A stretch of 64,000 nt of DNA. Origin: Spirochaetia bacterium. Lineage in GTDB: Bacteria; Spirochaetota; Spirochaetia; SZUA-6; Bin103. The stretch is from the NCBI GenBank assembly GCA_965198005.1, contig CBDAOI010000002.1:640001-704000 (forward strand). The letters are read 5' to 3'. Numbering within the stretch: position 1 is the first letter of the stretch; each line of letters opens with the position of its first letter. Shown here piece by piece: positions 1 through 64,000 of the stretch. The position numbers and the translations under genes were made by a program. Below the pieces are notes generated by a model. The model was not told where the DNA came from. It searched no databases and saw only the letters and a program-made list of their open reading frames with translations.

Positions 1-447
1 ATCGCCCTGGTGAACGTCGAGGGCGGCGGCATGCTCGGCGCCTGCGGGATGGCGGCGCGTGTGCTCGGCGCCCTGGCGCGCGGCCAGATCAACGTGATGA
101 TGATCTCGCAGGCGTCGTCCGAGCACAGCATCTGTCTGGTGCTGCGCGCCGCCGAGGCGGATGCCGCGCTCGCCGCGCTGCACGCCGAGTTGGCATTGGA
201 ACTGGAAACCAGACGGATCGACCACTTCGAGGTGCAACGCGACCTGGCGATCGTCGCCATCATCGGCGAGCACATGCGCGGCACGCCGGGCATCGCCGGC
301 CAGTTGTTCGCCGCGCTCGGCGCGCACGGGATCAACGTGCTGGCGATCGCCCAGGGCTCCTCGGAACGCAACATCTCGCTGGTGATCGCCGAGCGCGACG
401 AGCGGGAAGCGCTGCGCGTGATTCACGCGGCGTTCCTCGGCGACTGA
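1..447 (+). CDS. Aspartate kinase, C-terminal ACT domains (5'-truncated by window edge)
   Basis: Two ACT repeats (INVMMISQASSEHSI; GEHMRGTPGIAGQLF..INVLAIAQGSSERNIS), directly upstream of thrB/thrC; ends without a homoserine dehydrogenase domain. Confidence 0.9.
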   Translation: MALVNVEGGGMLGACGMAARVLGALARGQINVMMISQASSEHSICLVLRAAEADAALAALHAELALELETRRIDHFEVQRDLAIVAIIGEHMRGTPGIAGQLFAALGAHGINVLAIAQGSSERNISLVIAERDEREALRVIHAAFLGD

Positions 448-450
448 GCC

Positions 451-1392
451 GTGCCGCCGCTGCAGTCGGTTACCGCGTTCGCGCCCGCCACGGTCGCCAA
501 CGTGGGCTCGGGATTCGACGTGCTGGGGTTCGCCGTGGCCCGCCCGGGCGACACGGTGCGCGCCCGGCGGCGGCCGGCGCCCGGCGTGACGCTGCGCGCG
601 GTCACGGGCGACGCCGGCCGCTTGCCGCGCGACGACCGCAATACCGCGGTGGTGGCGGTGCGCATGCTGCTGGAGCGGCTGCAGCAACCGTTCGGGGTGG
701 ACCTGGAGTTGCGCAAGGGGATGCCGCTCGCCTCCGGGCTGGGCAGCTCGGCGTGCAGCGCCGCGGCCGCGCTGCACGCGGTGAACCGGTTGGCGGGCGA
801 ACCGCTGCCGCCGGAGGAGCTGCTGCCGTGCGCCCTGGAGGCGGAGCGGGTGGCGGCCGGCGCGGGACACGCGGACAATGCCGCGCCCGCGCTGCTGGGC
901 GGGTTCGTCCTGGTCCGCAGCAGCGACCCGTTGGACCTGGTGCGGCTGCCGGTGCCGGCCGGCCTGGCGGCGGCGCTGCTCAGCCCGGACGTGGAGATTC
1001 CCACCGAGGCGGCGCGGCGCATGCTGCGCAAGCAGATCCGCCTCACGGACGCGGTCGCGCAATGGGGCAATCTGGCGGCCCTGGTGGCGTCGCTGTATAC
1101 CGGCGACCTGGAGCTGATGGGCCGCTCGCTGTGCGACGTGGTGGCCGAGCCGGTGCGCGCGGTGCTGATTCCCGGCTTCGGGCGGGTGAAGGAGGCCGCT
1201 TTGGCCAACGGGGCGATCGGCTGCTCGATATCCGGTGCCGGGCCGGCGGTGTTTGCACTGGCGGAGTCCAAGTCCCGGGCGACCGTTGTCGGCAAAGCCA
1301 TGCAGGCCGCGTTCAGGACCGCCGGACTGAACGCCGAACTTTACGTTTCGCAGATCAACCGGTCCGGTCCCCGGGTGGTGGAGGAATGCTGA
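451..1392 (+). CDS. thrB: Homoserine kinase
   Basis: APATVANVGSGFDVLG, GHMP motif PLASGLGSS, HADN, SISGAGP. Confidence 0.95.
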   Translation: MPPLQSVTAFAPATVANVGSGFDVLGFAVARPGDTVRARRRPAPGVTLRAVTGDAGRLPRDDRNTAVVAVRMLLERLQQPFGVDLELRKGMPLASGLGSSACSAAAALHAVNRLAGEPLPPEELLPCALEAERVAAGAGHADNAAPALLGGFVLVRSSDPLDLVRLPVPAGLAAALLSPDVEIPTEAARRMLRKQIRLTDAVAQWGNLAALVASLYTGDLELMGRSLCDVVAEPVRAVLIPGFGRVKEAALANGAIGCSISGAGPAVFALAESKSRATVVGKAMQAAFRTAGLNAELYVSQINRSGPRVVEEC

Positions 1393-1424
1393 CCGCCGCG
1401 GGACAATCGGCAGGAGGACGGTGA

Positions 1425-2798
1425 GTGCACGTCTGTTCTACCCGCGATCCGATGGTGCGGCTGTCGTTCAGCGCCTCGCTGCTGGCGGGGCTGCCGCCCG
1501 GCGGCGGCCTCTACCAGCCGGCGCCGCCGCCGGACCTGCGGCGGGAGATCGCCGCCCTGCCGGATCAGGCACCGTACGTGGAAGTGGCGGCGGCGCTGAG
1601 CGCGGCGCTGTTCGCCGAGGAGTTGGCGGGACGGGCCGGCGGGCCGGCGGCTGTGGCAGACGCGGCGCGCGCGCTGGCCGCGGCGGCGTTTCCGTTCGCG
1701 CCCGCCCTGCGCCGGCTCAGCGACGGGATCGTCCTGCTGGAGCTGTTCCACGGCCCGACCTGCGCATTCAAGGACTTCGGCGCCTCCTTTCTGGCGACCC
1801 TGCTTGAGCACGGGCTCGCCGGAGACTCCCGTAGCGGCCGGGCCGGCAGTGGCGGGGCCGTGGTGCTGGTGGCGACCTCCGGCGACACCGGCGGCGCGGT
1901 GGCGCGCGCGTTCTGGCGGCGCGCCGGCATCGAGGTGGTGCTGCTCTATCCGTCGGGCCGGATCAGCCGCCTGCAGGAGCAGCAGCTCACCACCCTGGGC
2001 GACAACGTCCACGCGCTGGAGGTGGCCGGCTCGTTCGACGACTGCCAGCGGCTGGTGAAGGGCGCCCTGGCCGACCCCGAGCTGGTAGCGGCGGCGCGCC
2101 TGTGCCCGGCCAACTCGATCAGTCTCGGCCGCCTGCTGCCGCAGGCGTTCTACTACGTCTTCGCCGGCCTCCGGCTGCGCGCCCGCGGCCGCCCGCTGTT
2201 CTGCGTGCCCAGCGGCAACTTCGGCAATCTGACGGCGGGGCTGTACGCCGCGCAGTGGGGGCTGCCGGTGGCCGGCTTCTGGGCGGCCACCAACCGCAAC
2301 GACGTGGTGCCGCAGTACCTCGACACCGGCGAGTGGCAGCCCCATGCCAGCTTCGCGACCCTGTCCAACGCCATGGACGTAGGCGACCCGTCCAACCTCG
2401 AACGCATCCTGGCGCGCTGGAACCACGACCCGGCGGCGCTGCGCACCAATCTGCGCGGCTGCGCCGTGAGCGACGAGGAGACCCTTGCCACCATCCGGCA
2501 CGTGCACGAGACCGACGGCCGGCTGGTGGACCCGCACACCGCGGTGGGCATCGCCGCCGCCCGCCGCCTGCGCGCGGACCGGCCCGGCGGGGGCGAACCG
2601 ACGCCCATCGTGGTGCTGGCCACCGCCGACGCCGGCAAGTTCCCGGAAACGGTGCGCCGTGCCACCGGCGTCACCCCGCCCGTACCGGCGCCGCTGCGGG
2701 AGCTGCTGGACCGCCCCAAGCAGGCCACGCCGCTGGAGCCGCAGTTCCCCGCGCTGCGGGCCTTCATCCTTTCGCAGACCGCCGCCGGCGCCCGGTAA
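1425..2798 (+). CDS. thrC: Threonine synthase
   Basis: LELFHGPTCAFKDFG (PLP lysine), ATSGDTG, NSIS.GRL, VPSGNFGN, DPHTA. Confidence 0.95.
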   Translation: MHVCSTRDPMVRLSFSASLLAGLPPGGGLYQPAPPPDLRREIAALPDQAPYVEVAAALSAALFAEELAGRAGGPAAVADAARALAAAAFPFAPALRRLSDGIVLLELFHGPTCAFKDFGASFLATLLEHGLAGDSRSGRAGSGGAVVLVATSGDTGGAVARAFWRRAGIEVVLLYPSGRISRLQEQQLTTLGDNVHALEVAGSFDDCQRLVKGALADPELVAAARLCPANSISLGRLLPQAFYYVFAGLRLRARGRPLFCVPSGNFGNLTAGLYAAQWGLPVAGFWAATNRNDVVPQYLDTGEWQPHASFATLSNAMDVGDPSNLERILARWNHDPAALRTNLRGCAVSDEETLATIRHVHETDGRLVDPHTAVGIAAARRLRADRPGGGEPTPIVVLATADAGKFPETVRRATGVTPPVPAPLRELLDRPKQATPLEPQFPALRAFILSQTAAGAR

Positions 2799-2805
2799 CG
2801 CGCCC

Positions 2806-3579
2806 GTGAACCAGTCCGCGCCGCTGCCTCGGGAGGCCGGCGAACGGCCCCCGCGCACCATCTTCGTCGGCGACGTCCACGGCTGCTGCGCCGAGTTCCT
2901 GGCCCTGCTGGAGGCGGTCCGGTTCGCGCCGGACCGCTACCGCCTGCTGCTGACCGGCGACGCCTGCACCCGCGGCCCCGACCCGGTCGGCGTGTGGCAG
3001 GCGATCCGCGCCACCGGCGCCGAGATGGTGCTCGGCAACCACGAAGACTGGCTGCTGCCGCAACTGCGCGCGGTCGCCGCCGGCACCACGTCCGCCGCCA
3101 TCAAGGAATCTCGCGGCCTCCAGGTGCGGACGCTAGCCCCCTACGCCGTCGAGCTCGCGGCGTGGCTGGCGACGGTGCCACTGTGGATCGACGACCCGCG
3201 CTTCCTGCTGGTCCACGCCGGCGTCAACCCCGAGCTGGGCCTGGCCGGCAGCACGCGCGACGAGCTGCTCGCCATCCGCACCTGGCCGCCGACCGGCGGC
3301 ATCGTCGGCCCGCGCTGGCACGACCACGTGGCCCCCGGCGGCAAGCTGATCGTGTTCGGCCACGACGCCCCCGGCGGCCTGGTCGTAAAGCGTCCCCCCA
3401 GCACCGGCCCGGACGCCCGCCCCTACCTGGTCGGCCGCGACAGCGCCTGCGTCTTCGGCGGCCAGCTCAGCGCCTACCTCCTGGAGGAAGACCGCATCCT
3501 CCAGGTCCCCGCCCGCCGCCAGTGGTCTGACTTTCACGACCGATACGGTGGTGACGGATGTCCCTTGCCCGTAGTTTAA
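2806..3579 (+). CDS. Calcineurin-like metallophosphoesterase (ApaH/PrpA-like)
   Basis: GDVHG, GD..TRGP, GNHE, VHAG and FGH motifs; GTG start at 2806 just after the thrC stop. Confidence 0.85.
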   Translation: MNQSAPLPREAGERPPRTIFVGDVHGCCAEFLALLEAVRFAPDRYRLLLTGDACTRGPDPVGVWQAIRATGAEMVLGNHEDWLLPQLRAVAAGTTSAAIKESRGLQVRTLAPYAVELAAWLATVPLWIDDPRFLLVHAGVNPELGLAGSTRDELLAIRTWPPTGGIVGPRWHDHVAPGGKLIVFGHDAPGGLVVKRPPSTGPDARPYLVGRDSACVFGGQLSAYLLEEDRILQVPARRQWSDFHDRYGGDGCPLPVV

Positions 3580-3647
3580 TTTAGTACTACAACGCTACAA
3601 CGAGGGTTGGAGTTTGGACAAAATCCTCAGTTCGTCCGGGCCAGCAG

Positions 3648-4688
3648 CTAACCGGTCTCGCTGGTGGTTCGAGTGCTGTCGGAGAGTGCCCCCGCCAGCC
3701 GGTCAATCTCATCGCGATTCGTGACGAATCCCTGGAATCCCTCGTAGTCGGGACCAGCGCTATGGTAATAGATCCAATCCTCATGCGCCGCCGGCATCAA
3801 ATCCTCGACATCTGTCTCGTCTAGGCCAGTGAGAGCCGCGAATCGATTCTTGTACAGCTGGTATCGGAGACCGTCATGCGCACTGCTTTCTCCGGGCAGC
3901 AAGCTGATGACGTTCTTGCGCCGCCCAGCGAAGAGATTGGTGAATCCGATGGAACTCCTTGTTCGGGTTTTCTGCAGGCTGCGTTCGAACGCAGAGACCG
4001 CGTGCTGGTAGAGATCTTGGATACCGGATTCCTCGGCAAGCCGTTCAAGCTCCTCATAGGTGAGATTGGGACGACGCTTGGATGTCCCCTTGGTGCGACT
4101 ATGTAGCTCCACCGCCGACGGATCAATCACGAATACGCGTGCGAGGAACTCCGTCCCGTCGGGCGTTCGGTAGTACTGGAAGGTGGCAGCGTTGATATTA
4201 ACTCCGTGCTTGTCGGACAAGTACTTGATGATTCGCTCCGAGCTCGCGTCGATCTGCGAGCCAACAATCAGTACGCGGTGGTCACCGTTGAGCGTCTCCG
4301 GTACGTCCGTGCCAAAGCTACTCCTGTAGGCCCGCCGGAATCCCGTCTCCCGCAGATATGCCTCAGCGATGGTAGTGACCCGCTCATTGGACAGATCCAT
4401 AACCCACGAACCGTACTCGAGCGCCTGCGCCGTGATCTCCCGTGGTGTCTTGTCTCGCTTGAGCTCGACTACAACAAGGTCGCCGACTGCGTCGATGCAG
4501 AGAAGATCAACATAACCGCCGAAGTCAGTCGGGACCTCACGCCCGATAACGAGAAGCCGGGGATCCAAGATGGATATGTCTCGGGCGAGCCAACCCTGAA
4601 GACGCGCCTCGAGATCAAGGGACTCGCGTTGGACTTCCTTGAGCTGCTCGTCGGGCCCCACCTGCCAAAGGCGAACTTCGTTCGGCAT
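3648..4688 (-). CDS. NucS/EndoMS-like (DUF91) PD-(D/E)xK endonuclease-domain protein with uncharacterised C-terminal domain
   Basis: LE..LQ.WL, IGREV.T..G.VDLLCID..G.LVVVELKR motif; ATG start (MPNEV) chosen. Confidence 0.75.
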   Translation of the reverse strand: MPNEVRLWQVGPDEQLKEVQRESLDLEARLQGWLARDISILDPRLLVIGREVPTDFGGYVDLLCIDAVGDLVVVELKRDKTPREITAQALEYGSWVMDLSNERVTTIAEAYLRETGFRRAYRSSFGTDVPETLNGDHRVLIVGSQIDASSERIIKYLSDKHGVNINAATFQYYRTPDGTEFLARVFVIDPSAVELHSRTKGTSKRRPNLTYEELERLAEESGIQDLYQHAVSAFERSLQKTRTRSSIGFTNLFAGRRKNVISLLPGESSAHDGLRYQLYKNRFAALTGLDETDVEDLMPAAHEDWIYYHSAGPDYEGFQGFVTNRDEIDRLAGALSDSTRTTSETG

Positions 4689-4886
4689 CCAGTCCCCCTG
4701 TATCACTCACGCCACCGGCCCGCCCCGTCACGCACGCCGAAAGGCGAAGGCGAAGAGCACCGGACAGATTGTGACAACTGGCCGGTCACAGTATCCGTGG
4801 CCCCTCCGCCAGAACTCACCTAACCACCATAGGTGGAAGCGCCTAGACGTGTCAACAGGGTTTGACGGTGAATACGTCGACAAATG

Positions 4887-4916
4887 ATGGACTATGGTCA
4901 TAATCCATGGTACAAT
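4887..4916 (+). promoter_or_regulatory. Putative antitoxin promoter with overlapping operator palindrome
   Basis: TGGACT(4888)-N17-TACAAT(4911); near-palindrome ATGGACTATG-GT-CATAATCCAT (4887-4908), just upstream of the Phd-like gene. Confidence 0.55.
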
Positions 4917-4926
4917 TGTCGGGGAC

Positions 4927-5220
4927 GTGGAGGAAATTCGGATCTCGACGTTCAAGGCCACCTGTCTCGCCGTTCTGGATCGCGTGGGAAAGACGCGCGT
5001 TCCGGTGCTCGTGACGCGATTTTGCAAGCCGGTCGCGCAGATCGTCCCGCCTCCCCCCGTTGCGCGGGACGACGGGTGGCTGGGCTGCATGCGGGACCGC
5101 ACGACAATCGTCGGTGACATCGTCTCCCCCGCGTCAGATCCCGTCGGACTGGGACGTGCTGCGCCAGAATCGAACGGAGCACTGCGAGAACTGCGGCAAA
5201 GAGGTCCATCATCCGTTTGA
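4927..5220 (+). pseudogene. Phd/YefM-type antitoxin, frameshifted near its 3' end, with no cognate toxin
   Basis: VEEIRISTFKATCLAVLDRV..PVLVTR..KPVAQIVP; the expected tail (PSDWDVLR) lies in another frame after GATCCCG at ~5140. Confidence 0.7.
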
Positions 5221-5470
5221 GACCGTCCGATTTGGTAACGGCACACCGCGATTGCTGTGCAACGCCTGCTACAACGAGGAAGTCGCATCGCGCGCCGGCA
5301 TCGACTTCCGGCACCCGGAGTTCCCGCCCGTGCAACTGGTCGACTCCGCCGGCACCGTCCACACCTTTCACTTCGCGACCCGGCTGGTCGATGTATCCCG
5401 GATGTCCATCGAAGCGTACGAACCGCATGCCGATCCCGGGTATCGGTTTCAGGTCATTGCCGGCTCTGCG
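5170..5470 (+). pseudogene. Fragment of a hypothetical protein with CxxC...CxxC zinc-ribbon
   Basis: HCENCG...LCNACYNEEVA...HTFHF...GYRFQVI reads as natural protein but has no clear start and collides with the opposite-strand ATPase fragment. Confidence 0.45.
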
Positions 5471-5499
5471 GGCGCCCCCAGGAGCTGCATCAGCGCTTG

Positions 5500-5933
5500 C
5501 TGGGAAAGCCCTTCGCAGCCAGCTCAGGAACTCGTCCGCGGCCTGCTTTCCGGCGGAAGCTGATAGTCGGAGCCCTTGAGCAGGCGATTGATCAGGATCG
5601 AGAGCTCGTCAATCGCCAACGCAACCCGCTCCTTGTGGTGATCCAGAGCGGCGAACAGTTCGTTCGCCCTTTGTTTCCACGTTCCGCGCTCGATCCCGCT
5701 ACGCAGCTTGGCCTTTACTTCGCCGATGCCTACATCTTCAATGTAATCGCCGACGTATTACAAGCCACGCTTGATGCGCCCCACAGCCTCTGTGCCTGTG
5801 TGGTCGCGGCCGCGACCTCGGCGATGGCGTCCTGCGGGTCGCGCGCGTCCTCGAGATCGACGAACAGCGGCGTCACCTCACCCGCGGCGTCCAGCCCACG
5901 CAGGGTGTCGCGCATCAGGCTGGTCTTGCCCAA
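5500..5933 (-). pseudogene. Fragment of a P-loop ATPase (paralog of the remnant at 14425-14750), frameshifted
   Basis: GKTSLMR..LFVDLEDARDPQDA, then in a shifted frame KLRSGIERGTWK..VALAIDELSIL (Walker B), then EFLSWLR. Confidence 0.75.
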
Positions 5934-5934
5934 G

Positions 5935-6562
5935 CCCGTCGAATCCTACCAGTGAGTTCATCACCACGAGCGAATCACCAAGGATCAGCCGGTTCACCCA
6001 CCCATTGCGATGCTCGTAGGCCTTTGAGCAACCGGTAGTGAATGGGCAGATCGCTCTCGCCGAACAACTCGAACTGCGTCGGCTGGTCGTCCGGCCGATG
6101 CCCCTTCAGCGTCTCCAGGATAGCGGCGGTTGACAACCGTTCGTGCACGAATAGCGGCAGTGTTGGCACCTCGAACGACAGCCGCTCCGCTTTGCCCGCC
6201 CAGTTGAGAAACGACTTGGACAGCGCCCGCAGTTCCGCGAGGTGCCGCTGCGCGTTGGCAAGCTCGCGGCGTGCCGAGGTGCAATCTTCCTCCGACCACG
6301 GCTCGGTACCGGCACCGTCGAGGCTCGCCGACAGGCGCGTGATGTGCTGCTCCAACGAGGCAATCCTCGCCTCGCCCTGCTCCCGTGCCGGATTCTGCCC
6401 ATCCCACTCCAGCGACGGCGCCAGCGAAGAGTCGTAGCGATAGGCGGTCACCGGCTTCTTCTTGCGAAACTGCGGCTGGATGCCAATATCCGGCCGCAGC
6501 AGCGCTTCCGCTTCTGGGTGGCGGTAGTTGTCCGAGCGTCTAGGCGGCTTCCTGCGCCTCAT
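5935..6562 (-). pseudogene. N-terminal fragment of a type III-like DNA methyltransferase (Mod), frameshifted and truncated before the catalytic motif
   Basis: YRYDSSLAP.L.WD, FLNWAGKAER.SFEVPTLPLFVHERLS; shifted frame AYEHRNGWVNRLILGDSLVVMNSL, breaking off before any DPPY. Confidence 0.8.
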
Positions 6563-6687
6563 CCATGTATCTCCTGTTGGCCCTTTGTTACGCTACCATG
6601 CCGGGCAACAGCGCGATAATCTGGTGGGCGGTCAGTTCCACACCGTCGCGACCATCGGGTGGAGCGTAGACAGAACACGTAAATGCG

Positions 6688-9600
6688 TTACTCCGAGTAT
6701 GGCGCGAGTCGGGTGACGCCCGCGACGACTAGCGAGTCGACGACTTCCTGCCAACCGTCCGAGTGGCCGGCGTTGACAGCGGTACCGCGAATCTCGATTA
6801 GCCAGTCCGGCAGCATGAAGCTGTGGGTGGCGGCGTGGGCAGGATCCGCGAGCGCAAGCTGAGCGACCCACGACAGCCCGGTACGGACTTGGGTCTCGGA
6901 GGCAAGGGCGCCGAGGAAGCTGATGAGGCGGTCGACACATCTGCCTCTGCCTTCAGCGACGCTCAGCCACGCCTCGACCTCGGCTTGCATATCGAGCGGT
7001 TCCCACCATGCGATCGGGTTGGCATGGACCTCGGGGTATAGAAATGAAACGTCGCCCGCGGCGTTGGGCAGGAGGGAGCCCAATGCCATGTCGCCGTACA
7101 GTCCGTCCCGAAACGGCGTATAGTCCGCGTTCGGCGCAAGCACGTGGCGAACGACACTCGGCCAGACCCGTCGAGCCGTGGCTGCCCTGTCCGGTGTTTC
7201 CTCCGCAGCCGCTGACAGAGCTCGCAGCAGGGTACCAAGCAAAGCCGGACTGTCGGCATAAGCGTCAATGTGCTCGTAGATGGCTGCATCGTCGCCATGT
7301 TCGGCCAACGTCAGCAGAGCGCGTGCGCTGACGAGAGTGTGGGAGCCGCGAAGATCCGCGTCGGGAAGACCGCGGCTGAGCAGCGATCGCCGCTGAGCGG
7401 CCAAGAGAGTCGACAGCAGATCGTGAGCTCGCGTAGACACGCAGATGTCGGCAACGGCTGCTGGCGCCAGCGCTCGAATCGCCGCGTCGAGACGAGACGC
7501 GAGGATCGAGTGATCGTCGGCGCTGGCAAGCGATTTGGCCATGGGCTCTTCCAGCGCGAGGGCAACTCTTCGTCCGGTGGCGCGGTCCCAACCGCCAAGC
7601 ACGCAACGGCGCATCGTTTGGGTAGCGAGACTCCAACCCACTTCGTGATGGCAACGCCCGTCCACCGCGCACGGCGTGTTCCAGACGCGATCCAAGCTAC
7701 GCGCAAGGTGGAGCCGCACCTCGTTCGATACAGCTTGAGCAAGATTGAGGCCTGCACGAGCGGCGCGCTCGAAGGCCACCCACCCATCTGCCTTGTCGAT
7801 GAGCGTGCGAAGTCGAGCGGCAATGGGCAGGAGCAACAACGGAAGCGCCCGGGCGGCGCTACGGTCGGCACCGTGCTCGTAGTAAGTGTCTTCGAACTCG
7901 AACTGCCGCGGCGACGCTTCGCCCTCGCCGACCCGCAACACGGTCTCGGCGGCGAAGGACAGCGCATCATCTTCGAGGTCAGCGCCATCAAGGAGGTGCG
8001 CTTCGAGTGCCGCCGCCGCAATCAACGCGGCTGTATCCCACGGATCATGCGCTACGAGGGACGGAGGGCTCTCAAGCAGATTCCGGGCGATGGCGATGTC
8101 GGCTGCCAATTCATCAGGTGCGATGGCCTGAGCGCCCTCCTTCTTGGGGTCGACGTGGTAGCGAACGAACAATCGCGTCGCCTCTTGGAAACGGTGCATC
8201 TCCTCATTGCTGGGTTCCAACGCCTGCAGCACATCGTCAGGTGGCGTGGGACTGATGTACAGGCCGTCCGAAGCCTCAAGAGCCTGATAGCTGTCGCGAT
8301 CAAGGCAACTTGCCCAGATACGAACCGGCATCAACGCCTTTTCGATGGACTCGCCAGCCGGAGCCTCCGACTCGGCGAGTTCGTGATCACGTGACGACAC
8401 GAAGTGGCGACGCGCGTTCGTGAGCAGTTTGTCGCCGATCGCGCGTAGCTCTGCGGCACGATTCTCGTCGGCTCGAACGCCCATGAACATGGCTGCCTCG
8501 CGTAGCGACCAGTTGCGGCGCTCCGATGCGACGAGGCCCTCGGAGTCGGCAGCGAAGCCGCTGCCCTCGTTTACGACTCGCGTGACGTCGATGCGCCAGA
8601 CAAACGGTTCAGCGAGGTAGGAGTCAAGCAGATCGCCTGCCCGCTCAAGGTGCCGTATCAGCAACCCTACTACAAGGCCGACCATGGCGAGGCTCTCACA
8701 TCCGTCGAGCAGTATCGAGACCACGGTCCTGAGCGGGATGTCAGTCTCGATCAGTTGGTCGCACACTCGCTCCAGCGCTTGTAATGCGCTGAGGCATGGA
8801 TATGGTCCGACTCCAGTTCCGCGGTACCAGCGCCAAACGTGCTCATCGCCGACGTAGCGTCGGTCCGCACCAGTGATCTCAAGCTCGGTCTCGGACAAAC
8901 GGACCGTCTCGTCGTTAGGGAGGGGACGCAAAGATCGGGGCGTCGCCATGGAACGGGCGCGATTGCGCGCGGCATGGTTGAGCAAACGATTGAGCACTGC
9001 AACGCCGTGGTGGAAGTCACTCTGGAAGAGCGGCTTGAACGGGCCGCGATACCACGTAGCGTGGGGGTGGCCGAAGCCTCGATTACGGTGGTCGCGGACC
9101 CCGTCGTCGAGATCAGTAGCGTCGGCCTCGTCATCAAGGTAGTACGCCTCGGTCAGATGCGCCAGAAGGCCACGGCCAAAGCTGGCCAGCGCGTTTCCCG
9201 TCAAGAGCTCCTCTACGGTAGGAGCGAGCCGGTGCGGCGCGTCGCGCGCGACACGGCGAAGTATAGCCTCACCGCGGTCGCCAAGGTCCGGACCGAGCAG
9301 AGCCAATAGTTCGAGAACCGTCTCGTCTGTGAGCTCATGGGGCACGTCCGGTCGTTGTCTGCGGCGCCGGCCGTCGTAGCCGATCTCCGCGAAGAGCTTG
9401 TGGTGCTCGGCGAGTCGGCGCGCCTTCTCGACACCCTTTGGCGTGCGGACAGCACCCTTATAGGCTTGGCCGAAGAGCCGACGAAGAGCGGAAAGGAGGA
9501 GCCCAAAGAGCGGCAGATTCCGCCGTTTTGGCCCCAGAGGCCTCTGTTCGGCTGGGCCTTGTGCAGGTTCGGCCTCCCGCTCCTTGGCAAGGCGACGGTC

Positions 9601-12000
9601 ACCCGCTGCGCACGCCTCAACCAGACGCTCGCGAAGCAGGATGCGGAGCGGATGCCCAGCGGGAGTCTTGGCAACCACATGTGCTTGTAACCAGTCCCGT
9701 AACAGGTTCTGGGCGTACTCACCGAAGCGCCATGGTGTTCCGTCCTCAAGCAGCAGCGTGATGATGGGCTCAACGGCGGCGAGGTTGACGATGCCGTTCT
9801 CGTCGCGGTGTCGCTGATCAACCAGACGGGCAAGCCGCCGCAGGCCCGCGGCGTCATCGGCAAGCAGACCGGGCCACGCTTCCCGGAGTAGCGCCTTGGG
9901 ATCGGCAGTCGAGAGCAGGGCTTCACCGGGCACGTCACCCCAGCGGGCGCAATGGCCTGCGTCGACGAGCCGGTCAAACGATGCCTGCAACACACCGAGC
10001 CTGCCGCTTATCGGAGTCCTGGTGGTGTCGGGCCGCCCCAACCATGCCTCACTCGCGAGTCGCGCTGCCGATAGCGACCAGCGCGGCGCGCCAGCTTGCT
10101 GAATTCTTGAAGCTGGGGTGTCGTCGGACAGCAGAAGTCTTGCGACCGCGTAGCGTCGCACCTCGTCGTGCGCGAACTCGGGACCGATCATGAACGGATC
10201 GTCCGGCGAAGTTCGCAGTAGTCCGTCGCCGCGCAAACCGCGGAGAACAGCGGGATCGATCTCCCTGATGACTCCGAAGCGTTCGCCGCCTGCGAGGTCG
10301 AGATCGGCGAATCGAAGGAGTGCCACATCCCGCGCGTCGGGATATCCTCTGTCGGACTTGCCGTGTCGGCGGACGAGCCCGCACCACACCTCTCGCATCG
10401 CATCTGCCTCCGTCAGCGGAACGCCGCGGACGCGGCCACGAACAAGCAGATCAGCCACGACAAGCCGGCGCAGGAGTTCTCGCGACCGTGCGTTGGAGTT
10501 GAGCTTGCTCAGCTCGGGGAAGGTCCGAACGATTACGTCTATCTCGCTGTCGGTCAGCGAGGCCACGGTATGGTCCGTGACATCGGTGCCGAAGCGCTTG
10601 GTGAGTATGTCTCGCACGACCTGGATGCTGTCGACCGAGGTAACCGCGATTACCCTCACGTCGCTTTCCTGAGCTGCGTCAACCATGTAGCGGAATGCGT
10701 CTTCCAGGCCTTCCGCCACGGCGTCTGCGCCGTCAACGATGAGCATGCGTTGCGGTGCACTCAGTTCGCCCAGAATTGGCGAGAGCGGGCAGCCCAAGAT
10801 GGCCTCAAACTCGACCGTCAGCTTGGGGATGTGGCGCAGGTTGATGCACAACGCCTGCAGGCTGTCCTGGTCAGCGGTGCACACAGCGGTGATGCCCAGG
10901 ACCGTGAGTGCGCTCTTGCCTACACCTGACTCCCCGCTTGCGACGACAGCCAGGGCGTCCCCCGCAGTTGCAACCAGCTTCGCGACCGCATCGCTTCGAT
11001 CGAGGCGTACGCGGCGACCGCCGCCACTTGCAGTGATCTCGTCGCGCACCGATGCAACCGCCCTGCAATGAAGATGTTCGAGCGTCTGCCAGCCCTGCTT
11101 GTGGCGTCGCGTCGTCGAGTCGAGCATTGCGTGCACGTCACGTCGCAACAGCTTGAGATCGACTCGCGCGGATTTCGGCGAATACTCACCGGCAAGGCCG
11201 ACGAGCCGATCGCGAAGTGCCGACGCTGCTGTGAGATCAGAACCCCGCGCTACCGATATCAGGCTGTTCGCTACGGCCGACCAGTCCGTCTCGTCCGGTG
11301 ACTCGATCCGCGGCATCAAGACGGCGAGCCGCGAGAGCAGCTCCCACGTGCGCCGCTCTACCAGCGCTACGTCGGCACAGGTCACGCCGAGGTCGTGCAG
11401 CGCACACTTCATGAGGGCCACGACTTGATCGAGCCTGCCGCGAACGGCAGCTTCGAACTTTCGTGGCGTGCGGACGAGATCGAAGAATCCGGACGCGTCC
11501 AGCTGGTCCTTGGCAAGGTCGGCCAGCCTCGCCAGTTGCTCGGCGTGTGATTGCGGTCCGGCAACAACGAGACCGAACCGGTGTTCCGGTCCGTCCGCTG
11601 ATGTGGTGAGCAAAGCACGGACGAATTGCCGGACAAGCTCTTGCGTCGACTGGTCACGCGGTACGAACCTCGGTGAACGCCGAATCCCGAGGGCGAGCAC
11701 CAGCGACGGCTGCCGATCTTCGGGGCGTGCTGCGTACACGACGAGATCGTCGACCGGGTGGTCCGGGGCCTGCTGGAACGCGACGCTCACCACGCGACGA
11801 CCGTCTCCGAGTTCGCTCGCACCATCGCCAACGAGTAAGTGAGCGAGGTACTGGACCGCTACCTTCCGCTCGAAGGTTACGCCGCCGGCGCCGCTAGCAT
11901 AGGGGCTCGTGGCGGCTGCCAACCCCACTGTAGCACTGCTGCCGCCACTATCCTGCGCCCCACTTGTCAACCCCGGGATAACTTCGCTCATTTCGATCAT
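6688..12000 (-). CDS. Large STAND-like ATPase (1770 aa): N-terminal restriction-endonuclease-like domain, NTPase, long helical C-terminus; Avs/AVAST-like candidate
   Basis: GGVTFE..VA..YL and FQQ..PVDDLVV at the N-terminus; Walker A GESGVGKS; Walker B MLIVDGAD; intact 5.3-kb ORF overlapping the upstream stop (ATGA). Confidence 0.7.
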   Translation of the reverse strand: MIEMSEVIPGLTSGAQDSGGSSATVGLAAATSPYASGAGGVTFERKVAVQYLAHLLVGDGASELGDGRRVVSVAFQQAPDHPVDDLVVYAARPEDRQPSLVLALGIRRSPRFVPRDQSTQELVRQFVRALLTTSADGPEHRFGLVVAGPQSHAEQLARLADLAKDQLDASGFFDLVRTPRKFEAAVRGRLDQVVALMKCALHDLGVTCADVALVERRTWELLSRLAVLMPRIESPDETDWSAVANSLISVARGSDLTAASALRDRLVGLAGEYSPKSARVDLKLLRRDVHAMLDSTTRRHKQGWQTLEHLHCRAVASVRDEITASGGGRRVRLDRSDAVAKLVATAGDALAVVASGESGVGKSALTVLGITAVCTADQDSLQALCINLRHIPKLTVEFEAILGCPLSPILGELSAPQRMLIVDGADAVAEGLEDAFRYMVDAAQESDVRVIAVTSVDSIQVVRDILTKRFGTDVTDHTVASLTDSEIDVIVRTFPELSKLNSNARSRELLRRLVVADLLVRGRVRGVPLTEADAMREVWCGLVRRHGKSDRGYPDARDVALLRFADLDLAGGERFGVIREIDPAVLRGLRGDGLLRTSPDDPFMIGPEFAHDEVRRYAVARLLLSDDTPASRIQQAGAPRWSLSAARLASEAWLGRPDTTRTPISGRLGVLQASFDRLVDAGHCARWGDVPGEALLSTADPKALLREAWPGLLADDAAGLRRLARLVDQRHRDENGIVNLAAVEPIITLLLEDGTPWRFGEYAQNLLRDWLQAHVVAKTPAGHPLRILLRERLVEACAAGDRRLAKEREAEPAQGPAEQRPLGPKRRNLPLFGLLLSALRRLFGQAYKGAVRTPKGVEKARRLAEHHKLFAEIGYDGRRRRQRPDVPHELTDETVLELLALLGPDLGDRGEAILRRVARDAPHRLAPTVEELLTGNALASFGRGLLAHLTEAYYLDDEADATDLDDGVRDHRNRGFGHPHATWYRGPFKPLFQSDFHHGVAVLNRLLNHAARNRARSMATPRSLRPLPNDETVRLSETELEITGADRRYVGDEHVWRWYRGTGVGPYPCLSALQALERVCDQLIETDIPLRTVVSILLDGCESLAMVGLVVGLLIRHLERAGDLLDSYLAEPFVWRIDVTRVVNEGSGFAADSEGLVASERRNWSLREAAMFMGVRADENRAAELRAIGDKLLTNARRHFVSSRDHELAESEAPAGESIEKALMPVRIWASCLDRDSYQALEASDGLYISPTPPDDVLQALEPSNEEMHRFQEATRLFVRYHVDPKKEGAQAIAPDELAADIAIARNLLESPPSLVAHDPWDTAALIAAAALEAHLLDGADLEDDALSFAAETVLRVGEGEASPRQFEFEDTYYEHGADRSAARALPLLLLPIAARLRTLIDKADGWVAFERAARAGLNLAQAVSNEVRLHLARSLDRVWNTPCAVDGRCHHEVGWSLATQTMRRCVLGGWDRATGRRVALALEEPMAKSLASADDHSILASRLDAAIRALAPAAVADICVSTRAHDLLSTLLAAQRRSLLSRGLPDADLRGSHTLVSARALLTLAEHGDDAAIYEHIDAYADSPALLGTLLRALSAAAEETPDRAATARRVWPSVVRHVLAPNADYTPFRDGLYGDMALGSLLPNAAGDVSFLYPEVHANPIAWWEPLDMQAEVEAWLSVAEGRGRCVDRLISFLGALASETQVRTGLSWVAQLALADPAHAATHSFMLPDWLIEIRGTAVNAGHSDGWQEVVDSLVVAGVTRLAPYSE

Positions 12001-14411
12001 CGCCGTCTCGATGCGGCAAGCTTGTTGCGCACGTCTTGCGCAACTTCCTGCACCTCACGTGATACGCGGGGATTCAGCCCCGACTCCTGCTGCAGCGCCG
12101 TTACCAGCGGGAGCAGAAGGTGAGCTGTGGGCGACGCTTGGATCTGCTCCAATGCGTATGCCGGTTCCAGGTGGGCGGAAAATCCGGTCACGGCGAGTGC
12201 AATCCGTGAAGGAAGATCGTCCCGTCCCGCAAGGATCATCAGCAGGGTATGGAGGTCCTGTGCGCAAGCGGCTTGGTCGACGTTCGATGAATCCATCTCC
12301 AGTAGCGCATTGCCCTTCAGTACCAATGCCCTCGCTACCTGGGCGATGACTTCCGGGGCTTCAGATGAACGATAGCGTCGCACAACGGCGTCACAGATCT
12401 CGAGAGCCTCCGCCAGCCGACCAAGGGCGGCAAGTATTACGCCCCGGTACACGAGCGCTGCCGCGACCTTGGCGTCGATTTTCGGGTTGTCGATTCCCGC
12501 GAACCGCTGCACCACATCGTCGAAGACATGCAGGGCATCCGCGTATCGGTGTTGCGCACTGAGAAACTGTCCCTTGTTCGCCAAGGCGTAGGCGACTGCC
12601 TCTGCGATCGCCGACACTGACGAATCGCCGAACTGCCTCACCACTCGGTCATAGACATCAAGCGCCTCGGCCGGTCGCTGCAGCTCACCGAGCAAAATAC
12701 CCTTGCTGACCAGCGCTCTGGCTGCCTGTTCGGCGCTGACGGTGCCACTCCCATATTGGGCCCCAACGTCGTCCAATGCCGCTATGGCCTCATCGGATCG
12801 ACCAACCCCGCGCAACGCGACTGCGCGGCAGAGCTGCGCTTCCGCACGATGCCCACTAATGTCTTCAGCCGTATTCTCTGCAAATCCGCTTATAACCTCC
12901 TCGTAAAGACCGAGCGACTCCTCACATCGATCAAGGTGGTAGAGGGCACGCGCCTTGTTCATCATCGGGACGGCGAGAAAAGCCATCGGGGCCGGAACGT
13001 CTTGTTGGTGAACAAGGGAGAGGAGTCGGTCGCAGAAGTGGACCGCTGCACGATAGTCGCCACGATCGAACGCGTCATTGGATTTCTTCATCGAGTCCGC
13101 GACGAACGCGGTCCCATTCGCCAGCATCTCCAATTCGTCGCGATAGTCCGCCAGATCTGGCAAGGCGAGGAACTGACTGAAGACTTCGACAAGAAACGTC
13201 TGGTTTCGTGGTCGGGTCAGTAAGGCGTCGACGATCATGGAGCCGGCGATCGACGACAATTCCGGTGCGGAGTAGAACGACGCCATGAATCGCAGCAGCG
13301 CCTCGACGACCCGGCCTGGGTCTCCCCGGCGCAGCAGGTAGTAGATGTTGTACATCCGCTCGACGAGGTAGTACTGCTTGCGGCGGGGGCTGCCGCCGTC
13401 GACCTCCACTGCCCGGCGTGCGATCAGGCGCTGGAGTTGGGCGCTGCACTGACTCGTGCCGATCCGCGCCTGGTCGGCTATTTCGCGTGTGGTGGCGGGT
13501 CTCCACAATTCTGCGAGCGCGACGAACACGCGCCGTTCCTGGTGTGGCAGATCCTCGATGTAGCGCTTGAAGTACTCGGTATGAGCGTCTACCAGATCGA
13601 AGAGATCCGACATGAGTGTCGGGAAGGAGAGCTTGCCACCGAAGCGAGCCACTATCGTCATCAGGCGCGGGCTGCCGCCGGTGAGTATCTGCAGCGATCG
13701 AATCTTGCCGTGATTGGCGCTTGCGCCGGACGCCGCCCGCCACAGCGTGGCGCACTCCCGCTCGTCCAGCGGGCGCAGCGTGATGATGCGGAACAGATCG
13801 TAAAGCGCATGTTCGGGATCGTCGATCTCGGCGAAGCGGCTCGTAGCGCTCCCCAGCAACATAATCCGCGGCTCGGTTTGCAGCGTCTTTCTTAGTTGCC
13901 AGCCGGCGTCGGGGTCCGACATTTCCCCGAGCAGCATGTTCAGATTCTCGACCACGAGCACCAGGCGTTTGCCTGCACGGTCGGCAGCGTCGAGTACGGC
14001 GGCGAGGCAACGCTGGGCGAGCGTCTGTTGGTCCTGGATGCGGTGCAGGTCGCAGTACGTGGCGTGCAGGTCGCGCTCTTCGTTCGCTCCGGACTCCTGA
14101 CCGGCCAGGCGGGCCAGACACTCCAACCAGAACTCCCCGCAGGTGCCGACCACGTAGCTCTCCTCGGAGAACACGACCGGCAACAGCCGGTCGGCCAGGC
14201 CGGCTTGGCGGCGTACCTCCAGCGCGACGCGGAGCAGCAGGCTCGTCTTACCGCTGCCGCGGGGGCCGATCACGATCAGGTGCTGGTTCGAGTTGCCGGT
14301 GTTCTCCTGCAGCGTCTCGACGATCGACTCGAATTCGCTCGTGCGCACGCAGAACGCCGCGGCCAGTTCGTCGTCGGTGAGAAAGCCGGGATTGTAGGTT
14401 CTGACAGCCAA
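11997..14411 (-). CDS. P-loop ATPase + winged-HTH + TPR-repeat protein
   Basis: Walker A GPRGSGKT, LVLVVENL, TGGSPRL, HTH-like ATTREIADQARI, repeated AxALxxKG..L TPR units; TTG start at 14411 after AGGAGG. Confidence 0.8.
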   Translation of the reverse strand: MAVRTYNPGFLTDDELAAAFCVRTSEFESIVETLQENTGNSNQHLIVIGPRGSGKTSLLLRVALEVRRQAGLADRLLPVVFSEESYVVGTCGEFWLECLARLAGQESGANEERDLHATYCDLHRIQDQQTLAQRCLAAVLDAADRAGKRLVLVVENLNMLLGEMSDPDAGWQLRKTLQTEPRIMLLGSATSRFAEIDDPEHALYDLFRIITLRPLDERECATLWRAASGASANHGKIRSLQILTGGSPRLMTIVARFGGKLSFPTLMSDLFDLVDAHTEYFKRYIEDLPHQERRVFVALAELWRPATTREIADQARIGTSQCSAQLQRLIARRAVEVDGGSPRRKQYYLVERMYNIYYLLRRGDPGRVVEALLRFMASFYSAPELSSIAGSMIVDALLTRPRNQTFLVEVFSQFLALPDLADYRDELEMLANGTAFVADSMKKSNDAFDRGDYRAAVHFCDRLLSLVHQQDVPAPMAFLAVPMMNKARALYHLDRCEESLGLYEEVISGFAENTAEDISGHRAEAQLCRAVALRGVGRSDEAIAALDDVGAQYGSGTVSAEQAARALVSKGILLGELQRPAEALDVYDRVVRQFGDSSVSAIAEAVAYALANKGQFLSAQHRYADALHVFDDVVQRFAGIDNPKIDAKVAAALVYRGVILAALGRLAEALEICDAVVRRYRSSEAPEVIAQVARALVLKGNALLEMDSSNVDQAACAQDLHTLLMILAGRDDLPSRIALAVTGFSAHLEPAYALEQIQASPTAHLLLPLVTALQQESGLNPRVSREVQEVAQDVRNKLAASRRR

Positions 14412-14424
14412 ATGCCCGCGCCTC

Positions 14425-14750
14425 CTACGGCTCGCCCCGCGGCCTGCGGTCGGCAAATCGAGTGAAGTTCCGAGCGTAACGAGCACGCCACCAGTCCTCG
14501 ATCAGAGCATCCTGCGGGCTTCGGGCATCCTCCAGGTCGACGAACAGCGGCTCCACGTCTCCATCTGCAGCCAGACGGCGTAGCGTCTCGCGCACCAAGC
14601 TCGTCTTGCCCATCCGGCGCTGCGCGGTGAGCAACGTGTGTGCGCCGTCGCGGACCCGTTCGCTCAGCGCCTCTACCTCGGCCTCCCGGTCGAAGAAGCG
14701 GTCGCCATCAACCCAGTTGCCGCCAGCTTTCCTCAGGATGCAACACCTCC
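14425..14750 (-). pseudogene. ATPase remnant with a large internal deletion (N-terminus joined to apparent C-terminus)
   Basis: ILRKAGGNWVDGDRFFDRE..TAQRRMGKTS..FVDLEDARSPQDA joined directly to LIEDWWRARY; its stop lies inside the RBS of the next gene. Confidence 0.75.
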
Positions 14751-14761
14751 AACAGCAGCGT

Positions 14762-14797
14762 TGGCAACAATATAGATGGCAACAAGATTGATGTCAA
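14762..14797 (-). promoter_or_regulatory. Sigma70-type promoter with direct-repeat operator
   Basis: Minus strand TTGACA-N17-TATATT; TGGCAACAA repeated at 14762-14770 and 14777-14785. Confidence 0.75.
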
Positions 14798-14813
14798 GCC
14801 CCCCTTCGGATGA

Positions 14814-16190
14814 TCAAGAGCGATTCGGAGCAACGTCATGTGTGCCAGATGAAGCGGAACGCACGCGCTCATCCAGGTCGGGTGGCGCCCGGAACAGATA
14901 GCTGCGCCGCCCGACGCGGCGGCGTTCGAGCAGGCCGAGGTCGGCCAATCTGAACAGGTCGGCGCGAGCGGTAGCGTAGGCGACCGAGTGACTGGTCAGG
15001 TGCGACCGGATCGTGTACTCGGCGTTGGGGTGGCGGACCGCGTGAGCAAGCAGGGCAAGCTGGCGATGGTTGAGGTCGGTCGAGCGCTTCAGAGTCTGTT
15101 CGACCTGTCGTACCTGTTCGATCTTCCTGGCGACGTACGACTCCACGCTGGCGATCGCGCGCAGCATCACGTTGAGCTGATGCACGATGAAGTAGGTCAG
15201 ATCGTTGTCGTCGGTCTCGGTGTACAGAAACGACCGCGCATATTGAGCGGGTGCGGCGGCAAGCACGCTGCTGATCGAGGCGAACTCGAACATCCGGTAT
15301 CCGTGGCGCAGCATCGCCCAGTAGAACAGGACGCGGGCGGTGCGTCCGTTGCCGTCGGCGAACGGGTGGTCGTAGGCGAGCCAGAAGTGGAGGATGACGG
15401 CATGGACGGCAGGATGCAGGAACGAACCGTCGCCAAGGCCGTCGTTGGCGAACTGAACCATCGCCCGCATCCGACCCGGCAATTCGTCTGTCGGGGGTGG
15501 GGAATGGAGCAGGGCTTGATCACGAGTGTCCCACACCTGTACGCGTTGGTCGTCGGGACGTTGCAGGCGACCGGCAGCGTCGGGGTCGTCGAGCGTGTCG
15601 GCGGCAATTATGGCATGCAGATTCAGCACCGCCGGTTCCGTCAGCGGCGCATCCTTCAGCCGGCGGATTGCTTCCATCGCGCGGTAGTTGTTGAAAATCA
15701 TCCACTCGCTCCGGTCCCGCGGCCGCCGTCCCGCGCGGATCATCTCCGCCGCCACGGCACGCGTGGTCGACGCGCCTTCAAGTTGACTGGAAGTGATTGC
15801 CTCCTGGATCAGAGAGTTGACGATGAACTGGTTGCGCGTGTCGGTGTTGGCCACGCCTTCCGCGGCGGCACCGATCCACCCATGGCTCTGGCTGTCGATG
15901 CGATGCAACGCCTCCTGAACCCGGTCGGGCAACAGGTACACGAACGGGCGTCCGCCGGCGTCCCGCAGTGGGAGCTTGCGATACAGCCCGGTGCGGGATA
16001 GCTTGAGCGCCAGCCACCACTCCTCCGGACTCCGTAGTCCTGCCGGAGTGGTAAGGTGACGTAGTGTGTCCCAGTGCAGGTAACGGTTATCAACCGTGGG
16101 GCCGAAACCTCGGCCAAACACCTCGTCAAGTCGCTCGCGATGCCGGACCAACAGCTCACTCAGCGACTTCGGTGTGCGCGGCAACTTCAT
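14814..16190 (-). CDS. Fic family protein with C-terminal winged HTH
   Basis: HPFADGNGRTAR Fic motif; SSQLEG inhibitory-helix-like motif; C-terminal ATARADLFRL. Confidence 0.92.
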   Translation of the reverse strand: MKLPRTPKSLSELLVRHRERLDEVFGRGFGPTVDNRYLHWDTLRHLTTPAGLRSPEEWWLALKLSRTGLYRKLPLRDAGGRPFVYLLPDRVQEALHRIDSQSHGWIGAAAEGVANTDTRNQFIVNSLIQEAITSSQLEGASTTRAVAAEMIRAGRRPRDRSEWMIFNNYRAMEAIRRLKDAPLTEPAVLNLHAIIAADTLDDPDAAGRLQRPDDQRVQVWDTRDQALLHSPPPTDELPGRMRAMVQFANDGLGDGSFLHPAVHAVILHFWLAYDHPFADGNGRTARVLFYWAMLRHGYRMFEFASISSVLAAAPAQYARSFLYTETDDNDLTYFIVHQLNVMLRAIASVESYVARKIEQVRQVEQTLKRSTDLNHRQLALLAHAVRHPNAEYTIRSHLTSHSVAYATARADLFRLADLGLLERRRVGRRSYLFRAPPDLDERVRSASSGTHDVAPNRS

Positions 16191-16191
16191 A

Positions 16192-16265
16192 ACTATCAAT
16201 ATGCACAAAATTGATAGTACCGGACAGGGCTCCATCAGAGAATATCAACCTGTCAAGTATTGATA
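16192..16265. promoter_or_regulatory. Two TATCAA-N11-TTGATA palindromic boxes upstream of fic
   Basis: Boxes at 16194-16216 (extends to ACTATCAAT-N9-ATTGATAGT) and 16243-16265; the second encloses a minus-strand TTGACA. Confidence 0.65.
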
Positions 16266-16289
16266 GGTGTGCTGCTCCGGCGCGTCACT

Positions 16290-16497
16290 GTTCACGGAGT
16301 GTTCGGCGGCGGTCTGGCGATCGCGGTGCTCTATCTATTCCTGCGCCGCCTGCGCAGCACCGTGGTGGTTGGGTTGGCGATCCCCATCTCGGTAATCGCC
16401 AGCTTCTTTCTCATGTACCTGGGGGGTGTCTCGCTCAACATCATGTCGCTCGGCGGGCTGGCGCTCGGGATCGGCATGCTGGTGGACAGCTCGATCG
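16290..16497 (+). pseudogene. Internal fragment of an AcrB/RND efflux permease
   Basis: [47 protein letters not shown] (RND transmembrane signature); no start and no continuation. Confidence 0.8.
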
Positions 16498-16534
16498 CCC
16501 CGCCGAGCGGCGCGCGGCACGGCAGTGAGGCTCC

Positions 16535-17686
16535 TCATCTGCGAAGGTGCCAGCGGCGGGCGCGGCGGCGGGGGCCGCGGCGGCGGCCGGGGGCGGCGGT
16601 ACGCTGCGGGAGGGGGCGGCCGCGGAGGTGACGCTGGTAGAGGCGGCAGGCGTGGTAGTAGGGCTCGGGGCTGGCGAAGCTGGCGAGCATGTCGGCGCGG
16701 TAGAGTTCCAGCAGGTCGGGGAACAGGTCGGAGCTCATCAGCTCCTCGGCGTGCTCGGGGCGCACGCGCCCGAGGGCAGCCGGGATCATGTGGTTGCGCC
16801 CGAGGAACGCCACCGCGTCGATCAGCCGCGGTGTGAAGCCGAGCCGGGTCAGGAAGCGGCGCGCCACCCGGGCACCGATCTCGGCGTGAGCGAAGAACCG
16901 CTTGTCACCCTGCGGTACCGCCTGCGGCTTGCCCACGTCGTGCAGCAGCAGGCCGAGCGACAGCAACAGATCGGGCGTCTTGCGGTGGGCGAAGGTGGCC
17001 AGCGTGTGCTCCCACACGTCGCCCTCCGGGTGGAACTCCTTGGCGTGCGGAACGTTGGCCATCGCCGCCAGCTCCGGCCACCAGCTCTCCACGATGCCGG
17101 TCTCGTACAGCAACCGCAGCCCCTTCTCCGGCGCGCGGCTGGTCAGGATCTGTTCCAGCAGGTGGCGCTGATACTCGGCCGACACCGGCGGCGCTTCCGC
17201 CTTGATCGGCGCCGAGTCGGGGGTGAAGGCGAAGTGGTAGCGGGAGGTGAGCTGCGCGGCCTCGGCGGTCACCTGCCACCATTCCAGGCCGGCAGGGCGG
17301 CGCACCAGCTCCGGTTTGCGCAGGTCGTAGTAGACCGCGTCCGGATCGAGGAACACGTCCCGACGCGGGTCGAAGCGGAGCTGCTGGACGGTAAACGGAT
17401 AGCCGGTCACCCCACCGCTGTCGCCGCAGCGCACCCACAGCCGCGTGCCGCGGTGCAGCGCCATTGCGTCGACCAGCGGACCGCCGCCGAACTGCAGTTC
17501 GTCCACCAGCGGCGCGATCTCGGCCACCGTGGCGTCAGCGACTATGTGCAGCAACCGCTCACCGTAGTACTCCGGCACCCGGAAGTAGCGATCGAGCGCC
17601 GAATAACTGACCAAGTCGGCGCTGACTCCCGCGTCGTCAAAAGGCGCGAGAACACTGGATGGACTCTCAACGCTCAGACTGGACAC
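16535..17686 (-). CDS. HD-domain protein of the CCA-adding/poly(A) polymerase C-terminal type
   Basis: [40 protein letters not shown]. Confidence 0.8.
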
Positions 17687-17695
17687 TGTTCCGGC

Positions 17696-19960
17696 TCAGT
17701 TCCCAAAGCTCTCCAAGAAGCTCTCGAAGCGGCCGGCGGCTCGCTCTATCGACTCTTGCACCGCAAGGAGCGACACCCCCAGCCGATAGCGCTTCTGAGT
17801 GCCTGATCCCTTGTAGTCGGCTCGCTTTACCACGCTGCAGTCCTCAAGAGCTGGTAACACCTGCTTCGAAAACAAAGTCCAGTCCCTGCCCATGCGCTGC
17901 CTGAACGTGTTTTCGTTAACTCCTGTCGAGCGAAAGAACGCCCGGCACATCCGCTCCGTCAAGACCAGCCGAGCGTCCGGCTCGACCACCTCGATGGCTT
18001 CCTGCTCAAGTTCAGCCGCAGGTGTCGAGATGTCGAACCCGGCGTTCTTCAAGACTCTGAAGATCGTCGCAGGGGCGAAAATCGCCGCTCCTTGTGTCGA
18101 TTGAACTACGGCTAACACTTCGCAGTCGTGCAGACGCGATCGATCAACCCGATTCACTTCTGCCAAGTCGATCCGGCCGAATTGGCAGCGTTCAAAGAGA
18201 CAGTTGTCGATTGTCGATTCAGCAAGTTCGGTGCTCTGGAAGTAGCAGTCGTGGAACACCGCGCCAACTATGTGTCTCTTGCGCAATGAATTTACCGGAA
18301 ATGACATGCGCCTGGCGACAACACCTTCAGCGTCTAGAGCGTCAAGGATGCGCACCAACAGAGCCCCGGAGTTGTCCTTGACGAAAGACGCGTAGGGCTC
18401 AGGCGCACATGCGGCATTGAGAGTCTCTGCCAACTTGCGGAGTGGATGCTCATCGCGCGCCAGCCTGCGCTTGGCAACATCGACGGTCAATTCAGGAAAC
18501 CGTGCAATTCGGAATACGCGACGAAGTTCCGGCAGATCCCCCCTTCCCACAAGACGCGCAACTGATTCGCCGAGGAAGTAATGATAGAATTCATCGTGAC
18601 CGAATCCAAATGCCGTACCGCGCCCAGACGCCGATATGAGCGCATGCTGCCGAATACGATGCTTGATCTGCTTTGTGACCGGCGCGTCCATACGCTGATC
18701 TTCGACGTACAGCTCGGCCACATAGTCGAACACATCCGATGCCAGCATCGCTGTTTCGCTGAGCCACATCTCCGAGGCGATCTCGGCCAGGAGTTCGCAG
18801 TGTTGTCGCTCAGAGAGAAGGGGGTGTGCAACTGCTCCCGAACGATCGATCCACTTGTCGCGCGCCTCGCGGGAAATGATCGACTCGACAAATCGCTCGA
18901 AGTAGAGCTCTCCGTCCCCACCAATCTTCTCGATCAGATCGTCCCGTCCGGCGCTATCGGAAGCGACGTCCATCAGGCGCCGGACGAGCACCGGACGAGT
19001 GAGCAGCGGATGCGACTGATCATGGAGTTTGGCGGCCACCTGAGAGAACAATTCAGACCCGCCTGGGATACCTCGTTTCGCGGCATATTCGGCAAACCGG
19101 TCGCGGTCCCATTTTGACAGATGGATTCGTGCAAAATCCGCACGCTGGCCTTGGAAAGAATCGACCAGCGGAGCTTGTGTACGCAGATCCTTGTATTCGA
19201 AGTATGCGCTCCGGGCGGCAATGAGAATAGTCCCTCGGGAGTCGAGCAGGTTCATGAGATTACCGAGTGCGGTTACCGCGTCGCCCGCTTGGCTCTCCAC
19301 GAACATCTCTTCGAAACCATCCAGAGCGGGCACGATAGCCCCCTTCCTGACCATCCACACCAGTGCGTCATAGTAGAAGAACGGGAACCGCAGCCGATTG
19401 ACCAGGGTTCCGGTGAATACGTCGTCAAAACGGAGGAAGGGACGTCCGCCAAGCGCGATAGGCACCAGAAGCCAGTCGGTTGTCTTTTCCTTGTACCGTT
19501 GCGCTTGTTGTCGCGCAAGGTGATGGATCAGGGTCGTCTTTCCTTCTCCCGCGTCGCAGGTCAGATACACGCCGGTAGAGATTCCGGCCGGCCGCTCGTC
19601 GAGAAGCTCGAGGATGGGAGTAGTCACGGAGTCTACACTCGTTTCCACGTCATCGGGAGACCTGTCCATGCGGTCAAGTTTCTTGCCGGCGGGCTCGATG
19701 AAGTGAGGCTCCTCGGGTATGTATGAGAGGATTCTGTCGGCAAGAATCGGCAGTCTAGCGATCCGTTGGAAGATCCAATCCTCTGCCCTCTGGCTGGTGC
19801 CGTTCTCGTCTACCCAGAGGCCGTCGACACGCTCCGTAACCCTGGATTGTATGAGATCGTCTCTGATTTCGACAAGAAGCTCGCCATGCTCAATGTCTAC
19901 ATCGGCTGGTTTGTCAGCGAACGCTGTGAGGATGCTTCTGAATTCGTTAGTGTCCATCAT
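17696..19960 (-). CDS. NACHT/STAND-like NTPase with pentapeptide-repeat region
   Basis: Walker A DAGEGKTT, Walker B PALDGFEE, PLLTRP, F.H..F..YF; pentapeptide-like FHDCYFQSTELAESTIDNCLFERCQF. Confidence 0.75.
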   Translation of the reverse strand: MMDTNEFRSILTAFADKPADVDIEHGELLVEIRDDLIQSRVTERVDGLWVDENGTSQRAEDWIFQRIARLPILADRILSYIPEEPHFIEPAGKKLDRMDRSPDDVETSVDSVTTPILELLDERPAGISTGVYLTCDAGEGKTTLIHHLARQQAQRYKEKTTDWLLVPIALGGRPFLRFDDVFTGTLVNRLRFPFFYYDALVWMVRKGAIVPALDGFEEMFVESQAGDAVTALGNLMNLLDSRGTILIAARSAYFEYKDLRTQAPLVDSFQGQRADFARIHLSKWDRDRFAEYAAKRGIPGGSELFSQVAAKLHDQSHPLLTRPVLVRRLMDVASDSAGRDDLIEKIGGDGELYFERFVESIISREARDKWIDRSGAVAHPLLSERQHCELLAEIASEMWLSETAMLASDVFDYVAELYVEDQRMDAPVTKQIKHRIRQHALISASGRGTAFGFGHDEFYHYFLGESVARLVGRGDLPELRRVFRIARFPELTVDVAKRRLARDEHPLRKLAETLNAACAPEPYASFVKDNSGALLVRILDALDAEGVVARRMSFPVNSLRKRHIVGAVFHDCYFQSTELAESTIDNCLFERCQFGRIDLAEVNRVDRSRLHDCEVLAVVQSTQGAAIFAPATIFRVLKNAGFDISTPAAELEQEAIEVVEPDARLVLTERMCRAFFRSTGVNENTFRQRMGRDWTLFSKQVLPALEDCSVVKRADYKGSGTQKRYRLGVSLLAVQESIERAAGRFESFLESFGN

Positions 19961-20676
19961 GTAACTCGCGGCAAGAGGCTAAGCTCTACGTAATTGGCCC
20001 TGCCGCCCCGCCGGTAATCGGGCCTTGTGCTGTGTCCCGCCACCGTATGTACATGGACGACACCGACACCGAACTGGAGCGCAGTATTGATCGCAGGCCA
20101 CAGGTCGTCGTCGGAGGATACGACGGCAATCTGCTCGGCGTTCGCATATACGTTGAAGAACACGTCAGCGGACAGCATCGTATCGACGAGCTTCTGTTCG
20201 CGACGCCGGACAATAAGCCTGCTCGTCACTGGGCAACTCTGCTCGGGGCACTCTCCTCGCACGAAGAAGTCAAAGCTCGGACGAAGCGGGCAACTACCGG
20301 CCAGTTGGCAGCCGGCCACTGTTGGATCCGTGAATTCGAGCCAGCGCGGGGCCGTCTTCGATCGTAACGTGTACACTATGTGGTGCGCCGGATCACACCG
20401 CATGCTGTAGGCAAGTTCGACGTTCACCATGAGCGCGCGCCGATCGTCGTTCAACGGGACCAGTGTCGGGCCGGGCAGTTCCCTCTCCATCTGTTGCGCA
20501 TCGCGCGTAGGAGAAGTCTCCTCGTACCACCCGCCGTAGAATCGGAGGTCCACTCGGCGTTCGCGTGCAGCTATGTAGTTGGGAACGATTGCCGACATGA
20601 TCCGGTTTATGAGGTAGGCGATGCCCTTGCGACGTTCTTGCTGCGGAATGTTGTAGTAGTCGACCAGAACGTCCAT
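19957..20676 (-). CDS. NYN/PIN-like nuclease with Cys-rich insert
   Basis: LVDYYN, RFYGGW, EQKLVDTML..D, VVSSDDDLWP acidic motifs; insert C-x5-C...C-x4-C; ATG at 20676. Confidence 0.75.
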   Translation of the reverse strand: MDVLVDYYNIPQQERRKGIAYLINRIMSAIVPNYIAARERRVDLRFYGGWYEETSPTRDAQQMERELPGPTLVPLNDDRRALMVNVELAYSMRCDPAHHIVYTLRSKTAPRWLEFTDPTVAGCQLAGSCPLRPSFDFFVRGECPEQSCPVTSRLIVRRREQKLVDTMLSADVFFNVYANAEQIAVVSSDDDLWPAINTALQFGVGVVHVHTVAGHSTRPDYRRGGRANYVELSLLPRVT

Positions 20677-20696
20677 GCGGCACGGGCGCCTGTTTC

Positions 20697-21272
20697 CTAG
20701 CCGGTTTCGGCCGATACGACTTCGATCTCGGGGTTTACTTCGTCGCGGAGCACGCTCTGGACGGCCTGCAGGGTGCCCGACACCGAGGCCGGGCAGGTTC
20801 CGCAGGCGCCGACGTAGCTCACCACGACGCGGTTGTTCTCGTAGGCCAGCACGTCCAGGTCGCCGCCGTCGCCCTGCAGGTAGGGGCGCACGGTGCGGTC
20901 CAGCACCTCCTCGATGCGCTGCACCTCGGGCGGCTGGTCGTCGCGCACGTGGCTCACCGGCCCGCCGCTGCCGGCAGCGGCAATCTCGAAGCCGGGATCG
21001 TGCTCCTCGACGTGGTTGGTCAGCACCTGCTTGACCCAATCGGCCACGTCCTCCCACGGCGCCTCGGCGATCTTGGTCACCGTCACCACGTTCTCGAACA
21101 GATGCACCTGCTCCACCACCACCAGGGCAAACAGCGCCTCCACCAGCGGGATGCCTTTCGCCTCCTCGGTGCTGCGGAAGGTCACCTTGCCGGTGGACTT
21201 CACGTCGCGGTTGAGGATGAACTTCATCGCGTCCGGGTTGGGGGTGAATTGGGTCAGTATTGCCACGCCCAT
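20697..21272 (-). CDS. NifU/NfuA-family Fe-S carrier (Nfu_N + NifU_C)
   Basis: TPNPDAMKF; VRPYLQGDGGD..GACGTCP. Confidence 0.92.
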   Translation of the reverse strand: MGVAILTQFTPNPDAMKFILNRDVKSTGKVTFRSTEEAKGIPLVEALFALVVVEQVHLFENVVTVTKIAEAPWEDVADWVKQVLTNHVEEHDPGFEIAAAGSGGPVSHVRDDQPPEVQRIEEVLDRTVRPYLQGDGGDLDVLAYENNRVVVSYVGACGTCPASVSGTLQAVQSVLRDEVNPEIEVVSAETG

Positions 21273-21284
21273 GTCGCTTCTCCT

Positions 21285-21323
21285 TTAATCCTGCGCCTTA
21301 ATCCTGCGCCTTAATCCTGGGCC
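21285..21323. repeat. 13-bp tandem repeat x3 covering the sufU stop codon
   Basis: TTAATCCTGCGCC TTAATCCTGCGCC TTAATCCTGGGCC. Confidence 0.9.
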
Positions 21324-21778
21324 GCCTCGGTGGTGGCCCGGCCCTGGCCGTCGAGGGCGCTCCGCAGTGTATGCCAGGGCAGCGTAGCGCACTTGACGCG
21401 CGCGGGAAACTGCCGGATGCCGCCGAATACCTTGAGCTTGCCGAGCTGATGCGGGTCGCGCGCCGGGTCCAGGTCGCCGGTCACCAGCCCCCGGAACTGC
21501 TCCAGCAGCCGTTCCGCCGCGTCCCGCGCGCGGCCCTTCACCGCGTCGGTCATCATGCTTGCCGAGGCCTTGGAGATGGCGCACCCGGAGCCCTGGAAGC
21601 GGATGTCGGTGATGGTGCCGTCGGCGGCCAGCTTCACCGCCACCTCGTACCGGTCGCCGCACAGGGGGTTGTGCCCCTCCGCGTGGTGGGTGTGACGCTC
21701 CAGCGCGCCCCAGTTGCGCGGCGTGCGGTTGTGATCGAGAATCACCTGCTGGTACAGTTCGCTGGCCGGCGTGCTCAC
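21311..21778 (-). CDS. sufU: SUF system NifU-family protein
   Basis: LYQQVILDH, NPLCGD, GCAISKAS, RVKCATLPW; GTG start overlaps the sufS stop. Confidence 0.93.
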   Translation of the reverse strand: MSTPASELYQQVILDHNRTPRNWGALERHTHHAEGHNPLCGDRYEVAVKLAADGTITDIRFQGSGCAISKASASMMTDAVKGRARDAAERLLEQFRGLVTGDLDPARDPHQLGKLKVFGGIRQFPARVKCATLPWHTLRSALDGQGRATTEAAQD

Positions 21779-23052
21779 GCGAATACCTCGCTCACCTTGG
21801 CGACCGCGCGCGCCAGCGCCGCCACGTCGGAGCTGTCGTTGTACACCGAGAACGCCGCGCGCGCGGTGGCGGGCACCCCGAACCGCTCCATCACCGGCTG
21901 GGTGCAGTGGTGGCCGGTGCGCAGCGCGACCCCCTCCTGATCGGCGATGGTGCCGACGTCGTGGGCATGCACGTCGCCCACGGTGAAGGAGATGATCGCC
22001 GACTTGTGCGCCGCGGTGCCGATGATACGCACCCCGTCGATCGCCTCGAGCGCGGCCGTGGCCTCCGCCAGCAGCCGCTGCTCGTGGCGACGGATGCGCT
22101 CCAGGCCGACGCCTTCGATCCACTCCAGCGCCGCTCCCAGCCCGATCACGCCGGCGATGTGCGGCGTGCCCGCTTCCAGCCGGTTGGGCAGGTCGGCGTA
22201 GGTGGTCTTGGCGAAGGTGACCGACTTGATCATGTCGCCGCCGCCGCGCAACGGCGGCATCGCCTCCAGCAGCTCGCGCTTGCCGTACAGCAGGCCGATG
22301 CCGGTGGGACCGAACAGCTTGTGCCCCGAGCAGCCGTAGAAGTCGACGTCCAGCGCCGCCACGTCCAGCGGCAGATGCGCCGCCGCCTGCGCGCCGTCCA
22401 GCAGCACGCGCGCGCCGACCGCATGGGCAGCCTCGACCAGCTCCGCGGCCGGGTTGATGGTGCCCAGCGAGTTGGACACGTGCACCGCCGCCACCAGCTT
22501 CGTGCGCGGCCCGAGCAGCTCCAGCAGCGCCGCCCACTCCAGCTCGCCGCGGTCCGAGATCGGCGCCACCCGCAGCACCGCGCCGGTGCGCTCGGCCAGC
22601 ATCTGCCACGGCACGATGTTGGAGTGATGCTCCATGTGCGTGATCACCACCTCGTCGCCGGGGCCCAGGTTGGCGCCGCCCCAGGCCAGCGCCACCAGGT
22701 TGATCGAGTCGGTGGTGCCGCTGGTGAAGATGATTTCTTCAGGCTCGGCGGTGCCGAGGAATGCCTGCGCCTGCTCGCGGACGTGCTCGTAGGCGAGGGT
22801 GGCCTGCTCGCTCAGGTAGTGGACACCGCGGTGGATGTTGGCGGTCTCGGCCGCGTAGTGCCGGTACAGGCGGTCGATCACCGCCCGCGGCTTGAGCGTG
22901 GTGGCGGCGTTGTCCAGATACACCAGCGGCCGGCCGTGCACCTCCCGCTCCAGCACGGGGAACTGGGCGCGGATGGCGGCCACGTCCAACGCGGCGGCCG
23001 GCGCCGTGGGGGTCGTGGTCGCGGCGGTCGTGGTCGTGGAGACGGTACTCAT
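21775..23052 (-). CDS. sufS: Cysteine desulfurase
   Basis: YLDNAATT, EHHSN, SGHKLFGPTG, RTGHHC. Confidence 0.95.
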   Translation of the reverse strand: MSTVSTTTTAATTTPTAPAAALDVAAIRAQFPVLEREVHGRPLVYLDNAATTLKPRAVIDRLYRHYAAETANIHRGVHYLSEQATLAYEHVREQAQAFLGTAEPEEIIFTSGTTDSINLVALAWGGANLGPGDEVVITHMEHHSNIVPWQMLAERTGAVLRVAPISDRGELEWAALLELLGPRTKLVAAVHVSNSLGTINPAAELVEAAHAVGARVLLDGAQAAAHLPLDVAALDVDFYGCSGHKLFGPTGIGLLYGKRELLEAMPPLRGGGDMIKSVTFAKTTYADLPNRLEAGTPHIAGVIGLGAALEWIEGVGLERIRRHEQRLLAEATAALEAIDGVRIIGTAAHKSAIISFTVGDVHAHDVGTIADQEGVALRTGHHCTQPVMERFGVPATARAAFSVYNDSSDVAALARAVAKVSEVFA

Positions 23053-24695
23053 GCCGGTGCGCTCCATGCGAGGCGGTCCAGGCGCCGGTGCAGCAGCTCC
23101 AGCAGGCGCGGGCGCAGCCCTGCTGCCGGCAAATCGCCCACCACCTCGTCCAGGAAACCGCGCGCCAGCATCTGCCCGGCCGCGGGCCGCGGGATGCCGC
23201 GGGTCTGCAGGTAGAACATCTGATCCTCGTTGAGGCGGCCGGTGGTGGCGCCGTGGGTGCAGCGCACGTCGTCGGCGCCGATCTCGAGCTGCGGCTTGGC
23301 GTAGACCACCGCGTCGTCCAGCAGCAGGTTCCGGTTGAGCTGGAAGGCGTCGGTCTGCTGCGCCGCCGGGCGCACCAGGATGCGCCCGGCGAACACGCCG
23401 TGGCCGCCGGCGCCCAGCACCATCTTGTACAACTGGCGGCTGGCGCAACTCGGGGCGGCGTGCTCCAGGTAGGTGTGGTTGTCGATCACCTGCGGCGTTG
23501 GCGCGGGTGCGCTGCCGGCAGCCGGGCCACCGGCGGGCGCGCCGCCGAGGACCGTGCCGCCGGCCACCGCCGCCCCGCCCAGACGGCTGGCGGTGCCCGG
23601 ACCCGCCGCCAGCAGGTTGAGGGTGTGCCGCGCCAGCCGGGCGCCGGCCGCCACGCTCAGCGCGTGCAGCTCGCTGTCCCGCTCCTGCACCACCGTGGTG
23701 CTGCCCAGGTCGAAGGCGCCTTCCGCCGCGGCCTGCACCCGGACGTAGGTCAGCGCCGAGCCGGCGCCGAGCCGGATCTCGGTGTCGCCGCAGGTCAGGG
23801 CGGGCGCGCCGCCCCCCGCGTGGCCGGCCGTGCCGCCGGCAGCCGGGGCAAAGGTCTCCACCAGCGTGACCCGCGCGCCGGCGGCGATCCGGATCCGCAC
23901 CCGCGGCGCGCTCAGCACCCCGGCCTCGGTCAGATGCACCAGGTGCACCGGCGCCGCGCCGGCCGCGGCGTCCAGCCGCAGCTCGACGGCGCCCCCGAAC
24001 ACGCGCGCCAACCGGGTGAAGGCATTGCCCGTGGGCCGGGTGAAGGTGCTGCCCGCCGCCGGCGCCGAACCGTCCGCAGGCGCGGTGCCGGCGGCAGGGC
24101 AGGTGCCGTCCCCCGTGCCGATGGGGACGACGACCTGCACGCCCGGAACCACCGTCGCCGGTGCGGCACCACCATCGTGCCAGCCGTCGCGCGGCGCGCC
24201 GTCACGGTTCCCCGCGGCGCGGCCGGCTGCGGCATCGTCTCCCGCCGTGGCGCCGTTACCGGTATCGGGGTCACTGGCGGCACCTGTACCGGCGCGCGCC
24301 GCGCTGCCGCCGCCCGCGGCCGCGCCGTTCACCGTCACCAGGGCGACCGGCTCCCCGGCCACGAGCGCCTTCGCCACCCCGTCGAGCGCGACCGGCCCCG
24401 CCACGCCGCGCCCCAGCCGGTAGGTCTGCTCCACCACCGCCCGCACCGGCGTATGCGCCCACTCCTCGTCGTGGCGCAGCGGGAACCCGGCGGCTGCCAG
24501 TTCCTCCAGCGCCGCGGCCCGCGCCGCCGCGTCCGCGGCATCCACCGCCAACCCGGCGCCGTGCTCCCGGTACAGCTCCTGGAACTGCGCCACGTACGGC
24601 GCCGCCCCGTCGCTGCCCGCCGCCACGCCCGCGCTAGCCGTCACCGCGCCCTGCGCCACCGCCGCGCGCTCGGCCACGGCGCCTGCCTCAGCCAT
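23049..24695 (-). CDS. sufD: Fe-S cluster assembly protein SufD, with Ala/Gly-rich insertions
   Basis: EEW..T, F.GRILV..AQQTDAFQ..RNLLL, KPQLEI.ADDVRCTHGAT, FYLQTRGI. Confidence 0.88.
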   Translation of the reverse strand: MAEAGAVAERAAVAQGAVTASAGVAAGSDGAAPYVAQFQELYREHGAGLAVDAADAAARAAALEELAAAGFPLRHDEEWAHTPVRAVVEQTYRLGRGVAGPVALDGVAKALVAGEPVALVTVNGAAAGGGSAARAGTGAASDPDTGNGATAGDDAAAGRAAGNRDGAPRDGWHDGGAAPATVVPGVQVVVPIGTGDGTCPAAGTAPADGSAPAAGSTFTRPTGNAFTRLARVFGGAVELRLDAAAGAAPVHLVHLTEAGVLSAPRVRIRIAAGARVTLVETFAPAAGGTAGHAGGGAPALTCGDTEIRLGAGSALTYVRVQAAAEGAFDLGSTTVVQERDSELHALSVAAGARLARHTLNLLAAGPGTASRLGGAAVAGGTVLGGAPAGGPAAGSAPAPTPQVIDNHTYLEHAAPSCASRQLYKMVLGAGGHGVFAGRILVRPAAQQTDAFQLNRNLLLDDAVVYAKPQLEIGADDVRCTHGATTGRLNEDQMFYLQTRGIPRPAAGQMLARGFLDEVVGDLPAAGLRPRLLELLHRRLDRLAWSAPA

Positions 24696-25476
24696 CAGCG
24701 CGCCGCCGTCCCGTTGACCAGCCATTCGTAGCCGCGCTCCTCGATCTCCAGGGCCAGCTCGCGGTCGCCGCTGCGGATGATGCGGCCGTCGTACATCACG
24801 TGCACGCGGTCCGGGATCACGAAATTGAGCACGCGCTGGTAGTGGGTGATCAGGATGAACGCGTTCTCGGCGTGGCGCAGTTGGTCGATGCCGTGGGCCA
24901 CCGCCTTCAGCGCGTCGATGTCCAGGCCGGAATCGGTCTCGTCCAGGATCGCCAGCCGCGGCGCCAGCAGCGCAAGCTGCAGAATCTCATTGCGCTTCTT
25001 CTCGCCGCCGGAGAAATCGACGTTGACGTCGCGGGCGGCGAACTCCTCCGCCATCCCCAACAGCCGCAGCTTCTCCAGCAGCAACTCCTCGAAGTCGAGC
25101 GGATCCAGCTCCGGCAGCCCCTGCGACACCGCGATCTCGTTGTAGGCCGCGCGCAGGAACACCGCGTTGCTTACCCCGGGGATCTCGACCGGATACTGGA
25201 AGCTGATGAACACGCCGTTCTTGGCGCGCTCGTCCGGCTCCATCGCCAGCAAGTCGCGCGGGCGCAGGTTGACCTCGTAGCTCACGCCGCCGCCGGTCAC
25301 CTCGTAGGAGGGATGGCCGCCGATCACCCGCGCCAGGGTGCTCTTGCCGGAGCCGTTGGGGCCCATGATCGCGTGCACCTCGCCCGCCTGCACCTCCAGG
25401 TCGATGCCCTGCAGGATCGGAATCACGCTGCCGTTGTCGGCCTTCACGGCCGCGCTCAAGTCGTTGATCCTGACCA

Positions 25477-25477
<1 letters not shown>
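24695..25477 (-). CDS. sufC: Fe-S cluster assembly ATPase
   Basis: GPNGSGKS, FQYPVEIPGV, FSGGEKKRNE, LDETDSGLD. Confidence 0.96.
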
Positions 25478-26957
<1,480 letters not shown>

Positions 26958-26967
<10 letters not shown>

Positions 26968-27467
26968 ACCAACTCCTCCTCCGGCACTTGGTGGCGTGCC
27001 GGCACTCGGTGGCGTACCGGCACTGCGTGGCGGGCGCGGATCGCCGCCTCCTGCGGTTCCTCGGCGTGCAGCAACTCTTCCAGGCTCATGCTGTGGAACA
27101 ACGCCTCGATACGATTGCTCAGCCGGACGACGGGCGAGATCACGTTGCAACACTCGGCGAGCTGGCAGCGCACCCGGTCGTGATGCAGGCAGTAGGAAAA
27201 CTGCATCGGCCCCACCACCGCCTCCGACAGCTCCCCGAAGGTGACGTCGGTCAGGCGCCGCGCGAGCTGGTAGCCGCCGTGGGCGCCCTGCGCGGACCGC
27301 AGCACCCCCGCCGCGGCGAGGTTCTGCAGCACCTTGGACAGGATCGGAAACGTCACCTGGTAGGTGGCGCACAGGTCCTTGGCCGAAACCACCTGTTCCG
27401 GCTGCCGCAGGCGCATATGCTGCAGCGCCATCAACGCGTACTCCACCTTCCGACTGATCTTAACCAT
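26958..27467 (-). CDS. Rrf2-family transcriptional regulator (IscR/SufR-like)
   Basis: [18 protein letters not shown], Cys cluster [15 protein letters not shown]; first gene of the suf operon. Confidence 0.9.
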
Positions 27468-27478
27468 CGTCGTCCCCA

Positions 27479-27501
27479 AATACGACCTTATTGGTCGCAT
27501 T
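27479..27501. promoter_or_regulatory. Putative Rrf2 operator
   Basis: Imperfect palindrome AATACGACC-TTATT-GGTCGCATT ~12 bp upstream of the Rrf2 start. Confidence 0.55.
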
Positions 27502-27563
27502 TGAAGTATATGCCCACCACCACCACGGAGTCAACAGGTTGGTGGCCTAGAGCGGTCGCAGGT

Positions 27564-30500
27564 TCATAGCTCCAGAATGTCCTTGAGGGTCCGGCTTGGC
27601 AACTGGCCCGTGGGAAGCGGGGACTCCGGCGGTTTGAATAGCGGATTGCCGGGCGACCACAGCTCTACGCTTTCGGCGTGCTCCTCGTAGTAGGCGGGAT
27701 CGGTGGTGACGCGCACCGGTTCGGTCATTCCTGGAGCCCGCAGGCCGTATTCGCGGTGTCTCAGCGGTTGTATCTCGGTGCCCGTGGGCAACAGGTCGGA
27801 AGAAGCGATTACCCGATCGAGGTCGTTCATGGTGATCGGCGATGGGGGCCGCTCCGGTATGGTGAGATCGTCGGTCAGTACGGCGTCGATATCGAAGCCG
27901 GCGTCGGCTGCGACGCAGGCGTTCTATCTTAGCGACGAGGTCGGCACTACCCTCGCCCTGGCGCGTGGACTCGGGTAGCACGGCTCTGGTGATGGCCTGC
28001 GGCAGCTCGGCCAGGATCGGTTGCAGGTGCCCGACCACGGTCTCGAACAAGCCGATGCGGGTTCTGAGAGCACGGTATACGTCGGTCTCGACGGTGCCGT
28101 CGTAGTGCAGGTTGACGATGCGTATGGTGGCGTGGGTCTGACCGACACGGTCGATGCGACCGATCCGTTGCTCGACCCGCATCGGGTTCCACGGCATGTC
28201 GTAGTTGATCACCGCTCCACAGAACTGGAAGTTCAGTCCCTCGGCGGCGGCGTCGGTGCAGAGCAGGACGTCGGCCTCGGTCGCACGAGTCAATGATGCG
28301 CCACGTACCGTCCGCGGACGAAATCTCTCCACCACGGCCCGAGAAACACATCAGGCGCCTGCTGCCACCGGTACCCAGTTGGTCACGCAGGAAGTCCATC
28401 GTGTCGGTGTATTGGGTGAACACCATCACCTGCTGGTAACCGTCGCAGTGCAACTCGGCCAGGGTCTCCCGCAGGCGCTCGCACTTGCTGTCCGCCGGCA
28501 ACATCCGGACGCGGGCGAGTAGATGCTCGATGTCTGCCCGTTCCTCGGCGGCCAAGGCTTGCCGCTCGCGCTCCGCAACCTCATCGGCGTCGACGGCTCA
28601 TCTGCCGTTTCGTCATCCGGCGCATCTTCGTCGAGACCGGACACGAACGGGTCGGCGCCTCTCCTGATCATCGCAAGATGCCGCTCCAGGGTCGTACGCA
28701 GCGCCTGAAAACTGCTGGCAAGCCTGCGCCGATAGATCGTCATCACGAACCCGACCGCCGACCGCTCCGTGGCCGTTGCCTGATTCCAAGTTCCGGCGAT
28801 ATAGGCCTCCACTGCCGCATAGAGTTCCCGCTCGTCCGCGGTCATCTCGATGAAACGATCATCGACCTGTCGTTGCGCGATCGGGGTCGAGAGCATGCCG
28901 GCGTCGAAGTAGCGGCGCAGCAACGCGCGCGTATGGCGTGAGATCAGGTGCCGGATCGGCGTATGCGTACGCAGGATTTCCAGGGCAGCACGCCGCTCCG
29001 GAGTCGCCAGCCGCCGGCGCGGAATGCCCGCCTCGTCGCGCAGGGCACGCAGCACCTTGCTGGTCTTCAGCCGCGACAGACCGGTGAGACGAGCCGCGTC
29101 CTCCGGGTCGGCGGCGCCATATGCCCGTTCGACCGCCTGGAACATCCACGCCATGCGGTCCAGCGCCTCCGGCGGCGGGTTCGGCTGCGCAACATCGTCG
29201 AAGAAGCGGAGAAACGCCTCGTCCGTCCATTCCGGCGGCAACCCCAGCAGGCTCAGCAGATCCCATACTTCGACGGGATGCACCTGCATCGGGGTGGCGG
29301 TCAGCAATACGAGCCCCTCGGTACGCTCCATGAGTTCCCGCATCAGGCGCAACAAGGCGTTCGCGCCGCCCTCGCGGGCTGAACCTGCCGCGCGCCGGCG
29401 GGCATGATGAGCCTCGTCGAGCACGACCAGATCCCACGGCTGAGCGTCCTGCAGGAGTTCGGACGCCCGATCACGGCGCCGCAGCAGGTGGCTGGACGCG
29501 ATCACCACCGGTTCGCGGTGCCACTCCCGGGGGTCGACCTCGCGCTCGTAAGCCTCGCGCAGAGCGGGCGAGCGATACCACGACAGTTTGCGGCCGTCGT
29601 AGATCGGCCAGTTGAGATTGAATTTCTCGCGCAGCTCGATCTGCCACTGCCGCAGCACCGCCTTTGGAGCCAGGATCAGAATTCGCCGCGCCCGCCCGGC
29701 AAGCCACGCTTGCCGCAGCAGCATACCCGCCTGGATGGTCTTCCCGAGACCCACCTCGTCGGCGATCAGAAGTTTCGGCGGCCACTGCGCATACAGACGT
29801 TCGAATGCCCGCACCTGATGCGGCCAGGGCGTCACGGCGGCCGTTGCTTCCCCGACACGGGACCCGTAGCTCTGTGCAGGCGCCTCGCGGATGAACGTCC
29901 AAACCAGACCCCGCCGATCGACCGCCGGCTTCACAGCGGCAGGATCGAGTGCCGGAGTCCTGGGTTGTGCGCCCGGCACATGATCACCGAGGCTCGACTC
30001 CTGCGCCTTCAGGCGCGCGGGCAAATCGTACTCAGGCATGAACCGCATCAGATCGCGGCGCACCGCCTCGGGGACGTCGAGCACGATCACCCGTCCGGAG
30101 CGACCGGCCCAGAGCCGCGCGAAGTTTCCTTCTTCGTGCGTGACGCGTTCCGGCTCCGTTCCCCAACTGGTATAGACGTTGATGCTCTCCCAGTTGTGGC
30201 GCCAGCCGGCCGGGGTTTCGTTCAAGCTCCCATTCCAGGCGATCCGGTGACCGCCATGGTCCTGGATGATGCCCGCTTTCTCATGAAAGATTCCGTCGCT
30301 CGGGATCGGCGTGCGGTCGGCGGCGCACGGGACCGCCACCTTCACCGAGAGATGGCCGCCCGCGATCATCCAGGAGAGCAGTTCGAGGGCGCCGGCCGCC
30401 ACCGCATCAACAGGAGTGAGCGGTGCCGCGCACAGGTGCCGCTCTACCGTATCGCGCAGCCTCTCACCGCGTTCGATGGCCGCGATCTCCGCCTCTTCGA

Positions 30501-30708
30501 GGGTGCAGCCGACGACCAGCCGCATATGGCCGGCGTTACCCACCAGACCTTCGATGCCGCGCGCCGCCAGGGCCAGCGCACCTGCACTGAAGTAACCGGT
30601 AAGCCGGTCGTAGCGTACGGCGTCCTGCAGTGCCGGCTCGTAGAACAGGCGAACCAAGTCACCGTCGTCGGGGGTGTATTTAAGCTTCCACGTGCGATCG
30701 GTGAGCAT
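27564..30708 (-). pseudogene. PLD-nuclease/SNF2 helicase of a restriction-like system, broken by about three frame disruptions
   Basis: FHEKAG..GSLNET (PLD), ADEVGLGKT, LDEAHH, LTATP; then VFTQYTDT, TDAAAEGLNFQ..QRIGRIDR and the C-terminal tail each in different frames (breaks ~28590, ~28290, ~27925). Confidence 0.85.
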
Positions 30709-30710
30709 GG

Positions 30711-33700
30711 TCAGCCACGGTCATCCTGCCACAGCTTGAGCTGCTCCGGCTCGTCGATGCGCTCGCGATACGCGAGGCGGTACAGGTTGTAGAGCGCTTC
30801 GAAGTCGTTACCGGCCGCCGCAGCGTCGCCGCTGAGCGCTACACTCGTGAAGTTCTGAGAGAGGGGAAGCACTTCCAGCACCGCCTCGAACGCGGCGAAG
30901 AAGCGCGGATCCTGCTCGACCAGGGATTCACCGAGCATCTCGCGAGCGGCGCCCAGCGAGCGCGCCCGGGCCCAGTTGGCGGCATGATGAAGGGAATCGA
31001 TCATGCCGCGCGAGCCATCCACCGGCCCCAGTGCCCCGGTGGCGGCACGGCGCACGCTGTCCCAGAGCCGGAGGTCGCTGCCCTTCTTTTCACCGAGACG
31101 CCCAACGACGTCGCGGTCCGGGTCGACGCCCACCGCGCGAGCCAGCCGCAGCCCTTCGTCATAGGGGAATACGGGCGCCCGGAAGGCGTCCCACGCCAGC
31201 ACGAAAAACGCGGTGGCGGGATCGAGGTCCGCGTCGGCCTTCAGGTGGGTCAACTGCTCCAATCGCCAGCGCTTCACCTCGCGCCGGGCCACGTCGAGCG
31301 CGTCCTCCGGCGTCACCGCGTAGGGATCCCATGCCTCGTCGTAGGCCGCCCGTTGCGCACGGCGGCGCGGCTTGGGCTTCTCGCGCGGGGTACCGCGCTG
31401 CAGCGGCCAGGCGCGGGAAAACTCCTCCAGCGCCGGCCCGAAGGACGCGAGGTAGAGATCCACCCCGGTGATGCCGGCGCCCTGGAACTCTGCAACACGC
31501 TTGCGCACGGCACCGGCAACGCGCGGCTCGACGTCCTCCCAATACGTCGCGGATGTCTCGCGGATCATCGAGTCGCTTGCGCCCTGCCCGCCTGCCGATC
31601 CGCCGTATGAGCCGCGCGGGCGGCACACCAGGAAGATGGTGCTCTTGGCTGCCGCCTTGTCCTTGATGTGCATACTGCCCTCGGCCTCGGTATTGACAGG
31701 CCAGGACGCCGTGATGGCGAATCCGGCATCCATCAATCCCTTGGTGAGTGCGTCCCAGGCGCCGGTGGCCTTGTGGGTGAACATCAGCGTCATCAGGCCG
31801 TCGGCCTTCAGCGTCCGCCGGCACTCGGCGAAGATGGACGCCATGCGCTCTTGATAGTCGCGTTCCGCGAGCGCCTTGGCTCCTTTCTGGTCGCGGAATC
31901 GCGCCGGGTTGGCTACGGCTTCGTTGTCCTTGTCGGTCAGGTGGCTGCGGAATAGCTCGGGGAACACATGACCGGCCGTACGCTTGAGCCACACATAGAA
32001 GAAATCGGACAGCTCGGCGTACATCACATTGTCGTAGTAGGGCGGATCCATCACCACCAGGTCGATAGTGCCGTCAGCGATATGGTCCAGGCTGTCGCCC
32101 GGCTTGCAAGTAATGGTGAGCGGCGGCCTCGGGCGCGTGTCTGCAGTGGCCTCGGCAAACAGCCCACCGGCATCGTCATTGGCATCGGGGCCGACCAGCG
32201 CGACCAGTTCGCCGATGCACTTGGCCGTCTGCTCCAGCGCCCAGTCGTAGCCCAGGCCCACGATGAGGGGCGCCATCTCGGCGTGTGACCAGCAGAACGC
32301 AAAATCGTGACGGTTGAAGGTGTTGGCAACGACCTGTCGGGTCGGCATCCACACCGACATACGGGAGTTGTAGTTCAGCAGCTTGTCCAGGGATAGCGCC
32401 ACGTATCCGTACGCCGCCCGCCGCACATCGGTGAGCTTGCCAGCCGCTCGATCGGCTTCCAACATCTCGCGAAACACCTCGACGCCGGTGCCGTGGCAGA
32501 GGAGTTGGCGCGGCGAGAACAGGTCTCGCCACAACGGCATCCCGTATTGAATGGGCCGCTGGTCATTGCTGACTTCGGGGAACTTCTCACTCGGCACGAT
32601 GTCGAAGGCTTCCCACTCCGGCAGTTTCTCGGCCAGCCGCGCCCGAATCTCGGCGCTGTTGTCGTCCTCGGGCCGCGGCGCCCGATAGCGACGCACCCAC
32701 TTCTCCCGCGTCTTGCCTGTCTTGGTCGTGGTCAGCACCCGCTCCTTGTAGACCACCGCGAAGAGTTGCTCCCCCATGCGCCCGGCCTGTGCCTGCGCCT
32801 TGATCTCGTCGCCGTCGATCACCCGCCCGCAATCCGCATACGGGCATGTCCCGTCTCCGCGCGCCACCGTGCCCGCCGACTGCTCCTGCGCCGAAGTGAC
32901 TACCTCGAACGAACAGACCCGGCCCTCCGTCCCCGGCCCGGCGGCGAGATGCGGGGTGAGCCGCACCCCGGTCCCATCTGAAGCCAGCCGCCAGTTCGGC
33001 GACAGCGGCGCCAGCCCGTCACAATACGGGCAGCTAACCGTCCGCGCCCACAGGTAGGTCATGTCCAGACGACTTGGAAGCTCCCTCTGGGGGTAGAAGG
33101 TGCAAAGTCGGTCTTCAATACGCCGACGCAGTTCCAATGCCAAGACCGTGAATTCGTCCTCAAGATTTCGGAAGAAGCTTGATGGCCAATCAATGGTAGC
33201 CCTCAGAATGAGAGCGGCCACCGGATTAAGATCGCTCGCCACGCTGTGCAGACCGATGCGCGCCGCTTCGAACGGGATACTTCCCCCACCTGCGGTCGGA
33301 TCGAGAACCGAGACGTTCTCCAGATTCCGGCCAAGCAAGCTGTTCAACCAATCGGAATCATTGTTCGTAGTGCAATAACCAAAAGCACGGTCGTAGCTGT
33401 AAGGATTGTCGATGCGGACTTCGTCTCTTCGCGCTCTATCGATTGCTAAGCGCGCCGCTACCGGATCCCCATGGATGCCGAGCACATGCAGGAACTTCTG
33501 TCGGTCAGCGTTTGCGGGCAACAGCGATGCAAGGATCGCCGCCCGTGAGGCCACCAACGGCCGGCGCGCCCACCACACGTGCAGCCGGTTCGGGGCGGGA
33601 AACGGAGTCATCGGGGTTCTTTCGCGGGTGCTTTCGATGCCAATCTGCGCAATCGGCAGCCAGCGCTCGATCAGGCGGGTGTCATCCATGAGTTCGTTTT

Positions 33701-33713
33701 CTCCTTTCGTCAT
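30711..33713 (-). CDS. DUF1156-family adenine DNA methyltransferase with Zn-ribbon
   Basis: [41 protein letters not shown]. Confidence 0.9.
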
Positions 33714-33752
33714 CGCTTCACGTTCACCACGGCCGGCCGCCGCATGAGCCTG

Positions 33753-34835
33753 CTATGGCGCTGATGGGGCCGCCTGCTCCCGAAGATGGCACGCCGTGCC
33801 GAACAGCTCGACCTGCCATTGCGTACGCGAGGCAATCGGGCGTCGCAGTCGAACAACATCCGGCGCTGGCGTCCGTCGTAGTCTGATCCCGGATTCGCGG
33901 ATCGTGCGCTCCACCGCGCTGTCCCTGCGAGTCGGACGGACCGGATCGTTCTTCGCAGTAATGTAGGCGTTGGGGGTCCTGGCCAGGATTCGCCGCGCGT
34001 CGCGGTCGGTCGGCAGTGTACGGTTACCCCTTCGCCACGGCGCGAGAATAGCGAAGGGATCGTCATCCAGCATGCGTTGCCATACCTCCGGCGCGTCGCC
34101 GCTCTCCGAGCCGTGGTGGGACACCTTGAACGCGGATGCTGTTCCGGTCGGACGCGCATCGTTCTGAAGTATCTTCACCCAACCACGCCGTTCGAGGTCG
34201 GAGCCGAGCAACACTACAGTGTCCCCGACCTCAACCCATAGCACGACGGCGACTTCATTGGGTGAGAGACTGCGAATCCTCGTCTCGGCCTGGCCCGCAT
34301 TCGGCAACAAGCCCCCTAAGGCTCGCATGAAATGCACGAATGCGTCGTCGGTCGGTGAGAGCGAGTAGATATGGCATGAACCATTGGCGAAGACCCGGCG
34401 GTTGGCGATAGCAAATGCTGGCGCTGAATCCTCTAATCGGAGTCTGGAGAACACGTCATAGATCTCCCGGACCCCGGAACCGAATGCGGCAAAGTGGCGG
34501 TGTTCCAGGGCATGGACCGCGGCAAGGAACTCCTCGGCACAGAGGACGCTGGCGCAGCAGAAGGTCGCCGTGCTACATGCTCTCGCCATGTGTGCGATAC
34601 CGCAAATGTGATCATCATGCCAATGCGATGCCACGATAAGTTTCACCGCCTTGGCAGGATCGATACCAAGAGTCTCCAGGTAATCCAAGGCAGCCGGGGC
34701 GTCAGCGCGGCCGCATGAGTCGACCAGCACCCAGGCGCCCTCGCCAATGTGCATGACTATGCTCTCGCCGTACCCCGGACCAAGAAGGGTCAGTTCAAAT
34801 TCGTCGTCCCGTGGGGGGGTGCCCCCGTCCCTCAC
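33753..34835 (-). CDS. MBL-fold metallo-hydrolase (ComEC/Rec2-like)
   Basis: GPGYGESI, VDSC, SHWHDDH, LGSD, KVSHHGS; GTG start overlaps the upstream stop. Confidence 0.85.
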   Translation of the reverse strand: MRDGGTPPRDDEFELTLLGPGYGESIVMHIGEGAWVLVDSCGRADAPAALDYLETLGIDPAKAVKLIVASHWHDDHICGIAHMARACSTATFCCASVLCAEEFLAAVHALEHRHFAAFGSGVREIYDVFSRLRLEDSAPAFAIANRRVFANGSCHIYSLSPTDDAFVHFMRALGGLLPNAGQAETRIRSLSPNEVAVVLWVEVGDTVVLLGSDLERRGWVKILQNDARPTGTASAFKVSHHGSESGDAPEVWQRMLDDDPFAILAPWRRGNRTLPTDRDARRILARTPNAYITAKNDPVRPTRRDSAVERTIRESGIRLRRTPAPDVVRLRRPIASRTQWQVELFGTACHLREQAAPSAP

Positions 34836-35449
34836 AGTTTGAATGCCCGTCTGGTCTCGCGTGCCCACTCCCTGCCTTGCTGCAGGTCGCGTTCGGTAAT
34901 CCGGGGAAGATCGCGAAACACGATCTGGGAAACACGTTTCTTGGTGCCGGAACGAGAGCGCTCGTAGCCGATGACCCAACGGAAGATACCACCTACCCGC
35001 AACGCGGCCGCATCGTCATCGGCGATCTCAGTCAAGGGAATAATCGCTTCTTCCCCTTCGTCCGACGAGCCCGCCGTCAGGTCAACCAATGCCGCAACGA
35101 ATTCGTCTTCATTGATCTCAAGAACATGCCCTTCCCACTCCTGCAGAGCGTGAAATGTGGCCGCACTAACAAGGGGCGAGAGTTTCGGAGGTGCATTCAC
35201 GACCGGAATCGCACTTACCCCGGATTGCCCGCGATGAGGAGAACCCGCAAGCACTTCCCTTCCTGTTCCCGCGGCGACGACACCACCGCCTTCGTCGGCG
35301 CCGTTCGCCGACGCTGGAGTCAATGCCATGCGTACCGCCTCATCCACGCGGATGAACGGCGCTTCAACGGCGTGCGTGCCGGAACTGTCGTCCCTTGCGA
35401 AACTATGGAAACCGTACGTCCCCGTAGCCTGGCTGGTTTCTCCTATCAA
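34832..35449 (-). CDS. Hypothetical protein with beta-rich C-terminal domain
   Basis: LQEWEGHV..FVAALVDLT..FRWVIGYE..SQIVFRDLP; tightly coupled to both neighbours. Confidence 0.65.
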   Translation of the reverse strand: MIGETSQATGTYGFHSFARDDSSGTHAVEAPFIRVDEAVRMALTPASANGADEGGGVVAAGTGREVLAGSPHRGQSGVSAIPVVNAPPKLSPLVSAATFHALQEWEGHVLEINEDEFVAALVDLTAGSSDEGEEAIIPLTEIADDDAAALRVGGIFRWVIGYERSRSGTKKRVSQIVFRDLPRITERDLQQGREWARETRRAFKL

Positions 35450-35451
35450 TC

Positions 35452-36147
35452 CTAACTCTCTTTCGCTAAAGACAATATGTGATGTACTATGCCGTCGCTG
35501 CGCCTGATGGAAGCCTCGAAACTGTCCTCCAGGAACCGCATCAATTGCTCGCCGCCGCCGTCTTCGGCATCCCGAACTGCAAACTGATCATTTACCTGGA
35601 CGTAGACACCGAACCGGCCGCCGCCGATCCGGCTGGACGGCGCGACAGTTATATTGATCTCGCTGCCCGGTGGCCTTCCCTTCGGCTTTAGCTGCGACAT
35701 CTTGAGCGTCATCATCCCACCAGAGTCACCGTCCAATTCGAGATCCTCAATATAACGCCCCCACGGCCCCACCGGCGCCAACGCTCTGCCGATCCGATCA
35801 AACTGAGCGAAGTTGGCCACTGGGACGTGAACGTCGCGATTGATGCCCATCAGCCGGAGCGGCGTGTGGTAGAGATGTTCCTTGAACACGCGCAAGACAA
35901 GGTCGCGCACGCGGATGTGCGGCGCCTGAACGGTCTCCGCTACGAATTCATTGGTCGTCGCCCGGAGAGAGAGCCAGTCAAAAGAAAACTGGGTCACCTG
36001 CGGATGGGCGACCTGCAAGGTTGCCGTGTCGGCGGCGCTGTTCGGCAGCAGTTCGTGCAGGACGAACCAAGCCGGTGTGAAGATCGCCGGATTAAAGCTG
36101 CCGCGGAGCACGACAGACACGCCATCTATCTCTGGCTGAATCCTCAC
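35452..36147 (-). CDS. Hypothetical protein (TIGR04255-like)
   Basis: SVVLRGSFNPAIFTPAWF, HTPLRLMGIN; GTG start 1 bp after the upstream stop. Confidence 0.65.
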   Translation of the reverse strand: MRIQPEIDGVSVVLRGSFNPAIFTPAWFVLHELLPNSAADTATLQVAHPQVTQFSFDWLSLRATTNEFVAETVQAPHIRVRDLVLRVFKEHLYHTPLRLMGINRDVHVPVANFAQFDRIGRALAPVGPWGRYIEDLELDGDSGGMMTLKMSQLKPKGRPPGSEINITVAPSSRIGGGRFGVYVQVNDQFAVRDAEDGGGEQLMRFLEDSFEASIRRSDGIVHHILSLAKES

Positions 36148-36148
36148 G

Positions 36149-36697
36149 CTATGCCCCTTTTTTTGTGGGCTCGGCTGCGCTTGCCGCGCGGGGCCGCGCG
36201 CGGAGTGACGAACTACTAGCCGCGCCATCGGTCAGCAGGATGCGCAGCGCCATCAGCACGCGACGCGGATGCCTGCGGTGTATTGCCATTCCTGCCCAGT
36301 AGGCTGCTTCCTCGTGTCGCATGGTCTCGATGCCCTCGACTACGGCACGCATGTTGGCGCGGTTTCTCATCGGCGCAAGGGCGCGGAACAGGAGGCCCAG
36401 GAGCAGCGCGACCTCTTCGGGCAACGGGTATCCGCTGTTGTCGTCGCCGGCATTCGGACCGAGCCTTACCCCTGACTGTGCCAGCAGGCGCAGCACACGG
36501 TGCTCGATCAGGTCCAGATTGGGACCGCGTAGCCGCGCGATGCCCCGCGCGACGGTCAGGTGCGGCGTCGCCGACGACGGTATCTGCCAGATCGCGTATT
36601 CCGTGTCCACCGGCCCGTAACGACGTACCCGCAGCTCATACTGGGGGGCCGACTCCAGTGCTCTAGCCGATGCGATGGGCACCGCATCCGCCATCAC
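36149..36697 (-). CDS. Small accessory protein of the DUF499/DUF1156 system (in the DUF3780 position)
   Basis: L.EE.AL.LGLLFR.LAP....EEA.YW...ALR.LL; coupled to the DUF499 stop. Confidence 0.65.
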   Translation of the reverse strand: MMADAVPIASARALESAPQYELRVRRYGPVDTEYAIWQIPSSATPHLTVARGIARLRGPNLDLIEHRVLRLLAQSGVRLGPNAGDDNSGYPLPEEVALLLGLLFRALAPMRNRANMRAVVEGIETMRHEEAAYWAGMAIHRRHPRRVLMALRILLTDGAASSSSLRARPRAASAAEPTKKGA

Positions 36698-39600
36698 GCG
36701 AGTGGCTCCGCGGTGGCCGATACGTACGCTGCCCCGCTCGCGAACCGCGACAGGCGGTCGGTAAGCTTCTCCGCGGCATCACCCGTCATCGGCAGCCCGT
36801 GTTCGAACGTTAGCGCGAACCCGACTTCCAGGTCTTGCGTCTGAGCGGCACGAAGTTGCGGTTCCAGAAACTCCTTTACCGGCTGCGCATCCGCTGCTGG
36901 TCCGTTGAACTCCAACGAGAACGAACCCCCGTCGCGGGTTTCGTAGCCCCCGGTGAAGCGGACCACCTTGCTCGCCCCGGACACCCCGCCGATCGCGCCG
37001 AGCAGCCGGAACGCATCGCCTGCCTCAAACATGCGGATCGACAGCAGCCGTACCTTCTCCATACGCTCGGCGCGCGCCTTCTCCCAGAGTTGCACCAACG
37101 CGTCCCGGAGCACCCCCTCGGCAGTAACCGCCGCCGGAACCCGAGGCGGCGATTCTCCTTCCGTAGCCTGGCCAGACGGTCCGGGATCACGCAAGCGCGA
37201 ATCCTCGCGCCCGCCCTTCTTGGTTTCCCCCCCGTAGTCGTCAGGTCTCGCGTCGGGTTCGGGACGCGGCCAGATGCCCCGATTCCGGGCGTACTCCATG
37301 GTCAGCACGACTGCCTGCTCGTCGATCATGATGCTGACCACCGGGTCGCCGGGACCGCACAGCAGCTCACCGCGCCGGTAGATGTAGTCGCCCTGCTCGA
37401 CGCCGCTCCGGATGCCCCGGATGAAAATGTCGTCGCCGCTCATGATCGGCAGCGCGGGGTCGCGGCGGAACTCCTCGCGTAGCGCCAGGGTTGTCATCTG
37501 GCCGCGTCTGAGCGGCGTGCGGTCACGTACGTAGGTCGGCGAATCGGGCTCATCTTCGGCAAGCCTCAGCTTGCGGAGTTCACGCAGTGCCCTTACCACC
37601 TGCTGCTGGCCGGCGCCGGGCTGATCGGAGGTGGCGGGCAGATCGATTGCCGAGTGATCCAGGTCCGCGCCGCTTGCGCCGATTCGATTGCGTGAGGGAT
37701 AGAAGATGTGCCGGTAACACTGCTGTATGGCGATCGCCAGCGTATGCTCGGAGCCAGCCTCCAACTCGCGGATCTTCTCCTGCTGATGCTCGGCCAAGTC
37801 CGCCAATCGATCCGCCCGCTTCAACGCCAACAGGGCCAACCGCCGGACCGCGGCGCGCCGCATCTCCTCTTTGCGTACGTCGTCCGCCACCACGAACACC
37901 AAGTTGTTGCGCAGCGCCCGGAGCTGTGCACCGTCCGCTCCGCGCCGCGTATGGATGCGCTCGACCAGCTCGGGAAGGCTGTCGACGGATGTCCCGATCG
38001 CCACGCCGTCATAGGAAAGCACGATCAGCCGCGGCCGCCCGTCGCCGACCTCGTCGGGCACGTCGAACGGCCCGCCCGGAAACGAAATGGTCTCGAAGGT
38101 CTTGCCCGCGAATATCCGCCGGATACGGTTGTTGAGCTCGGCACGCGCGTCGCCGGCGTCGACATGCTGCTCTTCACGGCGAATGATCTGGCGCAGATTT
38201 GCCTCGGCCAGGAACCGCATCGGGGCGCGCGGGCGGTCGTCGAGATAGGCGGAATCAGTAACGAACCGCTTGCGCGCCTGGTCGATGAAACTGATGTCGG
38301 TTGCCGGCCCGAGCACCGAATAGCGCAGACGTTCGGCTGACACACCCTTCAACGGATCGTTGAAGGCAAGCGTGTGCATGAAGATCGTGCGCGCCACGTA
38401 GGCGGCATAAGGCGGCATTCCGCCGTGGTGGGCCGCGTCGATCTCCTGTGCGAGCGCCCTCGCGCCCGACCCGCCGCCGGCCACGTCGTTAGCGATCGCC
38501 GGCAGGTACGCCGTCTGGCCCAAGCGTGTAACGATCTCCTGCCTAATCGGTTCATGGCCGGGATTGACGTGGTGGAGATGGATGGCGGTCGCGTCCGCCG
38601 GCTGCGCCTGCCATAGGTGGGCGATGGTGCGCGCCAACAGACGCAACATCCCCCGCACACGCTGGAAGTTGCCCAACGTTGCCGTCTTGCCGGTGAGGGT
38701 TTCCAGTACCTCGGGATGCAGCGGATAGCTCGCGCGGAAGGTCTCGGCGGTGTGCGGGTGAACGGCGTCGCGAACCAGTGCGTCGCCGTGTGCTGTCCAC
38801 AGTTCCTGGTAGGCGGCTACCACCGCAGGTACCGCGGTGCTGTCGACCCGCTCGAAGAGGCGGCGGCGCAGAACCTGGATGGTCTCGTCCTCCTCGGTCG
38901 GGTTGAGGAGCGTAGCCTTGCGCGCGGACACGCTCTCCGCTTCCGCCATCCGGTCCCCGATGAACTGATTCTCCTCGCTGTACGCATCAGTGGCCCGGCC
39001 ATCCTTGCCGATCGCCAGCGTGTACACCAGCGCCGCCGTGGGCTCACTCTCCACCGCCTTGAACAGCGAGGTCAGAAACGCCGACAACTGGTCACGGGCG
39101 TGGTCAACGCGCTGCACCTTGCGCAGGTAGACCGACAACTCATCGAGCAGAATCAGGGCCGGCCGGCCACCGAAAAGCTCCCGTAGCGTTTCGGCGCCGG
39201 GGGCGATACCGTCCTCATCGCTGTTGCGAACCCGTTCGTAGCCGGCCTTGCCGGCAAGTGCATAGGCGATTTCGCCCCAGGGCGTGCGGGCCAGGACGCC
39301 GTCGCCCATCGCGCGGCCATTGGCGGGATCCGCGTTCTCCCCGTCGAACGCGGCCACCCGTACCGAACCCGCCGGCAGCAGACTGGGATCGACGAACTCG
39401 CCGATGGAGCCCACGTCCCGAGCACCGCGCACGGTGTGGACCAAGGCGATCAGAGCGTGGGTCTTTCCGCCCCCGTAGGAGGTGTCGAGCCGGAAGATCG
39501 CCGCTGCCTCGCCGCCAACGCCGCTCAGCCGCCGGCATACGTTGGCGAGCAGGTTCTTCAGCCCGCGCGTAGGCCATGTCCGGGCGAAGAAGCGGGCTGG

Positions 39601-39732
39601 TTCGGCGTACTCCTCGCTTGCGTGTCCGCGAATGACCTGCGCCAAGTCCGCCGCGAAGTCCGCGTCCGCGACACTCCCGGAGAGGATGTCGGCCCGAGGG
39701 CGGCAGGTTTCGAATATCGTTGGGATTGTCAT
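36694..39732 (-). CDS. DUF499-family AAA+ ATPase (BrxC-related)
   Basis: FAADL, LDTSYGGGKTH, TPWGEIA, LILLDEL, LRRRLF, YPLHP, FQRVRG.LRLLA. Confidence 0.9.
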   Translation of the reverse strand: MTIPTIFETCRPRADILSGSVADADFAADLAQVIRGHASEEYAEPARFFARTWPTRGLKNLLANVCRRLSGVGGEAAAIFRLDTSYGGGKTHALIALVHTVRGARDVGSIGEFVDPSLLPAGSVRVAAFDGENADPANGRAMGDGVLARTPWGEIAYALAGKAGYERVRNSDEDGIAPGAETLRELFGGRPALILLDELSVYLRKVQRVDHARDQLSAFLTSLFKAVESEPTAALVYTLAIGKDGRATDAYSEENQFIGDRMAEAESVSARKATLLNPTEEDETIQVLRRRLFERVDSTAVPAVVAAYQELWTAHGDALVRDAVHPHTAETFRASYPLHPEVLETLTGKTATLGNFQRVRGMLRLLARTIAHLWQAQPADATAIHLHHVNPGHEPIRQEIVTRLGQTAYLPAIANDVAGGGSGARALAQEIDAAHHGGMPPYAAYVARTIFMHTLAFNDPLKGVSAERLRYSVLGPATDISFIDQARKRFVTDSAYLDDRPRAPMRFLAEANLRQIIRREEQHVDAGDARAELNNRIRRIFAGKTFETISFPGGPFDVPDEVGDGRPRLIVLSYDGVAIGTSVDSLPELVERIHTRRGADGAQLRALRNNLVFVVADDVRKEEMRRAAVRRLALLALKRADRLADLAEHQQEKIRELEAGSEHTLAIAIQQCYRHIFYPSRNRIGASGADLDHSAIDLPATSDQPGAGQQQVVRALRELRKLRLAEDEPDSPTYVRDRTPLRRGQMTTLALREEFRRDPALPIMSGDDIFIRGIRSGVEQGDYIYRRGELLCGPGDPVVSIMIDEQAVVLTMEYARNRGIWPRPEPDARPDDYGGETKKGGREDSRLRDPGPSGQATEGESPPRVPAAVTAEGVLRDALVQLWEKARAERMEKVRLLSIRMFEAGDAFRLLGAIGGVSGASKVVRFTGGYETRDGGSFSLEFNGPAADAQPVKEFLEPQLRAAQTQDLEVGFALTFEHGLPMTGDAAEKLTDRLSRFASGAAYVSATAEPLA

Positions 39733-39759
39733 ATATGCCTGTCGTCGGGTACCTGGGAG

Positions 39760-40455
39760 TGAGGTGGTCCCGGTTGGTTGGACAGCCCGGGGGGTAGGTT
39801 AAGGTGTATTCCGTTGGTTTTCAACCCACCCCTCCTTCTCAAGAACAGGTGGCGGTAACAGGGGGTGGGGGTCCGGGGGAGGGGGGGCTTGATCCTGTGG
39901 ACATTGTGGATAACTCCCCGCACCGGATCGCACACCCGCTCGCCCTCTGACCTCGGAACCCGCAATTGCCACCTGCTCCCCATGTCCGTTACGCCACCTC
40001 CCGTCCCGGCGCCGCGACGCCCCGGTAGGCCTCGGACGGCGTCCGGCCACCGAGTGCCGAGTGCGGTCGCACGTCGTTGTAGAACTCGATCCACTCGTCG
40101 ATCACCCGCTGCGCCACGAAGCCGTCCGCCAACTCGTGCAGGTACACCGCTTCGTACTTCAGGGACCGCCACAGCCGCTCGATGAACACATTGTCCAGGC
40201 AACGCCCGCGACCGTCCATCGAACAGCGCACGCCCGCCGCCTCCAGCAGCTCCGTGAACGCGATGCTGGTGAACTGGCTCCCCTGATCGGTGTTGAAGAT
40301 CTCCGGGTTGCCGTACATCTCCAGCGCTTCCTCCAGTGCTTCGACGCAGAACCGGGTGTCCAACGTGTTGGACAGCCGCCACGCCAGCACCCGCCGGCTG
40401 GCCCAGTCCATGATCGCCACCAAGTACAGGAACCCGCCCTGCACCGGGATGTACC
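39760..40455 (-). mobile_element. IS3-family remnant (right end plus truncated transposase core)
   Basis: Terminal TGAGGTGGTCCCGGTTGGTTGGACAG starting at 39760; DDE core YLVAIMDWASR..NTDQGSQF..DNVFIERLWRSLKYE (39989-40455); 5' part absent. Confidence 0.85.
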
Positions 40456-40459
40456 TCCC

Positions 40460-40720
40460 GAATGTGTGGATTCCGGCGCCCGCGGCCAAAGGACCGAGGC
40501 GCCGTCAGGGACGGGGGCCGTCGACGGCTCGCAGCAGCTCACCGCCGAACGCGGGGACGGCGAGCCGCACGCCGCGTTCCTGGTACTACTGCCCCGCAAG
40601 CTGGGCACAGACCTTATCTATCTCAAGAGCGAGGACCACTACGTCGAAGTCCATACCAGCGTCGGCTCCACCCTCATCAAGATGCGCTTCGCGGACGCGG
40701 TCGCGGAGCTCGGCGAATAG
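40460..40720 (+). pseudogene. LytTR DNA-binding domain fragment
   Basis: LIYLKSEDHYVEVHT...LIKMRFADAVAEL, then a stop; the usual RxHRS segment and a start codon are absent. Confidence 0.7.
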
Positions 40721-40819
40721 AGGTGCCTGACACCACGGTCTGACGAGCGCATTCCGCACCGCGGGGGTGGGTGTCGGCGCAGGCTGTGTAGAGCATGGAG
40801 GCCGACACGACGTGCTCAT

Positions 40820-40985
40820 CAGTCGTACACATCGCCACATCGCTACGGTGGCCGACCGTCCACCACGATGATGAGTTCGTAGTCGCGAATCTCGTAGACG
40901 ATCCGGTAGACGCCCAGCCGCATCCGATAGAGATAGCGGCTGGTCACCTTCGTGCTCCCGGGCGGCCGCGGATTCTCTGCGGCTG
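40820..40985 (-). pseudogene. RelE/ParE-type toxin C-terminal fragment
   Basis: Minus strand reads ENPRPPGSTKV..YRMRLGVYRIVYEIRD.ELIIVV, then VGHR.DV in a shifted frame. Confidence 0.7.
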
Positions 40986-41337
40986 GCGATGCTGCCGGGG
41001 CTGGCGCTCACCATCGTGGTCTACATCAGGATCTGCTGCCGTGGCTCGGAGCCGGGCTGCATCCGAACACGGGATTCGAGCCGCGCGTCATCAACCGTCC
41101 GGACGGCCGCGTCGGGCCTGGGGCAAAGCTGCGTGCGAACTGGCAAAGAAGGACTATCTCTCGTATGCTCGTAGTCAGGAGACGCGTGGTTACGCGCCGA
41201 GGCCACCCGTCCAGCCGCCGCCGCAGCCATCAGGGCAAACAACAACTTGGGGTGCACGCGGTCGTTGTACAGGGGCAAGGGTCGAATACGGGTGAATGCA
41301 GTCGATGCTACTGCTCTCGGGTGATGGGAGGTGTGAA

Positions 41338-41853
41338 GTGACTTCAGACGGGACCAAGGACTTGATCTGGCAAGAGCTCTTCAGAGTATCGACCCTGGTT
41401 AGATACTACGCACGTGTGGGCTCTTTTCAGTCAAAGTGCCAGACTCTCGCGCAGTTAGTGCTCTTTATTTCGTCCGCGGGAGCATTTGCATCAGTCGTGG
41501 AACTGCTCCCCGACATGGTCGGCGTAGTCTGCAGCGTAGCCATCGCTACGGTTGCAGTTGCATCAATTACCTGGAACAATCCTAACAGGGTGGCAACGAT
41601 ATTGTCGGCTAGTAGCGGATGCCGAAAAGCAGAATCAAGGGCGACGTTGCTGTGGCAAGAGGCAGAACGTATTGACGATCCTACAGCTCTCAGGGAATGG
41701 CAAAGTTTGGAAGATGAGATAGAGGCCGCTACAGGTCCTGTTGAAAAAGCAGGCATCGGATATAGTAAGCGGCTGAACGAGCGATGTGCCGAAGAAGCGA
41801 AGCAAGTAATGGGATGGCAGCCCGCTTCAGGAACTGTCCCTGTTCTACAATAG
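41338..41853 (+). CDS. Two-TM hypothetical protein (SLATT-like architecture)
   Basis: GTG after GGGAGG; W....RYY, two hydrophobic helices, helical C-terminus; AT-richer than flanks. Confidence 0.55.
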   Translation: MTSDGTKDLIWQELFRVSTLVRYYARVGSFQSKCQTLAQLVLFISSAGAFASVVELLPDMVGVVCSVAIATVAVASITWNNPNRVATILSASSGCRKAESRATLLWQEAERIDDPTALREWQSLEDEIEAATGPVEKAGIGYSKRLNERCAEEAKQVMGWQPASGTVPVLQ

Positions 41854-42093
41854 CCGACGCGACGCGTCGGATTCGCTCCATGGATTCCTTCCAGTGCAGC
41901 ACGGGCAACATCTCCCAGGCTTCCGCCGAGACTCCTGCTGATCGACTCGATGAGTTCCGCAGCCCGCTCTCCTCGATTCCCACATCTCTGATCGTGCAGT
42001 AGTCCGCTTCGGCCTGCTTGCCCGTCGCTTGTCTGCAAATCCTGTTAATGTCAATGTTGATTCGGGCCCCCGGGCAGCAGTAGTCAGGAACGA

Positions 42094-43317
42094 ATGACAC
42101 CCAAGGCACAGGCTGGAGGCGGCGACGGCAGCGGGTATCGGATGCTCGACGGCATCCCGGTCTGGGGCGAGCCGGACCCGGGAACGGTGGAGCAGATGCG
42201 GCGCTGCGCCGAGCCTGCCGAACACGCCGCCCTCATGGCCGACCACCACCTCGGCTACGCCGTGCCGATCGGCGGCGTAGTCGCCTACGCGGACCGGATC
42301 AGTCCGTCCGGAGTCGGTTACGACATCTCCTGCGGTTGCAAGGCGGTGCTGCTGGACGCCGACGCCGGGGAGGTCCGCCGCAACATCCGCCCGATCATGG
42401 ACGACCTGTGGCGCACCCTGTCGTTCGGCATCGGCCGCAAGAACCCGGAGCCGGTGGAACACGAGCTGTTCGACGACGACCCGGCGTGGGACCTCGCCGA
42501 GGCTGCCGCGCTGCGTGACTTGGCGCGCACGCAACTCGGCACGATCGGCTCGGGCAACCACTACGTCGACCTGTTCGCCGACCAGCGCAGCCGCGTCTGG
42601 GTGGGCGTCCACTTCGGCTCGCGCGGCCTCGGCCACAAGCTCGCGACTTACTTCGTCAAGGCCGGCGGCGGCCGCGACGGCATGCACGTCGATCCGGTGC
42701 TGCTGGACGCCGCAAGCGACCTGGGGCGAGAGTACCTCGCCTGCATGCAGCTCGCCGGGCGCTACGCCTACGCGGGCCGCGACTGGGTGTGCGCGCGGGT
42801 CGCCCGGCTGCTCGGCGCCCACATCCTCGACGAGGTGCACAACCACCACAACTTCGCCTGGCGCGAGCGCCACTTCGGGCAGGATCTCTGGGTGGTGCGC
42901 AAGGGCGCGACTCCCGCCTTCCCCGGCCAGCGCGGCTTCGTCGGCGGCAGCATGGGAGACATCTCGGTGATCATCGAAGGGCTTGGCGGCGCGGAATCGG
43001 AGTTGGCGCTGCACTCCACCATCCACGGCGCCGGCCGCGTCCTGTCGCGTCGCCAGGCGGCCGGCAAGGCGCGGTTCCGCGGCGGGCGGCGTGTCCAGCT
43101 CAGCGAGGGTCGGATCAGCCGCGCGATGATGCAGGAGTGGCTGGATCGGCGCGGCGTGGAGCTGCGCGGTGCCGGCACCGACGAATCACCGCACTGCTAC
43201 AAGCGGATCGAGCAGGTGCTGCGCTACCACGACGCCACCATCCGCGTGCTGCACGTGCTTCAGCCGATCGGCGTCGCGATGGCAGCGCCGGCCGAGATCG
43301 ACCCCTTTCGGGATTGA
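42094..43317 (+). CDS. rtcB: RtcB-family RNA ligase
   Basis: VGYDISCG, GSGNHY, HFGSRG, HNHHN, RKGAT, HGAGR, DESP..YK. Confidence 0.93.
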   Translation: MTPKAQAGGGDGSGYRMLDGIPVWGEPDPGTVEQMRRCAEPAEHAALMADHHLGYAVPIGGVVAYADRISPSGVGYDISCGCKAVLLDADAGEVRRNIRPIMDDLWRTLSFGIGRKNPEPVEHELFDDDPAWDLAEAAALRDLARTQLGTIGSGNHYVDLFADQRSRVWVGVHFGSRGLGHKLATYFVKAGGGRDGMHVDPVLLDAASDLGREYLACMQLAGRYAYAGRDWVCARVARLLGAHILDEVHNHHNFAWRERHFGQDLWVVRKGATPAFPGQRGFVGGSMGDISVIIEGLGGAESELALHSTIHGAGRVLSRRQAAGKARFRGGRRVQLSEGRISRAMMQEWLDRRGVELRGAGTDESPHCYKRIEQVLRYHDATIRVLHVLQPIGVAMAAPAEIDPFRD

Positions 43318-43354
43318 TTCCCGCGGCTGCAACGGTCTAGACTGGCGGGCTATC

Positions 43355-43367
43355 CTGTGTTACACAG
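43355..43367. promoter_or_regulatory. Putative TA operator palindrome
   Basis: CTGTGT-T-ACACAG about 20 bp upstream of the antitoxin start. Confidence 0.5.
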
Positions 43368-43385
43368 AAGTCGTGGATCTGCCCT

Positions 43386-43676
43386 ATGAAGAACATCACC
43401 GTATCGGTTGACGAAGCAACCCACCGGCTTGCTCGTGTCCGGGCGGCCGAGCTGGACACGTCAGTCTCGGCGCTGGTGCGAGACTATCTCAGAGGTCTGG
43501 CACGCGGGCGTCACGACGAGCCTGCGGAGAGATCGCGAGCCGCGGAGACGCCGCGCGAGCGCCGCCGCAGGCTCATCAACGAAGTGTTCGAGGACGTCCG
43601 CGTCACGCGCAGCGGCTTCAATTCGTCCGAGAACATGCCACGCGACGAGTTGTACGAACGACGTGCGCTTCGTTGA
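43386..43676 (+). CDS. RHH/CopG-type antitoxin (VapB-like)
   Basis: MKNITVSVD...ARVRAAE.DTSVSALVRDYL...RDELYER; overlaps the PIN gene. Confidence 0.85.
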   Translation: MKNITVSVDEATHRLARVRAAELDTSVSALVRDYLRGLARGRHDEPAERSRAAETPRERRRRLINEVFEDVRVTRSGFNSSENMPRDELYERRALR

Positions 43677-44130
43677 TACCAACGTGCTGATCTACGCGGT
43701 CAGCCCGTCCCCACAAGAGGCGGACAAGCGCCGTAGAGCCCAAGAGTTGCTGGAACACGGCGATCTCACCCTGTCGGTACAGGTTCTGCAGGAGTTCTAT
43801 CATCAGGTGACGCGGCCCAACCGAACGGACCCGCTCACCGACGGCCAAGCGTTGGGCTTCATCGACTCCATCGACAGTTTTGCGGTGCAACCGGTGACGC
43901 TGGAGCTGTTTCGCGCCGCGGTGGCGATCAGCCGGCGCTTCAAACTGTCGTATTGGGACGGAGCGATTCTCGCCGCGGCGCGTGCCGCGGGATGCGACGC
44001 GGTCTATTCGGAAGACCTCAGCTCGGAGCAGGACTACGACGGCCTTCGGGTGATTGATCCGTTCCGGGAAGAACCCGACGCCGAAGGACTTCGGGCGCCT
44101 ACGAGCACGGACGCGACGCTACCACACTGA
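43663..44130 (+). CDS. PIN-domain toxin (VapC-like)
   Basis: FVDTNVLIYA, SVQVLQEF, LSYWD..I.AAA, YSEDL. Confidence 0.9.
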   Translation: MRFVDTNVLIYAVSPSPQEADKRRRAQELLEHGDLTLSVQVLQEFYHQVTRPNRTDPLTDGQALGFIDSIDSFAVQPVTLELFRAAVAISRRFKLSYWDGAILAAARAAGCDAVYSEDLSSEQDYDGLRVIDPFREEPDAEGLRAPTSTDATLPH

Positions 44131-44263
44131 GGGAATGCACGCACGACGCCACCATCCGCGTGCTGCATGTGCTTGAGCCGATCGGCGTGGCGATGGCAGC
44201 GCCGGACGAGAACTAGCGCCCCGAAACCGTCGCCCGCGGCGTCGCAGTAAGACAAATTCATGC

Positions 44264-44324
44264 TTGACGGCGGCAGCACTCCGGCTTTAGCTTAATAGTG
44301 TACTAAATAAGTAGTACACTATTA
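44264..44324 (+). promoter_or_regulatory. Promoter and GntR/YtrA-type operator of the ABC operon
   Basis: TTGACG-N18-TAGCTT; perfect inverted repeat TAATAGTGTACTA-N6-TAGTACACTATTA (44293-44324). Confidence 0.8.
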
Positions 44325-44343
44325 CAGAGAGCACGGGAGGAGA

Positions 44344-45225
44344 GTGCTGATGGTTGACCTTCAGGGAATCACGTTCGGGTACGGCAGAGGCGAGCGGCTG
44401 TTCGATGGCCTCGGTCTGACGCTCACGCCCGGCAACGTATATGGGCTGCTCGGGCGCAACGGCGCCGGCAAGACGACGCTGCTGCGGCTGATGGCGGGGT
44501 TGCTGTTCCCCAAGGCGGGCAGCGCCCGCGTCGCCGGCGAAGAGGCCGGCCGCCGCACCCCGTCGTTTCTGCGCGAGCTGTACTTCGTACCGGAGGAGTT
44601 TTTCACGCCGGCGCTGTCGCCGCGCGCGCTGGTCAGGCTGTACGGAGTGTTCTATCCCCGCTTCGATCACGCGGGAATGGAGCGCTACCTGAGCGACCTG
44701 GAGGTCGATCCGGAGCGGAGCATGACCGCCATGTCCTATGGCCAGAAGAAGAAGGTACTGCTCGCCTTCGCCGTGGCCAGCCGGTGCCGGCTGCTGATCC
44801 TCGACGAGCCGACCAACGGGCTGGACATTCCCGCCAAGAGCCAGTTCCGCCGCCTGCTCGCCGGCGCCGCGGCCGGTGACCGGGTGATCGTCGTCTCCAC
44901 CCACCAGGTGCGGGACCTGGAGCATCTGATCGACCCGATCGTGATCCTCGAGCAGGGGGCGATCGTGTTTCAGCACTCGGTGGAGGAGATCTCGGCCGCT
45001 CTGGCGGTGCACGACGCTGCTGCCGCGGGGGCGCCGAGCGATGGCCTTTTCGCCATCTACGTCGAGCCTGGCACCGGTTTGGGCGGCACGCCGGCCGGTC
45101 GTGCTCTGGTGCCGGCCACCGGCAGGTCCCCGCTGTCGGAGGCGGCCGTCGACCTGGAACTGCTGTTCAATTCGGTGGTTGCCGATCACCGGCGCGTGGA
45201 GGCGGCGTTCGCCGGGAGGATATGA
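44344..45225 (+). CDS. ABC transporter ATP-binding protein (YtrB-like)
   Basis: GRNGAGKTT, MSYGQ, LDEPTNGLD, STH. Confidence 0.92.
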   Translation: MLMVDLQGITFGYGRGERLFDGLGLTLTPGNVYGLLGRNGAGKTTLLRLMAGLLFPKAGSARVAGEEAGRRTPSFLRELYFVPEEFFTPALSPRALVRLYGVFYPRFDHAGMERYLSDLEVDPERSMTAMSYGQKKKVLLAFAVASRCRLLILDEPTNGLDIPAKSQFRRLLAGAAAGDRVIVVSTHQVRDLEHLIDPIVILEQGAIVFQHSVEEISAALAVHDAAAAGAPSDGLFAIYVEPGTGLGGTPAGRALVPATGRSPLSEAAVDLELLFNSVVADHRRVEAAFAGRI

Positions 45226-45995
45226 TGCACGTCAACAAGTTGTTTTCGCTGGCGCGGGCGTGGTATGCGTTGCGCGCCGATCTCCAGCAGCAGAGCCGGG
45301 CGGTCCTGGTCGGGGCGGGCGCGGCTACGGCCCTGATCCTGGCCGTCAACGTAACCTCGGCAGAAACCGCGTTCGGCTGGGACTTTCACGCGGTGTTCTT
45401 TCCGCTGGCGTTGGTCGTCGCTGGTTTCTGTTTTGCCAGTACGCTGTTCGCGGATCTGCACGACAAGCCGCGGGCGCACGCCTACCTGACGCTGCCGATC
45501 TCGACGCTGGAGCGCTGGGCGGTACGGTTGCTGGTCTCCACCCTCGGTTACGCCGCCGCGGCTCTGGTCGGCTACTTCCTGGTGACCCTGCTTGGAGCCG
45601 GCGTCAGCCAGCTCGTCTGGGGAAGGTCGCATGCCATCTTCGTGCCGGACGCCGACGCCTGGCGCACGATTCTGGCGTACCTGGTGACCAGCTCGCTGTT
45701 CCTGTTCGGCGCGGTGTACTTCCGCCGCTGGCACGCGTTCAAGGTGATCCTGGCCATTGCCGGGTTATGGTTTACGCTGGTGCTGCTCGCCGCCGGCCTG
45801 GCGTGGCTCCTGTTCCCGGGGCTTCCCGTGTTCTCGGCGTTGTCCGGTCACTTCGACGGGCGCACATTGGGATTGAACATCCCCCCGCGCCTCGAGGGGG
45901 CGATCGTCCTGGGCGCGAAGATCTTCTTCTGGGCGGTCATGGGTCCCCTGTTCTGGTTCCTGACCTATCGGCGCCTGAGTGAAGCGGAAGTGTGA
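45222..45995 (+). CDS. ABC-2-type membrane protein
   Basis: About six hydrophobic segments; LTLP.S..E motif; coupled to the ATPase gene. Confidence 0.8.
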   Translation: MMHVNKLFSLARAWYALRADLQQQSRAVLVGAGAATALILAVNVTSAETAFGWDFHAVFFPLALVVAGFCFASTLFADLHDKPRAHAYLTLPISTLERWAVRLLVSTLGYAAAALVGYFLVTLLGAGVSQLVWGRSHAIFVPDADAWRTILAYLVTSSLFLFGAVYFRRWHAFKVILAIAGLWFTLVLLAAGLAWLLFPGLPVFSALSGHFDGRTLGLNIPPRLEGAIVLGAKIFFWAVMGPLFWFLTYRRLSEAEV

Positions 45996-46390
45996 CCGTG
46001 GAGTTCACCCAACCGCAAGCCATCTATCTGCAGATCGGCGACTACATCTGCGAGAACATCCTGCGCCGCCTCTGGCAGGGCGGAGATCGGATTCCGTCGA
46101 TCCGTGAGCTGGCGATGGACGTGCAGGTGAATCCCAACACCGTCACCCGTACCTACGCCTACCTCCAGGACCAGGGCATCATCTACAACCGGCGCGGCAT
46201 CGGCTACTTCGTGGCCGATCGCGCGTATCATCAAGCGCGCGAACTCAAACGCCGCAGCTTCGTGGACCGCGACCTGCCGCAACTGTTCAAGACCATGGAC
46301 CTGCTCGGCCTGGAGCTGGGCGATCTGGAACGCCACGACCTCGACCGGCGCCGCCCAGCGGCGCGAACTGAAGGAGCATTCATTCAATGA
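45992..46390 (+). CDS. GntR-family regulator (YtrA subfamily)
   Basis: IYLQI, IPSIRELA..VNPNTV.R.Y..L, RRGIGYFV; short C-terminus. Confidence 0.92.
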   Translation: MTVEFTQPQAIYLQIGDYICENILRRLWQGGDRIPSIRELAMDVQVNPNTVTRTYAYLQDQGIIYNRRGIGYFVADRAYHQARELKRRSFVDRDLPQLFKTMDLLGLELGDLERHDLDRRRPAARTEGAFIQ

Positions 46391-47094
46391 ACACCAATCG
46401 GAACACCAATCGAATACTGGCGACCCTGGGAGTCGTCCTCGTCCTGCTCACCGTAGGAGCCCTGGTGGCGATTCGCGTGTTCGCCGCGCCGGGCCGCGAG
46501 CACCGGGAGGGCGGACCTGCCGCCGATGCCGCCGAACGGCAGCTTGCGGTGGAGCGGTTCACCGGCGTAGAGCTCCACGGCGGGTGGAAGCTGCAGTTCA
46601 CGCGGGCCTCGGAGTACAGCGCGGTGCTGATGGGGGACCGGGAAACCGTCGATGCGGCCGAGGTCTCGACCGCCGGCGACCGGCTCAGCATCCACCTGAA
46701 CGGGAGAATCAGAGACGATCGGTCCGTGCGGATCATCATCACCGCGCCGACGATCTCGGCGCTGACCTTGGCCGGAGCCGTCGACGGCCGGATCGCCGGG
46801 CTCGAAGCAACGCAGCTCACGGTGGTCACCGCAGGAGCGTCCAAGCTGGTCTTCAAGGACAGCACCATTGGTGACTTGATGCTGGAGACCGCGGGCGCCG
46901 CCAACATCGACCTGGGCGCGTCTCTGGTAGAAAACGCAGTGCTCGACATGGCGGGAGCCAGCCAGCTCACGATCAATCTGAACGGCGGCTCGCTGACCGG
47001 GCGGGTGCGCGGTGTCGGCAACGTCAGCTACACGGGCGATGCGAGCACGGTGGATCTCGACACCGCCGCGCTGGTGAAGGTCGGCCGCAAGTAG
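46387..47094 (+). CDS. GIN/DUF2807-like beta-solenoid protein with N-terminal membrane anchor
   Basis: N-terminal TM helix; repeated ..GA..I/L units; G.GNVSY.G. Confidence 0.75.
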   Translation: MNTNRNTNRILATLGVVLVLLTVGALVAIRVFAAPGREHREGGPAADAAERQLAVERFTGVELHGGWKLQFTRASEYSAVLMGDRETVDAAEVSTAGDRLSIHLNGRIRDDRSVRIIITAPTISALTLAGAVDGRIAGLEATQLTVVTAGASKLVFKDSTIGDLMLETAGAANIDLGASLVENAVLDMAGASQLTINLNGGSLTGRVRGVGNVSYTGDASTVDLDTAALVKVGRK

Positions 47095-47302
47095 CTCGCA
47101 CGGCGCGCAGGGCGGCGCGTCCGCAAACCGGCTTATCGGCACGCCGTGGATCCTTGGGAACACCACCCGTGGTTCCGGCTGCGGCTGCTGAAGTACAGCA
47201 TCCGGATCTGGGATTGGCCGGGAGTGCCGCGCTACGCGCACCTGTTGATCGACCAGACGCAGGCGGGCGGCAACGAAGACCTGCGGCGGATCGTGGTGTA
47301 CA

Positions 47303-49078
47303 TTGCGACCACGACACCGGCACCGCCAACGGGTACTCACCATCCGCGCGCTCCGTCACCTGATTCCACTCCTGGGCCGCTACGCGTTGCCGCTGGCGGC
47401 GGGCTTTGCGTTCATGCTGGCCCAGAACTGGGGGTTTGCGCGCATCCCGGTGTGGATCCAGCGCCTGCTGGACGAGATCGTGGGCGCCAACCGGCTGCCG
47501 GTGGTGCGCGCCGCCGCGCTGGCCGCGGTCGGGTTCACCGTGCTGGCCGGCGGCTGCATGTTCCTGATGCGCAAGCTGATCATCGGGGTCTCGCGGCGCA
47601 TCGAGTACGATCTCCGGGATGCGCTGTTCCGGCGCCTGATCAGCCTGCAGTATGACTTCTTCCAGCGCCGCCGCACCGGCGACCTGATCTCGCGCTGCAC
47701 CAACGACCTGACCGACGTCCGCATGCTGCTCGGCCCGGCAATGATGTACATCCCGGACGCCCTGTCGCGGCTGGCGCTGTTCCTGCCGCTGCTGCTGGAG
47801 CTGCACCTGCTGATGACCATGGCGCTGCTGCTGGTGGCGGCCCTGCTGGTGGCGGTCAACCTGGTGGTGGTCCCCCGCTTCCGGCCGCTGTTCCGCACGG
47901 TGCAGGAGCAGGTGGCGGCGATCAGCGACCACGCGTGGCAGACCGTCACCGGCATCACCACGGTCAAGCTGTACGCCGCCGAGGCACAACAGACGGCGCA
48001 GTTCGCGCGGCTCAACCGCCGCTACGTGCGCGCCAACATGCGGGTGCTGCGAATTCGCGGGCTGCTGTGGCCGCTGATGGGACTGGTGTTCGGGCTGCTG
48101 CAACTGGTGACGCTGTGGCTGGGCGGGTCGGCGGTGATCCGCGGCGAGCTGAGCATCGGCGAGCTGCTGCAGTTCTCGACCATGGTGGCGTTGCTCGCGT
48201 TCCCGATCATGTCGCTGGGCTGGGTCACCTCGCTGCTGCAGCAGGGGGTGAGCGCGATGGAACGCATCGAGACCATCCTGACCGCCCGTCCGGAGGAACG
48301 CACGGGGGCGGCGCTGCCGGCCGGCGGTGTGCGCTTCGCGCTGGAAGGAGTGCGCTACCGCTACCCGGAGGCGGCGCAGGAAGCGCTGCACGGGATCGAC
48401 CTGCGGCTCGAACCGGGCGAGACGGTGGCGATCACCGGGCCGGTGGGGAGCGGCAAGAGCACGCTGCTGGCGCTGCTGACCGCGATCGTGCAGCCCGGCG
48501 CCGGGCGCGTCACGGTGGCGGGGCGGCCACTGGCCGACTTCGATCCGCTGGCGCTGCGCCGGCGGGTGGCGGTGGTGCCGCAGGAGACGTTCCTGTTCTC
48601 GATGACCGTGGCCGAGAACATCGCGATGGGAGCGGAGGACGCGGTGTCCCGGGAGCAGATTGCAGCGGCCGCGGACGCCGCCGCCCTGAGCGCGGACCTC
48701 GCCACCTTCCCGGACGGCTACGACCAACTCGTCGGCGAGCGCGGCATCACCCTCTCCGGCGGCCAGAAGCAACGCCTGGCCCTGGCCCGCGCGCTGGTCA
48801 GGGAGAGCGACCTGCTGATCCTCGACGACGCGCTCTCCAGCGTCGATTCGGCCACCGAAACCGAGATCCTGGCCGCGTTGCGGGGGCAGGCCGGGAGCCC
48901 GGCGCGCACCGTGCTGCTGGTGTCGCAGCGCACCTCGGCGCTACGGCTGGCCGACCGCATTCTGGTGCTGGACGGAGGCCGCATCGTGGAGCAGGGCAGC
49001 CACGACGAGCTGCTGCGCGCCGGCGGCCGCTACGCGCGGCAGGCGGAGCTGCAGCGGCTGGAGCAGTACCTGGCATGA
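47303..49078 (+). CDS. ABC exporter, permease + ATPase (start uncertain)
   Basis: TGDLISR.TND, GPVGSGKS, LSGGQKQR, LDDALSSVD. Confidence 0.9.
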   Translation: MRPRHRHRQRVLTIRALRHLIPLLGRYALPLAAGFAFMLAQNWGFARIPVWIQRLLDEIVGANRLPVVRAAALAAVGFTVLAGGCMFLMRKLIIGVSRRIEYDLRDALFRRLISLQYDFFQRRRTGDLISRCTNDLTDVRMLLGPAMMYIPDALSRLALFLPLLLELHLLMTMALLLVAALLVAVNLVVVPRFRPLFRTVQEQVAAISDHAWQTVTGITTVKLYAAEAQQTAQFARLNRRYVRANMRVLRIRGLLWPLMGLVFGLLQLVTLWLGGSAVIRGELSIGELLQFSTMVALLAFPIMSLGWVTSLLQQGVSAMERIETILTARPEERTGAALPAGGVRFALEGVRYRYPEAAQEALHGIDLRLEPGETVAITGPVGSGKSTLLALLTAIVQPGAGRVTVAGRPLADFDPLALRRRVAVVPQETFLFSMTVAENIAMGAEDAVSREQIAAAADAAALSADLATFPDGYDQLVGERGITLSGGQKQRLALARALVRESDLLILDDALSSVDSATETEILAALRGQAGSPARTVLLVSQRTSALRLADRILVLDGGRIVEQGSHDELLRAGGRYARQAELQRLEQYLA

Positions 49079-50868
49079 CCGAGGGGCCCCGCGACCTGCG
49101 GCTGCTGGCACGGCTGCTGCGCTACGTGCGCGCGCATCCGCTGCCGCTGGCGGCCGCGGCGCTGCTGGTGCTGGTCACCGACTTGCTGCAGGTGCTGGTG
49201 CCGTACCTGCTCAAGGTGGGCATCGACCGCGACCTGGCGGCCGGCGACCCGGCCGGCCTGGCGCGCACCTCGCTGCTGCTGGCCGCGACCCTGACCGGAC
49301 AGCTCGGCGGCCAGGTGGCGTTCGCCTACACCGTGGAGTACCTGGGCCAGCGCCTGCTCTACGACCTGCGCATGCACCTGTTCCGCAAGGTGCTCGGCCT
49401 GGGCCACGACTACTTCGACCGCACCGCGGTCGGCGCCACCCTCACCAACGTCACCAGCGACGTCGAGGCGATCCGCCAGTTCATCTCCCAGGGGCTGGTC
49501 TCCCTGCTCGGCGACTCGTTCCAGGTGCTGGTGATTCTCGGCGCCATGCTGTTGATCAACTCGCGGCTGGCGCTGGCGGCGTTCCTCACCCTGCCGTTCT
49601 TCGGCGTGGTCACCTGGCTGTTCCGCAACGCCATCCGCCACGACTACGGCGCGGTGCGCGAGGCCAACGCCGAAATCAACACCACCCTGGTCGAGGCGAT
49701 TACCGGCATGCGCGAGGTGACCCTGCTCAACTACCAGCGGCGGATCCTGGCCACCTTCACCGCCCACAACCGCCGCTACCTGGAAGCGTTCCTGCGGGTG
49801 GTCAACTCCTACTCCTATTACTTCCCCGCCCTGGAGCTGCTCGCCACGCTCAGCCTGATCATCATCCTCGGCTACGCCCACCGCGCGCTGGGGACCGCGG
49901 TGCAGCCGGGCGAGATCTTCGCCTTCTTCGCCTACATCATGATGCTGTACCGGCCGTTGCGGCAGTTGGCCGAACGGTTCAACACGTTTCAGGCCACCCT
50001 GGCCGCGGCCAGCCGCATTTTCCGCCTGCTCGACCGCGCCGAGTCGATCACCGAGCCTGAACGTCCGCGGCTGCCGGCGGGGGCCGGGCGCGGCGACGGC
50101 CGCGGAACGCCGGCGGCGGCGGTGGCGTTGCATGACGTGCGGTTCGGCTACGACGCGGCCCACCCGGTGCTGGAGGGCCTGTCGTTCGCGGTCGAGCCGG
50201 GCGAACGGGTGGCGCTGGTAGGCAGCACCGGAGCCGGCAAGAGCACCGTGATCAACCTCGTCAACCGGCTGTATGACGTGCAGCACGGGCGGGTGCTGGT
50301 GGACGGCACCGACGTGCGCCGCCTGCCCCTGGCCTACCTGCGCCGGCGGATCGCCACCGTGCCGCAGGACCTGTTCCTGTTCAGCGGCTCGATCGCCGAC
50401 AACATCTCGCTGGGCGCGCCCCGCGTGACCCGCGCCCAGGTGGAGGCGGCGGCCGACGCGGTGGGCGCGACCCGGTTCATCCGCGCCCTGCCGCGCGGCT
50501 TCGACCACGACGTGCTGGAGGAGGGCAAGTCGCTCTCCTCGGGCCAGAAACAGTTGCTCGCCTTCGCCCGCGCCTTCCTGCTCGACCCCGGCGTGGTGAT
50601 CATGGACGAAGCCACCGCCAGCGTCGACGCCGAATCGGAACGGGTCATCGAGACCGCGCTCGACACCCTGCTGCACGGCCGCACCGCGATCATCATCGCC
50701 CACCGCCTGTCCACGATCCGCTCGGCGCAACGCATCCTGGTGCTCCACCACGGCCGCCTGGTGGAGGCCGGCACCCACGCCCACCTCCTGGCCCACGACG
50801 GCGTCTACGCCCGCCTCTACCGCGTGCAGCTCCTGTCCCTGGCGCCGGACGCCACCGCCGCCGGGTAG
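49075..50868 (+). CDS. ABC exporter, permease + ATPase (heterodimer partner)
   Basis: GSTGAGKS, LSSGQKQL, MDEATASVD, IAHRLST; ATGA overlap with the upstream gene. Confidence 0.92.
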   Translation: MTEGPRDLRLLARLLRYVRAHPLPLAAAALLVLVTDLLQVLVPYLLKVGIDRDLAAGDPAGLARTSLLLAATLTGQLGGQVAFAYTVEYLGQRLLYDLRMHLFRKVLGLGHDYFDRTAVGATLTNVTSDVEAIRQFISQGLVSLLGDSFQVLVILGAMLLINSRLALAAFLTLPFFGVVTWLFRNAIRHDYGAVREANAEINTTLVEAITGMREVTLLNYQRRILATFTAHNRRYLEAFLRVVNSYSYYFPALELLATLSLIIILGYAHRALGTAVQPGEIFAFFAYIMMLYRPLRQLAERFNTFQATLAAASRIFRLLDRAESITEPERPRLPAGAGRGDGRGTPAAAVALHDVRFGYDAAHPVLEGLSFAVEPGERVALVGSTGAGKSTVINLVNRLYDVQHGRVLVDGTDVRRLPLAYLRRRIATVPQDLFLFSGSIADNISLGAPRVTRAQVEAAADAVGATRFIRALPRGFDHDVLEEGKSLSSGQKQLLAFARAFLLDPGVVIMDEATASVDAESERVIETALDTLLHGRTAIIIAHRLSTIRSAQRILVLHHGRLVEAGTHAHLLAHDGVYARLYRVQLLSLAPDATAAG

Positions 50869-50908
50869 TCTCCCGGCGGCGTGCGGCGAGCCGCAACGGA
50901 CGGTGAAG

Positions 50909-51961
50909 TTACTTATAGGTCGAGCAGGCTGGACACGTGACAGCCTCCCCCGGATTACTTGCCGCGCGATGATAGTCTATGGCATCAAGACAACCGCTAT
51001 TGATCAAACCACTGACCTGATTCTCGAATGCTGCTCGATCAACAGCGTACATACCACCCCGTGCGCCTTCAAAACTGCAATTCCAGGCCGCAAGTGCTTG
51101 TCCATAGAGCAGAGCCGCGTGCACGCCGCGGGCACCGACCCGGCGTAGCCCCCTCTGCCCGCCGACAGACGTCTTAGCAATCAATCCTGCTGTGCACCAG
51201 TCGCCCGAGCCACAGGGATCGGCGACCCGTGGCACCCGAAAAGGCTTCTGATGCATCCACTTGGACACCCGGGCTCCCCGCCCCAGCCGATGGCGATACT
51301 TCAGACCTCGTTCTCCAAGCGTATGCACCTCAAGCAGTGGCCCAGACGCACTGTCGATCGAGCCCCAGATGTCAACCGGACGTCCGTGCGCATACTTCAC
51401 GACGTGGGCGAGTGAAATCGCCTCTGCCACTAACCTTCCATCTGCCCGTCCGGATGGTTCAAACACTACCACAGCCCCGTGAGACGACGCCTCGGCAGCC
51501 AGAGCAAGGATCGCACGCGACGGCCGATCAAAAAAAAACACTGACGCATCTGAGACTTCCGGCTTGACTCTCTCTGCCGAAGAAACCGTGATAGGCTTAA
51601 AACTCGGCAGCCTCTTACCGCACTGCGGGCACGACCAAGAAAAACGATGCCGTGGACGGCTGTCTCCCTCAAGTACTATTTCATGAACTACCATGGGCGT
51701 GTCACTGGTCGGAGCGCAGCTAGTCCAATCCAGGTGAACTCCCCAGCGCCCCATATCCCTACGAATCCGCTCCGAACCAGCGTCGCCCCTCATCCGCGCG
51801 ACCGGGTAAGCATCCCATCCAAGCCACGACAGAATGCACAATACATTCCCACAAGTTCCACCCGTCCAACAGCCAATGGGTACATCCGGCTGCCAACTAA
51901 TGACCACATCAAGGGCTATTAACCCTGTCCCATAAACTTTCGGGTGAGTAACTGAATTCAT
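50909..51961 (-). CDS. PfkB/ribokinase-family kinase with Cys motifs
   Basis: G.GLIALD, GGTCGNV, TLGERG, DPCGSGD anion-hole motif; CPQC insert and terminal CPAC. Confidence 0.85.
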   Translation of the reverse strand: MNSVTHPKVYGTGLIALDVVISWQPDVPIGCWTGGTCGNVLCILSWLGWDAYPVARMRGDAGSERIRRDMGRWGVHLDWTSCAPTSDTPMVVHEIVLEGDSRPRHRFSWSCPQCGKRLPSFKPITVSSAERVKPEVSDASVFFFDRPSRAILALAAEASSHGAVVVFEPSGRADGRLVAEAISLAHVVKYAHGRPVDIWGSIDSASGPLLEVHTLGERGLKYRHRLGRGARVSKWMHQKPFRVPRVADPCGSGDWCTAGLIAKTSVGGQRGLRRVGARGVHAALLYGQALAAWNCSFEGARGGMYAVDRAAFENQVSGLINSGCLDAIDYHRAASNPGEAVTCPACSTYK

Positions 51962-53049
51962 ATTGTCGGGCGGCCCTCCGGATACACTTCGCCCTCCAAC
52001 CATAAATGTACGATACTTGGCTGAACAACTGTGTCCAGTACACTTTCCATCATGTCGTAGCCAATTGACTCAAGATAAGCCACGGGCAAGTCGCGCTCCA
52101 ACGCCGCCAGAAGAGCGCCAAGTGCCATCACTTTGCTGCCATGCGGGGAGAGAACGAGCATCGAACCTCCGGTCTCCGAGAATACCGCGTTCCGAAGGTC
52201 ATCTAGTCTAAGAAGAGTCCGATAGAGGTCCAACGGATCTCCCTCGTCGGCGTACACGATGTTGCGCGCATCGACCGACCATGTGTTCTCGAAGTCGGCC
52301 AGATATTCCTCCGCCAGCCTGTCGCCGAAACGAGGGTCTGTGGCTGGAAACGGAAGTATGGGGCACGTATCGTGAGGGTCAACGAAATCGTAGAGGCGCG
52401 TGAGTGCTCCCCGCATCCCAAAAGCCAGCTGTGGGAGCCACAACCGTGCCGCACCGCTGGCTTCAGAGAGAGTCGAGCGCCCCTTGAAACCATGAACGTA
52501 GGCCGGTACGTCGCCGGGGACTGGGCGTATCTTGTCATCAAGGAGTGGATCGTGAACAACGACTACATGTAGATTGGTCTGTCGTCCGTGCCGACCGATA
52601 AGCTCGACGAAGTAGCGAATTATGGGGAATATGGTGCCTGCGGACAACGCACTAATATCGACTACAATATCAGTTACACCATTCAGACTCTGTTGACGAA
52701 GGACGTTTATTATGTTCCGTCCTCCGACCACGGCACCGTCCTGCCCAAAGATGTCGATCGATGCGACTTGGGAGTCGGGGAGCACATTGAGAATGACGCT
52801 GGTGTTCTCGTTCGCCCGGTTGGATTGCCCCCGCGGCGGATTGGGGCGGTCCTCTCGGATCAACAGTGCACGTACATTGATCGTCTCATTGGCGAGCCGT
52901 TCAGCGACAATACATGATCGAGGATCGAACCCCGCGCCTGCGACAAGAAAGGCTAGGCGGTGGGGCTGGGCAAAGTAACGCGCGAGGAACCGATCGACGT
53001 CGTCCCCACTGTGGGCGACACAGGGATCCCAGTGGGATCGGTAGTCCAC
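51958..53049 (-). CDS. Hypothetical protein (363 aa)
   Basis: Intact ORF coupled on both sides; GAGFDPR, VVDISAL, CPILPFP, LSPHGSK..ALG. Confidence 0.7.
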   Translation of the reverse strand: MDYRSHWDPCVAHSGDDVDRFLARYFAQPHRLAFLVAGAGFDPRSCIVAERLANETINVRALLIREDRPNPPRGQSNRANENTSVILNVLPDSQVASIDIFGQDGAVVGGRNIINVLRQQSLNGVTDIVVDISALSAGTIFPIIRYFVELIGRHGRQTNLHVVVVHDPLLDDKIRPVPGDVPAYVHGFKGRSTLSEASGAARLWLPQLAFGMRGALTRLYDFVDPHDTCPILPFPATDPRFGDRLAEEYLADFENTWSVDARNIVYADEGDPLDLYRTLLRLDDLRNAVFSETGGSMLVLSPHGSKVMALGALLAALERDLPVAYLESIGYDMMESVLDTVVQPSIVHLWLEGEVYPEGRPTI

Positions 53050-53050
53050 T

Positions 53051-54952
53051 TCAGTCCTCGTCCATCAGGTTGATCAGATCATGGCTACGTCGCTCAAGGA
53101 AGCCGCCGCGCTTTAGCGTCAGTCCATGGTGAAGACGTAGTACACCGCCCAGCTCGATGAGGCACCATAGCCGTTTTTTTGTGCTGTGATTTGGGACCAT
53201 CACGAATGCGTTATAGGCGATACCAAACTGAAGCACCTGTGCTAGGTGTGGAAGATCTTGAGGAATGGTGTTGAACTCATCTTGTGGGATACCGAAGGCA
53301 GTAGCACCGCCGCGGAGTGACGCATTACCCTCTAGGCTTTTCGCGACGCATTCGGCGGCCATGCCGTCGGCTATCCGGCGGACAAATCGACATTGGGGGA
53401 AGCTCCACTCATCCACCATCTGTGTCGCACGTTCCCGGAGTAGCTTGTGTTGTAGACCGCTTGGGAGCGTGGCGTTCTTTCCGCGGATGAGCTGAGTCTC
53501 TGCCTGTGAGACGAGACGAGCGCAGAGCTGCAAGAACTGCTCAGCATTCTCCGAACTCGCGTCGCTCAAGGTGTCGATACCGAAAAAATACGGAAGTTCG
53601 TACTTATGCAACAAGTGGATGCGTGCTCCGTCGGCGACGCCAGAATCGACCTTCAGAGGTCGACTAAGCTCCAACATCTCTTCGTCGTCCACGAACAGAC
53701 TAGGTTGCACGCGATTAGCGTGACGCTCAAAAAGCACCGAAAGAATACCTAGCCTGAGGGCTTCGGAGCTCTCCCCGGTATTCGCGAGGTAATCGTCAAT
53801 CATTTTCTCAAAGCTGACACGACGCTCGTGTGGAACTCGGCGCTGACGCTGCAGGACATCGACTTCTTTTGTTAGTTGCTGGCGCTTACCGGTGGGGAGC
53901 TCCGCCGCCATGGTCGGCAGCAGATCACCGAGGCTGTTGAGACGACGGCGGTTGAACACCTCCATCTGACTCAGGTATCGCCCAGCCATATCTTTGGCCA
54001 TCGTACGAAACGCTCGCCGCTGTTTCGTACGATTTTCACCGCCCTGCATCCAGATGACCGTCATTTCTCGTGAGCGCTTGAGTGCGGACTCCTCGGAATC
54101 AGTAGTCTGACCCAGAAGCACGTCCCTTGGCGTAAGCGCATCGAGCCGCGTTAGTACCCATCTTGAGACCTTGAGGTCGCGCTGTGAAAGCCAACGCCAA
54201 AGCGCTAAGAGCTGACTGGGATGTAGACTATGTGCGTCGTCAAAGATGATTAGCGGACGGAGGTCCAGGGTATCCTGACGATATTTGATCCGGAATGCCT
54301 CAATGACGTCGAACGGTCGGTAAGCGGCGCTTGCCTCACGGTCGATACTCTCAACACCCGGCGGCAGGAGAGCAGCCGATATGCGATAGATTGCGCGCTC
54401 GACGATTCGGGCGCGCTCGCGCAAACCCGGTCCCTCTGTGCCCCCAATCTCGGTGAGTGCCGCGTCGGCATCGGAGCGCGGAATAATCTCGACTTGGTCA
54501 AGCGGCACTCCCGCCGCTTCGACGTTCCGAAGCCAAGCGAGTACGGAACGCGCCTGGAGAAGTTCGATCATCAGTCCTGTCTTGAGTTCATCAGTGTAAT
54601 CGAACTCCCAAAAATCCCGGTATTCAGCCTGGAGTGGGAGGCGAGCACCGATAAGAGTTGGCCGCTCCTCCTTAATCGCTCCGCAGTTCGTGAGTGTGTC
54701 AATTAACGGCCTATAGTTGGTCATCCCCCGATTACCTAACAATGTGCTCAGCGCTGTAAACTCGAAGAGTCGCGCCAACGTCGTCTTCCCGCTACCCGGG
54801 GTGCCGACAATCACTGCTAGTCGATCGTAGAGTCTCTCTTCTTTGGCCGGCTTCTGGAAAAACCTCGCGACTGGTTCTGGAGTGACCAAGGCGAGAAATG
54901 CCTCATCGTCCCGGAGGTATTCAGTCGCTCTTTTTTCAAACGGATTTGCCAT
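53051..54952 (-). CDS. P-loop ATPase (ORC/CDC6-like or STAND-related)
   Basis: MANPF, Walker A GTPGSGKTT, Walker B LIIFDDAH. Confidence 0.8.
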   Translation of the reverse strand: MANPFEKRATEYLRDDEAFLALVTPEPVARFFQKPAKEERLYDRLAVIVGTPGSGKTTLARLFEFTALSTLLGNRGMTNYRPLIDTLTNCGAIKEERPTLIGARLPLQAEYRDFWEFDYTDELKTGLMIELLQARSVLAWLRNVEAAGVPLDQVEIIPRSDADAALTEIGGTEGPGLRERARIVERAIYRISAALLPPGVESIDREASAAYRPFDVIEAFRIKYRQDTLDLRPLIIFDDAHSLHPSQLLALWRWLSQRDLKVSRWVLTRLDALTPRDVLLGQTTDSEESALKRSREMTVIWMQGGENRTKQRRAFRTMAKDMAGRYLSQMEVFNRRRLNSLGDLLPTMAAELPTGKRQQLTKEVDVLQRQRRVPHERRVSFEKMIDDYLANTGESSEALRLGILSVLFERHANRVQPSLFVDDEEMLELSRPLKVDSGVADGARIHLLHKYELPYFFGIDTLSDASSENAEQFLQLCARLVSQAETQLIRGKNATLPSGLQHKLLRERATQMVDEWSFPQCRFVRRIADGMAAECVAKSLEGNASLRGGATAFGIPQDEFNTIPQDLPHLAQVLQFGIAYNAFVMVPNHSTKKRLWCLIELGGVLRLHHGLTLKRGGFLERRSHDLINLMDED

Positions 54953-54964
54953 ATAACATGTCCC

Positions 54965-55929
54965 CTAAAGGTGTCGCTGGCGACGACGAAAGAGCGGGCG
55001 CATTCCTGGTGCTTGAATGTTGCCTCGAACCCCACCATCGCTCTCGGCCCAAAGCAGAGCAATCGCGTTGTTAGGCGTGTTGTGTGCGAGCACAAGAGGG
55101 AGCGCGCAGCCACCATAGCCAAGGCCTAGATGACTCACGCCGCCGATTTCGGTATGTTTCGTCTGGATTATCGGGTCGTAGTAGATCTGCGTGAGTCTTA
55201 TGAAGTCGTCATGCACGCCGGAACCAGCTCGAATCGGAAGTTCAGGCGGAAGCACCATGCCGAAGGAAGTCCGGGGAGTCTTCCTCCAGCTATCGGGGAA
55301 CGCGTCGCTCGCCTCTTTGAGACGCTCGCTGATTGCTCCTGCGGCTTCCGACGATGCTACATAGTGGTGCACGCAAAGCACCCAGTTATCCTCGAATAGC
55401 TGATCATCCGGAAGCGTGGCATTGGCGATTTCCACTTCACCTGAGTGACTTGAACGAATTGTTCGTTGGTAAGTAAGCCCGCATTCGCGTGGCGAATCGT
55501 GTCTATACGTGCTCCGTCGCTCAATCCCATGAATAGCGTCTGGCGGCGCAATCGCTCGGTGGCCGCGTGGGCGGCCGAGTCGGCGAGCACTCGATAAGGC
55601 TGAATGCCGTATTCGGCTGCGACAAGGCGTACTATATGTTCTCGGACAATGCGCGGATAGAACTGCTCCACGAGCCGCTGCATCTCTATCTGGCCGATGT
55701 AGACGAGGGAGCGACGCACGAAGGTGTAAGCGGTATCCCGCTCGTGTGCCTCGAACTGCTGGAGCCACGTGACCAAATTCTCAATAAAGCGCATACCAGC
55801 CTGGAAGGCTTGGTAGCCATCGTATTTTAGACGCGCCATCAGCTTCAGCCAAGCGAACTCTTGACGGGCTTGATAATCAGTCCAATTCATGATCTGGCCG
55901 AGGACTTTCAGACCAAGGTCCTGATTCAT
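54965..55929 (-). pseudogene. PRTase-like protein, frame-broken by a probable internal deletion at ~55430
   Basis: N-part (WLQQF..ER..AY, LFMGLSDGARID) and C-part (GYGGCALPLVLAHNTPNN..LLW..PLFRR) are in different frames; span is 965 bp; no hhhDD..SG loop remains. Confidence 0.65.
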
Positions 55930-57869
55930 TCGAGTGATCCAGCCCCAAACCTCAGCCGGCCGTCTTGTACTTCTAGTGCCGAGAGATACTCGAACGTGAC
56001 GACCGGACCGCGCTGACCTGGCTGCCCCAGATGCCAACAGGTTGCGGGGTCGGTGCTGATTTCATCAACTCCGAGTGCAAACGGTTCGCTGAGCAACTCA
56101 TGGTCGTTGCCCGGCCAACGGCCGCGATCGCCGATCACGAGGATAGGCTCGTCGCCAACCGTCTCGCGTAGCCGTCTAACGACGTTCATCTTGGACACGC
56201 CGGGCGCAACGATATCCACCGAATGGCTGGAGCGGGTGACGGCGACTCCCTGGATGCCGGTTGTCCGGATCACTTGATGGGCGAGATCCCAAAGTCGACA
56301 CTCGCGCATGATCCTTGTGGCCTCAAGCGTGATTTGTAAGGGGCGCTCTTCCTGGCAGACGAATTCAGCAAGCTCTGGCTGATGGCGCAATGCGTGTGCA
56401 AGTGGCCGAAGGCAATCGTGGGCTCTCTCGGTTCCATCCGGCGAGTCGTTGTTATCGAGCGACGCGACTTCAGCGCCGTTGTAGTATCCAACGAGAATGA
56501 GAGGCCAGAGCGGGCGAGCAAGGCGCTCCTGAAGGTCGCGTCGGACCGATGCGCCGCGGCCAGTTGCGATCCCAATATACGCACCGGCGCTGGCTAGGCG
56601 AGCGAGTTCGGAGGCCATTTCCGGATCCACGGGTTCGGAGCGACGCCGGGTATCGACCACCGTTCCATCGTAGTCGAGAACGACTCCGGCGAATCGAGCG
56701 TCCCGCAAACGGGCAAGGAACGCGGTGAGCGCATCGTGCCAGCGGCCGATCTCCGTTAGCGTGGCTACGTTACTTTGATCGACGTTTGCTTTCCGCGCGA
56801 TCGCTGCGGACACACGTGGCGTAAGACGCGACGACCCGGTAGCGCACTTGGAGCGTGGGAGACTCAAGTTATAGAGTCTACGTCCGAACTCGGGGACGCC
56901 GGGACGTCCGGGGTCGATCCCCCGGATGCATCCAACCCATCCCGTGATCCTCAACGCTGCGAGCAGCGATGCAAGTGCTACTGCACTCGGCCCACCCTGG
57001 AAAACGATCCGTGCTTGGGGGACGCCGATGGGAATCAGGTCAAGCGTCCGCTCGGCGAGCACGCGATCCGCACTTGTGACGAAGGCGAGCACAGCGCTCG
57101 TGCCGCTGCGCTTGGCGAGCCAATGATGTCGTCCGTGGGCGAAGTTCCGGTAGTCGGCAAGCTGAACGTGGCCCAGCGCGGCCTCCGTAAACTTCGACTC
57201 GAGATCGATCGCTCCAATCCGCGTTGCAGGGCCATGAAGGACGAGTGTGGTGGGCCGCGTCCAGAGCGGAGCTGTGGTCGCTTCCCACGCTTCCAGGTCA
57301 GCGGTGGCATCCCGAAGCAGCGGCTTCAGTTGGTCCACCGTGTCCCGCCAACCCTTATGTGAACCGAACTCGGCAGCGTAGGCTCGGGTCAGAAGCGAGG
57401 TGAAGCCGAATAGCGAATTGGTGGCGAGGAAGCCGTCCTTGCCGGCGGGTGGTGGGTAGAGGAGCAGGTCGACGAATGCGTGCTGTCGGCAGAGGTTGAC
57501 CAAAGGACTGACCTCACGCCCGCATAGGACGGCGATCTGGCGCGGCTCACGTAGGATCAACGTCTCTGCCGCCGCCATGATGTCGTTGTTGCTCCCTCTA
57601 GCGCTTAGCAGCCATGTGGCGATGGTCGCATCGAGTGGCTCGTCAGTTGCGTCGAGCGGCGTGGCCACCGTGGATAGGAGGCCCGTGTAGCGCTGATGCA
57701 GACCGGCTAGCGCATGGGCACCGGTGAGTGATCCCCCGGAACCGATTACTCGAAGCGGCGAACGACCGGCGACACGAACGGCTTGTTGCATAGGCCGGAG
57801 GTCGGCTTCCTCTGCCCAAGCGAACGTCTCGGCCAGCATCGCCATCTCTCCCGTATATGGCCGTGCCAT
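55926..57869 (-). CDS. SIS (sugar isomerase-like) + HAD phosphatase fusion
   Basis: IGSGGS, LLSARG, ESKFTEAAL..DYRNFAHGRH (SIS); VLDYDGT, IATGRG, VSK, IGD....GND (HAD motifs I-IV). Confidence 0.8.
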   Translation of the reverse strand: MARPYTGEMAMLAETFAWAEEADLRPMQQAVRVAGRSPLRVIGSGGSLTGAHALAGLHQRYTGLLSTVATPLDATDEPLDATIATWLLSARGSNNDIMAAAETLILREPRQIAVLCGREVSPLVNLCRQHAFVDLLLYPPPAGKDGFLATNSLFGFTSLLTRAYAAEFGSHKGWRDTVDQLKPLLRDATADLEAWEATTAPLWTRPTTLVLHGPATRIGAIDLESKFTEAALGHVQLADYRNFAHGRHHWLAKRSGTSAVLAFVTSADRVLAERTLDLIPIGVPQARIVFQGGPSAVALASLLAALRITGWVGCIRGIDPGRPGVPEFGRRLYNLSLPRSKCATGSSRLTPRVSAAIARKANVDQSNVATLTEIGRWHDALTAFLARLRDARFAGVVLDYDGTVVDTRRRSEPVDPEMASELARLASAGAYIGIATGRGASVRRDLQERLARPLWPLILVGYYNGAEVASLDNNDSPDGTERAHDCLRPLAHALRHQPELAEFVCQEERPLQITLEATRIMRECRLWDLAHQVIRTTGIQGVAVTRSSHSVDIVAPGVSKMNVVRRLRETVGDEPILVIGDRGRWPGNDHELLSEPFALGVDEISTDPATCWHLGQPGQRGPVVTFEYLSALEVQDGRLRFGAGSLE

Positions 57870-57984
57870 GGTCGCCTAACTGCCCTCCCAGGCTGTCCTC
57901 GTCCAGTGACGCACAAGATGGACACAGGATGGTGGAGTCTCGTCGCTCTTGCAAGGACAGGGAAACCGGACCTGCCTGGAGCAA

Positions 57985-58413
57985 ATCTCGCTGCGCGCGC
58001 CGGGCGTGACCCGCGCCCAGGTGGAGGCGGCGGCCGACGCGGTGGGCGCGACCCGGTTCATCCGCGCCCTGCCGCGCGGCTTCGACCACGACGTGCTGGA
58101 GGAGGGCAAGTCGCTCTCCTCGGGCCAGAAACAGTTGCTGGCCTTCGCCCGCGCCTTCCTGCTCGACCCCGGCGTGGTGATCATGGACGAGGCCACCGCC
58201 AGCGTCGACGCCGAATCGGAGCGGGTCATCGAGACCGCGCTCGACACTCTGCTGCACGGCCGCACCGCGATCATCATCGCCCACCGCCTGTCCACGATCC
58301 GCTCGGCGCAACGCGTCCCGGTGCTCCACCACGGCCGCCTGACCCCACGGCCGCTACGGTGCTGGAGGCCGGCACCCACGCCCACCTCCTGGCCCACGAC
58401 GGCGTCTACGCCC
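57985..58413 (+). repeat. Degenerate duplicate of the 3' end of the ABC gene (copy of ~50404-50812)
   Basis: Near-identical DNA (ISL..TRAQVEAAADAVG...HDGVYA) with a few substitutions and a ~20-bp insertion near 58341. Confidence 0.92.
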
Positions 58414-58641
58414 AGATTGATGATCGGCTGCGAAAGAAGGCGGAGAATGGCTGGACGTTGTCTCGATTGTGGGTGATGGGACATCTCGGCGGCGTCCCGG
58501 ATGTCTGAACCGCTACGTATCGCGGCAGTCACGTTGCGGCCCGAGGGTTCGGCTGCGTTCGGCTCCGCGTCGACAGGTAGGACGGGCGCAGGATGGGGTG
58601 GGGTCTATAAACGTTCCACGGCCGCTGGGGCCGGTGTCAGC

Positions 58642-60831
58642 TCACGTCCGATCGTGGGGTGGTTCTACGCGCACGTCGGGCAGCCATGCCAGCCACGACG
58701 GCAGGTACCAGTTCCCGCGGCCCAGGATCTCCATGGTGGCCGGCACCAGGATCGAGCGCACCAGCGTCGCATCGAGCAGCACCGCGACGGCGAGCCCGAA
58801 TCCCACTTGCTGGTTGATGATGGTCTTCCCTGACGCGAAGGCGCCGAACACTGCGACCATGATCAGAGCAGCCCCCGTGATCAACCCGGCGGTGGAGCGC
58901 AGCCCATACGCTACCGCGTCCGCATTGTTCCCGGTCTGATCGTAGCGCTCGCGGATCCGGCTCAGCAGGAAAACATGGTAGTCCATGGAAAGACCGAAGA
59001 CGATGGCGAACAGGAACAGCGGGATCCACACGTCGATCACTGCGGCGTGTTGAAATCCCAGAAGGTCCGTCGCCATCCCCTTCTGAAATACCAGCACCAT
59101 CAGGCCGTAGGCGGTCCCAATGGACAGCAGGTTCATGAACACCGCCTTTATCGGGACCACGATTGACCGAAAGACAAGCAGCAATACCGCGAAACCGAGA
59201 CCGAGCACGAACGCGAATACGATCGGCGTGTACCTTTCCACTACGGCAAAAAGATCCGCGGTAACCGCGGTTTCCCCGCCAACGAATACTTCCGCCGAGA
59301 CGCCCTCGAATGCCGCCGGAATGTATTGCTCGCGCAGCACTGAAACCGCCTCGACGGTAGTGTGACTTCGCGGCTCTCCGGGAAGCGGGAGGGTCATCAA
59401 GGCCAGATCCCCGGAAGGGCCGTGTACGATGACCGGAGGTATGGGAAACCTGGCATCCTCGGTCAACGAGCTCGCCAGGCGTGCGATCGCCGCCTGCACC
59501 TGCGGACTGCCGAGGTCTCCCTCGATGACAATCTCGGCAGGATTGACCAGACCGAAAGAGAACTTCTCCTCCAGAACGAAGAAGGCTTCCTTGGTTCGAG
59601 CCCCGTCGGGGAACGTGTCCAACCCATTGATCCCCGTCTCTATTTGAAAGTAGAACAGCGTGCAGGCGACCATCGGACCGCCGATCGCGAGGATGCTGAC
59701 GATCGGGAACTTCGTTACGAGTCGCGTGGTTTTGCCCCAGAAACCGTCGGCCGCACCGTAGCCGCCAGCGTCGCTTCGTCTTCGGACGAAAGGGATCCTC
59801 AAGCGATCGATAGCCGGTCCCAGCAAGGCAAGCGCAGCAGGCAGCAGTGTCAGGGTGGCCCCGAGTGCGACCATGACGACCACAATGGCGCCGATGCCAA
59901 GCGACCGGAAGAACGTCGCCGGCACGATCAACATCCCGCACAGAGAGACGACCGTGGTGACACCGCTGAACAGCACCGTCCGACCCGCCGTTTCGCCAGC
60001 TCGGATCACCGCCTCGAGCTTGCCCAGGCCGCGGCTCAGCTCCTCTCGGAATCGCGATACCATGAGGAGCGAATAGTCGATCCCTACCGCCATACCGATC
60101 ATGCTCACCATCATCGTCACGAAGAACACCAACTGAAATGCCTGACCGATCAGCGCGACCATTCCCAACGCGACGATGATCGCCACGATTGCAAGCCCGA
60201 TCGGTAGCAGCGCGGCCACGATACTGCCGAAGAGCACGAGCAGAATGATCAGCGCCACGGGAAGGCCGAACCGCTCGCCCTGCTCCAGGTCATGTCTGCT
60301 CAGCTCGTTGGTCTCGAAGGCGATGCTGGCAGCTCCACCCATCAGCACGCGGAAATCATCTTCCTCGTCCGCCTTGGCGACGAGGTCCACGACCCTCGCG
60401 ACGTTCGCCGTAGCCTCATCGAAGTCGCCGGCCATGACCACCTGCACTATGGTGGTCTTGCGGTCGCGTGACACGAGAGTTTCGTCATTCGTCTGATAGT
60501 AATTCCGACCAGCGGCCACAACGCCACTTCCGAGCGAGAGGATCTCGGCGGAGATGGACTCGACCTTCTGTCGAAGCTCCGGGGCATCGACCGTGAGCGT
60601 GTCCGACTGTATCACGACCAGTTCGAGCATCGGTTTGCGCCCTCGAAGCTTTTCCTCCAGGAGTCGGGAAGCCACCGCGGACTCGGCATTCCCGGATAGC
60701 GTCAATTCCGTGGTGGTGGCGCCTGTAAGCATGGTCCGGATGAGAATCGCCGCAATCGCCACGAGCGCTATCCAAACGCCTATTGTGGCCCACGGCCGGC
60801 GCACACTGACTCGAGCCAAGAAAGCGGGCAT
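58642..60831 (-). CDS. MMPL-family transporter
   Basis: AVGIDYSL..SRFREE, AGRTVLFSG, FGLSMDYHVFLLSRIRE, LDATLVR..LVPA. Confidence 0.93.
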   Translation of the reverse strand: MPAFLARVSVRRPWATIGVWIALVAIAAILIRTMLTGATTTELTLSGNAESAVASRLLEEKLRGRKPMLELVVIQSDTLTVDAPELRQKVESISAEILSLGSGVVAAGRNYYQTNDETLVSRDRKTTIVQVVMAGDFDEATANVARVVDLVAKADEEDDFRVLMGGAASIAFETNELSRHDLEQGERFGLPVALIILLVLFGSIVAALLPIGLAIVAIIVALGMVALIGQAFQLVFFVTMMVSMIGMAVGIDYSLLMVSRFREELSRGLGKLEAVIRAGETAGRTVLFSGVTTVVSLCGMLIVPATFFRSLGIGAIVVVMVALGATLTLLPAALALLGPAIDRLRIPFVRRRSDAGGYGAADGFWGKTTRLVTKFPIVSILAIGGPMVACTLFYFQIETGINGLDTFPDGARTKEAFFVLEEKFSFGLVNPAEIVIEGDLGSPQVQAAIARLASSLTEDARFPIPPVIVHGPSGDLALMTLPLPGEPRSHTTVEAVSVLREQYIPAAFEGVSAEVFVGGETAVTADLFAVVERYTPIVFAFVLGLGFAVLLLVFRSIVVPIKAVFMNLLSIGTAYGLMVLVFQKGMATDLLGFQHAAVIDVWIPLFLFAIVFGLSMDYHVFLLSRIRERYDQTGNNADAVAYGLRSTAGLITGAALIMVAVFGAFASGKTIINQQVGFGLAVAVLLDATLVRSILVPATMEILGRGNWYLPSWLAWLPDVRVEPPHDRT

Positions 60832-60865
60832 GGCTAAGCTCCTCCGGTGTGAAGTGTCTGATCGC

Positions 60866-62041
60866 CTACCACTTGCCGGACTCCTCTGCGTAAGCATGAT
60901 GCGGCATCGTGTAGTTGATCCCTTCCTGATCGAACGCCGAAACCTGGAGCAGTCCCATGAAGTCGGTCAGGTTGGTGTGTACTGCGAGCTTGGGAAACCA
61001 CTTGGCCATTACTCGGTGATAGCGAGTCTGCACGCGAAACCAAGGGAGAACTCCGAAGGTGAACGCCGGTGGATACCGAAGCTGGTCGGCAAGCGACTTG
61101 CCTATCAGCGAGCGAGAAATGAGGTACACGTACTTCGCCAGCCGTTTGCGGTCCCCCGGCTCCGTGTTGCCTACGAATATGGGGGCGGAGTTGACCAGAG
61201 AGTGGGATATGGCAATCGACTCCAGGTCGGCAGGGGGCTCGCACGCGATGCCGACTTCGAACAGCTTCAGGGCATCGGCTTCCCCTCTGAACAGCATGCT
61301 CTCGGGAATGCCCATCAGGAAACCGGCGTAACGCCAGACCTGCATGAAGCTGCTGCGTTCGCGGTCATCGAACACGCCGCCGAGCGACTTCAAGTGCTTG
61401 AGCAGGCGCGCCGAAAACGCAGTTAATGCGAAGCCCAGGTGCGCCGCGCTGATCGGCACACCCCAGGCTTCGGTATCCCAGTCGACGGCGTCCCGCAGCA
61501 GCATCCTGACCTGCGCGTGGATCAGACGAATGCGGACCGACAGCTTCCATCCATCGCCGAACCGTTCAAGTCCACCGGGAAGAAATATCTCCATCATGTG
61601 CCGGTTGTTCTGCTGCAGACGGCGGAGACCCTGGCTGCGCAATCGGCCGGTTATGAAGAACGACTTGCTGATGTTCGTGGTGAAGCCTTCGACCAGCGCG
61701 CCGCCGACCATTCCGGCCAGCACGAACCTCGAGTTTCGGTGAAACATGCGGATGCCGGGCATGAACTCCGCTTGATCCACCCAAGCAGGAGGAACCTCGA
61801 CCGCTTTGAAGAAATCTCTGACAATGGACGGAGCACCGCGGAGCGCGGGATCGTCCGGATCGTTCATCGCCGTACGCACGAGCCGTGCCGATTCTTCCGG
61901 CTGACGTGAGGCGAGGCTTGCCACCAACTCGTCCGCGGCGGGATCTCCGACGAGCGTGTGCGCGACGTAGTTCGATGCCATCTGAGCATCGATAGCGCAT
62001 GCGTTCTCGTAACCCGAGATGTAATCAGACGGCATGGCCAT
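60866..62041 (-). CDS. MpaB/Lcp-like (DUF2236) heme oxygenase-family protein
   Basis: GDP.AD, P.WVD, RIRLIHAQVR, W....WGVPIS, WRYAGFLMGI. Confidence 0.8.
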   Translation of the reverse strand: MAMPSDYISGYENACAIDAQMASNYVAHTLVGDPAADELVASLASRQPEESARLVRTAMNDPDDPALRGAPSIVRDFFKAVEVPPAWVDQAEFMPGIRMFHRNSRFVLAGMVGGALVEGFTTNISKSFFITGRLRSQGLRRLQQNNRHMMEIFLPGGLERFGDGWKLSVRIRLIHAQVRMLLRDAVDWDTEAWGVPISAAHLGFALTAFSARLLKHLKSLGGVFDDRERSSFMQVWRYAGFLMGIPESMLFRGEADALKLFEVGIACEPPADLESIAISHSLVNSAPIFVGNTEPGDRKRLAKYVYLISRSLIGKSLADQLRYPPAFTFGVLPWFRVQTRYHRVMAKWFPKLAVHTNLTDFMGLLQVSAFDQEGINYTMPHHAYAEESGKW

Positions 62042-64000
62042 CGCTGGTCACCTCCTCGGCGCTAGTTTCGCCTGGACGCAGACAACACGCGTTCCGGCTT
62101 CCGGGGCGCCTGCGAATCTTTCGCGTGAGCGATCGGAAGAGCATCCTCAGTGCCGGGTCCGAGCCGGCCAGTGCGCTGCCGGCGATCATGGTCGCGCGCA
62201 CACTGCGGCGGGTGATCTTTACTTGGCTCGCCTCGGCAAAGTCCGGTTGGGCGTAGATGCGGCGGAGACTGAGCACGGCCATACCCAGCGCCCAGAGGCA
62301 GAATCGGCGGATGCCGGTCTCGCGGGCCGGAATGAGAAGGGTGAATCGCAACGCGTCCTCCAGATGCCGGGAGGCGACCGCCACCAGATCGAGCATCCCC
62401 GCGGCGAATCTGGGATCCGAGCGTCCGCTGGGCAACGATCGAAGTTCGAACCCGGTCGAGCGAAAGATGTCCTGCGGCAGCCAGCAAGACCCGACAAGAC
62501 GATCGGTCCACACGTCCTTGAGGATGTTGGTCATCTGCAATCCTTGGCCGAACGCGACCGACAGCCGGAACAGATCGTCTCGACGCTGGTTGATTTCGTC
62601 GGAGTAGTCACAGAACAGCTCGGTGAGGGTCTCTCCCACGACCCCGGCGACGTAATAGCAGTAGCGATCGAGGTGCGCCTGGTCGGCCAAGCCGCCGAGT
62701 GTCGCCATGTGCTGAAACTCCGCCATGCCGTGCGCCATGATGGACACGCAACGTTCCACGGCGTTGCGCTGAACCGGACGGAGCTGGTGCGTGATGCGGA
62801 CGATCCGGGGCGTATTGGCAACCAGATCCCGTTCGCTTGGCAGGGTTGCGGACGACAGCAGAGGATGAAGCTCGCGCGCGAACGACTCTGGCTCTTGGTG
62901 GCCGGTCACCACGCGGACCAGGCGGGACAGGAACTCCTGCTTCTGCGGCGCGGAAAGCTCCGGCTCGTCTTCGACCGTGTCCGCGATTCGACACAGGAGG
63001 TAGGTATTGCAGACGACCTGGCGTAGCTGCTCGGGTAGCTGGGGAATGGTCAGTGCGAAGGTCCGCGAGACACCCGGCAGGATTCCTGTCTGATAGGCGA
63101 TATCGTCGCTCGCCCGTTCTCGTAACGCTGCCGCTGCCGTTATTGCATTCCGCGTCGGCCGGTGGCAGGCGGGAAACGCCGAGTCGGCGTGCTTGAGTTC
63201 CGCCACTTGGTGCCGGAAGGACGCCGATTGGAGCACGGGCGCCTGCCGTAGTGCGGCCAACGAGGTTGCACCGCACAGCGTCATGGCGGTCCTCAGCTCA
63301 TGCTCGACCCGGTGGATCAGGGCCAGTGCGCCGTCGCTGCCGTCGGCCATGACGGCGCGGATGAAGGGAAGGGCCATGGCGCCGCAGGCCGCGCCCATCG
63401 CCACCGCCTTGGCCAGGTGCACCCCGTGACGCAGTCCGCCGGAAGCGATCACGCTGCCGGCCACGTCTCGGAGAAGCGCCAGCAGCACCCCGGTAGGCAG
63501 GCCCCACCCCGCAAACGTCTCGGCGCTCGCCTGGCGGCTCTCCGGCAGCCGCCGGCCCTCCACCGTTACCCAATTGGTGCCGTCGGCGCCGGCCAGATCT
63601 ACGTACTGTACGCCGCAGCCGAGCAGGGATCGCACCAGCCCCGGCCGAATCCCGAATCCGGTCTCCTTGACGATCACCGGCAGCCCGCACTCTCCGGTGA
63701 CGCGCTCGATGGCGCCCAACAGGCCACAGAAGTCACGGTCGCCGTCTGGCTGGAACAGCTCCTGACCGGCGTTGAGATGCACCACCAACGCCTGCACCTC
63801 CAGACGCTGCAGCACCCGGCGCACGGTGTGGACGTGCAGGTCGCGGAGTTGCACCGCCCCGAGGTTGGCCAGCACCGGCACGTCCGGCGCCAGCGGCTTG
63901 ACGTGGAAGTCCCCGAAGGTGGCCTCGTCCTGCAGCAGTGGGCGGATCGACCCCAGCCCTACGGCAACGCCCGCCCGCTGCGCGGCTGCGGCCAGCGCCC
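62025..64000 (-). CDS. fni: Type-2 IPP isomerase fused to a squalene/phytoene synthase (5'-truncated by window edge)
   Basis: GLGS.R, ANLGAVQ, HLN..QE, VKETGFG, IASGGLR (IDI-2), continuing in frame into VSRTF, YLLCRIADTVED, YCYYVAGVVG, GLQMTNILKD. Confidence 0.85.
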   Translation of the reverse strand, partial: ALAAAAQRAGVAVGLGSIRPLLQDEATFGDFHVKPLAPDVPVLANLGAVQLRDLHVHTVRRVLQRLEVQALVVHLNAGQELFQPDGDRDFCGLLGAIERVTGECGLPVIVKETGFGIRPGLVRSLLGCGVQYVDLAGADGTNWVTVEGRRLPESRQASAETFAGWGLPTGVLLALLRDVAGSVIASGGLRHGVHLAKAVAMGAACGAMALPFIRAVMADGSDGALALIHRVEHELRTAMTLCGATSLAALRQAPVLQSASFRHQVAELKHADSAFPACHRPTRNAITAAAALRERASDDIAYQTGILPGVSRTFALTIPQLPEQLRQVVCNTYLLCRIADTVEDEPELSAPQKQEFLSRLVRVVTGHQEPESFARELHPLLSSATLPSERDLVANTPRIVRITHQLRPVQRNAVERCVSIMAHGMAEFQHMATLGGLADQAHLDRYCYYVAGVVGETLTELFCDYSDEINQRRDDLFRLSVAFGQGLQMTNILKDVWTDRLVGSCWLPQDIFRSTGFELRSLPSGRSDPRFAAGMLDLVAVASRHLEDALRFTLLIPARETGIRRFCLWALGMAVLSLRRIYAQPDFAEASQVKITRRSVRATMIAGSALAGSDPALRMLFRSLTRKIRRRPGSRNACCLRPGETSAEEVTSDGHAV

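Follow-up and report, generated by a model that had tools for sequence, protein, structure and literature searches.

A candidate two-gene immune cassette of an NLR-like NTPase and a NYN-fold nuclease, inserted between nfu and an HD gene in a Spirochaetia bacterium

Introduction

Two genes of low GC content lie beside the suf genes of a Spirochaetia bacterium, one encoding a protein with a NYN nuclease fold and the other a large ATPase with pentapeptide repeats, and the question is what such a pair does there. STAND/NLR-type receptors are a central theme joining bacterial and eukaryotic innate immunity, and in those characterised to date, to our knowledge, receptor and effector are parts of one polypeptide. 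Here we analyse the pair within a stretch of 64,000 nucleotides (the window) and compare it with homologous loci from other genomes. The reading we favour, and consider reasonably likely, is that it is a horizontally mobile two-gene immune cassette, composed of an NLR-like NTPase and a NYN nuclease, that was inserted between nfu and the HD gene.

Organization of the locus

The pair and its neighbours are arranged on the minus strand as follows.

17696..19960, minus strand: STAND (NACHT-like) NTPase gene, predicted sensor/switch (P0002; 754 aa, from ORF and translation)
19957..20676, minus strand: NYN-fold nuclease gene, predicted effector (P0001; 239 aa, from ORF and translation)
20677..20696, minus strand: spacer from the nfu stop to the start of NYN, marking the upstream end of the inserted block (20 nt)
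17687..17695, minus strand: spacer from the ATPase stop to the GTG at which the HD ORF putatively starts, marking the downstream end of the inserted block (9 nt)
20697-21272, minus strand: nfu, which matches Nfu_N and NifU
17686-16535, minus strand: HD ORF, with a putative GTG start

The TGA of the NYN gene shares bases with the ATG of the ATPase gene in an ATGA overlap, and GC content is 0.56-0.58 across 17750-20250 compared to about 0.65-0.72 in the flanks. The two genes form a low-GC block with nfu on one side and the HD gene on the other; the overlap, both spacings and the composition agree with a preliminary description of this DNA.

Full-length orthologues of the pair are present in just 5 of 41 related genomes. 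In three relatives (G001, G010 and G013) the site is empty and nfu directly adjoins the HD gene, and in two others (G005 and G007) it is filled by different cargo, with a GntR/ABC module at the site among relatives. RNA-library contigs from relatives without the pair likewise join position 20701 to 17602/17605. Alignment of the insertion junctions to the empty sites revealed no clear target-site duplication or repeat, and no integrase was found. The pair is an insertion between nfu and the HD gene, patchily distributed and compositionally foreign.

The preliminary description placed the pair as an appendage of the suf operon. This stands as a matter of position, 20 nt after nfu, and is unsupported as a functional link: the nfu/HD suf context is common to only 3 of 81 loci (the window and the related genomes L001 and L004), and this rarity, together with the direct adjacency of nfu and HD in relatives, gives no sign of a link to Fe-S assembly. 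The placement beside suf genes is probably incidental. We therefore regard it as very improbable that the pair is a housekeeping or regulatory RNA-processing module tied to either the suf/nfu operon or the HD (CCA-enzyme-like) gene. Such a module would suit the short spacers on both sides, the lack of any terminator-like site in 16300-21500, the gene order shared with two related genomes and an RNA-library contig that bridges the nfu/NYN junction, although the distribution and the foreign composition speak against it. That contig has 8 mismatches and so derives from a relative.

Co-transcription of the pair with suf is plausible, and the single promoter-like site in 16300-21500 corresponds to chance level. 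Four metatranscriptome libraries of a single study contain contigs that match both genes exactly; DNA carry-over is possible in them, and the pair is possibly transcribed. These contigs leave parts of the NYN and ATPase genes uncovered and none extends 31 nt or more to both sides of the ATGA overlap, so they do not prove co-transcription.

The NYN-fold protein

The AlphaFold model of the NYN protein has a pLDDT of 90.3. In a VIA wide search its top structural match is the NYN domain of MARF1 (5yaa; Z 12.0, rmsd 3.0, 137/150 residues aligned), followed by VPA0982 (2qip; Z 10.8, 145/162 aligned), with the next match at Z 7.4. Foldseek against PDB returned no match at E<=1e-3, leaving the VIA search as the one that resolved the fold, and the family profile gave 0 matches to PDB sequences. 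Pfam NYN (PF01936) scores 16.9 bits on the window protein (E 0.0097), below its curated cut-off of 24.2, and is matched at E<=0.01 by 29 of 35 family members (best 6.6e-7). The domain assignment of the window protein therefore comes from its modelled fold and not from the Pfam score.

20104..20112, minus strand: codons D189-D190-D191 (SSDDD motif), part of the predicted metal-binding acidic site, invariant in 35 homologues
20659-20661 (D6) and 20182-20184 (D165), minus strand, together with D171: other codons of the predicted acidic site, invariant in 35 homologues
20233..20310, minus strand: four-Cys insert C123, C129, C143, C148, a predicted zinc-binding knuckle within the NYN fold (from conservation)

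D6, D165, D171 and D189-D191 are invariant in the alignment of 35 NYN homologues, and we take them to be the NYN/PIN catalytic aspartates from the fold match and the motifs known for these domains. Among the same homologues C123 and C129 never vary, and conservation at C143 and C148 is at least 90%, which bears out the acidic motifs and four-Cys insert noted previously. The insert is missing from the NYN partners of all eight distant paralogue pairs described below, where HMM positions about 111-157 are unmatched.

The STAND NTPase

The model of the ATPase (pLDDT 82.5) obtains its best matches among animal NLRs. Foldseek matches NLRC4 (1e-11) and NOD2 (3.5e-11), and VIA aligns residues about 65-600 with NLRP3 (Z 14.9), NLRC4 (14.6) and NOD2 (14.3); the NLRs lead as a group with 13.5-14.9, the plant NB-ARC protein NRC1 (13.0) and Apaf-1 (11.4) follow at no great distance, and MalT scores 10.8.

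19535..19549, minus strand: Walker A G138-E-G-K-T142, invariant in 20 homologues
19307..19321, minus strand: Walker B D214-G-F-E-E218, NACHT-style DGxDE-like, invariant in 20 homologues
19631..19960, minus strand: beta-rich N-terminal domain (residues 1-110) on which the NYN protein may dock (model secondary structure)
18095..18325, minus strand: short pentapeptide-repeat beta-helix, residues about 546-622, roughly 4 coils (profile and model)
17699..17974, minus strand: C-terminal alpha/beta domain, residues 663-754, winged-helix-like (model secondary structure alone)

With invariant Walker motifs in its P-loop NBD and a model resembling NLRs, Apaf-1 and MalT, in which helical and winged-helix domains come after the NBD, the protein is a STAND NTPase; a DGxDE-like Walker B is presumably typical of NACHT domains. 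R250, H439 and H455 are also invariant among the 20 homologues, and the two histidines fall in the predicted winged-helix region, where one of them may be equivalent to NLRC4 H443. Pfam NACHT (PF05729) scores 14.2 bits on the window ATPase (E 0.039; cut-off 26.7) and is reached at E<=0.01 by 0 of 20 family members, with one distant paralogue at 25.3 bits. Since the cut-off is missed, we name the ATPase NACHT-like and not a member of the Pfam family, its domain identity being assigned from the modelled fold.

Residues 1-110 have no match among Pfam, NCBIfam or PADLOC families, and an Atlas look-up of residues 1-112 returned scores of 0.79-0.83, which is chance level, with none at or above 0.9. 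A role for this domain in docking the NYN protein is an inference. The core ATPase family comprises 614 representative clusters at 50% identity, with thousands in the wider superfamily, and aligns end to end in the 614 representatives (E<=1e-30). Entropy is lowest in the NBD (1.22) and highest in the helical, pentapeptide and linker regions (2.25-2.93), a pattern of a steady NBD and a variable C-terminal half that would fit a sensor.

The pentapeptide region

Pentapeptide_4 is sub-threshold on the window ATPase (E 6e-4) and is matched by 18 of 20 family members. The family profile matches the pentapeptide structures MfpA (2bm4; E 2.4e-6) and a McbG-like protein (2xt4; E 2.7e-6), and a strand ladder at residues 548-611 of the model forms a predicted beta-helix, so the repeats reported previously are genuine.

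MfpA and Qnr mimic DNA. It had accordingly been suggested that the pentapeptide region mimics B-form DNA and baits phage DNA-binding proteins, with binding switching the ATPase on. A true pentapeptide beta-helix is what this proposal needs; however, the helix is only about 77 residues long, compared to 183-218 positions in the MfpA/Qnr equivalog models, and those models score 11.9-12.7 bits on the ATPase against cut-offs of 240-490. The invariant positions in the region are core Phe and Cys residues, and other STAND proteins use pentapeptide repeats as generic scaffolds or sensors, according to the accessible text of Kibby et al. (10.1101/2022.07.19.500537). We consider DNA mimicry unlikely and the proposal unsupported. 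The ATPase shares a right-handed pentapeptide beta-helix with the Qnr, MfpA and McbG mimics and with HalA of Hailong, albeit one of about four coils embedded in a 754-aa STAND protein that scores 12-21 bits where the equivalog cut-offs are 240-490.

The two genes are obligately paired

The preliminary description called for a co-occurrence analysis, and this gave a clear answer. Among 80 loci from other genomes, spanning at least 16 phyla, the NYN gene adjoins the ATPase gene in 79; it lies directly upstream on the same strand in 78, is divergent in one (L019), and is absent beside the ATPase in one (L049). With the window included, the NYN HMM matches 80 of 81 loci. The intergenic gap falls between -4 and +13 nt for 53 of the 59 loci measured, and clustering of neighbourhood ORFs shows that no gene other than these two is conserved around the pair. 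Pairwise distances of the NYN and ATPase proteins are correlated (r=0.89), a value reached by 0 of 999 permutations. For 8 of 8 distant paralogues of the ATPase (22-30% identity), the gene immediately upstream is again a NYN-family ORF, with up to three pairs per genome. The pairing is obligate and far beyond chance, and the proposed dedicated two-gene pair is upheld.

No fused NYN-STAND protein was found, including among 1397 longer-NYN candidates, which is weak evidence in itself; physical coupling of the two proteins thus lacks 'Rosetta stone' support.

Distribution and mobility

A FastTree phylogeny of the ATPase has 27 phylum-label changes against a minimum of 15, with Lonsdalea, for example, nested inside Pseudomonas. 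Judged from these sequences, the cassette is widespread and horizontally mobile. Searching with the ATPase by tblastn gave no homologue in 50,697 phage and 72,556 plasmid records, so carriage on mobile elements is unsupported, and blastn of the Lonsdalea pair against 5,426 E. coli genomes likewise returned nothing. Some copies are decaying: NYN is truncated in L013 and L078, and the ATPase of L096 has an in-frame stop.

Tight translational coupling, horizontal spread and decaying copies would also be expected of a selfish addiction (toxin-antitoxin-like) module, in which the ATPase restrains a NYN toxin and the pair is maintained by linkage and horizontal spread with no dedicated anti-phage role. 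The pair lies in variable islands, where toxin-antitoxin modules also gather (Matelska 2017, PMC5499597, in its accessible text). Yet an NLR-like NTPase of 750 aa whose C-terminal half varies would make an atypical antitoxin, the ATPase without a NYN partner in L049 is hard to square with a purely antitoxic role, and the phage and plasmid records contain no matches; we think this explanation quite unlikely.

Genomic neighbourhoods

At least one near neighbour matches a PADLOC model in 33 of 73 loci and none does in 40, counting the four or fewer nearest genes of at least 180 aa per locus; this is a raw count, and some of the matches (lone methyltransferases) may be non-defence genes. The matches include type I, II, IIG and III RM, Gabija, QatCD and parts of DarTG, as well as Menshen NsnA, Hma, SoFic and PDC candidates. 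In L076 the pair is situated between pglX and pglZ inside a BREX operon, and in the window the second gene downstream of the pair, past HD, matches SoFic (2.3e-37) and is followed by a STAND-TPR gene. Matches to mad3, SspA and DndA in L004 and L010 were dropped as SufC/SufS-type or ABC look-alikes, and ambiguous matches to RmuC (L028) and RtcR (L049) were left out of the count. This defence-island context, with the folds and motifs, agrees with the earlier view of the pair as an NLR-like STAND sensor plus a nuclease.

Neither protein matches any family of PADLOC-DB v2.0.0 (2023) at E<=1, in keeping with the statement that this is not a named system. Our literature search found no paper that reports a NYN gene paired with a NACHT/pentapeptide gene, and none under six accessions; NYN or pentapeptide repeats appear only in other architectures in the accessible text of Kaur 2020, Kaur 2021 and Matelska 2017 (PMC5499597). 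The pair is probably an undescribed bacterial immune system.

Proposed mechanism

We infer a defence function for the pair, and with it the sensor and effector roles, the RNA substrate, the physical contact between the proteins and the trigger. The most likely arrangement is that the NLR-like protein is a sensor that switches on a separately encoded RNase during infection. The variable C-terminal part of the ATPase (the helical region, pentapeptide helix and alpha/beta domain) would recognise an infection cue, whereupon the NTPase would oligomerise in a nucleotide-dependent manner and so switch on the separate NYN nuclease with its predicted zinc-binding insert. Probably the conserved N-terminal domain of the ATPase would carry docked NYN copies, which would be activated by being brought together as the NTPase assembles. 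Once active, the nuclease would cut RNA, and either phage replication would be stopped or the infected cell killed.

The roles could instead be reversed or shared, with NYN sensing or processing nucleic acid (for example, cutting phage or host RNA into a ligand) and the NTPase delivering the output. ATPase domains 1-110 and 663-754 have no assigned function and could carry an output, the extra insert in NYN could bind nucleic acid, and there is no fused form to fix the domain order. We judge this improbable, because the C-terminal half of the ATPase is its most variable part while the NYN catalytic residues are invariant, and because characterised STAND/NLR proteins sense through their C-terminal repeats and use the nuclease as output, as described in the accessible text of Kibby et al. 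(10.1101/2022.07.19.500537) and Lee et al. 2026 (PMC13581612).

If an NLR-like sensor does switch on a NYN RNase, the pair would be a two-component NLR-RNase immune module missed by every current defence catalogue, with a compact pentapeptide sensor for an infection cue; annotation tools lack an entry because the proteins are labelled 'hypothetical', 'pentapeptide repeat-containing' or 'NYN domain-containing'. It would also give the large bacterial NYN/LabA family, whose functions are still obscure, its first role in defence, and the two-component design would be useful for dissecting effector activation by oligomerisation. The chances seem to us evenly balanced that this is a large and ancient family of NLR-like receptors without a built-in effector, in which every receptor has a NYN (MARF1/Regnase-type) RNase of its own as obligate partner and a genome can carry up to three diverged pairs. 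The presence of the pair in cultured Pseudomonas, Dyadobacter, Mucilaginibacter and Larkinella, including Pseudomonas sp. GM41 and Dyadobacter koreensis, makes these proposals directly testable, and a published switch-on mutation of a NACHT histidine would offer a phage-independent assay.

Comparison with known systems

The bNACHT proteins, as described in the accessible text of Kibby et al. (10.1101/2022.07.19.500537), are a close parallel. They are likewise NLR-related, the NTPase module of the window ATPase having its highest structural scores with animal NLRs; they combine C-terminal repeats with an anti-phage role, as the ATPase combines C-terminal repeats with a defence-island context; and pentapeptide repeats are listed among their sensor types. 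Mutation of the winged-helix histidine equivalent to NLRC4 H443 hyperactivates bNACHT16 and bNACHT25, and the ATPase has an invariant histidine in its predicted winged-helix region, possibly at the equivalent position. In contrast to bNACHT, the ATPase has a small N-terminal domain without an assigned fold and a translationally coupled nuclease gene as its obligate partner, and Pfam NACHT is unreached across its family (0/20 at E<=0.01). Unlike the bNACHT and Avs single-protein systems, no N-terminal effector is fused in cis and the nuclease is a separate gene.

With Avs/AVAST and the 589 prokaryotic STAND clades of Lee et al. (Nature 2026, PMC13581612, in its accessible parts), the pair shares STAND pattern-recognition logic, a defence link drawn from neighbourhood and effector type, and activation of nuclease effectors by tetramers or oligomers, which for the window pair is proposed. 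The Avs proteins have fused effectors and mostly TPR-like sensors of at least 400 aa, whereas the putative sensor of the window ATPase is compact, at about 350 aa, and includes a pentapeptide helix, and its predicted effector is encoded in trans. The main text of that paper has no mention of NYN, PIN, pentapeptide or operon in its accessible part, and five accessions of cultured homologues and the word 'pentapeptide' are absent from six of its supplements, although its largest tables may list the family.

MARF1/LabA-like NYN proteins (PF01936; Matelska et al. 2017, PMC5499597) share the fold (Z 12.0 and 10.8) and the conserved Asp residues with the window protein, which differs in its four-Cys insert of about 45 residues, its lack of an OST-HTH/LOTUS domain and its sub-cut-off Pfam score. 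The accessible text of that classification mentions no NACHT or pentapeptide partner.

HEC-09 and HEC-03, in the accessible text of Payne et al. (10.1101/2024.01.29.577857), likewise involve a MARF1-like NYN or PIN nuclease, suggested to serve as RNase effector, in genes that lie within defence loci. In HEC-03 an ATPase and a PIN-like nuclease go together, as here, but that ATPase is of the ABC type and not STAND. HEC-09 is a single gene encoding an HTH and a MARF1-like NYN, compared to the two genes of the window; it gave no protection in the tests reported there, which counts against the immune-cassette reading. The PADLOC library includes HEC models, and HEC-04 and HEC-06 matched neighbour genes of the pair.

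Organization of the locus

The two genes lie between nfu, a gene of the suf cluster, and an HD-domain ORF, as follows.

20697-21272, minus strand: nfu, with Nfu_N and NifU domains (Pfam)
20676-19957, minus strand: predicted NYN-fold ORF, 239 aa, starting 20 nt past the end of nfu
19960-17696, minus strand: STAND NTPase ORF (the ATPase), 754 aa, its ATG overlapping the TGA of the NYN ORF as ATGA
17686-16535, minus strand: HD-domain ORF, with a putative GTG start 9 nt after the ATPase ORF

The pair forms a block of low GC content, 0.56–0.58 over 17750-20250 versus ∼0.65–0.72 on either side. The gene layout in the preliminary description is therefore correct, since the ORF positions, their spacings to nfu and to the HD gene, the ATGA overlap and the GC dip all agree with it. 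Pfam matches of the two window proteins fall below the curated cut-offs in every case (NYN, E 0.0097; NACHT, E 0.039; Pentapeptide_4, E 6e-4), and NCBIfam and PADLOC scans of both gave nothing useful.

The HD gene (16535-17686, minus strand) is similar to CCA-adding enzymes over their body and HD half alone (PolyA_pol_RNAbd and HD), covering positions 176–343 of the 466 in TIGR02692 without the nucleotidyltransferase head; throughout the genus it stays beside nfu, with 72–86% identity. Elsewhere in the suf region, a SufBD-core ORF of 558 aa (23049-24725) lies where GC content climbs to 0.76–0.81 (23250-24750). Its Pfam match begins only at residue 267, so its N-terminal half is either an unusually GC-rich extension or part of an over-called ORF.

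A predicted NYN-fold nuclease and a STAND NTPase

A word-indexed search returned 212 homologues of the smaller protein at E≤1e-3. An alignment of 35 of these shows invariant D6-Y-x-N9, R45, Y47, G49, W50, QKLVD (161–165), D171 and D189-D190-D191, as well as two invariant cysteines, C123 and C129, with C143 and C148 at least 90% conserved. A Foldseek search with its AlphaFold model (pLDDT 90.3) returned no match. The exhaustive structural search VIA aligns the model with the MARF1 NYN domain (5yaa, Z 12.0, 137 of 150 residues) and LabA-like VPA0982 (2qip, Z 10.8), with the next match at only 7.4, and PF01936 is matched at E≤0.01 by 29 of the 35 family members. Because of these structural and family matches and the invariant acidic residues, the protein is predicted to be a nuclease of the NYN fold whose acidic site is intact. 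The four-cysteine element inserted in the fold probably binds zinc.

The ATPase has more than 1000 homologues, and a library of 1.84 billion representatives yields 3673, 1093 and 614 matches at E≤1e-3, 1e-10 and 1e-30, respectively; the best 150 of these are all end-to-end alignments of ∼750 aa, the shorter ones being fragments. The Walker A (GEGKT, 138–142) and Walker B (DGFEE, 214–218) motifs are invariant; so too are R250 and two histidines of the predicted winged-helix region, H439 and H455. Its model (pLDDT 82.5) matches NLRC4, NOD2, NLRP and NAIP structures by Foldseek (E 1e-11 to 1e-7), and VIA aligns residues ∼65–600 with NLRP3 (Z 14.9), NLRC4 (14.6) and NOD2 (14.3), followed by plant NB-ARC (13.0), Apaf-1 (11.4) and MalT (10.8). 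The protein is thus a STAND NTPase that appears closest to the NACHT clade, albeit one whose family stays below Pfam NACHT, with none of 20 members reaching E≤0.01. Family and structure look-ups gave no domain assignment for the N-terminal 110 or the C-terminal 90 residues.

A short pentapeptide beta-helix occupies residues ∼546–622, and 18 of 20 family members match Pentapeptide_4; the family profile finds MfpA (E 2.4e-6) and McbG-like proteins (E 2.7e-6). The suggestion that this region senses phage by mimicking DNA is possible but unsupported, as the helix has only ∼4 coils and the MfpA/Qnr equivalogs score ∼12 bits versus cut-offs of 240–490. Entropy over 74 sequences is lowest in the NBD (1.22) and highest in the helical, pentapeptide and linker regions (2.25–2.93). 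Such a distribution would be expected if the protein were a STAND switch carrying its sensor at the C-terminus.

The two genes form a unit

We scanned one genome per species with the ATPase, which returned 150 relatives, and kept 80 loci. The two families co-occur, as the proposed sensor–effector pair would require: an NYN homologue adjoins the ATPase gene in 79 of the 80 loci, 78 times immediately upstream in the same orientation and once, in L019, divergently, and is absent from L049. Cultured, non-pathogenic carriers of the pair include Pseudomonas sp. GM41 (WP_008153666.1 and WP_008153665.1) and Dyadobacter koreensis DSM 19938. With the window counted, the NYN-family HMM matches 80 of 81 loci. 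At two loci (L013 and L078) the NYN gene is truncated, and at two others (L016 and L052) a contig end interrupts it. Its distance to the ATPase gene, measured at 59 loci, lies between −4 and +13 nt at 53 of them. ORF clustering over all loci leaves the pair as the sole conserved genes, the surroundings sharing nothing else. Pairwise distances of the two proteins are correlated over 56 intact pairs (r=0.89; none of 999 permutations as high). Eight distant ATPase paralogues in related genomes (22–30% identity) all have an NYN-family ORF directly upstream, none of these partners carrying the Cys insert, and one genome carries three NYN–STAND pairs. No fused NYN–STAND protein was found in the homologue searches. 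The pair is thus a unit.

In such strongly diverged extra pairs, of which relatives have one to two (L094-L100 and L086), the ATPase N-terminus cannot be aligned with the core family; two copies appear to be decaying, with NYN fragments of 84 aa and 72 aa and, in one of the ATPase genes, an in-frame TGA. The truncated NYN gene of L013 looks split into a fragment (3763-4002) and a 103-aa remnant (5663-5974) with a 487-aa opposite-strand ORF between them, which may be an insertion element.

Insertion at the nfu–HD junction and horizontal spread

Full-length orthologues are present in 5 of 41 related genomes. The junction is empty in three relatives (G001, G010 and G013), nfu being followed directly by the HD gene; it is occupied by the pair in G009, G003 and the genome of the window, and in G005 and G007 by an unrelated module on the opposite strand. 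This module (8064-10140 in L092 and 7966-10280 in L093, both of the same genus) comprises a GntR regulator, an ORF without assignment and an ABC-transporter ATPase. The presence of other cargo in place of the pair indicates that the junction is a recurrent insertion spot. RNA-library contigs from three runs fuse position 20701 straight to 17602 or 17605; they derive from co-occurring relatives without the pair, and their joins mark the limits of the inserted block. The pair does adjoin nfu, as previously noted, but it is an insertion and not a suf component, the suf context being common to only 3 of 81 loci. No repeats or integrase were found at its edges.

In the ATPase tree, phyla are intermingled with strong support, and 27 label changes are required versus a minimum of 15. 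Lonsdalea falls inside Pseudomonas, and a proteobacterial clade takes in Heliomicrobium and Chthoniobacterales; the Spirochaetota clade that includes the window likewise takes in a Binatia sequence. A tblastn search with the ATPase found no homologue in phage or plasmid collections.

In a single study, four metatranscriptome libraries yielded contigs at depths of 2–4 that lie inside the NYN, ATPase and HD genes and match them exactly; one contig, with 8 mismatches, bridges the nfu/NYN junction. These RNA libraries contain the organism and these sequences, though the contigs may stem from DNA carry-over or from separate transcripts. No terminator-like site was found between nfu and the HD gene. 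The depth over nfu is far higher (up to 57), mostly from variant sequences.

Relation to known systems and a proposed mechanism

The pair was not recognized as a named system from its sequence, and this holds: neither protein matches a PADLOC v2.0.0 model, and searches of the literature by topic and by accession found no description. The NTPase clade may already be listed, its partner undiscussed, in the largest supplementary tables of Lee et al. or in the supplements of Kibby et al. Public records label homologues 'hypothetical', 'pentapeptide repeat-containing' or 'NYN domain-containing'. The closest known systems are the bNACHT proteins (Kibby, 10.1101/2022.07.19.500537) and the families of Avs and other STAND proteins (Lee et al. 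2026, PMC13581612), both described in the passages covered as single polypeptides with fused effectors; the window pair differs in that its predicted effector is an obligate separate gene. Partial analogues in the covered part of a further study (10.1101/2024.01.29.577857) are HEC-09, an HTH protein with a MARF1-like NYN for which no defence was observed there, and HEC-03, an ABC ATPase with a PIN protein.

Alongside the folds, motifs, pairing, mobility and genomic context observed here, we infer a function and an RNA substrate for the pair as a putative two-component NLR-like receptor and NYN RNase. The resting NTPase would be an ADP-bound monomer, and its variable C-terminal half would recognize an infection cue. 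Nucleotide exchange would then lead to oligomerization, as in NLRs and Avs proteins, and the oligomer would activate the NYN nuclease, which would probably dock on the conserved N-terminal domain, such that infection would be aborted by RNA cleavage.

Defence genes near the pair

Up to two neighbours of at least 180 aa per side were compared to PADLOC at 73 loci (255 proteins). At least one clear defence neighbour is present in 33 of the 73, a raw count without a matched background that omits two ambiguous matches; SufC/SufS-type look-alikes were dropped. The background rate of such neighbours is expected to be much lower. The matches include type I, II, IIG and III restriction-modification, Gabija GajA/GajB, QatC/QatD, DarT or DarG, Menshen NsnA, Hma, SoFic, AbiD, HEC-04, HEC-06 and several PDC candidates. 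On the Rubrivirga sp. IMCC45206 chromosome (L076, 1-13500), a type 1 BREX operon encloses the pair between PglX and PglZ, the full order being BrxC, PglX, pair, PglZ, BrxL. In the window, a 473-aa Fic/DOC protein (14814-16235, minus strand; PADLOC SoFic, 2.3e-37) is encoded just past the HD gene, which means that other defence-like genes adjoin the pair in this genome as well.

Next after the SoFic-like gene is an 829-aa AAA_16/nSTAND1 and TPR protein (11997-14486, minus strand), with a 4-nt overlap to a 1770-aa ORF (6688-12000, minus strand), for which Pfam gave nothing and Avs4 just a faint match (5e-4). GC content in this region is ∼0.60–0.65, and the two ORFs may constitute a second STAND-based candidate system.

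Follow-up and report, generated by a model that had tools for sequence, protein, structure and literature searches.

Organization of the Locus and Its Insertion Site

A run of five tightly packed, co-oriented ORFs on the minus strand occupies positions 50909–57869 of the window (the whole 64,000-nucleotide stretch of DNA analyzed). It comprises genes for a predicted SIS-HAD fusion (g1), a PRTase-CE pseudogene (g2), and genes for a putative ORC-CDC6-like ATPase (g3), a tandem CARF protein (g4), and a PfkB-family kinase (g5). The start of g2 (55929) overlaps the g1 stop as ATGA, gaps of 12 nt and 1 nt separate the g2 stop from the g3 start and the g3 stop from the g4 start, respectively, and g5, if started from the ATG at 51961, overlaps the stop of g4, again as ATGA. 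The GC content is 0.55–0.58 across 51–56 kb and 0.62–0.64 across g1, versus 0.69–0.73 on the ABC side and 0.66 for the genome. The cassette is convergent with an ABC exporter gene (49075–50868, plus strand), and this gene and its tail are kept at 89 to 91% identity in three same-genus genomes. Thus, the five co-oriented genes joined by ATGA overlaps or gaps of 1–12 bp, their AT-richer composition relative to host genes, and their antisense placement behind an ABC gene, all described in the original prediction, were confirmed.

On either side of the island lies one copy of a 410-bp direct repeat that corresponds to the ABC gene's 3′ end. The left copy (50402–50812, plus strand) belongs to the exporter gene itself, forming its native 3′ end, and the right copy (57965–58413, plus strand) is a promoterless fragment of it. 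The first 300 bases of the right copy are 98% identical to the left one; it contains a 20-nt insertion, and 115 of 122 residues are identical to the ABC C-terminus (BLASTP). This repeat had been missed in the original prediction.

Sequence Analysis of the Five Genes

The g1 product (57869–55926, minus strand, 647 aa) is a predicted fusion of an N-terminal GlmS/FrlB-type double-SIS phosphosugar isomerase/deglycase-like domain (residues ~1–330) and a HAD-IIB phosphatase of the Cof/trehalose-phosphatase type (residues ~390–647; Pfam Trehalose_PPase, 37.8 bits, cut-off 27; Hydrolase_3, 32.6 bits). A profile built from 28 homologs matched the double-SIS structures 7kqa, 8eol, 3hba, and 2aml with E values of 1e-4 to 4e-3, and HAD-IIB structures as well. 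Invariant across 28 sequences are S44-G45-G46 and the pair E229 and H245, spaced 16 residues apart, together with D399, D401, G402, T403 (motif DYDGT), K560, D581, and D589 of the HAD part; here and below, statements on invariant residues refer to alignments of 27–28 homologs. Both the isomerase domain of GlmS and the sugar-amine-cleaving FrlB/FraB deglycases have the double-SIS layout and the Glu/His pair 16 residues apart (excerpts of PMC10285752 and PMC12359202). FrlB/FraB deglycases work with a sugar kinase, and the cassette operon likewise contains a PfkB-family kinase gene. Unlike in these relatives, the double-SIS domain of g1 is fused to a HAD phosphatase, its second phosphate loop reads SAGGxN instead of the SQSGxT type, and the cassette has no transporter.

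The PRTase-CE pseudogene g2 (55929–54965, minus strand) consists of a 5′ part (55929–55436) and a 3′ part (55435–54965) in different frames. A deletion of ~175 nt at the junction 55436|55435 shifts the frame, and aligning g2 with intact homologs at both the DNA and the protein level revealed that the PRPP-loop segment VYLIDDFxGTGTS is missing. Two runs, each from a different study, yielded contigs that bridge the deleted form without gaps, and no second PRTase-CE was found in the genome carrying the window (G000). Without the PRPP-binding loop of its PRTase active site and with the frame shifted, the cassette copy in the window is a disarmed relic. In correction of the original prediction, g2 is not an intact gene, and the activity proposed there is ruled out for the window copy, whose PRTase lacks the PRPP loop. 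Among 70 other loci, four likewise have a split g2, and the PRTase of a second triad in locus L102 is frame-shifted.

The 3′ part of g2 matched Pfam PRTase-CE with 31.8 bits (cut-off 27) and PADLOC PRTase_III-A with an E value of 4.1e-6; the HMM similarity to retron PRTases is confined to about 40–50 C-terminal residues. A middling PRTase fold match was obtained with Z = 8.3, a range that according to the tool can reflect a common arrangement. Intact homologs contain the PRPP loop, with D194, D195, and G200 kept in at least 90% of the rows, and a G-x14-PNN motif. The available part of a study on Retron-Eco11 names Gx14PNNxP as the signature by which PRTase effectors of retrons are recognized and describes a decrease of PRPP by about 50% upon activation (PMC12746101). 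Intact g2 homologs thus have the PRTase-like effector, the PRPP loop, and G-x14-PNN in common with type III-A retrons, in line with the PADLOC match. Unlike the retron PRTase with its C-terminal winged HTH, the PRTase core of the cassette is flanked by an N-terminal helical domain, and it is accompanied by an ATPase and a CARF protein; no reverse transcriptase was found by Pfam among the five cassette genes.

The g3 product (54952–53051, minus strand, 633 aa) is a predicted ORC-CDC6-like P-loop ATPase. It matched Pfam PF24389 with 39.6 bits (cut-off 27), the best stretch covering residues 3–75 only. The Walker A residues P52, G53, G55, K56, and T57 and a Walker-B-like D238-D239 are invariant in 27 sequences. 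A sequence-profile search found no relative of g3 among solved structures.

The fourth gene, g4 (53049–51958, minus strand, 363 aa), had been listed as unknown in the original prediction; matches to a PADLOC CARF6 model and to the fold of Can1 now identify its product as a stand-alone tandem CARF protein and putative nucleotide sensor. It aligned end to end with the CARF6 model PDLC01916 (E = 2.8e-126) and comprises two CARF domains (residues ~30–170 and 200–330) and no effector domain. For the AlphaFold2 model (pLDDT 87.3), the best VIA-align match was Can1 (6sce_A; Z = 15.0, rmsd 3.1, 231 residues), and the following 21 rows were all CARF proteins, among them Csm6, Can2, Card1, Cam1, and Csx1. 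The motifs D131-x-S133-A134-x-S136-x-G138 and S301-P302-x-G304-S305-K306 are conserved CARF-like loops. Like Can1, a cA4-activated nuclease ancillary to type III CRISPR, g4 carries two CARF domains per polypeptide, but it lacks a fused nuclease or other effector domain. Cas10 scored above its family cut-off in one of five cassette-bearing genomes, which was not G000. Since four of the five genomes lack Cas10, the CARF ligand is probably not a Cas10-made cyclic oligoadenylate, and its source is independent of type III CRISPR.

The g5 gene (52003 or 51961 to 50909, minus strand, 350–364 aa) encodes a putative PfkB-family kinase whose Cys4 pair is split (CxxC ... CxxC). Its Pfam PfkB score of 21.1 bits lies under the cut-off of 25.8, and a profile from 27 homologs matched ketohexokinase (E = 1.1e-12), PH1459, fructokinases, and ribokinases. 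Invariant are G48-G49-T50-x-G52-N53, D262-x-x-G265-x-G267-D268, C125, C128, and C357, and C360 is kept in at least 90%. The Frl/Fra kinases are PfkB family members, too. Pfam, profile, and fold matches taken together bear out the SIS+HAD, PRTase-like, P-loop ATPase, and PfkB assignments made originally.

Conservation, Variants, and Genomic Context

The related loci, 80 in number and spread over many phyla, included 66 with all five genes; in 63 of these 66 complete loci the genes occurred in the same order within 7.5 kb, which upholds the earlier view of the five genes as a unit. Median gaps between successive genes were −4, 10, 1, and −38 nt, and identities to the window correlated between genes across loci with r = 0.87–0.96. 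The conservation of the cassette, a mobile unit of which the window holds one copy, exceeds chance. The SIS-HAD gene remains with the triad of g2, g3, and g4 homologs in a second gene order (L067, L100, and L102) and at 23 to 32% identity (L103 and L104). In L103 and L104, the SIS-HAD gene is immediately preceded by a NADAR gene; such a gene also adjoins the cassette in L102, heads the operon in variant C, where the PfkB gene is absent, and was found among downstream neighbors in 2 of 58 cases.

The three triad genes match catalogued families, namely PRTase-CE (PF24390), ORC-CDC6-like (PF24389), and CARF6 (PDLC01916 and relatives), and are adjacent and co-inherited; unlike in the catalogued set, they are here welded to the SIS-HAD and PfkB genes. 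The original statement that the combination is no named system thus stands for the five-gene form, on which our literature search found no paper, but not for the triad, which is present in Pfam and PADLOC. The same search found no experiment on either the cassette or the triad.

The flanks of the cassette are not conserved (best flank cluster in 9 of 65 loci). Neighbors include integrases, transposases, and T4SS genes, and genes of the defense systems R-M, Gabija, Wadjet, BREX, PARIS, PifA, Hma, and DISARM; the defense context is qualitative, and many neighbors are housekeeping or unannotated genes. On annotated plasmids, the cassette adjoins TniQ/TniB, adjoins a SIR2 gene, or lies within a T4SS cluster. 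It was detected on 19 of 72,556 plasmids, nine of them conjugative, and in none of 50,697 phage records. When the 92 genomes of the order were searched with the CARF6 profile, the single match was G000. With a GC content of 0.56 versus 0.66–0.72 and as a singleton in its order, the cassette was horizontally acquired. As the original prediction had it, neither a transporter nor a regulator accompanies the cassette in the flank comparison; nor was a sugar-catabolic neighborhood seen among related loci, where mobile-element and defense genes surround it instead.

Proposed Function

The sequence matches point to a core triad of a retron-type PRTase-CE effector, an ORC/Cdc6-like ATPase, and a tandem CARF sensor, accompanied by a putative accessory module of a double-SIS isomerase/deglycase–HAD-IIB sugar-phosphate phosphatase fusion and a PfkB kinase. 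We favor, as the rather probable explanation, a self-contained, horizontally acquired, immune-type conflict system that would act by ATPase- and CARF-gated PRPP consumption or phosphoribosyl transfer. The system had been predicted to be ATPase-gated; the P-loop ATPase stands and belongs to the ORC-CDC6-like family, but because the fourth gene codes for a CARF sensor, gating would involve the ATPase plus a nucleotide sensor. The roles that the original prediction gave to the kinase and the phosphatase, as arms opposing each other, are conjectural. Sugar-phosphate enzymes are unusual among known defense systems, which counts against an immune reading.

Other explanations have to be weighed. With the DNA-binding ORC-like ATPase as its guide, the PRTase might phosphoribosylate the amine of a nucleobase in DNA, RNA, or free nucleotides, in analogy to DarT ADP-ribosylation, with the adduct removed either by NADAR (variant C) or by a kinase-deglycase-phosphatase route of PfkB and SIS-HAD; we regard this as unlikely. 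The NADAR genes at the SIS-HAD gene (L103 and L104), beside the L102 cassette, and among downstream neighbors are consistent with such a reversal path, as is the Glu/His pair that g1 shares with sugar-amine-cutting enzymes. In the accessible parts of the respective studies, NADARs undo the ribosyl-base bond by reversing guanine ADP-ribosylation and act as DarT antitoxins (PMC11125620), and the PRPP decrease caused by Retron-Eco11 is reported with no acceptor product named (PMC12746101). Variant C resembles DarT-NADAR pairs in having a NADAR gene at its head; unlike in these, DarT is absent, the donor would be PRPP rather than NAD, and the window form has no NADAR. The acceptor lacks support, type-I PRTases normally use free bases, the substrates of SIS enzymes are open-chain phosphosugars, NADAR is confined to a minority of loci, and we know of no deglycase of a ribosyl adduct.

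Equally doubtful is that the three sugar-phosphate enzymes work with the PRTase to make a signal or antimetabolite of nucleoside-like or sugar-phosphate type, which the CARF protein would sense and the ATPase control or execute. The catalytic motifs of all four enzymes are kept across 27–28 homologs, and the GmhA/HldA/GmhB steps of ADP-heptose synthesis use the same classes of isomerase, PfkB kinase, and HAD phosphatase; the Ter-type analogy (PRTase plus HAD) drawn in the original prediction would agree. A home-made CARF ligand is attractive because the sensor occurs with no known cyclase in the cassette and Cas10 is lacking in four of five genomes. However, PfkB is dispensable in variant C, the g1 HAD belongs to class IIB versus IIIA for GmhB, its SIS part is of the double GlmS type rather than the GmhA type, and no product can be named. 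Very improbable is ordinary metabolism, in which a mobile Frl/Fra-like operon would serve the salvage or breakdown of a sugar, nucleoside, or Amadori compound: the PfkB kinase and double-SIS domain do resemble the kinase and deglycase steps for fructose-lysine and fructose-asparagine (excerpts of PMC10285752 and PMC12359202), and public records label the end genes as 'HAD hydrolase', 'sucrose-6-phosphate hydrolase', and 'PfkB carbohydrate kinase' or 'fructokinase', but a transporter and regulator are absent from the conserved cassette, the CARF sensor, the ORC-like ATPase, and the retron-type PRTase account for three of the five genes, the distribution is patchy, with one of the order's 92 genomes carrying the cassette, and the neighbors are mobile-element and defense genes.

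In the immune-type system that we favor, the ATPase would recognize invader DNA or protein and, in concert with the CARF protein and its ligand state, license the PRTase. The latter would spend PRPP by moving its 5-phosphoribosyl group onto an acceptor, which may starve nucleotide synthesis or mark a target, so that the infected cell or the invader stalls. SIS-HAD and PfkB may then process or remove the ribose-phosphate product as a reset or antidote; a sister variant has a NADAR gene and no PfkB gene.

Organization of the five-gene cassette

The interval 50909-57869 of the window is filled by five minus-strand open reading frames. The SIS-HAD gene g1 (57869-55926, 647 aa) is followed by the PRTase-CE gene g2, whose start codon at 55929 overlaps the stop codon of g1 (ATGA); the ATPase gene g3 (54952-53051, 633 aa) begins 12 nt past the g2 stop, and the CARF gene g4 (53049-51958, 363 aa) 1 nt past that of g3. 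The PfkB gene g5 ends at 50909 and starts at 52003 or 51961. From the sequence, the ATG at 51961, which overlaps the g4 stop (ATGA), is the more likely start; the residues ahead of it are not conserved among homologs. The GC content is 0.55-0.58 for most of the cassette and 0.62-0.64 in g1, compared with 0.69-0.73 on the side of the ABC exporter gene pair (47303-49075 and 49075-50868) on which the cassette converges, and 0.66 for the four contigs of the genome. Scans for promoters and terminators revealed no signal exceeding shuffled controls. The original prediction of five closely packed, co-oriented genes was correct, with three additions: g2 is broken, g4 encodes a CARF protein, and a direct repeat flanks the cassette.

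Assignment of the CARF protein and the ATPase

The product of g4 matched the PADLOC CARF6 profile with an E value of 2.8e-126, residues 9-358 aligning to model positions 2-344 of 345. In the VIA search with its structural model (pLDDT 87.3), rows 1-22 were all CARF proteins, and the best alignment was to Can1 (Z 15.0, rmsd 3.1, 231 residues across both domains). Can1 is a tandem-CARF nuclease with cyclic tetra-adenylate as activator. The tandem CARF architecture is common to both proteins, whereas g4 has no effector domain in place of the nuclease of Can1. Judged by this model, g4 is a CARF pseudo-dimer and a candidate nucleotide sensor with conserved loop motifs. The gene itself had been recognized in the original prediction, but its product can no longer be listed as unknown, as PADLOC and the fold both identify a tandem CARF protein. 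Foldseek neighbors of g4 (tandem USP-like and cation-chloride-cotransporter C-terminal domains, TM ~0.25) were superseded by the VIA all-against-all search.

The product of g3 scored 39.6 bits against the ORC-CDC6-like family (PF24389, cut-off 27), the best stretch covering only residues 3-75; a Walker A motif (GTPGSGKT) and a Walker B DD are invariant among its homologs. On the basis of score and Walker motifs, g3 is assigned to the ORC-CDC6-like P-loop ATPases. Sequence-profile searches of solved structures gave no useful match for g3 and no match for g4 or the PRTase. At one related locus (L008, 6940-9996, Candidatus Entotheonella), PRTase and ATPase lie in a single open frame, which could reflect a fusion or a frameshift introduced by sequencing; this solitary case, in which the PRTase match is truncated, was given no weight.

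The PRTase gene and its deletion

The 3' fragment of g2 scored 31.8 bits against PRTase-CE in Pfam (PF24390, cut-off 27) and the 5' fragment merely 11.8 bits; the 3' half also matched the PADLOC retron PRTase_III-A models. Among the 70 related loci holding both halves, 66 carry g2 as a single open reading frame of ~370-382 aa, and it is split in the other four. Intact homologs begin with a helical domain, followed by the PRTase core that bears the PRPP loop and by a conserved HNTPNN motif with G-x14 ahead of it, and end in a basic tail; the PRPP loop (VYLIDDFxGTGTS) is present in 27 aligned intact homologs. The structural model of one such homolog (locus L001, pLDDT 84.5) gave HGPRT and UPRT as the top VIA rows (Z 8.3), and the top 13 rows were all PRTases or PRTase-fold proteins at low Z scores of 8.3-7.2; by Foldseek, E values were 0.015 or worse.

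In the window, g2 is missing ~175 nt at 55436|55435, by which the PRPP loop is lost and the frame is shifted. By family the gene is a PRTase, but the copy in the window is a pseudogene. Two contigs from sequencing runs of two different studies, one of which may be the window's own source, run across the deletion junction ungapped (X1, 54900-55860, 1 difference; X5, 54900-55504, 7 differences), so that the deletion is no assembly slip. No second PRTase-CE was found in the genome. In a metatranscriptome run, one contig of 255 nt is identical to g2 at 55451-55705; this does not establish transcription, being a weak hint that the broken gene may still be transcribed, or else carried-over DNA. A frame-shifted PRTase is also found in the second triad of the Sinorhizobium locus L102. 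The repeated decay of the PRTase, in the window, at four of the 70 loci and in L102, fits a costly or toxic enzyme: the effector is the part that decays, in the window by a clean active-site deletion.

The nearest experimentally tested relative of this effector is the PRTase of Retron-Eco11, which lowers PRPP by about half once triggered (PMC12746101). Cassette homologs keep the G-x14-PNN portion of the retron effector motif Gx14PNNxP given in the same paper; at the final position of the motif, most of them have V or I, and two have P (loci L076 and L080).

The accessory sugar-phosphate enzymes

Residues 396-600 of g1 matched HAD-IIB-type phosphatase models in Pfam (Trehalose_PPase, 37.8 bits, cut-off 27; Hydrolase_3, 32.6 bits, cut-off 20.9); the score of the NCBIfam HAD-IIB model remained under its cut-off. 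D399, D401, G402 and T403 (motif DYDGT), K560, D581 and D589 are invariant among 28 homologs. A profile of the same 28 homologs matched residues 20-250 to the double-SIS structures 7kqa, 8eol, 3hba and 2aml, all NagB-II/GlmS-like, with E values of 1e-4 to 4e-3. In addition, E229 and H245 are invariant at a spacing of 16 residues. In PMC10285752 and PMC12359202, a Glu/His pair at this spacing is reported for the deglycases FrlB and FraB as well as for GlmS; g1 resembles these enzymes in both its two SIS subdomains and this pair. By these matches, g1 combines a double-SIS domain with a HAD-IIB phosphatase.

As a single sequence, g5 scored 21.1 bits against Pfam PfkB, below the cut-off of 25.8; the profile of its homologs matched ketohexokinase with an E value of 1.1e-12, and these homologs show no variation in the GG switch or the DxxGxGD motif. 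We thus assign g5 as a PfkB kinase; its CxxC...CxxC pair may form a zinc site. An apparent CARF-PfkB fusion at loci L068 and L069 was an artefact of tblastn running through a stop codon and disappeared with corrected ORF calling.

Conservation, variants and genomic neighbors

Related loci with a CARF6 relative were sought using one genome per species, and 80 were obtained from Alpha-, Beta- and Gammaproteobacteria, Acidobacteriota, Planctomycetota, Chloroflexota, Actinomycetota, Rhodothermales, Binatia, Poribacteria and Entotheonella. All five genes are present in 66 of them, and 63 of these 66 have the order of the window within 7.5 kb, so that the homologs co-occur as a unit, as the original prediction had required. 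The five-gene set is strictly conserved across at least nine phylum-level groups. The three exceptions are L067, with a different order, and L016 and L028, with insertions of ~3 kb. In the latter two (Vicinamibacterales), the extra DNA lies between PRTase and ATPase or inside the ATPase and probably represents insertion elements. Most of the 14 incomplete loci stop at a contig edge; L014, L021, L049, L055 and L064 look truly truncated. Median gaps between successive genes are -4, 10, 1 and -38 nt. Identities to the window proteins are correlated among the five genes across loci (r 0.87-0.96), which, with related genomes being non-independent, points to co-inheritance and nothing beyond. The public annotation of the three core genes is 'hypothetical protein'.

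Variants were found in both order and content. The order PRTase, ATPase, CARF, SIS-HAD, PfkB occurs in L067, on Paenarthrobacter pTC2 and on the Sinorhizobium meliloti plasmid pRRI128_5 (L102). This last plasmid carries a NADAR gene as well, and its five-gene cassette is directly followed by another PRTase-ATPase-CARF triad (12996-17042), which lacks sugar enzymes, has an HTH gene ahead and shows a PRTase match split across two frames. A third form, NADAR, SIS-HAD, PRTase, ATPase, CARF without PfkB, is carried by Burkholderia gladioli bgla_2p and Rhizobium lentis p2, and its proteins share 23-32% identity with those of the window. SIS-HAD thus follows the triad through rearrangement and deep divergence, with PfkB and NADAR as the variable members.

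The neighbor tally drew on the largest ORF found within 3 kb of the cassette on each side. Of 123 such ORFs, 117 entered the tally; six were left out as near-duplicates or because they fell within a rearranged cassette. Mobile-element families (phage integrase, T4SS coupling protein, TrwC, TrbI), transposases and resolvases (Mutator, IS66, Tn3) and defence families (type I and IIG R-M, Gabija, Wadjet, BREX, AriA, PifA, Hma, DrmMI, AbiL) were each represented by just 1-3 members, with housekeeping genes also among the neighbors. No flanking gene is conserved, the commonest cluster occurring at 9 of 65 loci, so these loci give the cassette no constant sixth or seventh member. Nineteen of 72,556 plasmid records contain the cassette; among 50,697 phage records there was no instance. 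A tblastn search of plasmids with the intact PRTase as query retrieved this cassette family and no other. It adjoins TniQ/TniB and a transposase on an Agrobacterium plasmid and a SIR2 gene on a Rathayibacter plasmid, and lies within a T4SS cluster on a Sulfitobacter plasmid.

Insertion site and surroundings

A 410-bp segment of the ABC gene preceding its final 56 bp (50402-50812) recurs as a direct repeat at 57965-58413; the copies are 98% identical over the first 300 bases, and the right one contains a 20-nt insertion. Between them lie the five genes and ~95 bp on each side, and neither an integrase nor a transposase was found there. The left copy, tail included, is the native one: three genomes of the same genus carry the ABC gene through this tail at 89-91% identity; the cassette is absent from all three. 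The repeat suggests entry by recombination via a copy of the 3' end of the target gene that came in with the cassette, or else a duplication that arose upon insertion. The island has no mobility gene and is framed by a repeat of its target gene's 3' end. Within the order, the CARF6 profile was found in 1 of 92 genomes, that of the window, or in 1 of 34 when the count is limited to genomes with completeness of 90% or more and contamination of 5% or less.

Synteny 3' of the ABC gene is disturbed, as the region following it in the genome of a relative (G003) sits on another contig (C4) of the window's genome. The stretch 61824-64357 has a 99.8% copy on C4 (334804-332271), adjoining the G003-like post-ABC region, and recurring sequence from 61824 runs past the window end as far as contig position ~65240. 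This duplication stems either from a rearrangement or from contigs being joined at a repeat during assembly. Upstream of the cassette, MMPL transporter and MpaB/Lcp-type oxygenase genes (58645-62041, minus strand) have a GC content of ~0.60-0.61 versus 0.66 for the genome; they are not found beside the cassette elsewhere and may be a separate acquisition. A single minus-strand ORF at 62028-63881 resembles an FMN-dependent dehydrogenase (residues 140-214) and a squalene/phytoene synthase (residues 269-559), and is a possible isoprenoid fusion enzyme.

Discussion

The cassette is a real system of a known general kind, of which the window holds a disarmed copy. Its core families are already catalogued in Pfam and PADLOC. 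Literature searches found no description of the five-gene form, though a published drawing of the neighborhood may exist; 'PRTase' is absent from the text of Kaur et al. 2020, and neither the 2026 ParA preprint nor the CoCoNuT preprint covers the five-gene cassette.

Several known systems share parts of the cassette. Unlike a type III-A retron, it has no reverse transcriptase beside the PRTase effector, as no such family was found among the five products with Pfam. Unlike the ancillary modules of type III CRISPR systems, the cassette shows no consistent co-occurrence with Cas10 (TIGR02577, TIGR02578), which exceeded its cut-off in one of five cassette-bearing genomes and not in that of the window (90% complete). 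The kinase and the deglycase-type domain recall Frl/Fra-type Amadori catabolic operons, but no conserved transporter or regulator flanks them here. Ter-type stress operons, named in the original prediction, have TerD-family genes alongside PRTase and HAD genes; here, Pfam identified no Ter family among the five products, and no neighbor is conserved, the commonest reaching 9 of 65 loci.

All enzymes retain their catalytic motifs in intact copies. We propose that the ATPase would detect an invader, that the CARF protein would add a nucleotide input, that the PRTase would spend PRPP on an acceptor, and that SIS-HAD with PfkB (or NADAR) would handle the ribose-phosphate product. More specifically, PRTase-CE could be a PRPP-dependent counterpart of DarT that, steered by the ATPase and gated by CARF, phosphoribosylates nucleobase amines of invader or host nucleic acid or nucleotides, with SIS-HAD and PfkB (or NADAR in the sister form) serving as a dedicated 'deglycation' that removes or recycles the adduct. 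According to PMC11125620, NADARs cut ribosyl-base bonds and are antitoxins of DarT; this activity and the deglycase-type SIS domain give base modification and removal some footing, although we consider the full DarT-like scheme improbable. Another sharpened version of the proposal, a home-made signal or antimetabolite, is likewise doubtful. If the DarT-like scheme were true, it would amount to a novel way of modifying nucleic acids, complete with a dedicated repair pathway and used for immunity.

The strict conservation of the five genes across phyla makes the cassette directly testable via an intact homolog. If intact copies work as proposed, they would constitute an immune system with a CARF sensor but no CRISPR, with a phosphoribosyltransferase in place of a nuclease, and with its own sugar-phosphate chemistry from a deglycase-type isomerase, a phosphatase and a kinase, for which we found no description in a bacterial defence system. 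Such a system would also reveal where the ligand of non-CRISPR CARF proteins comes from and which acceptor retron-type PRTases use.
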